The translations under genes were made by a program, and so were the position numbers. Below the pieces are notes generated by a model. That model had not been told where the DNA came from, made no database searches, and worked only from the letters and a program-made list of their open reading frames with translations. Positions 1-32,000 of a stretch of 32,000 nt of DNA are shown here, in pieces. This DNA is from Vibrio vulnificus CMCP6 (lineage in GTDB: Bacteria > Pseudomonadota > Gammaproteobacteria > Enterobacterales > Vibrionaceae). The stretch is taken from positions 390,001-422,000 of the forward strand of contig NC_004460.2 in the NCBI RefSeq assembly GCF_000039765.1. The letters are read 5' to 3'. The first letter of the stretch is position 1, and each line of letters begins with the position of its first letter.

Positions 1-1479
1 GACGGCACGAGATTGCGTTAACGGGGTCCATTGCAACGCGGCTAAGTCAAATTTTTCAAGGTTCCAACCTTCACTCGATCGTTTGACACTTGCTACGATA
101 AAACGACCATCGTGAGACACGGCAAATCCACCTAACACGTCACCAATCGTGCCTTGCCAAATTTGCTGACCGATTTCTGGTTGTTGCGCATCCATTAACC
201 AAAGTTCACTGAGACCATTCACCTTACGTGTGGCTAAGTAGCGCTGGCCATCAGGGAGCCATTTAGCGCTGCGAAAACGCTGCTTCTCTGTCAACGCTTG
301 CCAACGATCATCTTGATAAAGATAAACATCGCTCAGCACGCGGCCATCTGCATAAGCGATAGAACGCGTCGCCAGCACCCCACTTTGAGGATGGAAATCG
401 AGCGAGTTGATGTTTTTCGTTTTAGTCAGTGAGTCTCCCGCGCGCTCATCACTGCCATCGCCTAACAACATCAGTTCACTCGCATCATCACCATTGTCGA
501 CATTAACCAAAACACCATGGTCCGTTGCGGTAAACACTTGCATAAATGGGGCGGTATATTTCCCCTCACCAATGACGGCTTGCTCCATCATGGTGGCAAG
601 ATCGCCTTGGTATTTCTCATATATATGAGCTTGGAAATCAGACCAAAGCTGTTCAAAATCCTTCCCAAACGTTTTTCTCGCCGTGCTGTTGAGCAAAAAG
701 AACGGAATAAGCTTGCGGCTGTAACCCTGCAAAAATTCTTGCACCTTAGCATCACCATAGCTATCGGCTAGGTATTGCACGAAATAGGCACCGTACAAAT
801 AGTTGTAGCCTAGCGGCCATTCTCTTGCTGCCACGGCAACTTGGTTGAGATCTTTCACGTCACCAGAGGCGACTTCCATTCTCATTTCCATGTCATAACC
901 AGAGCCTTGCAAGCGCCCATAGCCAGCTTGTTCATTGGTTTCCAGATAAACCGCAAGCCCTTCGAGCATAAAAGAAGGCGTCATGAGGTGAGGATAAAGA
1001 AATGGGTTGCGACCAAATATTTTACGAAAAACGTTGACCGCGCCGCCGCCCATTTCCATGTGCATGATATGCGCGTACTCATGCTTAATGAGGAGATGCA
1101 TCCACTCATCGTTATTTTCCAAGCCATTTGCTTCATCTGGTGGACTCATAATCAAACGAATTTGTGGATAAGGCACCACCGTCGCCCAACCGTTTGAATA
1201 GTCCACCTCATCGACCAACACCAATTCTGTTTTTTCTTTCGGCTCGTAACCAAAGTATGGCACCAGTTCTTTATGGGATTGTTCAGCCAAATCAAGCGCT
1301 CTTGCGGCTTGCTTTTCATGGCCATTTCTAAAGTGGATAACAAAGTGATCCGTCGATTGAGTTAACCATGTCTCGTTTGCTTGATCCCAAGCGACAGATT
1401 GCGCGTAGGCTTGAGAAGGAGTCCCTGCCCCCAAAGCGAATAGCGCGGCAAGTGAAAGTGCGAGCGGCGTATATTTCAT
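1..1479 (-). CDS. Secreted HExxH metallopeptidase-like protein with PD40/TolB-like beta-propeller repeats (partial; 3' end lies beyond the left edge)
   Basis: Absent from the ORF track because its stop is outside the window. Reading the reverse complement from ATG 1479..1477 stays open, in frame, to base 1. The N-terminus MKYTPLALSLAALFALGAGTPSQAYA looks like a Sec signal peptide. HEYAH is followed about 40 aa later by EGLAVYLE, a gluzincin-like arrangement. Later segments WLPDGQRYLATR and VSHDGRFIVASV resemble PD40 repeats. Confidence 0.75.
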   Translation of the reverse strand, partial: MKYTPLALSLAALFALGAGTPSQAYAQSVAWDQANETWLTQSTDHFVIHFRNGHEKQAARALDLAEQSHKELVPYFGYEPKEKTELVLVDEVDYSNGWATVVPYPQIRLIMSPPDEANGLENNDEWMHLLIKHEYAHIMHMEMGGGAVNVFRKIFGRNPFLYPHLMTPSFMLEGLAVYLETNEQAGYGRLQGSGYDMEMRMEVASGDVKDLNQVAVAAREWPLGYNYLYGAYFVQYLADSYGDAKVQEFLQGYSRKLIPFFLLNSTARKTFGKDFEQLWSDFQAHIYEKYQGDLATMMEQAVIGEGKYTAPFMQVFTATDHGVLVNVDNGDDASELMLLGDGSDERAGDSLTKTKNINSLDFHPQSGVLATRSIAYADGRVLSDVYLYQDDRWQALTEKQRFRSAKWLPDGQRYLATRKVNGLSELWLMDAQQPEIGQQIWQGTIGDVLGGFAVSHDGRFIVASVKRSSEGWNLEKFDLAALQWTPLTQSRAV

Positions 1480-1678
1480 AGATAATTTTCCATCAGTGCA
1501 CATAGATAAAATGAATAGAACCAAGTTAATGTACACTGTTTTATTGATTATTCATGTCCCTATTTGTATGGGAATGTATAGAGCAATCAAAAAGATGACA
1601 ACGTGCGAGCCCCTAAGAGTAGAGCAAACTCTCACGAATCAATTGAAAAAAGGAAAAAGATGAAAAGTGCTTAAATGC

Positions 1679-1706
1679 AAAAAGCCGACACTGAGTGTCG
1701 GCTTTT
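1679..1706 (-). terminator. Rho-independent terminator downstream of tRNA-Cys (hairpin flanked by A and T runs, so possibly bidirectional)
   Basis: GCCGACA-ctgag-TGTCGGC hairpin at 1684..1702. AAAAA on its left gives U5 on the minus strand, and TTTT lies on its right. Confidence 0.7.
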
Positions 1707-1714
1707 CTAAATAA

Positions 1715-1788
1715 TGGAGGCGCGTCCCGGAGTCGAACCGAGGTCCACGGATTTGCAATCCGCTGCATAGCCCCTCTGCCAACGCGCC
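1715..1788 (-). tRNA. tRNA-Cys (anticodon GCA)
   Basis: The reverse complement reads GGCGCGTTGGCAGAGGGGCTATGCAGCGGATTGCAAATCCGTGGACCTCGGTTCGACTCCGGGACGCGCCTCCA (74 nt). It has a 7-bp acceptor stem GGCGCGT/ACGCGCC, anticodon stem GCGGA/TCCGT with loop TTGCAAA, a GGTTCGA T-loop and an encoded CCA. It is close to E. coli tRNA-Cys as I remember it. Confidence 0.95.
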
Positions 1789-1826
1789 TTACTGTGTTGC
1801 CCGTGCTTGTCTCGGGAACGGGGTGC

Positions 1827-1854
1827 ACTTTAACGTATTCTCATGAGAGATCAA
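1827..1854 (-). promoter_or_regulatory. Candidate sigma70 promoter for tRNA-Cys
   Basis: On the minus strand: TTGATC (-35), 16 nt, TAAAGT (-10), then a GC-rich discriminator GCACCCC about 38 nt upstream of the mature tRNA 5' end. Pattern match only. Confidence 0.3.
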
Positions 1855-1948
1855 CTAATAATTTCGTTTCTTTGTGTTGATTGGACAATATCGGATCGAT
1901 TTGTTGCTTTGTCATACAAAGTGGTTTTAAAGCTGCCGACTCTCTTAT

Positions 1949-2022
1949 CTAGGCTCTAGGCTCTAGGCTCTAGGTTCTAGGTTCTAGGTTCTAGGTTCTA
2001 GGTTCTAGGTTCTAGGTTCTAG
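1949..2022. repeat. Heptanucleotide microsatellite: 3 x CTAGGCT followed by 7 x CTAGGTT plus a partial unit
   Basis: Counted directly. Units start at 1949, 1956 and 1963 (CTAGGCT) and at 1970 through 2012 every 7 bp (CTAGGTT), then CTAG. The array is intergenic, between the stop of the 2058..2300 gene and the tRNA-Cys promoter region. Confidence 0.95.
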
Positions 2023-2057
2023 CAATCATGATTTTCCATCATTCCATACGCAGTTCA

Positions 2058-2300
2058 TCACTTTGATTGCCAAAGATCTAAAAAATATTTTCCGTAAACC
2101 ACTTCCGTTTGCATGTGAAAAAACAGTAAAGCGCCCACCACGACCACAAATCCCCAATTGAAATAGCGATTCACTTTCGCTCTCACCCGTATATCGAATA
2201 CGGCCAATTGTATGCCCACAAGTATGAAAGGGTAACTTAGGATCAACAGTAGCAACCATCCCAGATGGGGCGAAATGGCCATGGGTTCAAAACCGATCAT
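2058..2300 (-). CDS. Small (80 aa) two-pass membrane protein, function unknown
   Basis: ORF-track ORF with AGGAG 7 nt upstream of the ATG. It has two hydrophobic stretches, GWLLLLILSYPFILVGIQLAVF and WGFVVVVGALLFFHM. The overlapping 2026..2259 ORF lacks these features. Confidence 0.55.
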   Translation of the reverse strand: MIGFEPMAISPHLGWLLLLILSYPFILVGIQLAVFDIRVRAKVNRYFNWGFVVVVGALLFFHMQTEVVYGKYFLDLWQSK

Positions 2301-2478
2301 ATGTACTCCTTGATATAAGTCACTGCTTTGGAGCGTATCAGTTTGAAATTCGGAAATTTTGTAACTTGCGGGCAGTTACGAACAAAGACTGAGTAAAACA
2401 CGCACTAATTTAATGCATTCTCAGTATGGGGACATCAGGTTGACGTAGCGGAAAATCGGAAGCCAAGAAAAACGCAAT

Positions 2479-2505
2479 AAAAAAGAGCGCTTTGAGCGCT
2501 CTTTA
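2479..2505 (-). terminator. Rho-independent terminator after the MaoC-like gene
   Basis: On the minus strand, AGAGCGC-TCAAA-GCGCTCT is followed by TTTTTT, about 25 nt after the stop at 2528. Confidence 0.75.
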
Positions 2506-2527
2506 TAGAATCGATAGAACCAAAGAT

Positions 2528-3205
2528 TTAAAAATGGAGCTGAATAACAGAAACCACTACAGCAGCAGGACGACGAACGCCTTCGATCTCCACTTTGATT
2601 TCACGCTCTATCTCTAACCCTTTTTTGATTGGGGTTACTTTGGTCAGTGTGCTTGAAGCACGTAAGTTATTACCCGATTTCACCGGATATGGGAAACGCA
2701 CTTGGTTCAAGCCAATATTCACAACCATCTTCGCCGTCGGGAAGAGGTTATTTTCAGGATTAACTGAATCGGTCAACTTCGGCAATAGAGCTAATGTTAA
2801 AAAGCCATGAGCGATGGTGGTTTTGAATGGCGACTCTACCGCTGCACGCTCAGGATCCGTATGAATCCACTGCATGTCTTCTGTCACCAAACCAAATTGA
2901 TTGATACGCTCTTGATCAACATGAATCCAATCACCAACATGAATCACTTGACCTATTTTTTCACTTAACTCGTTGTAAACAAGCTGCGCTTCTGGTTTGA
3001 GTACGATCGGCTCAGGCAATGACACTTCTTCATTCACCGCAGGCTGCTGATGATCGCGTACTTTCGAGAAAAGAAAACTTCCTTGCGCCTTTCCTAGAAA
3101 ATCACCCCAGTACTCACGAAGAGTTGGAGACATCCAATTAATAAACTCAGAATGATGCGCAGAAAATGCGTCTACTTTGTCTTTAAATAGATTTGTGACT
3201 TTCAT
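2528..3205 (-). CDS. MaoC-like (R)-hydratase / hot-dog fold protein with an ~85-aa N-terminal extension
   Basis: The C-terminal half (GDWIHVDQERINQFGLVTEDMQWIHTDPERAAVESPFKTTIAHGFLTLALLP) matches the MaoC/NodN dehydratase signature as I know it. Confidence 0.75.
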   Translation of the reverse strand: MKVTNLFKDKVDAFSAHHSEFINWMSPTLREYWGDFLGKAQGSFLFSKVRDHQQPAVNEEVSLPEPIVLKPEAQLVYNELSEKIGQVIHVGDWIHVDQERINQFGLVTEDMQWIHTDPERAAVESPFKTTIAHGFLTLALLPKLTDSVNPENNLFPTAKMVVNIGLNQVRFPYPVKSGNNLRASSTLTKVTPIKKGLEIEREIKVEIEGVRRPAAVVVSVIQLHF

Positions 3206-3355
3206 AAAAACCTTGGTTCATAATCTTCAAACTGGCTATACCAGTTAATTTTGAATTACTTCACATAACCTTGCAAATACTTTCGGGCGCACAACTGTTA
3301 CCTCAAAGTCAAATAATCCATTAAAAACATAACGATAGAAATAAAACACTATTTT

Positions 3356-3371
3356 ATTGTCTTTAGACAAT
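3356..3371. promoter_or_regulatory. Inverted repeat ATTGTCT-tt-AGACAAT (candidate operator) in the MaoC / kinase divergent intergenic region
   Basis: Perfect 7-bp arms with a 2-bp spacer, read directly. No known regulator assigned. Confidence 0.3.
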
Positions 3372-3701
3372 ACGAGTAAAAACTCTAGTTTTATTTACTA
3401 TTTTGCGTATTTTTGTGCGGTCACAAGTATGCAAAGCCCCTTTCATCACCAAATAATTACGTTCAAATAACATGCCAAACAGCGAGCGAGCTGTTTTCAT
3501 CCTGTAAACAAGAGAAAAACCGCTTTGATTAACCCAATATTACTCGCACATTCGAGCTCATATATTGAGAACTTTATCAAGTAGTTATTGATTTGAGATA
3601 CAGAAAACAAGATCCTTATCAAGCCTCGTTGCATGCGTAATTGAACGGATGTCCAAGATAAGAGAAACTTGTTGTATAACAGTAATTATAGTGATGTTGA
3701 A

Positions 3702-6700
3702 ATGATTAGCTTTGCGGACTTACGTATTCGTCCTAAATTGATTGCCCTCTTAATAATTTTTGGCATTTTACCCATGGTTTGCGTCACCCTTTTCAGTGGC
3801 CGCATGGCATCGGAAGCCCTAATAAAAAAATCCTTCCAAGAATTGCTTGCTATTCAGACGCTAAGAAGCGCCTCGATTGATACCTTTTTTGAAAAACGAT
3901 TACTCGATATTGGCACTTTAGCAGGCACAGACGAGCTGCGCGATTTCGCGACGGGGTTAACGACAGGGGTTAGCGTCAACTACTCGATTGAAGAAGTCGA
4001 AGACTCTGTGATCAGCTCTTTCACCAGCGCCTATGATTACAATGATTTTTTCGTACTCTCCCCAGACAAAGGAAAGATCCTCTACGCTCTGCACGATAAA
4101 AGCCGCATCAATGCGAACAGCTTAAGCTACGAAAACACCGATCCGTCACTGGCGAAAGTGTGGGCCAAAACCGTGGCAAAGAGCACGACATATTTTACTG
4201 ATTTTGCAAAAAGTAAAGCGGCACAAGGGCAATATGTTGCCTACTTTTCTGCCCCAATCCTCGATCACGACGGCAATTTGATTGCCATTGCAGCCATGCA
4301 AGTTTCCCCACAGTTGGTGACTAAAATCGTCGACTCGCGAGTCGGAATGGGTGAAACGGGCGAATCGTACCTTTTGGGTCTCGACGCCACCAGCAATCAA
4401 TTTACCCTGCGCTCTGACATCGTTACCATGGGCAATGGCCGCTATGTGGTTGGCTTTAGACTTGGCTACGATCTCGACTATTGGACAGATGCCCGTTCAG
4501 CAGGTGACACCGGAGGCCAAGGCACATACATCGACAGTGCTGGCCGCCCTGTTCTGGTCACATTTAACCGTATTCAAGTACCCGGCTACGATTGGTATTT
4601 GATCTCAAAGATCAATCAAGATGAAGTCACCACACCAATTACTCGCATCTATCAAGCACTGACCATTATTACTGCGATGATTTTTGTGTTGATCTGTTTT
4701 GTTGCGATCAAATTCTCCAACTCCGTAACTTCGCCCTTGTTGGCCAGTATGGATTTTGCGCAGCACATTGCCAAAGGAAAGCTCGATTCCTCGCTGACCA
4801 TTGATAGAAAAGATGAACTCGGTGAGTTAGGGAGTTCACTCAATAACATGGCTTCACAGTTGCGTGATCTTGATTGGCTAAAATCGGGGAAAGAAACGCT
4901 AGATAATGAACTTCGTGGCGATATTGAGCTGAGCGAGCTGTCTAACCGATTTATTCGTTTTTTCACGCGTCATCTGAATGCCCAATTGGGCGCCTTCTAT
5001 CTCTTCGAGAATGGGCAGCTTGAGTTGAATGCTTCCTACGCGTTTTCTGATCGCGCCGGTAATTTCAATCGCATTCAAATTGGCGAAGGAATGGTTGGCC
5101 AAGCCAGCTTGGAGCAGCAAGTGATTGCGTTTAACCATGTTACAGACGAGGCACCCGTTTACAACTTCGCCGCGGGTGATTGCGTTCCAACGCATTTCTT
5201 AGCCATTCCACTGTGTGTGGATAAGCAACTGATCGGCACTGTGTTACTCGGCGCTTTCCATGAATTTTCCCCTATTCAGAGACGCTTTATTAACGAAGTC
5301 GTGGGCAATTTGGCTATCGTTTTCAACGCCACAAAAGCGCGTTTAGTGATTAAATCCCTGCTTGAAGAGACGCAACAGCAAAAAGCACATCTCAGCAAAG
5401 CGAATGAAGATCTCGAAGCGCAAACACAGGCACTGCGCGTTTCGGAAGAAGAACTGCAAGCGCAGCAAGAAGAACTTCGCGTCACTAACGAAGAGCTAGA
5501 AGAGCAAACCAAAGTTCTGCGTGCTTCTGAAGCGGAGCTGCAAGCGCAACAAGAAGAACTGCGTGTAACCAATGAAGAGTTGGAAGAGCGCACTAAAGCG
5601 CTAGAATCGCAACAAGTAGAAATGAAGGAGAAAAACGAGGCACTTCATCAGGCGCAACTTGTTGTCGAAGAGAAAGCCAAAGAGCTGGAAATTGCCAGCA
5701 AATATAAGTCTGAGTTTTTGGCCAACATGTCCCATGAACTTCGTACTCCGCTAAACAGCATCCTGATTTTGTCTCAGTTGTTTGCCAATAACAAAGACGG
5801 CAACTTAACAGCGAAGCAGATTGAATCAGCCAAAGCCATTAACTCATCGGGCTCAGACCTTCTTTCCCTAATCAATGAAATTCTTGACCTATCAAAGGTT
5901 GAGGCAGGCAAGATCGATCTGCACATTGAAGACGTGCCCCTACAAACGGTGGAACAAGATCTTCTGAGACTTTATCAAGACATCGCCGATGATAAAGGTT
6001 TGGACTTCCAAGTGATTTGCGCACCAAACTTGCCACAAACGCTTGAAACAGACGCTCAGCGTTTACAGCAAATCTTGCGCAACTTACTGACCAACGCCTT
6101 CAAGTTTACGCACGAGGGTGCCGTGACATTGAATATGGCCTTGCCTTCTCCTGAACAAGCGAAGCTGCTCGATAAACCTCGTGAAGCGTTGATCGCATTC
6201 TCTGTCAAAGACGACGGCATTGGCATTAAACAAGAGCAGCAGTTGGCTATCTTCCAAGCCTTCCAGCAAGCCGATGGCAGTACCAGTCGTAAATATGGCG
6301 GTACAGGGCTAGGTCTGTCGATTTCGAAAGAGTTGACGCATTTACTTGGCGGACGTATTCACCTCAAGAGCGAAGAAGGAAAAGGCAGCATCTTTACGGT
6401 GATCTTCCCTACTCGTTATGAAGTCAAAGAGTCTGAATCGCAACCGACCCTATCGCCGATTAGCTTAGCTCCAATGGAGCCAATGGACGTTGTTGAACGC
6501 GAAGAGCCAACACCTCCTGCTCAAGATGCACCCTCTGTTGAAAAAGAGCCCGTTCCCCAATTGAATGGATTCAAAAAAGCGGACAGCATCAAACAGGACA
6601 ACGATAGCTATGTCGAAGATGACCGACAAACCGTGGTGCCAGAAGATCGTACTTTGTTGATCATTGAAGATGATCGTGCGTTCGCCAGCGTTATGCGTGA

Positions 6701-7814
6701 TTTTGGCCGCGAACGTGGCTTCAAATGCATTGTGGCGGAAACCGGAGAAACAGGCCTGCACTTTGCTCAGTACTATAAGCCCAGCGCCATCATTCTTGAT
6801 ATCGGCCTACCTGGCATCGATGGCTGGACCGTCATGGAGCGACTCAAAGAAAACCCTGAAACGCGCCATATCCCGGTTCATTTTATGTCTGCCAATGACG
6901 CAAACCTCGATGCACTGCGCATGGGAGCAATCGGCTACCTAACCAAACCAGTCGATATGAAAAAGCTCGAAAAAGCGTTTGGTAATATCGAAGATATTCT
7001 CTCTAAACCCGTAAAACGTTTGTTGGTGGTTGAAGATGACGCCATCCAACAAGAGTCTATTCGCCAGCTAATCGGTGAAGATGACATTCATATCGTAGCG
7101 GTTCCAACTGGTGAAAAAGCACTCGAAGAATTGGAGTCCAATCGCTACGACTGCATGGTGTTGGATCTGGGCTTAGAAGACATGACCGGTTTTGAGCTAC
7201 TTGAACGTATTCGTCGAAGTGAAACGGCAGCTCGAGTACCGATTATCGTCTACACCGGACGCGAGTTAAGTAAAGAAGAAGAGCGTGAACTCAATCGCTA
7301 TGCAGAGAGCATTATTATTAAAGGGGTGAAGTCACCAGAGCGTCTTTTGGATGAGTCTGCCCTCTTCCTGCACCGTGTAGAAGCTAACTTGCCTAGTGAG
7401 CAACGCGGTATTTTAAGAGCCGTGCACAACAAAGAGTCCGTCTTAACGGGCAAGAAAGTCTTGCTGGTGGATGATGATATGAGAAACGTCTTCGCGCTAT
7501 CGAGCATTCTTGAAGATAAAGGAATGGATATTGTGATTGCACGCGATGGCGTAGAGAGCCTAGACAAGCTCAAAGAAAACCCAGACATCGATGTGGTGCT
7601 CATGGACATCATGATGCCGAAGATGGACGGTTATGAAGCAATGGAAGAGATCCGCAAACAAAAAGTGTATGAAAAGCTGCCTGTCATTGCTTTAACGGCG
7701 AAAGCCATGAAAGGCGACAGAAGCAAGTGCATCGAAGCGGGCGCAAGTGATTATTTAGCGAAACCGGTCAATACCGATAAGTTACTTTCAATGTTAAGAG
7801 TCTGGTTGTACTGA
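3702..7814 (+). CDS. Hybrid sensor histidine kinase: TM - periplasmic Cache-like domain - TM - HAMP - GAF - long coiled coil - HisKA/HATPase - three tandem receiver domains
   Basis: The ORF track opens at TTG 3669; I prefer ATG 3702 (MISFADLRIRPKLIALLIIFGILP, a typical sensor N-terminus). The second TM is ALTIITAMIFVLICFVAIKF. H-box is FLANMSHELRTPLNS (His codon 5733..5735), N-box is LRNLLTNAFKFT, and G-boxes are DDGIGI and GGTGLGLSISK. The three REC domains each keep the acidic pair, phospho-Asp, Thr/Ser and Lys: LLIIEDD...IILDIGLPGIDG, LLVVEDD...MVLDLGLEDMTG, VLLVDDD...VLMDIMMPKMDG. Confidence 0.9.
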   Translation: MISFADLRIRPKLIALLIIFGILPMVCVTLFSGRMASEALIKKSFQELLAIQTLRSASIDTFFEKRLLDIGTLAGTDELRDFATGLTTGVSVNYSIEEVEDSVISSFTSAYDYNDFFVLSPDKGKILYALHDKSRINANSLSYENTDPSLAKVWAKTVAKSTTYFTDFAKSKAAQGQYVAYFSAPILDHDGNLIAIAAMQVSPQLVTKIVDSRVGMGETGESYLLGLDATSNQFTLRSDIVTMGNGRYVVGFRLGYDLDYWTDARSAGDTGGQGTYIDSAGRPVLVTFNRIQVPGYDWYLISKINQDEVTTPITRIYQALTIITAMIFVLICFVAIKFSNSVTSPLLASMDFAQHIAKGKLDSSLTIDRKDELGELGSSLNNMASQLRDLDWLKSGKETLDNELRGDIELSELSNRFIRFFTRHLNAQLGAFYLFENGQLELNASYAFSDRAGNFNRIQIGEGMVGQASLEQQVIAFNHVTDEAPVYNFAAGDCVPTHFLAIPLCVDKQLIGTVLLGAFHEFSPIQRRFINEVVGNLAIVFNATKARLVIKSLLEETQQQKAHLSKANEDLEAQTQALRVSEEELQAQQEELRVTNEELEEQTKVLRASEAELQAQQEELRVTNEELEERTKALESQQVEMKEKNEALHQAQLVVEEKAKELEIASKYKSEFLANMSHELRTPLNSILILSQLFANNKDGNLTAKQIESAKAINSSGSDLLSLINEILDLSKVEAGKIDLHIEDVPLQTVEQDLLRLYQDIADDKGLDFQVICAPNLPQTLETDAQRLQQILRNLLTNAFKFTHEGAVTLNMALPSPEQAKLLDKPREALIAFSVKDDGIGIKQEQQLAIFQAFQQADGSTSRKYGGTGLGLSISKELTHLLGGRIHLKSEEGKGSIFTVIFPTRYEVKESESQPTLSPISLAPMEPMDVVEREEPTPPAQDAPSVEKEPVPQLNGFKKADSIKQDNDSYVEDDRQTVVPEDRTLLIIEDDRAFASVMRDFGRERGFKCIVAETGETGLHFAQYYKPSAIILDIGLPGIDGWTVMERLKENPETRHIPVHFMSANDANLDALRMGAIGYLTKPVDMKKLEKAFGNIEDILSKPVKRLLVVEDDAIQQESIRQLIGEDDIHIVAVPTGEKALEELESNRYDCMVLDLGLEDMTGFELLERIRRSETAARVPIIVYTGRELSKEEERELNRYAESIIIKGVKSPERLLDESALFLHRVEANLPSEQRGILRAVHNKESVLTGKKVLLVDDDMRNVFALSSILEDKGMDIVIARDGVESLDKLKENPDIDVVLMDIMMPKMDGYEAMEEIRKQKVYEKLPVIALTAKAMKGDRSKCIEAGASDYLAKPVNTDKLLSMLRVWLY
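5433..5600 (+). repeat. In-frame tandem duplication of a 28-aa (84-nt) coiled-coil unit inside the kinase
   Basis: Unit 1 (5433..5516) is LRVSEEELQAQQEELRVTNEELEEQTKV. Unit 2 (5517..5600) is LRASEAELQAQQEELRVTNEELEERTKA. Each unit is four heptads, and the two copies differ by many synonymous changes. Confidence 0.9.
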
Positions 7815-7815
7815 T

Positions 7816-8655
7816 ATGGAAAGCGTCACTGAATTGTCAAACGAACAACTGGAAATTCAGTTGTTACTTGAAGCGATATACCGCAAATATGGCTACGATT
7901 TTCGTGAATATTCGCTTGCCCATACCAAGCGTCGATTAGAGTATCGACGCGCCATCGAGGGCATGTCGAATTATTCGCAAATGCAGCACAAAGTGATCAA
8001 TGAGCCGCGATTCTTCGACCAAATGCTGTTGGACTTATCCATCAACGTCACCGAAATGTTCCGTGACCCTTGGTTCTATCGACGAGTGCGAGAGGTGATC
8101 ATCCCGCACTTGCAAACCTACCCTTTTGTCAAAGTGTGGCATGCCGGCTGCTCTGCTGGGCAAGAAGTGTACTCAATGGGCATTTTGTTGGAAGAAGAAG
8201 GCATGAAGGATCGCGCGCAAGTCTACGCGACCGATTTCAACGAAGCGATTTTAGAGAAAGCCAAGCAAGGCATTTACCCGATGGACCTGATTCGTCAGTA
8301 CACGGCCAACTACCAAGCTGCCGGGGGAAGTGCTTCGTTTTCCGACTACTATACGGCGGATTACGACAGCGTAATCATGAAGACAGCCCTGAGAGAGAAA
8401 ACTTTGTTTACCCCTCACAATTTGGCGACCGATGGCGTTTTTGGGGAAATGAATGTTATATTCTGCCGAAATGTATTGATCTACTTTAACCGTGAGCTTC
8501 AAGACCGCGTTTTTCGTCTGTTTTACGACAGTTTGATGCCGGGGGGCTTCCTGTGTCTTGGCTCTAAAGAATCAATGCGTTTTTCTTCTATCGCGGACAA
8601 GTTTGATCTGGTCTCCGAAAAAGAAAAGATCTATCGCAAGAAACGGATAAGGTAA
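7816..8655 (+). CDS. CheR-type protein-glutamate O-methyltransferase
   Basis: The ATG lies 1 nt after the kinase stop. CheR hallmarks are present: NVTEMFRDP, VWHAGCSAGQEVYSMGILL (SAM-binding), IFCRNVLIYF. Confidence 0.88.
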   Translation: MESVTELSNEQLEIQLLLEAIYRKYGYDFREYSLAHTKRRLEYRRAIEGMSNYSQMQHKVINEPRFFDQMLLDLSINVTEMFRDPWFYRRVREVIIPHLQTYPFVKVWHAGCSAGQEVYSMGILLEEEGMKDRAQVYATDFNEAILEKAKQGIYPMDLIRQYTANYQAAGGSASFSDYYTADYDSVIMKTALREKTLFTPHNLATDGVFGEMNVIFCRNVLIYFNRELQDRVFRLFYDSLMPGGFLCLGSKESMRFSSIADKFDLVSEKEKIYRKKRIR

Positions 8656-8657
8656 GC

Positions 8658-9239
8658 ATGGATTGTTGTAGGCACAAATATGAAGCAGTGGTAATCGGGG
8701 CATCCGCTGGAGGATTGGCCGCCGTTGCAACGGTATTACAGCAACTTAAGGATTCATTTTGTATCCCTATTTTGTTGGTTCAGCATATCAGTGCCTCTCC
8801 TGAGAGTTACATTGCCGCCCATTTTGATAGCAAGAGCCATTTGTCGGTCCATGAGGCAGAAGACAAGCAGCCAATCAAAAACGGCAACATGTACATCGCA
8901 CCACCCAATTACCATATGATGATAGAGACCGATGGTTGTATCGCACTGTCGGTCGATCCGCCCGTCAATTTTTCACGGCCTTCCATCGACGTGCTGTTCG
9001 AAACGGCGGCTGATTATTATAGAAACGCGTTGATCGGTATCGTATTGACAGGCGCTAATTCCGACGGTGCTTTAGGTCTCAAAAAAATCAAAACACTGGG
9101 TGGACTAACTCTAGTCCAATCCATTGATAGTGCAGAAGCGAAAGCCATGCCTGCTGCGGCCATGGCTGCCGTTGATGTCGACCACATCCTTTCTTTGGAA
9201 GAGATTGGTCATTATTTAAATACTTTATGTGATTGCTGA
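8658..9239 (+). CDS. CheB-type protein-glutamate methylesterase/glutaminase, catalytic domain only (no receiver domain)
   Basis: The ATG lies 2 nt after the CheR stop. At 193 aa it is the size of the CheB C-terminal domain alone. Catalytic-triad contexts are present: IGASAGG (Ser), LLVQHIS (His), LTGANSDGALG (Asp). Confidence 0.85.
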   Translation: MDCCRHKYEAVVIGASAGGLAAVATVLQQLKDSFCIPILLVQHISASPESYIAAHFDSKSHLSVHEAEDKQPIKNGNMYIAPPNYHMMIETDGCIALSVDPPVNFSRPSIDVLFETAADYYRNALIGIVLTGANSDGALGLKKIKTLGGLTLVQSIDSAEAKAMPAAAMAAVDVDHILSLEEIGHYLNTLCDC

Positions 9240-9241
9240 AC

Positions 9242-10258
9242 ATGCCTGATAAACCAACCCTACTCATCGTTGATGACAAAATCGAAAACCTACTGACTTT
9301 AGAAGGTTTACTAGAGTGCTTTGATGTCAATTTGGTGCGTGCCACGTCAGGCGAAGAAGCGCTTGCTCATACCTTAGACCACGACTTTGCCCTGGTCTTG
9401 CTTGATGTACAAATGCCAAACATGAATGGCTTTGAAGTCGCCGAGTTGATGCGAGGGAATCGCAAGACGCGCAATATCCCAATTATCTTTGTCACAGCCG
9501 CATCCAAGGCCGATGAACACATTTTTAAAGGGTATGAGCATGGCGCTGTTGATTACTTATTAAAGCCGCTGAATACCCTGGTGTTTCAAAGTAAGGTGCG
9601 TGTTTTTCTCGAGCTTTACGAGCAGCGACATGCACTTAAGAAAAAAACCTTAGAGTTCGATCAGAAATTGGCCGAATTGGAAGAGTTGCAGCAGCAACTC
9701 GAAGAGACCAACGAACAATTATTATTGCTGTCAACCACAGACAGTTTAACAGGCCTGAACAACCGCCGTCGTTTTGAAGAGATATTCCAAGACGAATGGC
9801 ACCGCTCACAACGTTCAAGTGTCCCTATTTCGATGATCATTTTTGACATAGACCACTTTAAGAAATACAACGACACCTTTGGCCATCAACAAGGCGATGA
9901 GTGCTTACGTATGATTGCGGAAGCCATTCGTAGCATGAAGCTTCGCTGTCTCGACAAAATCGCGCGCATTGGCGGTGAAGAGTTTGCCGTAATATTGCCT
10001 GAAACGGAAATGGAAGGCGCGAAACACGTTGCTAACCGCATTCGCACCACGATAGAAGAGCTAAGTATTACCCATAGTCATCATGCAACCTTGCCATACG
10101 TAACGGCAAGTCTCGGCGTTTGCTCCATCGTGCCAGAAATCGACACCAATCCACGGTTGCTTCTGAAAAAGGCCGATGAAGCCTTGTATCGCGCCAAACG
10201 TACTGGCCGCAATCGCATTGCCGAAGCGCAGTTTGATGAGTTGTACGAACAGATCTAA
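9242..10258 (+). CDS. Response regulator - coiled coil - GGDEF diguanylate cyclase (GGEEF active site, RxxD I-site)
   Basis: I prefer ATG 9242 (MPDKPTLLIVDD), 2 nt after the CheB stop, over the track's TTG 9233. REC motifs are LLDVQMPNMNG, FVTAA and YLLKP. The cyclase has RCLD-KIARI-GGEEF at 9944..9985. Confidence 0.9.
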   Translation: MPDKPTLLIVDDKIENLLTLEGLLECFDVNLVRATSGEEALAHTLDHDFALVLLDVQMPNMNGFEVAELMRGNRKTRNIPIIFVTAASKADEHIFKGYEHGAVDYLLKPLNTLVFQSKVRVFLELYEQRHALKKKTLEFDQKLAELEELQQQLEETNEQLLLLSTTDSLTGLNNRRRFEEIFQDEWHRSQRSSVPISMIIFDIDHFKKYNDTFGHQQGDECLRMIAEAIRSMKLRCLDKIARIGGEEFAVILPETEMEGAKHVANRIRTTIEELSITHSHHATLPYVTASLGVCSIVPEIDTNPRLLLKKADEALYRAKRTGRNRIAEAQFDELYEQI

Positions 10259-10282
10259 CTCGCGTTTTCTTTGTGTACATTG

Positions 10283-10301
10283 AGGGGCTGCGGCCCCTTT
10301 T
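10283..10301 (+). terminator. Rho-independent terminator closing the kinase-CheR-CheB-cyclase operon
   Basis: AGGGGC-tgcg-GCCCCT followed by TTTT, about 25 nt after the stop at 10258. Confidence 0.65.
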
Positions 10302-10483
10302 CTATGCTTTTTCTCTTCTTATTTCTTTGCCTATCCATCACCGCTCTTGTCACTCTCGCGTTTGGCCTTAACTTACTCCCTTACAACAAATTCTCACCAT
10401 TCGAGAAAAAGATAAATTTATTTCATTCCTTTTCCTATCTAATAAGAATTATATTTGTGTTATAGATTTGTACACGATAAAAA

Positions 10484-11221
10484 ATGATGAAAGACAACAA
10501 GATGAACGCCAATCAGGTTAATGAGAAAACCCTACAACTGCTGATGCAGGTTGCGGTGAACGACGAGCCCGTTTCAGCCAAGACCTTAAGTGAACAGCTT
10601 GCTGTTCCGCTCAGCAGCTTGTATCGCCATTTAAAGCTCCTAAAAGAGTGGAACCTGATTGAAGAAAGTGCCCATGAAAAAACCTTTATCGTGGGACCCG
10701 CCGCGTTACTTTTGATGCGTAGTTACCAAACGTCTCAACACAGTCTTGAATCTGTCGAGACAATTTTGGCGCGTTTGCAGCATCAAACCGGCGAGTTGGC
10801 GGCGTACATGGTGCCCGTGGGTTATCGCGCTTTGTGCGTTCGTCAAAAAGAGAGTATGCAGGCGCTACGCTGTAGCTACGTCCAGGGTCAAAGTCAACCT
10901 CTACTGCGTGGCGCCTCATCGAAAGTCATGTTGGCATTTATGCCACCTGAACGATGTGAAAGGATTTTACGCTACTTCGGCCAAGAAGCTCGTCTAAACG
11001 AGTGGCAAACCGAATTAGAGATGATTCGTAAAAACGGTTATGCCGTCAGCACATCAGAAATCGATCCCGGCGTGTCTGGCATCAGCGCCCCGGTAATGAA
11101 AGGAAGTAAATTGATCGGAGCGGTTTCCGTCATGGCTCCAGCTCATCGAGTTGAAGCGGATAAGCAGCGTATCATTTTACATGTTTTGCAGGCAGCGAGA
11201 GCGCTTCCACCAGAAAGGTAA
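10484..11221 (+). CDS. IclR-family transcriptional regulator
   Basis: It has an N-terminal winged HTH (AKTLSEQLAVPLSSLYRHLKLLKEWNLI) and a C-terminal IclR-type effector domain (GISAPVMKGSKLIGAVSVMAP). The exact start is uncertain because there is no clear RBS. Confidence 0.8.
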   Translation: MMKDNKMNANQVNEKTLQLLMQVAVNDEPVSAKTLSEQLAVPLSSLYRHLKLLKEWNLIEESAHEKTFIVGPAALLLMRSYQTSQHSLESVETILARLQHQTGELAAYMVPVGYRALCVRQKESMQALRCSYVQGQSQPLLRGASSKVMLAFMPPERCERILRYFGQEARLNEWQTELEMIRKNGYAVSTSEIDPGVSGISAPVMKGSKLIGAVSVMAPAHRVEADKQRIILHVLQAARALPPER

Positions 11222-11228
11222 TGCAGTC

Positions 11229-12065
11229 ATGTTAGGCTTTTTCAAACGCTATCAAAAGAACCATACAGTTCAACATCATCACTATCCGTACTCGTTTATC
11301 ACCGTCAGTGAGTACATCAAACCGATGACATTAGTAGAGTTTGAATCTGCCCAACAGAGCTTAGAAAACGCAAGCGAATGGCTTTATCAGAGCCATCAAA
11401 AGCGCAATATTGCGCTGTGCTCACATTTTAGTCATCACGATGTCGAAAACGGGCATTATCAAGAAACGTTGAGTCAAATGGTCTCGCGCCATGCCATCCC
11501 TGTCGTGTTGACCAATTGCCATGAAACTCTGCTCTCTGCCCTACCCGTCGTACTGGCAGGACATGAAGAGGTTGGTTTAATGAACATCAACCACAACATG
11601 GGACTGAAATCGACGCTGGATGTGAAGTTAGGTTCCGCCTACCATTTTGCGCTCACTCGCTACCCAAACAGCCGAGCGTTTTTTGTTGGCGTCAGTCAAG
11701 AATCAACTGCAAACGAGCTGTTTGAGTACGCGGAAGATCTCGGGTCCAATTGGCTTACGGAGAAAGAATTTTCTTTCCGTCATCGTTATGATGTGAAAGA
11801 ACAAATTGGGAACTTTATCGACCATTGTGACAAGCTCGTTCTCTCTATCGATTTGGCTTCTCTTGTCACCAAAGCCAATATTGATAATCACCATACACTG
11901 GATATTCAAATGGTACTGAGAACGCTGCGCCAATGTATTGTTTCTGGCAAAGTGTCACTCATTCAGTTGATTGGCTCTCGCGATGGCTTGATTTTCTCAA
12001 GAGAGTGCAAAGCGATCTTAGAAGAATTGGAGCAGCTTACTGAGTTTGCTCATCATGCAGCCTAA
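11229..12065 (+). CDS. Arginase/agmatinase/formimidoylglutamase-fold-like protein with degenerate metal-ligand motifs (function unknown)
   Basis: The start is moved to ATG 11229 (MLGFFKRY), 7 nt after the IclR stop; the track's 11151 start overlaps IclR. The motif order and spacing resemble ureohydrolases: PVVLTNCHE for xGGDHS, MNINHNMG for DAHxD, LSIDLASLV for SxDxDxxD. Most acidic ligands are replaced. This is a by-eye alignment only. Confidence 0.45.
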   Translation: MLGFFKRYQKNHTVQHHHYPYSFITVSEYIKPMTLVEFESAQQSLENASEWLYQSHQKRNIALCSHFSHHDVENGHYQETLSQMVSRHAIPVVLTNCHETLLSALPVVLAGHEEVGLMNINHNMGLKSTLDVKLGSAYHFALTRYPNSRAFFVGVSQESTANELFEYAEDLGSNWLTEKEFSFRHRYDVKEQIGNFIDHCDKLVLSIDLASLVTKANIDNHHTLDIQMVLRTLRQCIVSGKVSLIQLIGSRDGLIFSRECKAILEELEQLTEFAHHAA

Positions 12066-12092
12066 AAAAAATCACCCTCGCGGGTGATTTTC
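12064..12092. terminator. Bidirectional rho-independent terminator between convergent genes
   Basis: AAAAAAA-ATCACCC-tcgc-GGGTGAT-TTTT, read directly. Confidence 0.8.
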
Positions 12093-12108
12093 TATTTCTG
12101 TTCTCTCA

Positions 12109-13392
12109 TCAGTTACGACGAGCTTTGATTCGCTTCATCATCGCTAAGCGACGTTCCGCTGCCGCTTGATCCGTTGGCTCATTCGCGTTGTTACGACGGC
12201 CTTGACGATTCTTAAATGATGGCTTGCTGTTGAGCTTATCAATGTATGCTTCACGGCTCTTAGGCTCGTAACCCGCCAACTCGATGCGACGAATACGTTG
12301 TTGAATCAGATTTTCAACTTGAACCACCGTTAGCTCTTCTTCACGATTGACAAAAGAGACCGCATGACCTTGTTTTCCTGCACGACCAGTACGACCAATG
12401 CGGTGAACATAGTCTTCTGCCAAGAACGGCATGTCGTAGTTGACCACGTGTGGTAAATCTTCAATATCCAGACCGCGTGCCGCCACGTCGGTAGCAACCA
12501 TCACACGAACTTTTCCTTCTTTGAACTCTTCAAGCGCACGGCGACGCGCACTCTGCGCTTTATCACCATGACACACATTTGCTTTGATGCCGTCGAGCTT
12601 CAACTCTTTGACAATGTCGTTCGCCGTTTCTTTGTAGTTAACAAATACCAACACTTGTTGCCAGTTTTTACGACCGATCAACTCAGAAAGCAGTTCTGTT
12701 TTACGCTCTTGATCAACAGGATACAACACGTGCGCTACCGTATGCGCCGTGGTGTTTTCGCGCTCGACCGCAATACGTTTTGGCTTGCGAAGAATGTCTT
12801 TGGACAATTCATTCAATTGGCTTGATGTGGTTGCTGAGAACATCATGATTTGTGGGTTGGTTTCAACATCCAACATGATCTTACGCACAGCGTTGATGAA
12901 GCCCATATCGAGAATACGGTCAGCTTCATCAAAGACAAGGAATTCGATGTTCGCCACTGACACATTGCCTGACTCGATGTGCTCTTCTAGACGACCAGGT
13001 GTCGCAACGAGGATATCGACGCCATTCTCAAGCATACGCTCTTGGCTCGACATTTTTCGACCACCAAAGATCGCCGCCACAGAGAGATTCGTGTACTTGG
13101 TATAGGCCTTAATGTTATCCGCAATCTGCTCTGCCAGCTCTCGAGTTGGCGCAAAAATCAGTGCTCTCGCCGTTTTACGCGAAGCAGACTTTCCGCTTTC
13201 GAGCAATTGTTGGATCAGTGGAAGAGAAAAAGCCGCTGTTTTACCCGTTCCTGTTTGAGCGGTAGCAAAAATATCGTGCCCGCGACGTGCAACAGGAATG
13301 GCTTTTTGCTGAATTGGGGTTAGCTTTTCGTAACCGCACTCTTCGAGCGCTTTCACGACTTCCGGAGCAAAACCTTGAGATGCAAATGACAT
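12109..13392 (-). CDS. rhlE: DEAD-box ATP-dependent RNA helicase RhlE
   Basis: The start is moved to ATG 13392 (MSFASQGF), which has AAGGA about 9 nt upstream. Motifs: Q motif GYEKLTPIQ, AQTGTGKT, VFDEADRILDMGF, SAT, HRIGRTGRAG, and a basic C-terminal tail. Confidence 0.88.
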   Translation of the reverse strand: MSFASQGFAPEVVKALEECGYEKLTPIQQKAIPVARRGHDIFATAQTGTGKTAAFSLPLIQQLLESGKSASRKTARALIFAPTRELAEQIADNIKAYTKYTNLSVAAIFGGRKMSSQERMLENGVDILVATPGRLEEHIESGNVSVANIEFLVFDEADRILDMGFINAVRKIMLDVETNPQIMMFSATTSSQLNELSKDILRKPKRIAVERENTTAHTVAHVLYPVDQERKTELLSELIGRKNWQQVLVFVNYKETANDIVKELKLDGIKANVCHGDKAQSARRRALEEFKEGKVRVMVATDVAARGLDIEDLPHVVNYDMPFLAEDYVHRIGRTGRAGKQGHAVSFVNREEELTVVQVENLIQQRIRRIELAGYEPKSREAYIDKLNSKPSFKNRQGRRNNANEPTDQAAAERRLAMMKRIKARRN

Positions 13393-13759
13393 TGAGCGTT
13401 TCCTTAAACAGACAATAATGGTTCGCCGATACAAATGGCCGCACATTCTACATGAAAATGAGTGATATATCTCAATCTAGTGAAAATTTTTTAGGATTTT
13501 GAAAAATACGCTTCCCTGATTCTAAATGGTTCTGCGGCAAATGGGTCAAATTTGGTGCAATTCACCACCGCAGACACATTCTTCAACAATTAATCGGCCC
13601 AAAAACACAGAACAACAAACGGTATAGTATTGATTATTGGTCAGACCTCATGGTTAAATTCGGCCCATAAAAACAATACAAAACAATACAAAACACAAAA
13701 TATAAACACTATTTTTCGCTTACTGCCATTGTTTCCATTAAGTTTGTAGGAAATTTTAG

Positions 13760-16747
13760 ATGTCCAAATGGCATTTGCTCGCGTTGTCTATTTCACTGCC
13801 TTTTACCAGCAATGCGCTCGAGTATGATCTTTATAATGCAGAACACTTTAACCAACTTTGTAACCAAAGCACGTCACAGCAGGGGGATATTTTCCGTTGC
13901 AACGGCGAATTTTCACTACCAAATGGCGCGAAGCTGATTGCTTCGAAAGCGCCTAAGAATGGCGTGACACTCTCTGCGTTTAGCGGCGCAATTTTGCATG
14001 GTAACAACCAAGTCGGCTCGCCAGATAAGCGTATTTCAATCACGGCGTTATCTACCGGCATTTCCATTTTGCAACCGAGTCATGGTCCTCAACCTAAGGA
14101 GTACCATCGCAGCCAAATATTTGGTGATTTGAACTCACAGAATTTCATTCATATGACCAACGCAGAGGTGGATGGAAATGTTGCCACTCAAGGCTTGGAT
14201 GTGATGACACATGGTGATCATAACATCATCAATGGTGATGTTTTTGGCCATCACAAAGTGGTTCTGAACAACACCAATGTATGCGGCGATATTGCTTCTC
14301 TAGGGCACCAGATATTCATTACTTCGAACAAGGCGACGCATTACGTTGTAGGAAATATCACCTCCCTCAACAAGCTTGATCTCCGCAACATCGATGTCTA
14401 TGGCCAAATACACTCTCAAGGAAGCAGCGCACATTTAGATCTCTCCGGTAGTGCGGTTTACGCGCAAAAAACGGCGCTCAATTTGCTCCAAAGTGGTTTG
14501 GTGGAAAACGGCGTCGTTTGCGGCGAGATCACCGCCCATCAATCCAATATTCGTAATGTGGAAAACTACTGTGGTATAAGCGATCTCGGTTGTGATTATT
14601 CCAACCAAGGGGCTAACACAGCGTGCCCTGTGCCAGAAAGTATCCCATTGTGTGAGATCAAGCCCCCGGTTGATCACGATTACGAGTTTGTCATTAGCCC
14701 TGAAAACGACATGGCGTTGATGTGTGGAGAAAACCTTCCTCAGTTCAATATAACAACCTCCAATAATGGGGAATTAGCCAGCGTCAGCATGTTTGCTGAG
14801 GTCTCTGATCCCGCATTATTTGATGTCGTGATCGCCAATGGCATCGGTTCCGGCGCTTACCCGAACTTTGTCTCCTCCAGTCAGGGGCAGCTTCGCCTTG
14901 TCGTTCGACCTAAGAACATCAGCGCCATCAAGTTGGATAGGCATTACACCTTAAGCGTGTACCCAAATGGTGAGCCCAAAAAGCGCAAGACTGTGCGCTT
15001 CTTGTTCACGCCTTATATGTTTGAAACGTATGATCCTAATTCTGGCCAAGCCATCAACGAACTCGCTCTGGTTGCGGCAAAACCAGAGCCTTTAGGTGTT
15101 CGACTGTTGGCCTGTAATGACAAAGGGAACCCTGTTGTTGCGAGCAGCTATCACGGCAACCCGACCATCACTCACACCGTGACTACGCCGTCAAAACAAC
15201 AGGGTGGTCGTGATGGTGAACGCGTCTATCAACCTATATTTACCAGCGGCATAAGTGAAAATACGATTTCACTTTCTGAGTCTGGGCTATTTGCGTTAAA
15301 CATCTACGATACTTTTGACTGTGCTGGGTTCGACCAGTGCCCGCCATCAGGAAAGAACAAAGTATCTGGTCGTTTATCACTCAAAGTTCGCCCTTGGACC
15401 CTCGCTATTTGCGAAGGCGATCGAGCCCTTGAATCTGGCGATGCGCTAGGCGGTTCGCCTTTCCTTCCTGCAGGCGAACGTTTTTCTCTCAATCTCATGC
15501 CTATTCAATGGGTCGCCAATGGTAGCCTCACCCAGGCAGTTAACACTCAAGCGCTCTGCTCTACACCAGTAACGCACAACTTTTATCTGTCCAACGCCCC
15601 TGCTGCGCGGGTAAAACTCAGCAGTCAACAGGCAACGCCAGTCGAAACGGCGACAGCTCAAACTCGACTGCTGGAAAGCGACTCAGGAATGGAGAGAGCG
15701 CATGATGACGTTACCAATGGTGCGTATTGGTTTGATGGGTTGCGATGGCGTGAAGTTGGCAGCCTCAGAGTGCAATCCGACCTCGTTGATCCTTATCTTG
15801 GAATGAAGGTCAACCAAGGTTATCGCTACATTGGGCGTTTCTATCCCAAGTATTTTAAGGTACATAACCAACAGTGGGATTATCCAAATAGCCAAACCTT
15901 TGCTTACATGAATCAGCCATTTGATCAGGTGATCGTCGATATCGACGCGTTAAATAGCCTTAAAGAACCCATCGCCAACTACCATTATTTTTCAACCACG
16001 GCGCACTTTGAACTGGCAGAACTCGGCGATCACTTAGAGCGGTTTGTCACGCCTTCTCTTGCGCCTACTCAATGGCGCGAGGAGCAAGGCAGCAGTATCG
16101 GCCGCATTCGCATCGTGAAACAGGATCATTGCGCCAACAGCGCTTGTTGGCTTAAGGACGACATTGGCCAAAATTACCCTGATGGGCCTTTTAACACCTA
16201 CTCGGACTCTGCAGTAAGCAAAATTGGCCTCGTCTATCTTGAAAACGCGGACCCTGTGGCTTTTTACGACGACACGCATATTTTGCCCGTTCAACCCGAT
16301 GTGCGATTTGGACGGCTCAATTTTGAAGATGTGGGTGGATATCAGGGACAAACCATCGTCGTACCATTGGATGTGGAATATTGGCGAGCGGGTGAGTTTG
16401 TGAACAACAAACATGACCATTTCACTCTCGCTGATGGCGCAAAACACTACCATCAACCCATTTGGTCACACAGCCTTGAGAACAACGCCTATCTCGCTGG
16501 TATCGGCAAGATGCATTACGGAAGTACTGAAGGCATCAAAGCAACACAAAAAGTCCCTGCTCGCGAACAGATTCGCTTTTGGTTGGATTTAACTTCAACG
16601 CAAAACAATTTGCCTTGGCTGCAATACGATTGGGACAAAACAAGTGATGGAGAAGAAGATCCTTCAACCGTTGTCACTTTCGGGATTCATCGTGGTCACG
16701 ACAAAATCATCTTCCGTGGTGAGCCGAATCTGACGGGTGTTCTCTAG
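13760..16747 (+). CDS. Large (995 aa) secreted protein with an N-terminal beta-helix-like repeat region; possibly MshQ-like
   Basis: AGGAAA lies 8 nt upstream of the ATG. Signal peptide is MSKWHLLALSISLPFTSNA. The motif x-G-[DNQE]-I-x-S recurs every ~17-25 aa (CGDIASLG, VGNITSLN, YGQIHSQG, CGEITAHQ) between about nt 14120 and 14555. The MshQ resemblance is from memory only. Confidence 0.8.
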   Translation: MSKWHLLALSISLPFTSNALEYDLYNAEHFNQLCNQSTSQQGDIFRCNGEFSLPNGAKLIASKAPKNGVTLSAFSGAILHGNNQVGSPDKRISITALSTGISILQPSHGPQPKEYHRSQIFGDLNSQNFIHMTNAEVDGNVATQGLDVMTHGDHNIINGDVFGHHKVVLNNTNVCGDIASLGHQIFITSNKATHYVVGNITSLNKLDLRNIDVYGQIHSQGSSAHLDLSGSAVYAQKTALNLLQSGLVENGVVCGEITAHQSNIRNVENYCGISDLGCDYSNQGANTACPVPESIPLCEIKPPVDHDYEFVISPENDMALMCGENLPQFNITTSNNGELASVSMFAEVSDPALFDVVIANGIGSGAYPNFVSSSQGQLRLVVRPKNISAIKLDRHYTLSVYPNGEPKKRKTVRFLFTPYMFETYDPNSGQAINELALVAAKPEPLGVRLLACNDKGNPVVASSYHGNPTITHTVTTPSKQQGGRDGERVYQPIFTSGISENTISLSESGLFALNIYDTFDCAGFDQCPPSGKNKVSGRLSLKVRPWTLAICEGDRALESGDALGGSPFLPAGERFSLNLMPIQWVANGSLTQAVNTQALCSTPVTHNFYLSNAPAARVKLSSQQATPVETATAQTRLLESDSGMERAHDDVTNGAYWFDGLRWREVGSLRVQSDLVDPYLGMKVNQGYRYIGRFYPKYFKVHNQQWDYPNSQTFAYMNQPFDQVIVDIDALNSLKEPIANYHYFSTTAHFELAELGDHLERFVTPSLAPTQWREEQGSSIGRIRIVKQDHCANSACWLKDDIGQNYPDGPFNTYSDSAVSKIGLVYLENADPVAFYDDTHILPVQPDVRFGRLNFEDVGGYQGQTIVVPLDVEYWRAGEFVNNKHDHFTLADGAKHYHQPIWSHSLENNAYLAGIGKMHYGSTEGIKATQKVPAREQIRFWLDLTSTQNNLPWLQYDWDKTSDGEEDPSTVVTFGIHRGHDKIIFRGEPNLTGVL

Positions 16748-16754
16748 CCATAAT

Positions 16755-16784
16755 AAAAGCCAGTGATGAAAATCACTGGCTTTT
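16755..16784. terminator. Bidirectional rho-independent terminator between convergent genes
   Basis: AAAA-GCCAGTGAT-gaaa-ATCACTGGC-TTTT, read directly. Confidence 0.8.
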
Positions 16785-16803
16785 CACGCAATTCATTGAC
16801 TTT

Positions 16804-17790
16804 TTATTCGTGAATATTCGCCAATTTCAGCAGGATCGTTTCAAGTTCATCCCATGGCATTAGCTGTGAATCGATAACTTCGATTCTGGATTCGAATCCT
16901 TCCAAGCTCATTTGATTCACCGACACAACGCCATTGGCGACGTTAAAGGCGTAACAGCCTTGATCTGTGTTCACTACCGCTTTCACTCGCTCTGCAGTTA
17001 ATGCTGAGAACATTGAAAAAAGCGCCTCAAACTCAAAGCGATATTCAGCACCAATTAGCCAACCACAACTGTAATACCCTTGGCCTTTATTCTCTTTGCG
17101 CACAAACGCACGACCAGGTGGCAATTCAAACTGTGGCTCCATCTCCGCATGATGGTGGTGATGCGGTTCAATATGTGTTGAAGCACTGCCGTAAACACGT
17201 TCAATATCCAGAACTTCTATCGGCAACTGACCATCGTGAATCAACTTACTAAAGACTTTGGAAGGCGATTGGTCGGTCACCCAATCATTGAAAACGTCAA
17301 TGTCATGCGAAGTACAAAGGTCCACTTTACTGCCAATCACCACATCCGCACTGTCGAGTTGGTCGTTAAAGTTCTGGTTGTTCAGGTACTTTTCATCGCT
17401 GAGGTTGCGTGGGTCCACCAGCGCAATGGTCGCTTTGAGATCGACATACGGTTCATATTGCGCAGACGTCAATGTGGCAATCACTTGTTTCGGGTGACCA
17501 AGCCCTGTTGGTTCGATAAGCAGACGATCGGGCTTTTGACGCAGCAATGTGTTGATACCAACACTCATCGGCACGCCTGCAGTGCAGCACATACAGCCAC
17601 CCGGTACTTCTTTGATCAGCGCGCCGCTGTCGGTCATCATTGCACCGTCAATGCCAATCTCGCCAAACTCATTCACCAAAACCGCCCACTTTTCATTGGC
17701 TGGCTTTTCTTTCAGTAAATTGAGAATGGTGGTGGTTTTTCCTACACCGAGAAAACCCGTAATGATATTCGCCGGAACCTTGTTGTTCAT
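16804..17790 (-). CDS. yeiR: COG0523 (CobW/YeiR-type) metal-binding GTPase / putative zinc metallochaperone
   Basis: It has the P-loop GFLGVGKTT and the CxCC motif GGCMCC. EKWAVLVNEFGEIGIDG...LLIEPTGLGHPKQ closely matches E. coli YeiR as I recall it, and the length (328 aa) is the same. It also has a His-rich insert, HIEPHHHHHAEME. Confidence 0.75.
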   Translation of the reverse strand: MNNKVPANIITGFLGVGKTTTILNLLKEKPANEKWAVLVNEFGEIGIDGAMMTDSGALIKEVPGGCMCCTAGVPMSVGINTLLRQKPDRLLIEPTGLGHPKQVIATLTSAQYEPYVDLKATIALVDPRNLSDEKYLNNQNFNDQLDSADVVIGSKVDLCTSHDIDVFNDWVTDQSPSKVFSKLIHDGQLPIEVLDIERVYGSASTHIEPHHHHHAEMEPQFELPPGRAFVRKENKGQGYYSCGWLIGAEYRFEFEALFSMFSALTAERVKAVVNTDQGCYAFNVANGVVSVNQMSLEGFESRIEVIDSQLMPWDELETILLKLANIHE

Positions 17791-17941
17791 CGTTATCTCC
17801 GCTCTGCGATGGCTACTTGCTGTCTGTATTGTACTTTGCCATGACTAAAGCTCAACTGGCATTGCGATTTCTCTTCGTCTCTTTCTAAAATCATTTTACA
17901 ATCCGCGTCCCAACGATTAAGCAACACACCGGAGAGCCCAT

Positions 17942-18619
17942 TTGAAACTGAGCAAACGCATTCAAGCTATCGCTGAAATGGTGAATCAAGAGTATGACCA
18001 TATTTGGGATTGCTGTTGTGATCATGGCTACCTTGGTTTTGAACTGCTACGACGCTCTCCAAGCACTACCGTGCACTTCGTTGACATCGTCCCAACACTG
18101 ACCGACAAAATCTCTCACACTCTTGCGCAATTTGGCGATGTACAGGCCGCGAATTGGCAAGTGCACTGCATGGACGTGGGTGATCTACCCCACGCCAAGC
18201 ACACTGGTAAACATTTGATGATCATAGCAGGCGTTGGTGGGGATCTGGCTTTAGATCTGGTTAAGCGTATTCAGGATAACCATCCACACTCAGAGTTGGA
18301 GTTTCTGCTCTGCCCTGTCCATCACCTTTACACTTTGCGAGACGCATTGCACGGTATGAACTTCCGGCTTATCGCGGAGCGACTGGTCGAAGACAATCGA
18401 CGCTTCTACGAAATCTTACACATCAGTAATGCTCCAGCAGTTACCACGCCAATCAGTGTCACTGGTGAACAGTTATGGCATGAGGCCGATTCGCGCTTGG
18501 CTGTACGCTACCAACAGAAAACCATTGCTCATTACGAACGATTAAAGCGTGGCCATGGCGAAGAGGTTGAGCGCATCATTCAGGCATATCAACAAGTTAA
18601 ACTTGCCCAGTCCCATTAG
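17942..18619 (+). CDS. trmK: TrmK-like class I SAM-dependent tRNA (adenine-N1) methyltransferase
   Basis: TTG start with GGAGAG about 6 nt upstream. The N-terminus MKLSKRIQAIAEMV...DHIWDCCCDHGYLGFELL matches the TrmK-family pattern (MKLSKRL...D.G.DHAYL). This is a family-level call only. Confidence 0.55.
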   Translation: MKLSKRIQAIAEMVNQEYDHIWDCCCDHGYLGFELLRRSPSTTVHFVDIVPTLTDKISHTLAQFGDVQAANWQVHCMDVGDLPHAKHTGKHLMIIAGVGGDLALDLVKRIQDNHPHSELEFLLCPVHHLYTLRDALHGMNFRLIAERLVEDNRRFYEILHISNAPAVTTPISVTGEQLWHEADSRLAVRYQQKTIAHYERLKRGHGEEVERIIQAYQQVKLAQSH

Positions 18620-18651
18620 TCCCAAAGAGAGTGCGTCGCGATTTGTCGCGC

Positions 18652-20616
18652 TCACTTAATTTGCTCAGGGGTGATCGCGCGATCACGTCCCAAACTTTTC
18701 GCTTGGTAAAGGCACATATCCGCGGTAACAAAGGCGTCAGAGCTGTTTTTCAACTCATTGAGACCGCAAGGTTCACTGGCCCCTACTGAAATAGTGATGT
18801 TGTAACTTTTCCCTTTCAATTGATAAGCGGAAGTCCGAATCGACTCCACCAGCTTTTGCAAACGTAAAGGAAGATCATCGTCATTTTTGAGTACCAGAAG
18901 AAACTCTTCACCACCCCAGCGTACAAACAACTCATCGGATGCCAACTGTTGTTTGATGCGTTTGGCGGTTTCAACGAGGACAAAATCCCCAATCTCATGA
19001 CCATGCGTATCGTTGATGGATTTAAACCAGTCAAGATCAACAAGGACAATTCGATAGAGATGGGCACGATTGAGCAGATTTGGTGTTTCAATTTCCCTTT
19101 GGAAGAAACGTCTATTGTTGGCCCCTGTCAGCGGGTCCACATAGGACAGCGTTTGCAAATGAAGGTTGTGCTTGCGAATAATGGCCATTCTGCGCACTCC
19201 CAAAAGCAAGAGTAACCCGACAATCACAATCCAAATCATTAGAATGCGCTGACGCTGCTCATTCAAACTACGCTCTAATTCGCGCAGTTGATTTTGCGCT
19301 TCGTATAGATCGCGCTCTTTCGCGACTTCTTGTACTTCAAAGGAGGTTTGTAGAGCGTGAACTTCGCCAATAATTTGCTGTTTCTCTTGGGCGTAATACT
19401 TCTTATAAAGGCTTAACGCTTCTGCATGCAGCCCTTTAGCTTCGAGAATGTTGGCCCGTAATAAATGGGCACGAATGGTCCAACGAGCATGTTGTAAATG
19501 TTCAAATGTGGCAATGGCACTATCCACTGCACTTTGCGCCGCATCCAACTGTTTACCCGCGAGATAGCTTTCCGCCTGAATATAAGTGCAAATGCCATTT
19601 TGCAAAGGATAGGTATTGTTTGCATCGAGCTTGACACAGGCAACAGCGACATCAATCGCACGTTCAAACTCTTCATCAAGCAAATACAGCCGAGCCTCAC
19701 TTTTGAGTTTCAAAATCCGATAATACGTCGAGGTGTTCTCGCCAAAATAACGTAAGGCCCTATCGTACGCGGCTTTGGCTTGCTCCTTTTGTTTAAGCTG
19801 TTGGTAAACAAACGACTGATTAAGCAATATCACCAGTTGGCGATTGGGCTGAGTCACACCGATCGATTCATAGAATGTTTCGGCCCGTTGGAGAAAATCC
19901 AATGCCTTATCCCACTGTTCTAAATGAACATAAAGCAGCCCCAAGTTGTTAAGATAACGGCCAATAAACGCGTTGTTAGGAAACCTTTCACTTAATTCTA
20001 ACCCTTGGTAAAACGCCAATTGTGAGCGCTTTAGTTGATTGGTGGCATTGTACAAGATACCCAAGGTGTTAAACCCTTCCAGTAACAGGAAATCAGCACC
20101 GTTTTCATTTGCCATCGCCATACCGTGCTCGACGTGCTTTAACCCCTCATCAAACTGGCCTTGCTTCAACTCTCGTCCCGCTTTTTCGATAATTAACTGG
20201 GCACTCAACCAAGCCATTTTTCGTTGAGACGCAAACTGCTCTAACTGGCCAGTTAACTGGTCAACTCGCTCTTGAGATTGTTGTGTTTTGGCGATTTCAC
20301 GTTTAATCAGCAAGGTATAAATATGCTCTAGATCCGCTCTTGCACTGTGATGCTTAGTTTCCCACTTTGTCCCCTTCTCCCATTCAGCGAGTAACGCTTG
20401 CGCTTTATCGGGTTCTATCTGAACCAATGGCATGATGTTGAGTAACGGATGATGAGCAGAAAAGGTTTTGAGCTGCTCTTCGGGGGAGGCTAACATTTTT
20501 ACCGAGCGGGTTTGGGGATATGAAGCCGTATCTTGATCAACAAACACGTCCCAAGTCACGATAGACAAAGCGAGAAGAAGTAAAATTAATAGAGAAAAAG
20601 CGAGCTTTTTGTGCAT
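18652..20616 (-). CDS. Membrane-anchored periplasmic TPR-repeat sensor fused to a GGDEF diguanylate cyclase
   Basis: N-terminal anchor FSLLILLLLALSIVTW. About 400 aa of TPR-like repeats (LGILYNATNQLKRSQLAFYQGLEL, LGLLYVHLEQWDKALDFLQRA). Second TM ILMIWIVIVGLLLLLGV. GGDEF domain with RWGGEEF. There is no RxxD five residues upstream (LASD instead). Confidence 0.85.
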   Translation of the reverse strand: MHKKLAFSLLILLLLALSIVTWDVFVDQDTASYPQTRSVKMLASPEEQLKTFSAHHPLLNIMPLVQIEPDKAQALLAEWEKGTKWETKHHSARADLEHIYTLLIKREIAKTQQSQERVDQLTGQLEQFASQRKMAWLSAQLIIEKAGRELKQGQFDEGLKHVEHGMAMANENGADFLLLEGFNTLGILYNATNQLKRSQLAFYQGLELSERFPNNAFIGRYLNNLGLLYVHLEQWDKALDFLQRAETFYESIGVTQPNRQLVILLNQSFVYQQLKQKEQAKAAYDRALRYFGENTSTYYRILKLKSEARLYLLDEEFERAIDVAVACVKLDANNTYPLQNGICTYIQAESYLAGKQLDAAQSAVDSAIATFEHLQHARWTIRAHLLRANILEAKGLHAEALSLYKKYYAQEKQQIIGEVHALQTSFEVQEVAKERDLYEAQNQLRELERSLNEQRQRILMIWIVIVGLLLLLGVRRMAIIRKHNLHLQTLSYVDPLTGANNRRFFQREIETPNLLNRAHLYRIVLVDLDWFKSINDTHGHEIGDFVLVETAKRIKQQLASDELFVRWGGEEFLLVLKNDDDLPLRLQKLVESIRTSAYQLKGKSYNITISVGASEPCGLNELKNSSDAFVTADMCLYQAKSLGRDRAITPEQIK

Positions 20617-20833
20617 ATCAATGTCGACTCTCTTTGTCGGTTCACTACAACAGCCTCGATTTGTTTTTCATCAGATCGAATGGCGTAGATTCATTTGTCT
20701 AAAACTTCAAACACTTATCATATTCATTCAGGAAAACGATATCGTGGCTGCTGAAAATTACGGCGAAAGTAGCATACATTTAGTGATAAATCTCAAACTT
20801 TTGCCTAAATTGGTTACCCGATCAAAATAAACC

Positions 20834-20855
20834 AATGATTGACTTATCAATCATT
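20834..20855. promoter_or_regulatory. Perfect 9-bp inverted repeat AATGATTGA-ctta-TCAATCATT (candidate operator) in the cyclase / lipoprotein divergent region
   Basis: Read directly. It lies about 170 bp upstream of the lipoprotein ATG and about 220 bp upstream of the cyclase ATG. Confidence 0.3.
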
Positions 20856-21024
20856 TACTAAAAAAGCAAAGACTCAACCAAAATTATAACCAACTGTTTT
20901 AAAATATATTTTACTTAAAAAACTCAAAGTTACCTCTCATACTTTCTAAGCCATTTTGTGTTTGACGCCTTTTAAAAGCATTCCTACGGTTTATATGGCT
21001 AAACAGTAAAGCTAAGGGTGGCTT

Positions 21025-24000
21025 ATGAATAAAAACAAAATCGTTATGGCACTAGGACTCAGTGTCAGCGTTGGCCTATTGGGCTGTGGCGGGGGAAGTT
21101 CAAGCTCCTCTGGAGGAAGTTCTTCCAGCTCCTACTCTGTAACAGCAATCGATGGCTACTTACAAAATGCACAGGTTTGGTTGGACTTAAACAAGAACTT
21201 CATTTGGGATACCGGTGAACCAAAAGCGACCACTGGCGCCGGAGGTAAGGCGACCCTAGATGTTACAGGAGTAGATAACCCTGAAAGCTACCCGATCGTG
21301 GTAAAAGCAATCAAAGGGAAAACCGTAGACGAAGACACTGGTAACACGATCGCTACAGATTACGTCATGTCTGCCCCAGCTGGTGAACAAGATATTACCC
21401 CCCTCTCTACCATGGTTCATGTTTTACTCGAACGTGACGAAACCTTAACCAAAGATGAAGCAGTCCAAACCGTCGCCACTCAACTTGGCATCACGAGCGA
21501 TGACGTACTTGGTGACTATATTGAGGATAACGATGTAGAAGCCGCGTTCGGCGCGAAAACATTGGTTTCTTCTGGCGTATTACCGGAAACCCCAGAGGAG
21601 CTTGCATCAGAAGCCGATGAAGAGACCACTACCACGAGTACGTTTCTAACCGAAGCACAAACCGTCAATACCGAAACCAAAGAGCACATTGAAACCGAGA
21701 AATCAGCACTGGGCGAAGGTGAAGAGCTCAACCTCGATGACAAAGTGGGCACGTTTGACCCAGTAACGGGTACGGTCACATTCGAAGAGGATAGCGATGG
21801 TGACGGCGTTGCCAACAGTCAGGACTGGGCACCAGACAATAGCGAAGAATGGTTAGACAGTGATGGTGATGATATTGGTGATAACGCCGATACGGATGAT
21901 GACAACGACGGCACGCTCGATGTCGATGACGCTTTCCCGTTTGACGCAGAGGAAACAACAGATACAGATGACGATGGAATTGGCAACAATACCGATACCG
22001 ACGATGACAACGATGGCACCCTCGATACTGACGATGCGTTCCCGTTGAACCCTGAAGAAACCGTCGACACCGATAAAGATGGTGTTGGTAATAACGCCGA
22101 CACTGACGATGATAATGATGGCGCACTTGATGGTGACGACGCGTTCCCGCTCAATCCTGAGGAAACGACCGATACGGATAAAGATGGCATCGGCAATAAT
22201 GCGGACACCGACGATGACAACGACGGTATCTTAGACGTCGATGACAGCAACCCAACCGTGCCTGATCTCAATCCAATAGAACAAGTTATCCAGTTTATGC
22301 AAAACAACTCTATGTTCTACGCACTATGGGCGGATCATGAGTACAACGATGCTACTGGCACTGAAAGCGTTGAAATTTATGTTGAGAAATTCACCTTGGC
22401 AAACAACATAGGTACGGTAACCGAAGCATATCAAATGTTGCCTGATGGTCGTAAAGTCGCCGACGAGCCTGATGCCAACGATGAAGACGATATTGTATTG
22501 GGTCCAAATGGGTGGCAAACATTCAACGACACTTACGCTATCGCCATCAACAGTGATGCGGTTTCGGTGTATCCGGAAGAGGTTCCAAGCCTAACAAACA
22601 CTGCTTATGGTTACGTTAAAGACCTAAGTGGCCTCAACATGGCTGAGCACTCTGGTGAACTCGGTGATTATGTAGACGCAGACGCTGTGTTCCCAGAAGG
22701 AGCCGAAGGGGGCATCGTTAAACTGACTGCTGACGTTGACCAATACTTCCTCTGGTTCAAACCTTGGTTCTGGAGAGCATCCGGCAATACGAGTGACGAT
22801 GGGCATAACGCCACCAACCTAACGGAAATTCAAGTCGCACCAGCGGACATTTCTCAAACGGGTGACGATGTACATACCGCGAAAGGCATTTCAATTGGCA
22901 TGCACGTTGGTGTCCAGTTTGTCACTGATGGTACGACGCGTTTTATGACGCTTGATTGGTGGAACGAAAGTACCCAGCAACCCGGAACGGTCACCATTAA
23001 CGGCACTGGCACTTGGAGTCAAGTGGTTGTGAATGGTGAAACCATCATTCGCTATAGCGTGCCGGATAGTGTGGTCGAAGCATGGGGCGAAGTTTGGGAT
23101 AACGACTCACAACAACTCATTCTCTCTGTGTACGGTGGGATTGTTCATAGCGGCGACTATCTACTTGCCGGGCAAAGTGAAGAAGATGATGAGGGCTACC
23201 TACTGAACGAAACCGCGAAAGAAGCCTTGATTGGTGCGGTTAATCTACCCGGTTGGTGTCCGATCACCGAAGTCGCCTCTGGTGCAACCCTTGCGGATTT
23301 CCAAGCGCAAATCGCCGACTGTCAGTTACCCGTGATGGATCCTGAAGGTGCGGTACTTTATCGCGTCAATAGCAGTGGGGAAACGCGAGTCCAAGCGTAT
23401 GCCGCCAACAACGAAGCATTACGCTTCAAAAATGGTACGCCAAGCACGAAATATTGGATGGTAAACCAAGAAGGCACGCTTGAGTTTGGCGACGACGCTC
23501 AGAATATCTGGGATTACAAACGCGCTATCATGGATGTGGATGAAGACGGCATTCTCTCCATGGCAACGTTTGATCCAGAAACGGGTGAAATCTCACTTGG
23601 TCTCTATCAAGAAGTGGATCTCAGCCAACCATTCACCTATTGCGAAACCTCCAATAGTGACTGGGATGAGGTGAACGAAGTACCAACCACCTTCTTCTCC
23701 TTCAACACCTACGCTGATGCACTGAAAGGTTGTGTGGATGATACCGCCTATCGCGCGGCTAAATTCACCTCCACTTTCATTGGTGAACAATTGGTGATGA
23801 AAGATGAAGATGGCACAATCACGTTCTTAGCCAATAACACGGGTACATTTGTCAGCACAGATGAAAATATCCAGTTTACTTGGACAGAACATGACGCTGA
23901 AAATGGCATCATAGCCTTGAGCTACTCCTTCGTTGACGATAACCAAGTGGCACAAAACAATACCACCTACATGGGCTTTGCCTACAGCAATGGTATTCAG

Positions 24001-24147
24001 TTTAACGTCAAAGGTTTTACTGTCTCGACAGAGTGGAATGGCAACACCATTGATTCTCAAGGTGAGATTTGGGACGGGCTCTTTATCCACCCTGAATCTG
24101 AGCAAACACTGATTAACTACGGTTTTATTGAGGCTCCCACGCCGTAG
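21025..24147 (+). CDS. Large lipoprotein with thrombospondin type-3-like Ca-binding repeats
   Basis: AAGGGTGG RBS. Signal peptide with lipobox LLG-C, followed by a Gly/Ser linker (GGGSSSSSGGSSSSS). Asp-rich DxDxDG repeats span 21790..22254. The remaining ~630 aa have no motif I recognise. Confidence 0.85.
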   Translation: MNKNKIVMALGLSVSVGLLGCGGGSSSSSGGSSSSSYSVTAIDGYLQNAQVWLDLNKNFIWDTGEPKATTGAGGKATLDVTGVDNPESYPIVVKAIKGKTVDEDTGNTIATDYVMSAPAGEQDITPLSTMVHVLLERDETLTKDEAVQTVATQLGITSDDVLGDYIEDNDVEAAFGAKTLVSSGVLPETPEELASEADEETTTTSTFLTEAQTVNTETKEHIETEKSALGEGEELNLDDKVGTFDPVTGTVTFEEDSDGDGVANSQDWAPDNSEEWLDSDGDDIGDNADTDDDNDGTLDVDDAFPFDAEETTDTDDDGIGNNTDTDDDNDGTLDTDDAFPLNPEETVDTDKDGVGNNADTDDDNDGALDGDDAFPLNPEETTDTDKDGIGNNADTDDDNDGILDVDDSNPTVPDLNPIEQVIQFMQNNSMFYALWADHEYNDATGTESVEIYVEKFTLANNIGTVTEAYQMLPDGRKVADEPDANDEDDIVLGPNGWQTFNDTYAIAINSDAVSVYPEEVPSLTNTAYGYVKDLSGLNMAEHSGELGDYVDADAVFPEGAEGGIVKLTADVDQYFLWFKPWFWRASGNTSDDGHNATNLTEIQVAPADISQTGDDVHTAKGISIGMHVGVQFVTDGTTRFMTLDWWNESTQQPGTVTINGTGTWSQVVVNGETIIRYSVPDSVVEAWGEVWDNDSQQLILSVYGGIVHSGDYLLAGQSEEDDEGYLLNETAKEALIGAVNLPGWCPITEVASGATLADFQAQIADCQLPVMDPEGAVLYRVNSSGETRVQAYAANNEALRFKNGTPSTKYWMVNQEGTLEFGDDAQNIWDYKRAIMDVDEDGILSMATFDPETGEISLGLYQEVDLSQPFTYCETSNSDWDEVNEVPTTFFSFNTYADALKGCVDDTAYRAAKFTSTFIGEQLVMKDEDGTITFLANNTGTFVSTDENIQFTWTEHDAENGIIALSYSFVDDNQVAQNNTTYMGFAYSNGIQFNVKGFTVSTEWNGNTIDSQGEIWDGLFIHPESEQTLINYGFIEAPTP
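21889..22254 (+). repeat. 3.5 tandem copies of a 105-bp (35-aa) coding repeat, DTDDDNDGxLDxDDAFPxxxEETxDTDxDGxGNNx
   Basis: Unit boundaries at 21889, 21994, 22099 and 22204 were verified codon by codon. Copies differ mostly at synonymous positions. Confidence 0.9.
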
Positions 24148-24172
24148 TTGAACGTTGTCCAGCAGATAAACC

Positions 24173-24199
24173 AAGGCCAAGTTTTCACTTGGCCTTTTT
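24173..24199 (+). terminator. Rho-independent terminator after the lipoprotein gene
   Basis: AAGGCCAAG-ttttca-CTTGGCCTT followed by a T run. It lies between convergent genes. Confidence 0.75.
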
Positions 24200-24236
24200 A
24201 ATCTCTTTTGGTTGTCGTTTTCGGTTGTTCAGAGCA

Positions 24237-24560
24237 CTAGCCTAGAACGTAAACGGCGTCGTTTTCCACCAGCACTGGCCATGTCGTTAATTTGACCGAT
24301 TCATCTTCAAAGCACTTACCTGTTTTTAAGCAAAAATGCTGTTTATACAACGGAGAGGCAACGCAGAGCTCACCTTGGATATCCCCGACAATGCCGCGAC
24401 TTAATACAAAAGCTTTGCCAATCGGGTCCCAGTTTTGTATCGCAAACACCCCCTCCTTAGGCACATAAAACATCGCCAATTGCTCATCATCCAATAACAC
24501 AGGATGGCCATGGTCACTTTTCAGTTCATTGAGATGGCAGATAAATTGTTTAGTTTGCAT
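24237..24560 (-). CDS. nirD: Nitrite reductase [NAD(P)H] small subunit NirD (Rieske-like fold)
   Basis: It is 107 aa and starts 4 nt after the nirB stop, with GGAGGA inside the nirB 3' end. The sequence resembles enterobacterial NirD (FAIQNWDPIGKAFVLSRGIVGD...SPLYKQHFCLKTG). Confidence 0.88.
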   Translation of the reverse strand: MQTKQFICHLNELKSDHGHPVLLDDEQLAMFYVPKEGVFAIQNWDPIGKAFVLSRGIVGDIQGELCVASPLYKQHFCLKTGKCFEDESVKLTTWPVLVENDAVYVLG

Positions 24561-24563
24561 CGC

Positions 24564-27047
24564 TTAATCCTCCAGTTTGACAGGGATACGCTGGCCACGC
24601 GTACGTTGGTAGCCCAATAGCGTGCTCTGCTGGGTTGAGTTAATGAACGGTCTGAAACGCATCAATTTTTCAGGATTGGTTAAGGTTTGCTTCCACTCAC
24701 AGTGATACGTGTCCACGACATGCGCCATTTGCTGCTCAAGTTGCTCACACAGATGGAGCGAATCGTCCAGAACGACGCTTTTGAGATAATCCAATCCGCC
24801 ATCAAGATTCTCCAACCACACGGAGGTGCGTTGCAAACGATCCGCCGTGCGCACGTAAAACATCAACACACGGTCGATCAGCCTAATCAGCTCTGCTTTA
24901 CTCAAATCAGCCGCTAACAGGTCGGCATGTCTTGGGCGCATGCCACCGTTACCACACACATACAAATTCCAGCCTTTTTCTGTCGCGATCACGCCTATGT
25001 CTTTGCTTTGCGCTTCAGCACATTCACGCGTACACCCTGATACGGCAAACTTCAGCTTATGCGGCGCTCGCAGCCCTTTGTAACGATTCTCAAGTTCAAT
25101 GGCTAGACCCACTGAATCATCCACGCCATAACGACACCAGGTTGAACCGACACAAGATTTCACCGTGCGTACGGATTTGCCGTAAGCATGGCCGGTTTCA
25201 AATCCAGCATCGATCAGGGTTTGCCAAATCTCCGGTAACTGCTCCACCTGAGCACCAAACAGGTCAACGCGTTGACCTCCGGTGATTTTGGTGTAGAGAT
25301 CGTACTGGCGAGCCACCTCCCCTAACACGATGAGCTTCTCTGGGGTGATCTCGCCACCAGGGATACGGGGCACAATAGAGTAAGAACCGTCTTTTTGCAG
25401 ATTGGCCATAAACGCATCGTTGGAATCCTGCAAAGGTGAATGTTCCGGCTCCATGATGTGCTCATTCCATAATGACGAGAAAATCGACCCTGCGGTGGGC
25501 TTGCATATGTCGCAACCATGCCCCTTACCGTGCTTCGCCAACAAACTACCGAAATCGCGAATTTTCTCGACTTGGCATATGTGGTAAAGCGCCTGCCGCG
25601 TTTGGCTAAAGTGCTCACAAAGCTGGGTATTCACTTCTAAGCCCATCACGCTCAGTTGCTGATCAAGCACCGATTTGACCATGGCACTGCAACCGCCACA
25701 CCCGCTGCCGGCTTTGGTCAGCGCTTTTAACTCGCCAAGCTCATGCGCTCCCGCCTGAATCGCACTGATCAGATCGCCTTTGGTAACGTTGTGGCATGAA
25801 CAGATCACCGTGTTGTCACTGACATCCCCTTTTAGCGCACTGGTGTCAAACAGCAAACTGACCGCAGGCTGCGGCAGCGGGGTTTTATTCAAGTAGCTTT
25901 GCAGCAGCACATCATAGTCTTGGTTGTCGCCGATTAAGATCGCGCCCAGCAAGGTGGTGCCGCTTTGATCCACCACCAATTTTTTGTAGATGCCGGCAGC
26001 CGCATCATGCAGTACCATTTCCGTCGCCTTCGGTGTGGCTTTATGCGCATCACCTATCGACGCCACATCTACCCCCAATAATTTGAGCTTGGTGCTCATG
26101 TCTGCGCCGCTAAACTCAGCCTCGCTGCCCCCTCTCAGTTGCTGCGCCACTACTCGCGCCATCGCATATCCAGGTGCCACCAAGCCGAAGATTTTTCCTT
26201 GCCACAGCGCACACTCGCCAATGGCGTAAATCGCGGTATCACTGGTTTGACAAGCGTTATTGATCACGATGCCACCGCGCTCACCCAGCTCAAGGCCACA
26301 ATCGCGAGCCAGTTGGTCTCTCGGTCGAATGCCCGCCGAGAACACGATCACATCCACTTCCAGCGGCGGGGCATCTTTAAACACCATGCGATGGTAAGCC
26401 GTTTCACCATCAATGATTTTTTCGGTGGCGGTTGAGGTATGCACCGTTAAGCCAAGTTGCTCAATTTTGCTTTTCAGCACCGCGCCTGCACCCTCATCAA
26501 GCTGGACTGGCATTAAGCGTGGTGCAAATTCAACGACATGCGTTTCTAAGCCAAGCAGCCTTAAAGCATTTGCCGCCTCCAAACCGAGTAACCCTCCCCC
26601 AACCACGGCACCTTTCTTCGCACCAAGACAGGCTTGCTTAATCTGCGACAGATCATCCAAGGTTCGGTAGACAAACACCTTGCTGCGCTCGCTTCCTGCC
26701 ATCGGGGGCACAAATGGGTAAGAGCCGGTGGCAAACACCAATTGGTCATAACTCAGTTGGCTTTCATCTTCCAATGTGACTCTTTTGCTTTGTCGGTCAA
26801 TGCCCACCACCGCAACGCCCAATATCAGCTCAATGCCATGCTTCTGATACCACTCTTCACTGCTGAGTAATAAGTCTTGGTGGCTTTGTCCTGAAAACAT
26901 CGCCGAGAGGTGAACGCGGTCATAGGCGACAAATCGCTCTTCCCCAATCACGATAATTCTTTTTTCTAAATGGCTGCCACTGGCGACGAGCTGCTCTACC
27001 AGTTGATGACCTACCATGCCATTGCCAATGATCACTATGCTTTCCAT
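24564..27047 (-). CDS. nirB: Nitrite reductase [NAD(P)H] large subunit NirB
   Basis: 827 aa. N-terminal FAD/NAD Rossmann motifs (IVIIGNGMVGH, AVVGGGLLGLEAA), a BFD-like [2Fe-2S] region (ICSCHNVTKG...GSGCGGC) and a sirohaem/4Fe-4S region (TGHAYGKSVRTVKSCVGSTWC...SGCTRECAEA). Confidence 0.93.
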   Translation of the reverse strand: MESIVIIGNGMVGHQLVEQLVASGSHLEKRIIVIGEERFVAYDRVHLSAMFSGQSHQDLLLSSEEWYQKHGIELILGVAVVGIDRQSKRVTLEDESQLSYDQLVFATGSYPFVPPMAGSERSKVFVYRTLDDLSQIKQACLGAKKGAVVGGGLLGLEAANALRLLGLETHVVEFAPRLMPVQLDEGAGAVLKSKIEQLGLTVHTSTATEKIIDGETAYHRMVFKDAPPLEVDVIVFSAGIRPRDQLARDCGLELGERGGIVINNACQTSDTAIYAIGECALWQGKIFGLVAPGYAMARVVAQQLRGGSEAEFSGADMSTKLKLLGVDVASIGDAHKATPKATEMVLHDAAAGIYKKLVVDQSGTTLLGAILIGDNQDYDVLLQSYLNKTPLPQPAVSLLFDTSALKGDVSDNTVICSCHNVTKGDLISAIQAGAHELGELKALTKAGSGCGGCSAMVKSVLDQQLSVMGLEVNTQLCEHFSQTRQALYHICQVEKIRDFGSLLAKHGKGHGCDICKPTAGSIFSSLWNEHIMEPEHSPLQDSNDAFMANLQKDGSYSIVPRIPGGEITPEKLIVLGEVARQYDLYTKITGGQRVDLFGAQVEQLPEIWQTLIDAGFETGHAYGKSVRTVKSCVGSTWCRYGVDDSVGLAIELENRYKGLRAPHKLKFAVSGCTRECAEAQSKDIGVIATEKGWNLYVCGNGGMRPRHADLLAADLSKAELIRLIDRVLMFYVRTADRLQRTSVWLENLDGGLDYLKSVVLDDSLHLCEQLEQQMAHVVDTYHCEWKQTLTNPEKLMRFRPFINSTQQSTLLGYQRTRGQRIPVKLED

Positions 27048-27057
27048 GCGTTTGTCC

Positions 27058-27900
27058 TCAGGCTGTTTTTATCGGTTTTGCTTGCGAGTGTTGAGCGGTG
27101 CGCGCCGTTGCCGCTTCGCCTTTGCTTTGCTTCTCGTATAAGAATCTCAACACGGCTTGGCGATAGTGTTGGTATTGCGGGTCGTCCGCCAAAGCGACGC
27201 GATCACGTGGTCTTGGCAACTCAATCGGGAGAATTTCACCAATCGTCGCCGCAGGGCCATTGGTCATCATGACAATTTTGTCGGAAAGCAAAACCGCTTC
27301 ATCGACATCGTGCGTAATCATGATCACCGTGTTGTTGAGCTCGGCTTGAATGGCCATCAGAGCATCTTGCAATCGCGCGCGAGTCAGCGCATCCAAAGCG
27401 CCAAACGGCTCATCCATCAGCAGCACTTTAGGTTGTAAGGCCAACGCTCGGGCAATGCCCACCCGCTGTTTCATACCGCCTGAGATTTCATCCGGTTTTT
27501 TATCGGCGGCATGCGCCATTTGAATCAAATCCAAATAGTGGTGCACTTGCTCTTTCACCCACGCTTTGCTCTGGCCTTGGGCAATCTGCTTAACGGCCAA
27601 CTCAACGTTTTGATAAACGGTTAACCAAGGCAACAGCGAATGATTTTGGAACACCACCGCGCGCTCAGGCCCCGGGCCACTCACTTCTCTACCATCGACA
27701 ATCACACCACCATCGGTCGGCAGATGCAGCCCAGCGACCAAGTTCAGCACGGTTGATTTTCCACAGCCAGAATGGCCAATCAGTGAAATGAACTCCCCTT
27801 TTTGGATCTGCATATCGACGTTTTTCAGCGCGATAAACTCCCCTTGAGGGGTAGGAAAGCGCATCCCAAGTTGCGTCAGTTCTAAAAACGATTTAGACAT
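27058..27900 (-). CDS. Nitrate/nitrite ABC transporter ATP-binding protein (NasD/NrtD-like)
   Basis: The start is moved to ATG 27900 (MSKSFLELTQ), which has AGGAG 8 nt upstream and avoids overlap with the permease. Walker A is GHSGCGKST, the signature is SGGMKQRVGIARAL, and Walker B is LLMDEPFGALD. Confidence 0.85.
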   Translation of the reverse strand: MSKSFLELTQLGMRFPTPQGEFIALKNVDMQIQKGEFISLIGHSGCGKSTVLNLVAGLHLPTDGGVIVDGREVSGPGPERAVVFQNHSLLPWLTVYQNVELAVKQIAQGQSKAWVKEQVHHYLDLIQMAHAADKKPDEISGGMKQRVGIARALALQPKVLLMDEPFGALDALTRARLQDALMAIQAELNNTVIMITHDVDEAVLLSDKIVMMTNGPAATIGEILPIELPRPRDRVALADDPQYQHYRQAVLRFLYEKQSKGEAATARTAQHSQAKPIKTA

Positions 27901-27911
27901 AGTGCCGACTC

Positions 27912-28880
27912 CTATCTTAACGACATCTGTTTGTTCCACGACAACCAACGCTGGCATTGCAACATGCCGCGATCGAGCAGAAGACCAATCAAGCCAATCA
28001 CAATCACTGCCACCATGATGCGGCCAAGTGAATCAGAGCTGCCGTTTTGAAACTCATCCCAAACAAACTTTCCTAGCCCTGGGTTTTGCGCCAACATTTC
28101 TGCGGCGATCAACACCATCCATGCAATGCCCAACGAAAGGCGTAATCCGGTAAACATCATTGGGATGGCCGATGGAAGCACGATGATGCGGATGTGTCGC
28201 CACCATGAAAGCCTCAGTACTTTGCTCACGTTGAGGAGATCTTTATCGACGCTGGTCACACCAACCGCCGTGTTGATCAAAGTTGGCCACAAGCTGCATA
28301 ACGCCACGGTAAACAGCGAGTTGACGAAAGACTTGGCAAAAAGCGGGTCATCACTGACGTAGGTTGCACTGACCACCATGGTGACAATCGGCAACCACGC
28401 CAAAGGTGAAACCGGCTTTAACAATTGGATGATTGGGTTGAACGCCATGTAGAGCCCTTGGTTTAGCCCGAGAATAATGCCAAGTGGAATAGCAATGAGA
28501 CTCGCCAACATAAACCCGCAAGCCACCGTCACCAAACTGGTGATGATTTGGTCGAAAAAGGTCGGTTTGCCGGTATATGGGCGAATTTTCACTTCGGCTG
28601 TAGGATCTTTTGCCAGCTTAGCTGCGTTGCGTTGCTCCTGCCGCTCAATAAAGCGCTGCTCCTTTTCGCGCTCATTGTGGTGCTCTGTGAGCAAATTAGA
28701 AAACTGTTGAAAGGTATCCACCGGACCTGGCAATGTGCCAAGCGACGTTTCGACTTGGCGTGCACTTAAGTGCCACGCCAACAAAAACACCAGTAAGCCA
28801 ATCAGGGGCAGAAGAATTAGCCGACTTTTGTCCGCCACAGCCTGTGAACTGGGAATAAGTGAAATAACATTTCCTGACAT
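27912..28880 (-). CDS. Nitrate/nitrite ABC transporter permease (NasE/NrtB-like)
   Basis: AAGGAG RBS and multiple TM segments. The context is between the NrtA-like binding protein and the ATPase. Confidence 0.82.
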   Translation of the reverse strand: MSGNVISLIPSSQAVADKSRLILLPLIGLLVFLLAWHLSARQVETSLGTLPGPVDTFQQFSNLLTEHHNEREKEQRFIERQEQRNAAKLAKDPTAEVKIRPYTGKPTFFDQIITSLVTVACGFMLASLIAIPLGIILGLNQGLYMAFNPIIQLLKPVSPLAWLPIVTMVVSATYVSDDPLFAKSFVNSLFTVALCSLWPTLINTAVGVTSVDKDLLNVSKVLRLSWWRHIRIIVLPSAIPMMFTGLRLSLGIAWMVLIAAEMLAQNPGLGKFVWDEFQNGSSDSLGRIMVAVIVIGLIGLLLDRGMLQCQRWLSWNKQMSLR

Positions 28881-28907
28881 AACGACTCCTTGTTATTCAT
28901 TGATGCG

Positions 28908-30269
28908 TTAAAGTGACTCAGAGCCTTTCAGGCCAATGGCAAACTGCTGCAGATACGCATTGGGGCTACGGCCGTCATAGCGGATCTGATCAATGAAGTG
29001 GGTTTGCGGTGGGCGAAAACCGCTTTCTTTGGCAAAGTCAGGAAAATCACTGGCGCTCAATGTCCCTTCTTCGATTAGTGCTTCTGCCGCGCGTTGATAA
29101 ATCTCTGGTCGATACACCTGCTTGGCGATGTCCATGTACCATGAGTCCGGTTTCTGATGTTCGATTTGTCCCCAACGGCGCATTTGTGTGAGATACCAAA
29201 TCGCGTCGCTGTAGTAGGGATAGGTGGCGTTGTAGCGAAAGAACACATTAAAATCGGGCACTTGTCGCTTATCGCCTTTTTCGTATTCAAACGTGCCAGT
29301 CATGGAATTGGCGATCACTTCCGCATCGGCGCCCACGTACTCGCTGCGTGAAAGCAGCTTCACGGCTTCGGCGCGATTGCGGTTATCGTTTTCATCTAAC
29401 CAATGCGCCGCACGGATCAGAGCTTTGACCACGCGGATATGGGTATTGGGGTACTTTTCCGCCCAATCTTGTGCAACGCCAAATACCTTCTCTGGGTTGT
29501 TTTTCCAGATCTCATAGTCGGTCACCACGGGCACACCAATGCCCTTAAACACCGCTTGCTGGTTCCACGGTTCACCAACGCAATAGCCTTTGATGGTGCC
29601 CGCTTCCATGGTGGCTGGCATTTGTGGTGGCGGCGTGACGCTGAGCAGCACGTCGGCATTAATTTGGCCACTGTTGTCGCCTTTATGCGGCGCATAAAAG
29701 CCAGGATGAATCCCCCCAGCCGCGAGCCAGTAGCGCAGTTCGTAGTTATGCGTTGAAACGGGAAACACCATGCCCATATTGAACGCTTTGCCTTGGTCGC
29801 GGTAACTTGTTACGACAGGTTTAAGGGCATCGGCTTTGATGGGGTGAACGGGTTTACCGTCACTGTCTTTGACCAAATTGGGCTTCATTTGCTGCCAAAC
29901 ATCGTTCGACACGGTGATCGCGTTACCATTGAGATCCATACTGAATGCGGTGATCACTTTGGCTTGCGTGCCAATGCCGATGGTGGCACCCAGTGGTTGG
30001 CCTGCCAGCATGTGCGCGCCATCCAGTTCACCATCAATCACGCGATCGAGCAGCACCTTCCAGTTGGCCTGCGCTTCTAGCGTCACATACAGCCCTTCAT
30101 CCTCAAAAAATCCTTTTTCATAAGCGATCGCCAACGGTGCCATGTCGGTCAATTTGATAAAGCCAAACTTTAAGTCCTCTTTTTCAGCCTCGCCGACTTC
30201 TGCGAGTACAACCGGTGAAGCAAACGCCAACCAACTTGTTAATACGCCAACTGTCCATCTCTTTTTCAT
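28908..30269 (-). CDS. Nitrate/nitrite ABC transporter periplasmic binding protein (NasF/NrtA/CmpA-like)
   Basis: The start is moved to ATG 30269 ([23 protein letters not shown], a signal peptide), which has GGAGAA upstream. The track's TTG 30371 start would run through the leader terminator. [23 protein letters not shown] is typical of the NrtA family. Confidence 0.85.
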
Positions 30270-30280
30270 CGATTTTCTCC

Positions 30281-30317
30281 AAAAAAAAAGCGCCACGACT
30301 CCGAGGAGTCGTAGCGC
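30281..30317 (-). terminator. Leader (attenuator) terminator immediately upstream of the binding-protein gene
   Basis: The minus-strand RNA is GCGCUACGACUC-CUCG-GAGUCGUGGCGC (12 bp including one G-U), followed by U9. The RBS and ATG follow 11 nt later. Confidence 0.85.
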
Positions 30318-30353
30318 CGTTGCTTTCTCTGCAATTACCGCCGTTGATAATTG
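30306..30353 (-). promoter_or_regulatory. ANTAR-type antiterminator RNA target: two adjacent hairpins with identical AACGGC hexaloops, the second overlapping the terminator 5' arm
   Basis: Hairpin 1 (30332..30353) is CAAUUAUC-AACGGC-GGUAAUUG, 8 bp. Hairpin 2 (30306..30329) is GAGAAAGC-AACGGC-GCUACGACUC, a weak interrupted stem. Its loop and 3' arm are the first 12 nt of the terminator 5' arm. Both loops have A at position 1 and G at position 4, as in the published ANTAR consensus. Confidence 0.7.
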
Positions 30354-30390
30354 AGATTCGCCATTCAACAATGTGTCTAAATAAAGCTAT

Positions 30391-30405
30391 TCAATTAGTG
30401 TGCCA
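30391..30405 (-). promoter_or_regulatory. Candidate sigma54 (-24/-12) promoter of the nitrate/nitrite operon
   Basis: The minus strand reads TGGCAC-actaa-TTGA, against the consensus TGGCAC-N5-TTGC. The single mismatch is at the last base. The position would give a leader of about 110 nt containing the ANTAR element. Confidence 0.4.
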
Positions 30406-30534
30406 ACGATATATTTACATAAAATCAGTACGTTATCGTTATGTTCTTTGCTGCTTCCTGCATCACTGCTTTGATTTAGTGCACGTCGCACCAATTGCAC
30501 TTTTTTCTCTTACCCCCAAAGTAGTAGAACAACC

Positions 30535-31113
30535 TTACAGTGTGGTTAACGTCGCAATCACGTTTTTCGCAACTTGCAGCATGGGTTGACTGGTTTGCAT
30601 CGCGGAACGACGCATCGCTTGATAGGCGGTTTCTTCGTCCACTTGTTGAAACTTCATCAGTAGACCTTTGGCTTTTTCAATCACTTTTCGCTCTTGCAAT
30701 TTGTCATTTAAAAGCGCCACTTTCTCCTCCACCAGCAAGTAACTTTCTCTTAGTTGCGCGGCGTAGTCGATCCAAGGCGCTAAAGGCAAAGTGTTTTCTT
30801 CTGGTAAAAACACACAGTCGTGGCAATCTTTTAACTGATTGAATTGGTGAGCAAAAACTTGGCGAAACAAGACCAACACCGGCCGCTTTTGTTGACGGCA
30901 ATACTCAATGATCAACCGCACTTCGGCGCAAGGGGCGGACCACCCGACGACGACGCAGCTTTCCGCTTCTCGCCGCAGGATGTGTTCCAATTGCCCTAGC
31001 TGACACCCGAGCACTTGGTCATATTCTTTCGCCAATCGCTCTGCTAAATGCGCTTGTTGTGTTAATGAATCGCAGCAAACAATCATCGTCCTTTGATAAG
31101 ACTTTTTCGTCAT
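30535..31113 (-). CDS. ANTAR-domain antiterminator with degenerate receiver domain (NasT/AmiR-like)
   Basis: The C-terminal ANTAR motif is VIEKAKGLLMKFQQVDEETAYQAMRRSAMQTSQPMLQVAKNVI. The N-terminal REC-like fold lacks the acidic pair (MIVCCDS) and the phospho-Asp (VVVGWSAP). I prefer the second ATG (31113), which sits 6 nt from AAGGAA, over 31119. Confidence 0.82.
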   Translation of the reverse strand: MTKKSYQRTMIVCCDSLTQQAHLAERLAKEYDQVLGCQLGQLEHILRREAESCVVVGWSAPCAEVRLIIEYCRQQKRPVLVLFRQVFAHQFNQLKDCHDCVFLPEENTLPLAPWIDYAAQLRESYLLVEEKVALLNDKLQERKVIEKAKGLLMKFQQVDEETAYQAMRRSAMQTSQPMLQVAKNVIATLTTL

Positions 31114-31116
31114 AGA

Positions 31117-31162
31117 CATTCCTTGTCGTTTTCGTTATTTCACTATGACATAACAAGGAATG
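31117..31162 (-). promoter_or_regulatory. 10-bp perfect stem able to sequester the Shine-Dalgarno and first AUG of the ANTAR regulator gene
   Basis: The minus-strand RNA is CAUUCCUUGU - 26 nt - ACAAGGAAUG. The 3' arm contains the AAGGAA RBS and the AUG at 31119. Confidence 0.4.
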
Positions 31163-31271
31163 TGCCACCTTGGGGAACGGGCCCATCGATAGCGCACAAA
31201 TAGTGCAAAAAGAACAGCCAAGGCAGACTGACCTTGGCCGTGTGGATTAATGGATTCGTGGCAATGCGCCA

Positions 31272-32000
31272 CTAGGATTTGAGCTCGCGACGGAAAAACT
31301 CCACGGTTCTTTGCCAAGCCAACTCTGCCTCTTCTGGCGCATAACGGGCGGTCGAGTCGTTATGAAAGCCATGATTGACCTTCGGATAGATGAAGGCGTT
31401 GTAGCGAGCATTAATGGCTTTTAAATCTTGCTCATAGTCAGGCCAAGTGGCATTCACTCGTTGGTCGAGTTCGGCGAAATGGAGTTGAAGGGGCGCTTTG
31501 ATGTCGGCTCGTAACGATTTGTCTGCTGGCGTGCCATAAAACGGTACCCCAGCATTTAACTGTTCACCCATAACGGCCGCCAACATGTTCACCACATAGC
31601 CGCCAAAACAGAAACCAACCGCTCCTAGCTTGCCATTGCTCAGAGTATGCGTTTTGAGGTATTGCGCCGCGGCGATGAAATCTTGCTCTATTTTTGCTCT
31701 ATCGAGGTTCTTTTGCAGCTCACGGCCTTGGTCATCATTACCCGGATAACCGCCGACAGGCGCTAATGCATCCGGTGCAAAAGCGACAAACCCCTGCTTG
31801 GCTAAACGGCGTGCGACATCTTTGATGTAGGGGTTGAGGCCACGATTTTCATGCACCACGAGCACCACTGGTAGCGGCGTGGTCAGTTGCGTTGGCACCA
31901 CTAAATAGCCTTTGCCTTCGCCATGGCCTTTTGGTGAGGGGAACGTTTGATAACTGGCTTTGATATCGGGGTCATTAAACGACACTTGCTCCGCCTTTGC
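31272..32000 (-). CDS. Dienelactone hydrolase family protein (partial; 5' end probably beyond the right edge)
   Basis: It has the alpha/beta-hydrolase nucleophile elbow GFCFGG and the motifs VVHENRGLNPYIKDVARRLA and HGFHND. The frame stays open from the track's GTG (31985) to base 32000 (AKAEQV...). Confidence 0.8.
   Translation of the reverse strand, partial: AKAEQVSFNDPDIKASYQTFPSPKGHGEGKGYLVVPTQLTTPLPVVLVVHENRGLNPYIKDVARRLAKQGFVAFAPDALAPVGGYPGNDDQGRELQKNLDRAKIEQDFIAAAQYLKTHTLSNGKLGAVGFCFGGYVVNMLAAVMGEQLNAGVPFYGTPADKSLRADIKAPLQLHFAELDQRVNATWPDYEQDLKAINARYNAFIYPKVNHGFHNDSTARYAPEEAELAWQRTVEFFRRELKS

What the first reader, a model, noticed from the sequence alone, without database searches (positions are those of the whole stretch)
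3702..10258. CheR and a receiver-less CheB embedded in a histidine-kinase-to-diguanylate-cyclase operon with no MCP, CheA or CheW
Four genes are packed with gaps of 1, 2 and 2 nt between each stop and the next ATG. A long AT-rich upstream region precedes them and a terminator follows at 10283. Together they look like one transcription unit: hybrid kinase (Cache-HAMP-GAF-coiled coil-HisKA/HATPase-REC-REC-REC), CheR, CheB catalytic domain, REC-GGEEF.

In established chemosensory systems, including the Wsp c-di-GMP pathway, CheR and CheB act on a methyl-accepting chemoreceptor that signals through CheW and CheA. None of those three is present anywhere in these 32 kb. The parsimonious inference is that the kinase itself is the methylation/demethylation substrate. 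That would give a two-component c-di-GMP pathway a chemotaxis-style adaptation (memory) module.

I know this gene association is seen in genome surveys, and CheB-CheR fusions to kinases exist. I am not aware of a mechanistic description of this architecture, and I cannot check the literature here.
Basis: partly seen in the sequence, partly recalled or inferred. Interest (0 to 1): 0.85.

Follow-up and report, generated by a model that had tools for sequence, protein, structure and literature searches.

The report
Kinase with built-in methylation coil (MAC2)
This four-gene operon is a member of the "methyl-accepting coiled-coil" (MAC2) class of signalling systems, first named from genome comparisons in 2010: a sensor kinase carries its own glutamate-rich methylation helix and is partnered with a private CheR/CheB pair, here driving a c-di-GMP cyclase, and nobody has yet tested it biochemically.

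Summary
Four + strand genes (3702-10258) lie 1, 2 and 2 nt apart, and a terminator-like hairpin follows at 10282-10300. They encode:
- a dCache-HAMP-GAF-coil-HisKA/HATPase-REC×3 kinase
- CheR
- a 193-aa CheB catalytic domain with no receiver
- a REC-GGEEF protein

No MCP, CheW or CheA is in the window.

The GAF-to-HisKA linker consists of heptads of the form x-x-[N/Q]-E-E-L-x (…ELQAQQEELRVTNEELEEQ…, two full 28-aa repeats). This motif is conserved in 68 kinases next to CheR plus stand-alone CheB, from more than 8 phyla. Linker length varies only by whole heptads in 64 of 65 cases.

This matches the MAC2 class of Wuichet & Zhulin (2010), which is included in MiST3. [quoted passage not shown] The Pseudomonas putida cfcABCDE cluster (CfcA kinase) appears to be a studied member, but methylation was never examined there.

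The GGDEF output is a minority variant (14 of 80 loci); REC-kinase outputs dominate.

Verdict: a new member of a known, biochemically untested kind. Methylation itself remains inferred.

The parts
3206..3701 (+). AT-rich intergenic region upstream of the kinase gene; presumed promoter region
   Evidence: GC is 0.386 in 3001-4000. The sequence was read. The consensus scan found no + strand sigma-70-like site, so the promoter is inferred only.
3702..7814 (+). MAC2-type hybrid sensor histidine kinase, 1370 aa: TM - dCache_1 - TM - HAMP - GAF - methyl-accepting-type coiled coil - HisKA/HATPase - REC1 - REC2 - REC3; no HPt domain
   Evidence: Pfam and NCBIfam; sequence. Orthologues with the same architecture are in L001 and L003-L006.
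3861..4376 (+). Periplasmic dCache_1 sensor domain (aa 54-225), flanked by hydrophobic segments at about aa 12-32 and 320-345
   Evidence: Pfam gives 36.7 bits, below the 45-bit cut-off. The domain is unmarked in orthologues. The hydrophobic segments were read from the sequence. The ligand is unknown.
4758..5324 (+). HAMP (aa 353-389) and GAF (aa 409-541)
   Evidence: GAF directly precedes the coil in 68 related kinases.
5355..5627 (+). MAC region (aa 552-642): a continuous heptad-phased coiled coil with Q/E pairs. One degenerate repeat (aa 561-580) is followed by two full 28-aa repeats: SEEELQAQQEELRVTNEELEEQTKVLRA (aa 581-608, nt 5442-5525) and SEAELQAQQEELRVTNEELEERTKALES (aa 609-636, nt 5526-5609). 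Candidate CheR/CheB sites: Q588/Q589/E590/E591, E597/E598, E600/E601, Q616/Q617/E618/E619, E625/E626, E628/E629.
   Evidence: Alignment of 68 kinases. Heptad composition: Leu 78% at one position, Glu 56% and 51% at the two positions before it. Per-column conservation of 90-100% for the Q, E and N residues. DNA repeat of 84-bp period at 5433-5589, 80% matches. No Pfam family covers the region.
5706..6413 (+). HisKA (aa 669-736; phospho-accepting His678 = nt 5733-5735 in SHELRTP) and HATPase_c (aa 784-904)
   Evidence: The distance from the coil's anchor Leu to this His is congruent mod 7 in 64 of 65 kinases.
6648..7796 (+). Three receiver domains: REC1 about aa 983-1095, REC2 about aa 1105-1232 with a conserved C-terminal extension ERLLDE..LFLH, REC3 aa 1253-1365
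   Evidence: In 70 kinases each position is its own orthologous REC subfamily and keeps the acidic pocket, the Asp, the Thr/Ser and the Lys.
7816..8655 (+). CheR-type SAM-dependent glutamate methyltransferase (279 aa; CheR_N + CheR)
   Evidence: Pfam E = 5.8e-40. It aligns to solved CheR structures 5ftw and 1af7, with the GCSxGxExY and CRNVxIYF motifs kept. It is 92% identical to the V. cidicii orthologue.
8658..9239 (+). Stand-alone CheB catalytic domain (193 aa; methylesterase/deamidase) with no receiver domain
   Evidence: Pfam E = 7e-56. It aligns to the catalytic domains 6ymz, 3sft, 1chd and 1a2o. Ser16, His43 and Asp136 are invariant in the family alignment. The top 120 database relatives are all 109-224 aa (all but two 182-224) and carry PF01339 only.
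9242..10258 (+). Response regulator-diguanylate cyclase (338 aa): REC (aa 8-112, Asp55), helical stalk, GGDEF (aa 165-325; GGEEF 244-248 = nt 9971-9985; I-site R235xxD238)
   Evidence: The REC ends with the motif VFxELYxQ+, which is shared by the partner regulators of other MAC2 loci whatever their output domain.
10282..10300 (+). Intrinsic-terminator-like hairpin with a T-rich tail, closing the operon

Best explanation
The locus is a MAC2 chemosensory-like system: a two-component pathway in which receptor, methylation helix and kinase are one polypeptide.

Shown:
- The four genes, their domains and their catalytic motifs.
- Their co-conservation across phyla.
- The conserved heptad-phased Q/E coil between GAF and the phospho-accepting His.

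Inferred mechanism:
1. An unknown periplasmic ligand binds the dCache domain.
2. The signal passes through TM2, HAMP and GAF into a continuous parallel coiled coil that runs straight into the DHp helix carrying His678, and so sets autokinase activity.
3. Phosphate goes to Asp55 of the REC-GGEEF protein, which then makes c-di-GMP. The three C-terminal receivers act as an internal sink, relay or regulatory sites.
4. CheR methylates the solvent-exposed Glu pairs of the coil. CheB demethylates them and deamidates the encoded Gln pairs. CheB lacks its inhibitory receiver, so it is presumably constitutively active.
5. Changing the charge on the coil changes its packing and biases the kinase. If, as in MCPs, each enzyme prefers one signalling state, this gives slow negative feedback (adaptation or memory) on c-di-GMP output without CheA, CheW or a separate MCP.
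For: Anatomy and catalytic competence:
- Domains and motifs.

A conserved cassette in unrelated contexts:
- The four-gene order is the same in Vibrio cidicii, Shewanella atlantica, Pseudodesulfovibrio and Desulfoluna.
- The Desulfobacterota copies are closer to the window than the Pseudomonas copy is, so the cassette moves as a unit.

Survey of 80 loci from many phyla:
- CheR lies directly upstream of stand-alone CheB in 75.
- A GAF-coil-HK-REC×3 kinase is present in 62, and adjacent in 60. Most of the remaining loci are on cut contigs.
- MCP is present in 3 and CheW in 0.

The coil:
- Its motif is conserved at 90-100% for surface Q, E and N residues, from Bacteroidota to Proteobacteria. That is far more than a coiled coil needs.
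- Anchor-to-His length takes the values 76 to 153 aa, and 64 of 65 are the same mod 7.
- Glu-Glu sits just before the single core Leu of each heptad.

The motif travels with CheR/CheB in other architectures:
- The same kind of xxEELxx heptad run occurs in a protein with CheB and CheR fused to it (L031 8013-11668, MAC1 type).
- It also occurs in a second kinase next to another CheR (L080).

Sensor modules are of MCP type (dCache_1, 4HB_MCP_1, CHASE3, HAMP) and swap freely on a constant core.

Literature:
- The MAC1 and MAC2 classes are defined as receptor plus kinase in one protein, with fused or associated CheB/CheR (PMC6943060; bioRxiv 10.1101/2022.05.07.491037).
- Some proteome clusters have MAC systems and seemingly no other chemotaxis system.
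- P. putida cfcABCDE has the same layout. CfcA His496 is needed for the activity of the cyclase CfcR. A chemotaxis role for its CheR/CheB is reported as ruled out (PMC4951495).

Established knowledge, from memory and not checked here:
- Removing CheB's receiver domain activates the esterase.
- Exact adaptation in E. coli does not require CheB phosphorylation.
Against: - No methylation or deamidation data exist for any MAC protein.
- The strict MCP methylation consensus [ASTG]2-x2-[EQ]2-x2-[ASTG]2 is absent from the kinase. Only the relaxed form EExx[AV][ST] occurs, at residues 590 and 618.
- The coil has no detectable sequence homology to MCPsignal.
- NEEL-type motifs also precede the H-box of REC-kinases in the same loci, so the motif alone does not prove methyl acceptance.
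- In P. putida, mutants in the other cfc genes kept the c-di-GMP colony phenotype (unpublished remark in PMC4951495). CheR and CheB are therefore at most modulators.
- There is no HPt domain, so the route from kinase to cyclase and the roles of the three receivers are unknown.
- The host is probably a Vibrio with many MCPs elsewhere in its genome.
Confidence: 0.62

Rival explanations
1. The CheR/CheB pair serves ordinary MCPs encoded elsewhere in the genome. It is an extra adaptation pair for a subset of chemoreceptors, placed under control of this operon's promoter. The kinase coil is not a substrate.
For: - Vibrio relatives have many MCPs. In V. cidicii a PAS-MCP lies 1.4 kb upstream of the cassette.
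- CheR and CheB are clearly homologous to chemotaxis enzymes.
Against: - That MCP is absent from the window, with no remnant. MCPs occur in only 3 of 80 surveyed loci.
- The pair is tied to one kinase core and one coil motif across phyla.
- Some proteome clusters carry MAC components and seemingly no other chemotaxis system.
- The P. putida homologues are reported to have no role in chemotaxis.
Confidence: 0.08
2. CheR and CheB act inside the cassette but on a different target: the receiver domains of the kinase, or the helical stalk of the response regulator. They would tune phosphotransfer or cyclase dimerisation rather than kinase activity.
For: - The regulator's stalk (KLAELEELQQQLEETNEQL) is Q/E-rich and conserved in the closest cassettes.
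- REC2 has a strongly conserved unexplained extension, ERLLDE..LFLH.
- The partner receiver is conserved while outputs vary.
Against: - The stalk motif is confined to the dCache/GGDEF sub-family. Its Glu pairs follow the Leu rather than precede it (by reading).
- Most MAC2 loci have REC-kinase partners without such a stalk.
- The only Q/E motif common to all loci is the kinase coil.
- MAC1 proteins fuse CheB and CheR to the coil-bearing protein itself.
Confidence: 0.1
3. The coil is simply a conserved signalling helix. The CheR/CheB pair does something other than reversible adaptation. Possibilities are one-off maturation by deamidation, coupling kinase output to SAM availability, or a scaffold role with little catalysis.
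For: - No biochemical data exist.
- P. putida cfcB-E mutants kept the colony phenotype.
- CheB has no phosphorylation-controlled domain, so one classical feedback arm is missing.
- In one locus the cassette abuts luxS and pfs, genes of the SAH-recycling route.
Against: - The catalytic residues of both enzymes are invariant across phyla.
- A methyltransferase and an opposing esterase are retained together in 75 of 80 loci, which is what a reversible cycle predicts.
- Encoded Gln-Gln next to Glu-Glu mirrors MCP sites.
Confidence: 0.18

Closest known systems
MAC2 class of methyl-accepting coiled-coil systems (Wuichet & Zhulin 2010, Sci Signal 3:ra50; profiles in MiST3)
   Same: - Receptor and kinase functions sit in one protein.
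- Separate CheR and CheB genes are associated with it.
- There is no CheA, CheW or MCP.
- The distribution is wide and patchy.
   Different: Nothing in kind. This member has a dCache_1-HAMP input and a REC-GGEEF output, which is a minority output (14 of 80 loci, against 46 with REC-kinase). I could not read the 2010 paper or run the MiST profile, so the match rests on the secondary descriptions and on anatomy.
Pseudomonas putida cfcABCDE / CfcA-CfcR (PMC4951495; bioRxiv 10.1101/2024.11.25.625174)
   Same: - The core is the same: GAF - coil - HisKA/HATPase - three receivers, followed by CheR, then CheB, then a REC protein. The Pseudomonas locus L076 shows this layout, and it matches the published descriptions.
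- The output is c-di-GMP synthesis through a phosphorylated REC-cyclase.
   Different: - CfcA has a CHASE3 sensor.
- Its in-cluster partners are a REC-kinase and a single REC.
- The cyclase CfcR (REC-GGDEF-EAL) is encoded elsewhere in the genome.
- The papers I could read on CfcA do not link it to MAC2 or to methylation.
- I did not have the KT2440 sequence itself.
Wsp system (WspA-F, WspR) of Pseudomonas
   Same: CheR and CheB homologues sit in a pathway that ends in a REC-GGDEF cyclase and controls c-di-GMP.
   Different: Wsp has a true MCP (WspA), CheW-like proteins, a CheA-type kinase and a CheB with a receiver. None of these is present here.
MAC1 proteins (CheB-CheR-coil-PAS-kinase fusions)
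   Same: They have a heptad run of xNEELxx units, combined with CheB (no receiver), CheR and a HisKA kinase (L031 8013-11668).
   Different: - The enzymes are fused to the substrate protein.
- The coil lies before PAS domains, not directly on the DHp helix.
- There is no GAF and no triple receiver.
Canonical MCP methylation helices (Tar/Tsr type)
   Same: - Heptad-spaced Glu/Gln pairs lie on a long coiled coil.
- Gln is encoded next to Glu.
- CheR and CheB are the modifying enzymes.
- The sensor modules (dCache, 4HB, HAMP) are of the same kinds.
   Different: - There is no MCPsignal domain and no hairpin tip for CheA/CheW.
- The strict site consensus is absent.
- The coil appears to be a single continuous parallel helix feeding a DHp domain.

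Membership tests
MAC2 (methyl-accepting coiled-coil, type 2) | Receptor-type input and a histidine-kinase core in one polypeptide | tested here: met
   dCache_1, HAMP, GAF, HisKA and HATPase_c are all in one 1370-aa protein.
MAC2 (methyl-accepting coiled-coil, type 2) | A coiled-coil segment with conserved Glu/Gln pairs as presumed methyl acceptor | tested here: met
   aa 552-642 form heptads xx[N/Q]EELx. The Q, E and N residues are 90-100% conserved in 68 kinases. Actual methyl acceptance was not tested.
MAC2 (methyl-accepting coiled-coil, type 2) | CheR and CheB encoded as separate, associated genes | tested here: met
   CheR is at 7816-8655 and CheB at 8658-9239, 1-2 nt from their neighbours. 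The association holds in 75 of 80 loci.
MAC2 (methyl-accepting coiled-coil, type 2) | Score above threshold on the MiST3 MAC2 profile HMM | not testable with these tools
   The profile exists but is not in Pfam, NCBIfam or any other library offered. Pfam finds no family for the coil.
MAC2 (methyl-accepting coiled-coil, type 2) | Independence from CheA, CheW and MCP | tested here: met
   None is in the window. In the surveyed flanks MCP occurs in 3 of 80 loci and CheW in none. The rest of the genome cannot be seen.
Canonical chemosensory pathway (including Wsp/ACF class) | MCP with MCPsignal domain, CheW and CheA-type kinase (Hpt, H-kinase_dim, CheW-like P5) | tested here: not met
Canonical chemosensory pathway (including Wsp/ACF class) | CheB with an N-terminal receiver phosphorylated by CheA | tested here: not met
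   The protein is 193 aa and has CheB_methylest only. It scores 156 bits against NCBIfam CheB cut-offs of 293-342. All 120 top relatives lack a receiver.
MCP methylation site | Consensus [ASTG][ASTG]xx[EQ][EQ]xx[ASTG][ASTG] (recalled from Alexander & Zhulin 2007) | tested here: not met
   A regex over the whole kinase gives no hit. The relaxed form [EQ][EQ]xx[ASTGV][ASTG] hits at 590 and 618, inside the coil.
Active diguanylate cyclase response regulator (PleD/WspR type) | Receiver with phospho-acceptor Asp, GG[DE]EF active site, RxxD I-site | tested here: met
   Asp55, GGEEF 244-248 and R235xxD238 are present. It scores 252 bits on the PleD-family model, below that model's equivalog cut-off of 474. 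It is therefore of this type but not a PleD orthologue.
P. putida Cfc system | CHASE3-GAF hybrid kinase followed by CheR, CheB, REC-kinase and REC | tested here: not met
   The window kinase has dCache_1 instead of CHASE3 and a REC-GGDEF partner. The Cfc layout is seen in L076 and L083. The two share a core and belong to the same class, but they are not orthologous operons.

The most novel reading that the evidence does not exclude
The coil between GAF and the phospho-accepting His is a length-tunable "methylation rheostat".
- It would consist of one to four or more heptad-phased blocks of Gln/Glu pairs.
- A private CheR and an always-on, receiver-less CheB would write and erase them.
- This would give an ordinary HisKA kinase integral-feedback adaptation with no CheA/CheW array.
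- The same module could plug into c-di-GMP cyclases, or into second kinases, in at least eight phyla.

If true, chemotaxis-style memory is a portable add-on for two-component systems. CfcA of P. putida would then be the first genetically tractable example, although it has not been recognised as such.
Probability: 0.4. Interest if true: 0.7.

Novelty: new member of a known kind. Interest (0 to 1): 0.4.

Why it matters
MAC systems are widespread. Here they appear in Vibrio, Shewanella, Pseudomonas, Desulfobacterota, Bacteroidota, Alphaproteobacteria, Chloroflexota, Acidobacteriota, Planctomycetota, Nitrospirota, Cyanobacteria and Firmicutes. Yet no experiment has tested whether a histidine kinase can be reversibly methylated for adaptation.

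Showing this would extend sensory adaptation from chemotaxis arrays to plain two-component and c-di-GMP signalling, and so to biofilm decisions.

This window adds no new concept. The analysis does give concrete test sites (the Gln/Glu pairs at aa 588-591, 597-601, 616-619 and 625-629). It gives a structural rule: the linker changes only by whole heptads. It also suggests that the already studied CfcA kinase belongs to the class.

Tried and rejected
Papers I could not obtain:
- Wuichet & Zhulin 2010 (PMC3401578, PMID 20587806), García-Fontana 2013 (PMC3696673) and Tagua 2022 (DOI 10.1111/1462-2920.15891) are not held.
- What I say about them comes from papers that cite them, or from memory where marked.

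Literature searches for experimental work on MAC methylation found nothing.

Papers that turned out not to bear on this locus:
- The Caulobacter HmrABCX paper mentions CheB only in connection with ordinary chemotaxis.
- The V. furnissii AsrK (dCache kinase / AI-2) paper never mentions CheR, and its response regulator is a c-di-GMP phosphodiesterase, not a cyclase. I did not check the asrK gene neighbourhood.

Searches and tests that gave nothing useful:
- Looking up Beggiatoa protein P0108 gave no contig.
- The coil has no Pfam or MCPsignal homology, only chance coiled-coil hits.
- The strict MCP methylation consensus is absent.
- I considered that the MCP next to the V. cidicii cassette might survive as a pseudogene in window 1-2500. 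tblastn found nothing.
- Pairwise-identity correlation between CheB, CheR and the kinase core across 67 loci was only modest (rho 0.23-0.49), because most pairs sit in a narrow 45-60% band. I use only the ranking of the closest relatives.

Not attempted:
- Structure prediction of the coil.

Full report
**1. The observation**

The hybrid kinase runs from ATG 3702 to the stop at 7814. CheR is at 7816-8655, CheB at 8658-9239 and the response regulator at 9242-10258. The gaps between each stop and the next ATG are 1, 2 and 2 nt.

Upstream lies a 496-bp intergenic stretch in the most AT-rich kilobase of the window (GC 0.386). Downstream, a G+C-rich hairpin with a T-rich tail sits at 10282-10300. 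The consensus scan found no + strand sigma-70-like site upstream, so the promoter is assumed rather than seen.

- The kinase has dCache_1, HAMP, GAF, HisKA, HATPase_c and three receivers. The dCache_1 match is weak here at 36.7 bits, but it is unmarked in orthologues.
- CheR has CheR_N plus the SAM-binding domain.
- CheB has the catalytic domain alone, in a 193-aa protein.
- The response regulator is REC-GGDEF, with GGEEF at 244-248, an RxxD I-site at 235-238 and Asp55.

Both enzymes look catalytically competent. CheB aligns to solved CheB catalytic domains, and Ser16, His43 and Asp136 are invariant in its family. CheR aligns to solved CheR structures with its SAM motifs intact.

No ORF of 80 aa or more in the 32 kb has an MCP, CheW or CheA domain. 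tblastn with MCP, CheW and CheA probes found only the kinase's own ATPase fold.

**2. Related loci**

The 120 closest database relatives of this CheB all carry the methylesterase domain alone. All but two fragmentary entries are 182-224 aa. The named ones come from Vibrio, Shewanella, Photobacterium, Psychromonas, Ferrimonas, Desulfovibrio, Pseudodesulfovibrio, Desulfoluna, Desulfobulbus and Beggiatoa.

Four of them were looked up with Pfam-annotated neighbours: V. cidicii, S. atlantica, Pseudodesulfovibrio sp. and Desulfoluna spongiiphila. All show the same four-gene cassette, in the same order and with near-identical gene sizes, inside completely different genomic contexts. The V. cidicii locus is syntenic with the window at about 77% DNA identity.

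I then scanned one genome per species with a CheB-family alignment. This returned 80 loci from many phyla. I annotated them with domain probes cut from the window proteins and obtained these counts:
- CheR lies directly upstream of the stand-alone CheB in 75 of 80 loci.
- A kinase with the core GAF - coil - HisKA/HATPase - REC-REC-REC is present in 62, and is adjacent on the same strand in 60.
- Most of the other 16 counted loci are on cut contigs or have frameshifted kinases. In two further loci (L048, L080) my ORF caller did not resolve a stand-alone CheB.
- Gene order is kinase-CheR-CheB in 44 loci and CheR-CheB-kinase in 16; the latter order is seen in the Bacteroidota-type loci.
- MCPs occur within 10 kb in 3 loci, and CheW in none.
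- The partner regulator is REC-kinase in 46 loci and REC-GGDEF in 14.

The cyclase output seen here is therefore a minority variant. The partner's receiver ends with the same motif (VFxELYxQ+) whatever its output domain.

The sensor end of the kinase swaps freely: dCache_1, CHASE3, 4HB_MCP_1 plus HAMP, HAMP alone, or nothing. These are the input modules typical of chemoreceptors.

**3. The coil**

The unexpected result is the linker between GAF and HisKA. In the window kinase, aa 552-642 read as follows:

…LLEETQQQKAHLSKANEDLEAQTQALRV SEEELQAQQEELRVTNEELEEQTKVLRA SEAELQAQQEELRVTNEELEERTKALES QQ…

That is one degenerate repeat followed by two full 28-residue (four-heptad) repeats. At DNA level this is an 84-bp period at 5433-5589 with 80% matches.

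Aligning the linkers of 68 kinases gives the consensus ELq.QQEELr..NEELeeQ…Lk.s…l..QQeEL..tNEELEE.t..LE. Conservation per column is remarkable for surface residues of a coiled coil compared across phyla:
- Q588 96%; E590 and E591 94%.
- N596 and N624 100%.
- Q616 98% and Q617 94%; E619 98%.
- E628 88% and E629 93%.
- Glu and Gln interchange at positions 600, 610 and 626.

Counting back from the phospho-accepting His, each heptad has one Leu (78%). Glu occupies the two positions just before it (56% and 51%), and a polar Asn/Gln/Thr occupies the other presumed core position.

The number of residues from a conserved Leu at the start of the coil to the His takes the values 76, 83, 90, 97, 104, 111, 118, 125, 132 and 153. 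In 64 of 65 kinases this number is the same modulo 7. The coil therefore gains and loses whole heptads only. The simplest reading is a single continuous helix, in register with the DHp helix that carries the His.

The same kind of heptad run (…ANEEIVS SNEEFQT LNEELET SKEEIEA TNEELIF…) occurs in a Flavobacterium protein whose N-terminus is a fused receiver-less CheB plus CheR. It also occurs in a second dCache kinase next to another CheR.

**4. Comparison with what is known**

This is the MAC class. [quoted passage not shown]

A 2022 preprint (10.1101/2022.05.07.491037) makes four relevant points:
[quoted passage not shown] - Some proteome clusters seem to have MAC systems only.

The window locus meets every MAC2 feature I could test. 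I could not read the 2010 paper or run the MiST profile.

One member appears to have been studied without being recognised as MAC2. P. putida cfcABCDE starts with the CHASE3/GAF hybrid kinase CfcA, which has three receivers. It is followed by a CheR (cfcB), a CheB (cfcC) and a receiver protein (cfcD). The Pseudomonas locus L076 in my survey has exactly this layout, including the coil.

What is reported for that system:
- CfcA His496 is required for c-di-GMP synthesis by the REC-cyclase CfcR.
- A chemotaxis role for CfcB and CfcC is stated to have been ruled out.
- Mutants in the other cfc genes kept the colony phenotype.
- CfcA forms envelope-associated foci.
- Neither of the two CfcA papers I read mentions methylation of the kinase.

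**5. How it most likely works**

Shown:
- The anatomy of the four genes.
- The catalytic residues of both enzymes.
- The co-conservation of the cassette.
- The heptad-phased Q/E coil.

Inferred:
- Ligand binding at the dCache domain is relayed through HAMP and GAF into the coil, and so to the DHp helix, setting autokinase activity.
- The phosphoryl group activates the REC-GGEEF cyclase.
- CheR methylates the exposed Glu pairs.
- The receiver-less CheB is presumably always active, because removal of CheB's receiver is known to activate the esterase (my knowledge, not checked here). It demethylates those pairs and deamidates the encoded Gln pairs.
- The resulting charge change biases coil packing and kinase output.
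- If each enzyme prefers one signalling state, as in MCPs, this yields adaptation.

Unknown:
- The roles of the three conserved receivers, each of which keeps its Asp.
- The role of the conserved REC2 extension.
- The phosphotransfer route, given that no HPt domain is present.

Evidence against:
- There are no biochemical data.
- The strict MCP site consensus is absent.
- The coil has no sequence homology to MCPsignal.
- NEEL-type motifs also precede the H-box of some REC-kinases.
- The enzymes are dispensable for the P. putida end-point phenotype.

**6. Rival explanations**

(a) The enzymes serve MCPs encoded elsewhere. This is unlikely, given the phylum-wide coupling to one kinase core and the reported P. 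putida result.

(b) They modify the receivers or the regulator's stalk. The stalk's Q/E motif is confined to one sub-family and has a different register.

(c) The pair has a non-adaptive role. Retention of both opposing enzymes in 75 of 80 loci argues for a reversible cycle, but this rival cannot be excluded without experiments.

**7. Verdict**

The locus is a new member of a known kind that has not been tested biochemically.

What this analysis adds:
- Candidate modification sites.
- The whole-heptad rule for linker length.
- The orthology of the three receivers across the class.
- The spectrum of output domains.
- The apparent identity of the Cfc system with MAC2.

Interest is moderate at 0.4. 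A specialist would not be surprised, but the open question of whether a histidine kinase adapts by methylation is real and directly testable at the sites listed.

Noticed in passing
window 1-2500: About 2.5 kb with no convincing ORF; the longest candidates are 84 and 118 aa and have no Pfam hit. A single tRNA-Cys (GCA) lies at 1715-1788 on the - strand. In the syntenic V. cidicii locus this position holds a PAS-MCP and a dCache_3-HAMP-GGDEF-EAL gene, and tblastn finds no remnant of the MCP here.
   Followed up: partly
window 13475-16828 (gene 13760-16747, +): A 995-aa DUF6701 protein lies between the DEAD-box helicase and the cobW-like gene. This segment is absent from the otherwise collinear V. 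cidicii locus, so it is an insertion or deletion difference.
   Followed up: no
window 9242-10258, regulator aa 141-163 (nt 9662-9730): The stalk between REC and GGDEF (KLAELEELQQQLEETNEQLLLL) is Q/E-rich and superficially resembles the kinase coil. It is nearly identical in the closest cassettes (L001, L003-L006, L011) but not in more distant REC-GGDEF partners. Its Glu pairs follow the Leu rather than precede it. It could be a second substrate, a docking helix, or a coincidence.
   Followed up: partly
window 7014-7397 (kinase REC2, aa 1105-1232): The second receiver carries a C-terminal extension, siiiKg.kS.ERLLdE..LFLH, that is conserved in all 70 MAC2-type kinases compared. Each of the three receivers is its own orthologous subfamily and keeps the phospho-acceptor Asp. 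Their function is unknown. One of them might regulate the receiver-less CheB in trans.
   Followed up: partly
L031 296-11668 (Flavobacterium xanthum): One locus holds both a MAC2 set (CheR, CheB, kinase, REC-kinase) and, directly downstream, a MAC1-type fusion protein (CheB-CheR-heptad coil-PAS-kinase, 8013-11668).
   Followed up: partly
L080 16521-20501: A second CheR lies next to a dCache kinase whose pre-H-box coil is NEELGSMNQELQAQSEELQSQAEELRSQAEELQEQNQQLEIQNEQ. No CheB was detected beside it. This may be a CheR-only MAC variant.
   Followed up: no
L004 11599-12785 (Pseudodesulfovibrio sp.): The cassette is immediately followed, on the opposite strand, by luxS and a pfs-like nucleosidase gene. 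These are the enzymes that recycle S-adenosylhomocysteine, the by-product of CheR. The arrangement was seen in one locus only.
   Followed up: no
window 18652-20616 (-) and 21025-24147 (+): A second, unrelated c-di-GMP gene (TPR-GGDEF, 654 aa) lies 8 kb downstream. Beyond it is a 1040-aa protein with only a weak thrombospondin type-3 repeat hit.
   Followed up: no
window 11151-12065 (+): A 304-aa ORF after the IclR-family regulator has no Pfam family. A 278-aa counterpart, also without Pfam hits, sits at the same place in V. cidicii.
   Followed up: no
window 24237-31119 (-): A nitrate/nitrite assimilation cluster: a nirD-like Rieske gene, nirB-like nitrite reductase, an ABC transporter (ATPase, permease, NMT1_2 binding protein) and an ANTAR regulator. 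It is ordinary and unrelated to the finding.
   Followed up: no

Follow-up and report, generated by a model that had tools for sequence, protein, structure and literature searches.

CheR-type genes beside signalling kinases

The kinase RsbK and its partner RsbM control sigma-B in Bacillus cereus. RsbM, a CheR-like enzyme, methylates RsbK on an 'S-helix' between the GAF and HisKA domains and represses signalling (PMC4574943), and RsbK-type kinases are cited as being associated with CheR in genomes (PMC12848376). In Pseudomonas putida, cfcABCDE encodes CfcA, described as a multisensor CHASE3/GAF hybrid kinase, together with a CheR (CfcB), a CheB (CfcC) and a REC protein (CfcD), and controls the diguanylate cyclase CfcR (PMC4951495); cfcABC is the Gram-negative counterpart of the RsbK/RsbM arrangement. 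Mutation of cfc genes apart from cfcA left the crinkle colony phenotype in place (unpublished remark of the authors of PMC4951495), so CheR and CheB are nonessential for crinkle output in P. putida. We found no report of CfcA methylation in the literature.

The window, by which we mean the whole stretch of 32,000 nucleotides that was analysed, contains an operon of comparable make-up, in which the genes for a kinase, a CheR, a CheB and a REC-GGDEF protein follow one another on the same strand, separated by 1, 2 and 2 nt:

3669..7814, forward strand: hybrid sensor histidine kinase (ORF list, translation, Pfam matches)
4926..5324, forward strand: GAF domain, aa 420-552, directly 5' of the coil (Pfam GAF_2, E = 6.9e-15)
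5349..5684, forward strand: heptad coil of four 28-residue units, aa 561-672, between GAF and HisKA (heptad table)
5706..5909, forward strand: HisKA (DHp) domain, aa 680-747 (Pfam HisKA, E = 1.2e-16)
6051..6413, forward strand: HATPase_c catalytic domain (Pfam, E = 4.4e-26)
6651..7811, forward strand: three C-terminal REC domains (Pfam Response_reg, three stretches, E = 2.2e-71)
7816..8655, forward strand: CheR-type glutamate methyltransferase, CheR_N plus SAM-binding domain (Pfam CheR, E = 5.8e-40)
8658..9239, forward strand: CheB methylesterase catalytic domain alone, 193 aa, without REC (Pfam CheB_methylest, E = 7e-56, aa 11-186)
9242..10258, forward strand: REC-GGDEF response regulator (Pfam GGDEF, E = 2.3e-51; Response_reg, E = 3.8e-21)

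The kinase ORF has 1381 codons counted from the first possible start, and the likely ATG start is at 3702. Its domain order in Pfam is dCache_1, HAMP, GAF, long coil, HisKA, HATPase_c and three REC domains (starting near aa 995, 1117 and 1263), with the dCache_1 sensor (aa 65-236) being a sub-threshold match of 36.7 bits against a cut-off of 45. The phospho-accepting His, read from the sequence, is aa 689 (codon 5733-5735). A kinase fragment with 100% identity (P0094) carries a Vibrio vulnificus annotation. The CheB translation has GASAGG, QH and SDG motifs, which we take to be the contexts of the catalytic Ser, His and Asp. As listed, the REC-GGDEF ORF begins at 9233 and contains an ATG at 9242; in its product, an RxxD motif precedes the GGEEF active site by five residues. 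A Pfam scan of ORFs of at least 100 aa and tblastn over the whole window revealed no MCP, CheA or CheW.

The likeness to RsbK, drawn from the published description and from homologues in Bacillaceae and Paenibacillus, extends over the cytoplasmic part: HAMP, GAF, a long helix, HisKA, HATPase and REC (RsbK layout as in PMC4574943). In both systems a CheR-type gene is in the same operon, which in the window lies outside any MCP/CheA/CheW cluster. When a Bacillaceae homologue was used as the query for B. cereus RsbK, which PMC4574943 lists as WP_002197482.1 (S3 Table), only relatives of about 1080 aa, the size of two-REC proteins, were returned. Three RsbK-like kinases of Bacillaceae and Paenibacillus (L001, L013 and L025) align with residues 1-211 or 50-211 of the query at 51-60% identity; they have the same EEL-heptad coil and 18-residue box, and the CheRs encoded beside them share 46-53% identity with the CheR of the window. 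The distance from the end of the GAF domain to the His is 125 residues in the window kinase, compared with 111 to about 118 in these three. Other traits differ. The window kinase has dCache_1 and three REC domains where RsbK has CHASE3 and one REC domain; the window has a dedicated REC-less CheB, whereas RsbM has no paired esterase; and the output is a REC-GGDEF cyclase instead of the REC-PP2C phosphatase RsbY. We treat the type of sensor as a variable trait that does not define RsbK- or CfcA-type kinases.

The cfc system shares with the window the order of kinase, CheR, CheB and receiver protein, as well as a c-di-GMP output (PMC4951495). CfcR is encoded elsewhere in P. putida, whereas the cyclase gene of the window directly follows cheB, and CfcA senses through CHASE3 rather than dCache. 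The same four-gene cassette is found in Pseudomonas viridiflava, with a CheR that is 52% identical to that of the window. AsrK/AsrR of V. furnissii also combines a dCache kinase with c-di-GMP, but appears to be a different system, as the paper that describes it makes no mention of GAF, CheR or CheB. Given that a methylated kinase helix has already been published for RsbK/RsbM, the window operon adds an example, and the finding mostly rediscovers a published idea.

Heptad register of the coil

The preliminary description of this DNA had proposed that two Glu/Gln-rich units between GAF and the phospho-His form a methyl-accepting segment. In register with one another, four units can be distinguished, of which the middle two are the best preserved:

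5349..5432, forward strand: degenerate unit 0, IKSLLEETQQQKAHLSKANEDLEAQTQA, aa 561-588 (in-register comparison with units 1 and 2)
5433..5516, forward strand: unit 1, LRVSEEELQAQQEELRVTNEELEEQTKV, with three in-phase EE-Leu heptads
5517..5600, forward strand: unit 2, LRASEAELQAQQEELRVTNEELEERTKA (Tandem Repeats Finder, direct unit comparison)
5601..5684, forward strand: degenerate unit 3, LESQQVEMKEKNEALHQAQLVVEEKAKE, aa 645-672 (in-register comparison)

Units 1 and 2 are upstream of the phospho-His, as had been described, although they span His-100 to His-45 and the distance of about 90 residues given earlier was only loosely right. Position d is Leu, Met or Val through 13-14 consecutive heptads, and AlphaFold2 returned one uninterrupted helix for aa 535-707 (query residues 2-174; mean pLDDT 92.7). 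Family-wide, Leu fills 94% of d positions, a is Asn or Gln, and Glu accounts for 54% of b and 65% of c. With Leu as d and Asn/Gln as a, the EE pairs fall on the exposed b and c positions and are spaced seven residues apart. The candidate methyl-accepting Glu pairs (b,c) of unit 1 are aa 594-595, 601-602 and 608-609. In unit 2, a pair of EE-Leu heptads occurs in phase at aa 629-630 and 636-637, together with an A-E-L heptad (aa 622-624), and the unit contains the near-invariant family positions S620, E621, Q628, E630, N635 and E637.

The QQ pair occupies g and a, where only the first Gln is peripheral; the second is therefore a core residue, and the pair does not form an encoded-Gln site of the kind found in MCPs. 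Burial of the pairs at a and d had been named as grounds for abandoning the proposal: the register leaves the EE pairs exposed, so the idea survives for them, but not for QQ. Gln at b or c is rare across the family (about 5%), and at the candidate c position it is no commoner in loci with CheB; we accordingly reject encoded Gln as a site of CheB deamidation, which the preliminary description had suggested.

A 2012 paper reportedly mapped the methylation sites of RsbK, which were presumably Glu439 and Glu446, although a text search of the literature found no mention of these two residues. Should this assignment be right and no indels intervene, they would lie at His-66 and His-59 and correspond to E623 and E630 of the window kinase, both at c just before the d Leu; we do not rely on this correspondence.

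S-helices as first defined in sensor proteins have a sequence signature of roughly 40 residues; on the coil, local Pfam profiles gave only weak, generic coiled-coil matches. A PDB search for a solved structure returned matches that start inside unit 2 or near DHp, none of which spans the EEL repeats, and the best alignment starting in unit 2 is gappy.

CheR neighbours and a candidate methyl-accepting helix

A CheR gene lies directly downstream on the same strand in 31 of 74 evaluable related loci, which come from many phyla, and in 22 of these 31 there is a CheB as well. Within about 10 kb of any of 80 related loci, we detected no MCP signalling domain and no CheW, using a Tsr probe validated against the PDB and a CheW probe without such validation. 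At least three in-phase EE-Leu heptads are present in 23 of the 31 loci with CheR but in only 1 of the 43 without (Fisher p = 2e-11). CheR accompanies 27 of 35 long coils compared with 3 of 38 short coils (p = 7.5e-10), and among the long coils alone there are more EE heptads when CheR is present (p = 4e-5). These statistics ignore phylogeny, and many of the CheR-less loci belong to a small number of clades (Streptomyces, Nonomuraea and Acidobacteriaceae). Three kinases (L052, L069 and L076) are short-coiled and poor in EE yet have a CheR neighbour.

The CheR of the window is 43-54% identical to kinase-linked CheRs of other phyla, including CheR-only genes beside RsbK-like kinases in Bacillaceae and Paenibacillus, but 25-34% identical to chemotaxis CheRs (26-29% for those with solved structures). 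The kinase-linked CheRs form a clade of their own, distant from the chemotaxis enzymes.

We think it probable, on balance, that the coil helix with its EE pairs is methyl-esterified by CheR and demethylated by CheB, and that this sets the output of the kinase. Units 1 and 2 would be the best-preserved stretch of a parallel coiled coil of about 17 heptads, the 'S-helix' of the RsbK papers, that joins GAF to the phospho-acceptor helix in a membrane hybrid kinase. The co-transcribed CheR would methyl-esterify the exposed b/c Glu-Glu pairs in x-x-x-(N/Q/E)-E-E-L heptads, and the co-transcribed REC-less CheB would remove these methyl groups. Neutralization of charge at the EE pairs could then alter the packing or rotation of the helix, and this change may set the balance of kinase and phosphatase output, hence phosphorylation of the downstream REC-GGDEF cyclase and synthesis of c-di-GMP. 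Methylation of the Vibrio kinase, the identities of the acceptor Glu residues, reversal by CheB and the sign of the effect on c-di-GMP are what we infer. A methyl-accepting segment served by CheR and CheB, as first proposed, is well supported indirectly: the cheR and cheB genes follow the kinase gene at spacings of 1 and 2 nt, neither MCP nor CheW is found in the vicinity, CheR tracks coil length and EE content, and RsbK provides a precedent (PMC4574943). What did not hold in that proposal are its MCP-type details.

The foremost competing explanation, which we consider rather unlikely, is that the coil merely provides structure and transmits signals between GAF and DHp, and that CheR and CheB act elsewhere: on another part of the kinase, on receiver domains or on chemoreceptors encoded elsewhere. 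On this view, the repeats and the acidic residues simply serve the needs of such a helix. Among related loci, the spacing between the GAF end and the His varies only by steps of seven residues (modal value 97, compared with the 125 of the window kinase), as expected for a transmission helix that preserves its register. The coil-plus-HisKA module is extremely widespread (more than 7600 matches; the coil alone forms 1116 clusters at 50% identity), and 43 of the 74 loci carry it without a CheR gene next to it. Moreover, E-E at the two heptads closest to the His is common in CheR-less kinases as well, so the EE motif is partly structural, and the dispensability of the other cfc genes for the P. 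putida phenotype points the same way. A purely structural coil would nevertheless leave aside that the presence of CheR goes with coil length and with EE content, the latter also within the long coils, that none of the 31 CheR loci has an MCP or CheW nearby, that the kinase-linked CheRs are a separate clade far from the chemotaxis enzymes, and that methylation of RsbK takes place on the helix itself.

If methylation of the coil were confirmed, the operon would offer a tractable Gram-negative two-component kinase with both a writer (CheR) and an eraser (CheB), the second of which is missing from RsbK/RsbM of B. cereus, the sole case studied by experiment, and could show whether adaptation by reversible methylation works outside chemoreceptor arrays, upstream of c-di-GMP in a Vibrio pathogen. 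Whole-heptad coil lengths, an EE count that tracks CheR and a heptad type common to CheB/CheR fusions offer concrete residues and constructs for this.

Chemoreceptors, CheB/CheR fusions and the age of the repeat

The coil resembles the methylation helices of MCPs in being a Glu-rich heptad coiled coil beside a HAMP-containing signalling module, with CheR and CheB encoded alongside, and in having Glu pairs predicted on exposed heptad positions seven residues apart. MCPs, however, form an antiparallel four-helix bundle, whereas the window coil is probably a two-helix parallel coil; the CheR of the window is outside the chemotaxis clade and the CheB lacks REC, unlike in MCP systems. The consensus [ASTG][ASTG]xx[EQ][EQ]xx[ASTG][ASTG] has no match in the 1381-aa kinase, compared with two in the Tsr control. 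A partial match had been pointed out at QAQQEELRVT, but at best two of the four small flanking residues are present. BLASTP of the kinase against Tsr returned nothing at E <= 100, and the kinase has no MCPsignal Pfam match, MCP signalling hairpin or CheA/CheW partner. Given the absent consensus match and absent BLAST similarity, we reject homology to MCPs.

A similar coil is found in CheB/CheR fusion proteins, which are laid out as CheB, CheR, coil and PAS_10, often followed by a kinase. Straight after the CheR domain they repeat the heptad x-[ST]-x-N-E-E-L six or seven times in a row (for example, RSANEEI-LSSNEEL-QSTNEEL-ETAKEEL-QSTNEEL-TTVNEEL), and the window coil is 43% identical to that of a Nostoc fusion over 79 residues (pairwise E = 1e-10). 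The statement in the preliminary description that EEL repeats occur in these fusions was thus correct. The coil of the fusions is joined to the enzymes and precedes PAS_10, whereas in the window kinase it connects GAF to HisKA, and the enzymes have genes of their own; the fusions also lack the 28-residue super-repeat with its SE-x-x-L and QxQQEEL heptads. A coil-only search of 1.84 billion cluster representatives returned nearly only kinases as top matches, with a few unrelated repetitive coiled-coil proteins, and a CheR or CheB domain is present in none of the best 149. The CheR domain of the fusions shares 30-39% identity with kinase-linked CheRs and so is no nearer to them than the chemotaxis CheRs; a single CheR clade for the kinase-linked genes and the fusions is thereby rejected. 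We found no functional study of the fusion coil in the literature. Precomputed annotations of PF28019, PF28159 and PF28256 occur on proteins with both coil types.

Because the same heptad type directly follows the CheR domain in the fusions, it could serve interaction or dimerization, and the NEEL/EEL heptads may be a docking surface that recruits CheR and CheB, similar to the C-terminal pentapeptide tether of some chemoreceptors, with the modified residues in other places, such as the HAMP or DHp helices. The motif fails the consensus of MCP methylation sites and is much more regular than they are, which would fit such a role. We nonetheless regard it as improbable. Methylation of RsbK has been placed on the S-helix (PMC4574943), we obtained no evidence of tethering, and the fusion CheR domain comes from another lineage than the kinase-linked CheRs, so a shared docking code is no obvious expectation.

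A broader form of the methylation proposal, which we offer tentatively and think doubtful as a whole, is that the EE-Leu/NEEL heptad coil is a general, modular methyl-accepting element outside MCPs that was recruited with two CheR lineages, one being the kinase-linked clade and the other that of the CheB/CheR fusions. How many sites of a sensor can be modified would be set by its count of four-heptad units, methylation would be reversible in kinases with a dedicated REC-less CheB, such as that of the window, and the extra 28-residue unit of the Vibrio lineage would widen the adaptive range. If this were true, a classical two-component kinase that controls c-di-GMP would gain true chemotaxis-like adaptation.

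The two consecutive in-frame 84-nt units described earlier were recovered by Tandem Repeats Finder (a period-84 array at 5433-5589; 1.9 copies, 80% matches, 0 indels, score 216) and by direct comparison, in which units 1 and 2 are identical at 65 of 84 nt and 24 of 28 aa. There are 11 synonymous and 4 nonsynonymous changes among the 15 codons at which they differ, and the Nei–Gojobori method gives pS = 0.74 (saturated) and dN = 0.07, with dN/dS of about 0.02. Because synonymous sites are saturated and dN is low, the duplication is old and the peptide has been maintained by selection, as had been argued from the codons. A meaningless product of recent replication slippage or of assembly, for which only the perfectly in-frame repeat without indels could speak, is ruled out by this synonymous divergence and by conservation across phyla. 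The two-unit pattern is seen in the consensus of homologues from many phyla, a homologue with 76% identity has three well-preserved units, and units 1 and 2 are themselves two of four rather than an isolated duplication. Tandem Repeats Finder also gave a weaker period-42 reading of the same array.

Hybrid kinase and its gene neighbourhood

The hybrid kinase is followed on the same strand by genes for CheR, CheB and a REC-GGDEF regulator, separated by gaps of 1-2 nt. Residues are counted from the ORF start at 3669.

3669-7814: hybrid kinase ORF, likely ATG at 3702, containing unit 1 and unit 2
Residues 65-236: dCache_1
Residues 364-400: HAMP
Residues 420-552: GAF
5433-5516: unit 1, encoding LRVSEEELQAQQEELRVTNEELEEQTKV
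5517-5600: unit 2, encoding LRASEAELQAQQEELRVTNEELEERTKA
Residues 680-747: HisKA
Residue 689 (5733-5735): phospho-His
Residues 795-915: HATPase_c
Residues about 995-1376: three REC domains
7816-8655, kinase strand: CheR
8658-9239, kinase strand: CheB, methylesterase domain only (no receiver)
ATG 9242, end 10258, kinase strand: REC-GGDEF regulator

A database protein fragment annotated as Vibrio vulnificus is 100% identical to the kinase. The CheR translation contains VWHAGCSAGQE, which we take to be its SAM-binding motif, and that of CheB contains GASAGG, QH and SDG, presumably catalytic motifs. In the REC-GGDEF regulator (9242-10258), the GGEEF motif is intact and RxxD (RCLD) lies five residues upstream, where the c-di-GMP inhibitory site normally sits; the protein is therefore probably an active, product-inhibited cyclase. 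No MCP, CheA or CheW was identified among window ORFs of at least 100 amino acids scanned against Pfam, and tblastn probes with Tsr (validated against PDB) and CheW (not validated) had no match anywhere in the window.

Coil register and the tandem units

The periodic helix of residues 562-673, between GAF and HisKA, is built of four units of 28 residues each, with unit 1 and unit 2 in the middle and a degenerate unit on either side.

Heptads of the coil, residues 562-673
Unit 0: KSLLEET QQQKAHL SKANEDL EAQTQAL
Unit 1: RVSEEEL QAQQEEL RVTNEEL EEQTKVL
Unit 2: RASEAEL QAQQEEL RVTNEEL EERTKAL
Unit 3: ESQQVEM KEKNEAL HQAQLVV EEKAKEL

In this coil, 13-14 consecutive heptads close with Leu, Met or Val and have Asn, Gln, Thr or Glu four residues on; pooled over related kinases, 94% of heptads end in Leu, and about half have Asn/Gln four residues on. 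The natural register is therefore Leu at d and Asn/Gln at a; Asn at a is typical of dimeric leucine zippers such as GCN4. His689 then falls at f. The preliminary description had suggested testing whether the EE and QQ pairs are buried at a and d: in this register the EE pairs occupy exposed positions b and c, but the QQ pair takes g and a, which places its second Gln in the core. AlphaFold2 (26-sequence alignment) predicts a single uninterrupted helix for residues 535-707 (mean pLDDT 92.7); because this monomer model is blind to register, the assignment is based on sequence periodicity.

The most likely reading, which we consider reasonably probable, is an RsbK/CfcA-type kinase with this coil as its methyl-accepting helix. 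The exposed b/c Glu pairs would receive methyl esters from CheR and lose them to CheB, and the methylation state would tune the kinase that is predicted to drive the diguanylate cyclase. The earlier argument that encoded Gln marks sites of CheB deamidation does not hold, as Gln at b or c is rare in related kinases and no more frequent in loci with CheB.

The units form an in-frame tandem pair at 5433-5600 (Tandem Repeats Finder: period 84, 1.9 copies, 80% matches, no indels). They share 65 of 84 nucleotides and 24 of 28 residues, and 11 of the 15 differing codons are synonymous. The saturated pS (0.74) and low dN (0.07; Nei-Gojobori) identify an old duplication retained through peptide-level selection, as the preliminary description had proposed, and the saturated synonymous divergence rules out a recent slip. 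The family consensus already has two units (...ELQxQQEELRxxNEELEEQTxxLxxSEExLQxQQEELxxTNEELEEK...), so the duplication is older than the divergence of phyla; particular to the Vibrio kinase lineage are the lasting likeness of the two copies and the overall coil length. One homologue, at 76% identity, has three well-preserved units. An antisense ORF of 105 codons (5276-5593, minus strand) overlaps the repeat; most likely it is not a gene and merely results from the GAA/CTG-rich periodicity of the sequence.

CheR and CheB across related kinases

Residues 534-744, used as a query, gave over 7600 significant matches, all with the GAF-end, EEL-type coil and a 20-letter conserved pattern. The coil alone matched 1116 clusters at 50% identity, with an H-box in 130 of the best 149. 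A genome scan (one genome per species) gave 80 related kinase loci, spread over at least 12 phyla; no CheW and no MCP signalling domain is encoded within about 10 kb of any of them. CheR lies directly 3' of the kinase on the same strand in 31 of the 74 loci evaluable for downstream sequence and is directly followed by CheB in 22 of these, 17 of which have a REC-containing gene with a variable output domain after CheB.

At least three in-phase E-E-[LMIV] heptads occur in 23 of 31 kinases with CheR and 1 of 43 without (Fisher p = 2e-11), CheR accompanies 27 of 35 long coils (at least 90 residues from anchor to His) versus 3 of 38 short ones (<90 residues; Fisher p = 7.5e-10), and among long coils alone EE heptads are more numerous in CheR-bearing loci (Mann-Whitney p = 4e-5); these statistics are descriptive, with the shared ancestry of the loci uncorrected. 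CheR presence thus tracks coil length and EE-heptad count, in agreement with the enrichment near CheR/CheB that the preliminary description had put forward as a test. The main rival reading, in which the coil is a purely structural transmission helix and CheR and CheB act elsewhere, appears unlikely to us. Exceptions to the coil-length rule are three kinases (L052, L069 and L076) that have a short, EE-poor coil yet carry CheR directly downstream (32-40% identical to the window CheR) and no CheB; in these, another site may be used.

Across the 80 loci and the window (5358-5735), the spacing between the GAF-end anchor LLxx[ST]Q and the phospho-His takes only the values 69, 76, 83 ... 132, all 6 modulo 7, with two exceptions that are apparently mis-anchored. 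Evolution has therefore gained or lost whole heptads only. In the window the spacing is 125, longer by exactly one 28-residue unit than 97, the value seen most often with CheR.

Kinase-linked CheRs from Bacteroidota, Cyanobacteria, Gemmatimonadota, Proteobacteria and Bacillota share 43-54% identity with the window CheR, compared with only 26-29% for the chemotaxis CheRs of solved structure from B. subtilis and P. aeruginosa, indicating that kinase-linked CheRs are a separate group travelling with the kinase. CheB starts 8-60 nt past CheR in every CheB-bearing locus (n = 22), which leaves no room for an N-terminal receiver domain, the element that controls chemotaxis CheB. Kinase-linked CheB is always the methylesterase domain alone (window 8658-9239; 22 related loci, for example L003 13319-13876); in the window, three REC domains sit on the kinase itself, while CheB has no receiver.

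The preliminary description was right that similar EEL-type repeats occur in CheB-CheR fusion proteins. A Nostoc fusion (locus L019, 13188-17411, minus strand, 1407 residues) combines CheB, CheR, coil, PAS and kinase; its coil, which reads ...RAANEEILSSNEELQSTNEELETAKEEIQATNEELNTINDEL..., is 43% identical to the window coil over 79 residues. Its coil region matches 2028 proteins, many labelled 'CheB/CheR fusion protein' by JGI, and fusion proteins have six or seven strongly conserved x-[ST]-x-N-E-E-L heptads, then PAS_10. The fusion CheR is no closer to kinase-linked CheRs than chemotaxis CheRs are; thus, two enzyme lineages accompany one heptad type. Tail-to-tail with the Nostoc fusion lies a 2143-amino-acid kinase of the family (6068-12499, plus strand) that has more than 10 near-identical tandem HAMP-like repeats and an EE-poor coil, with CheR not directly downstream. 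The Pfam accessions PF28019, PF28159 and PF28256 appear in the annotations of both kinase-coil proteins and fragments of CheB/CheR fusions among the protein search matches (P0012, P0004, P0285 and P0357).

Known related systems and other window genes

A methylated kinase helix of the RsbK type is known, and the Vibrio coil would be a further example. B. cereus RsbK (CHASE3-HAMP-GAF-'S-helix'-HisKA-HATPase-REC) is methylated on its S-helix by RsbM, a methyltransferase of the same operon without a paired esterase, which represses sigma-B signalling; its authors counted 127 RsbK-like kinases in 10 phyla (PMC4574943). Genomic association of RsbK-type kinases with CheR is attributed to an earlier comparative study as cited in PMC12848376. 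Three loci from Fredinandcohnia and Paenibacillus (L001, L013 and L025) are RsbK-like, with CheR only; L020 (Pseudomonas viridiflava) resembles cfcABCD. Among the products of the P. putida cfcABCDE genes are a hybrid kinase (CfcA), CheR (CfcB), CheB (CfcC) and a REC protein. The cyclase CfcR depends on CfcA for its activity, and the other cfc genes are reported to be dispensable for the colony phenotype (PMC4951495). Our literature search found no report of methylated CfcA or of methylation in any CheB-paired kinase. Seemingly less explored are the presence of the putative eraser CheB, the modular build of the coil in whole heptads and 28-residue units, and the heptad type common with CheB/CheR fusions.

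The MCP methylation consensus has no match in the whole kinase and two in the Tsr control. The segment QAQQEELRVT, previously noted as a partial match, is indeed the best one, with only two of the four small flanking residues. BLAST found no similarity between the kinase and Tsr. The coil may act in the manner of an MCP adaptation helix, but it does not belong to that family.

The window also encodes a 995-amino-acid DUF6701 protein (13760-16747, plus strand), a second diguanylate cyclase candidate (18652-20616, minus strand; 653 amino acids, TPR repeats, C-terminal GGDEF) and a 1040-amino-acid protein (21025-24147, plus strand) that matches Pfam solely, and weakly, through a thrombospondin type 3 repeat. 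At 24564-30371 (minus strand), an 826-amino-acid nitrite/sulfite reductase-like flavoprotein (Pyr_redox_2, NIR_SIR, BFD-like 2Fe-2S) adjoins three ABC transporter components (ABC_tran, BPD_transp_1 and NMT1_2), in what looks like a nitrate/nitrite assimilation cluster.
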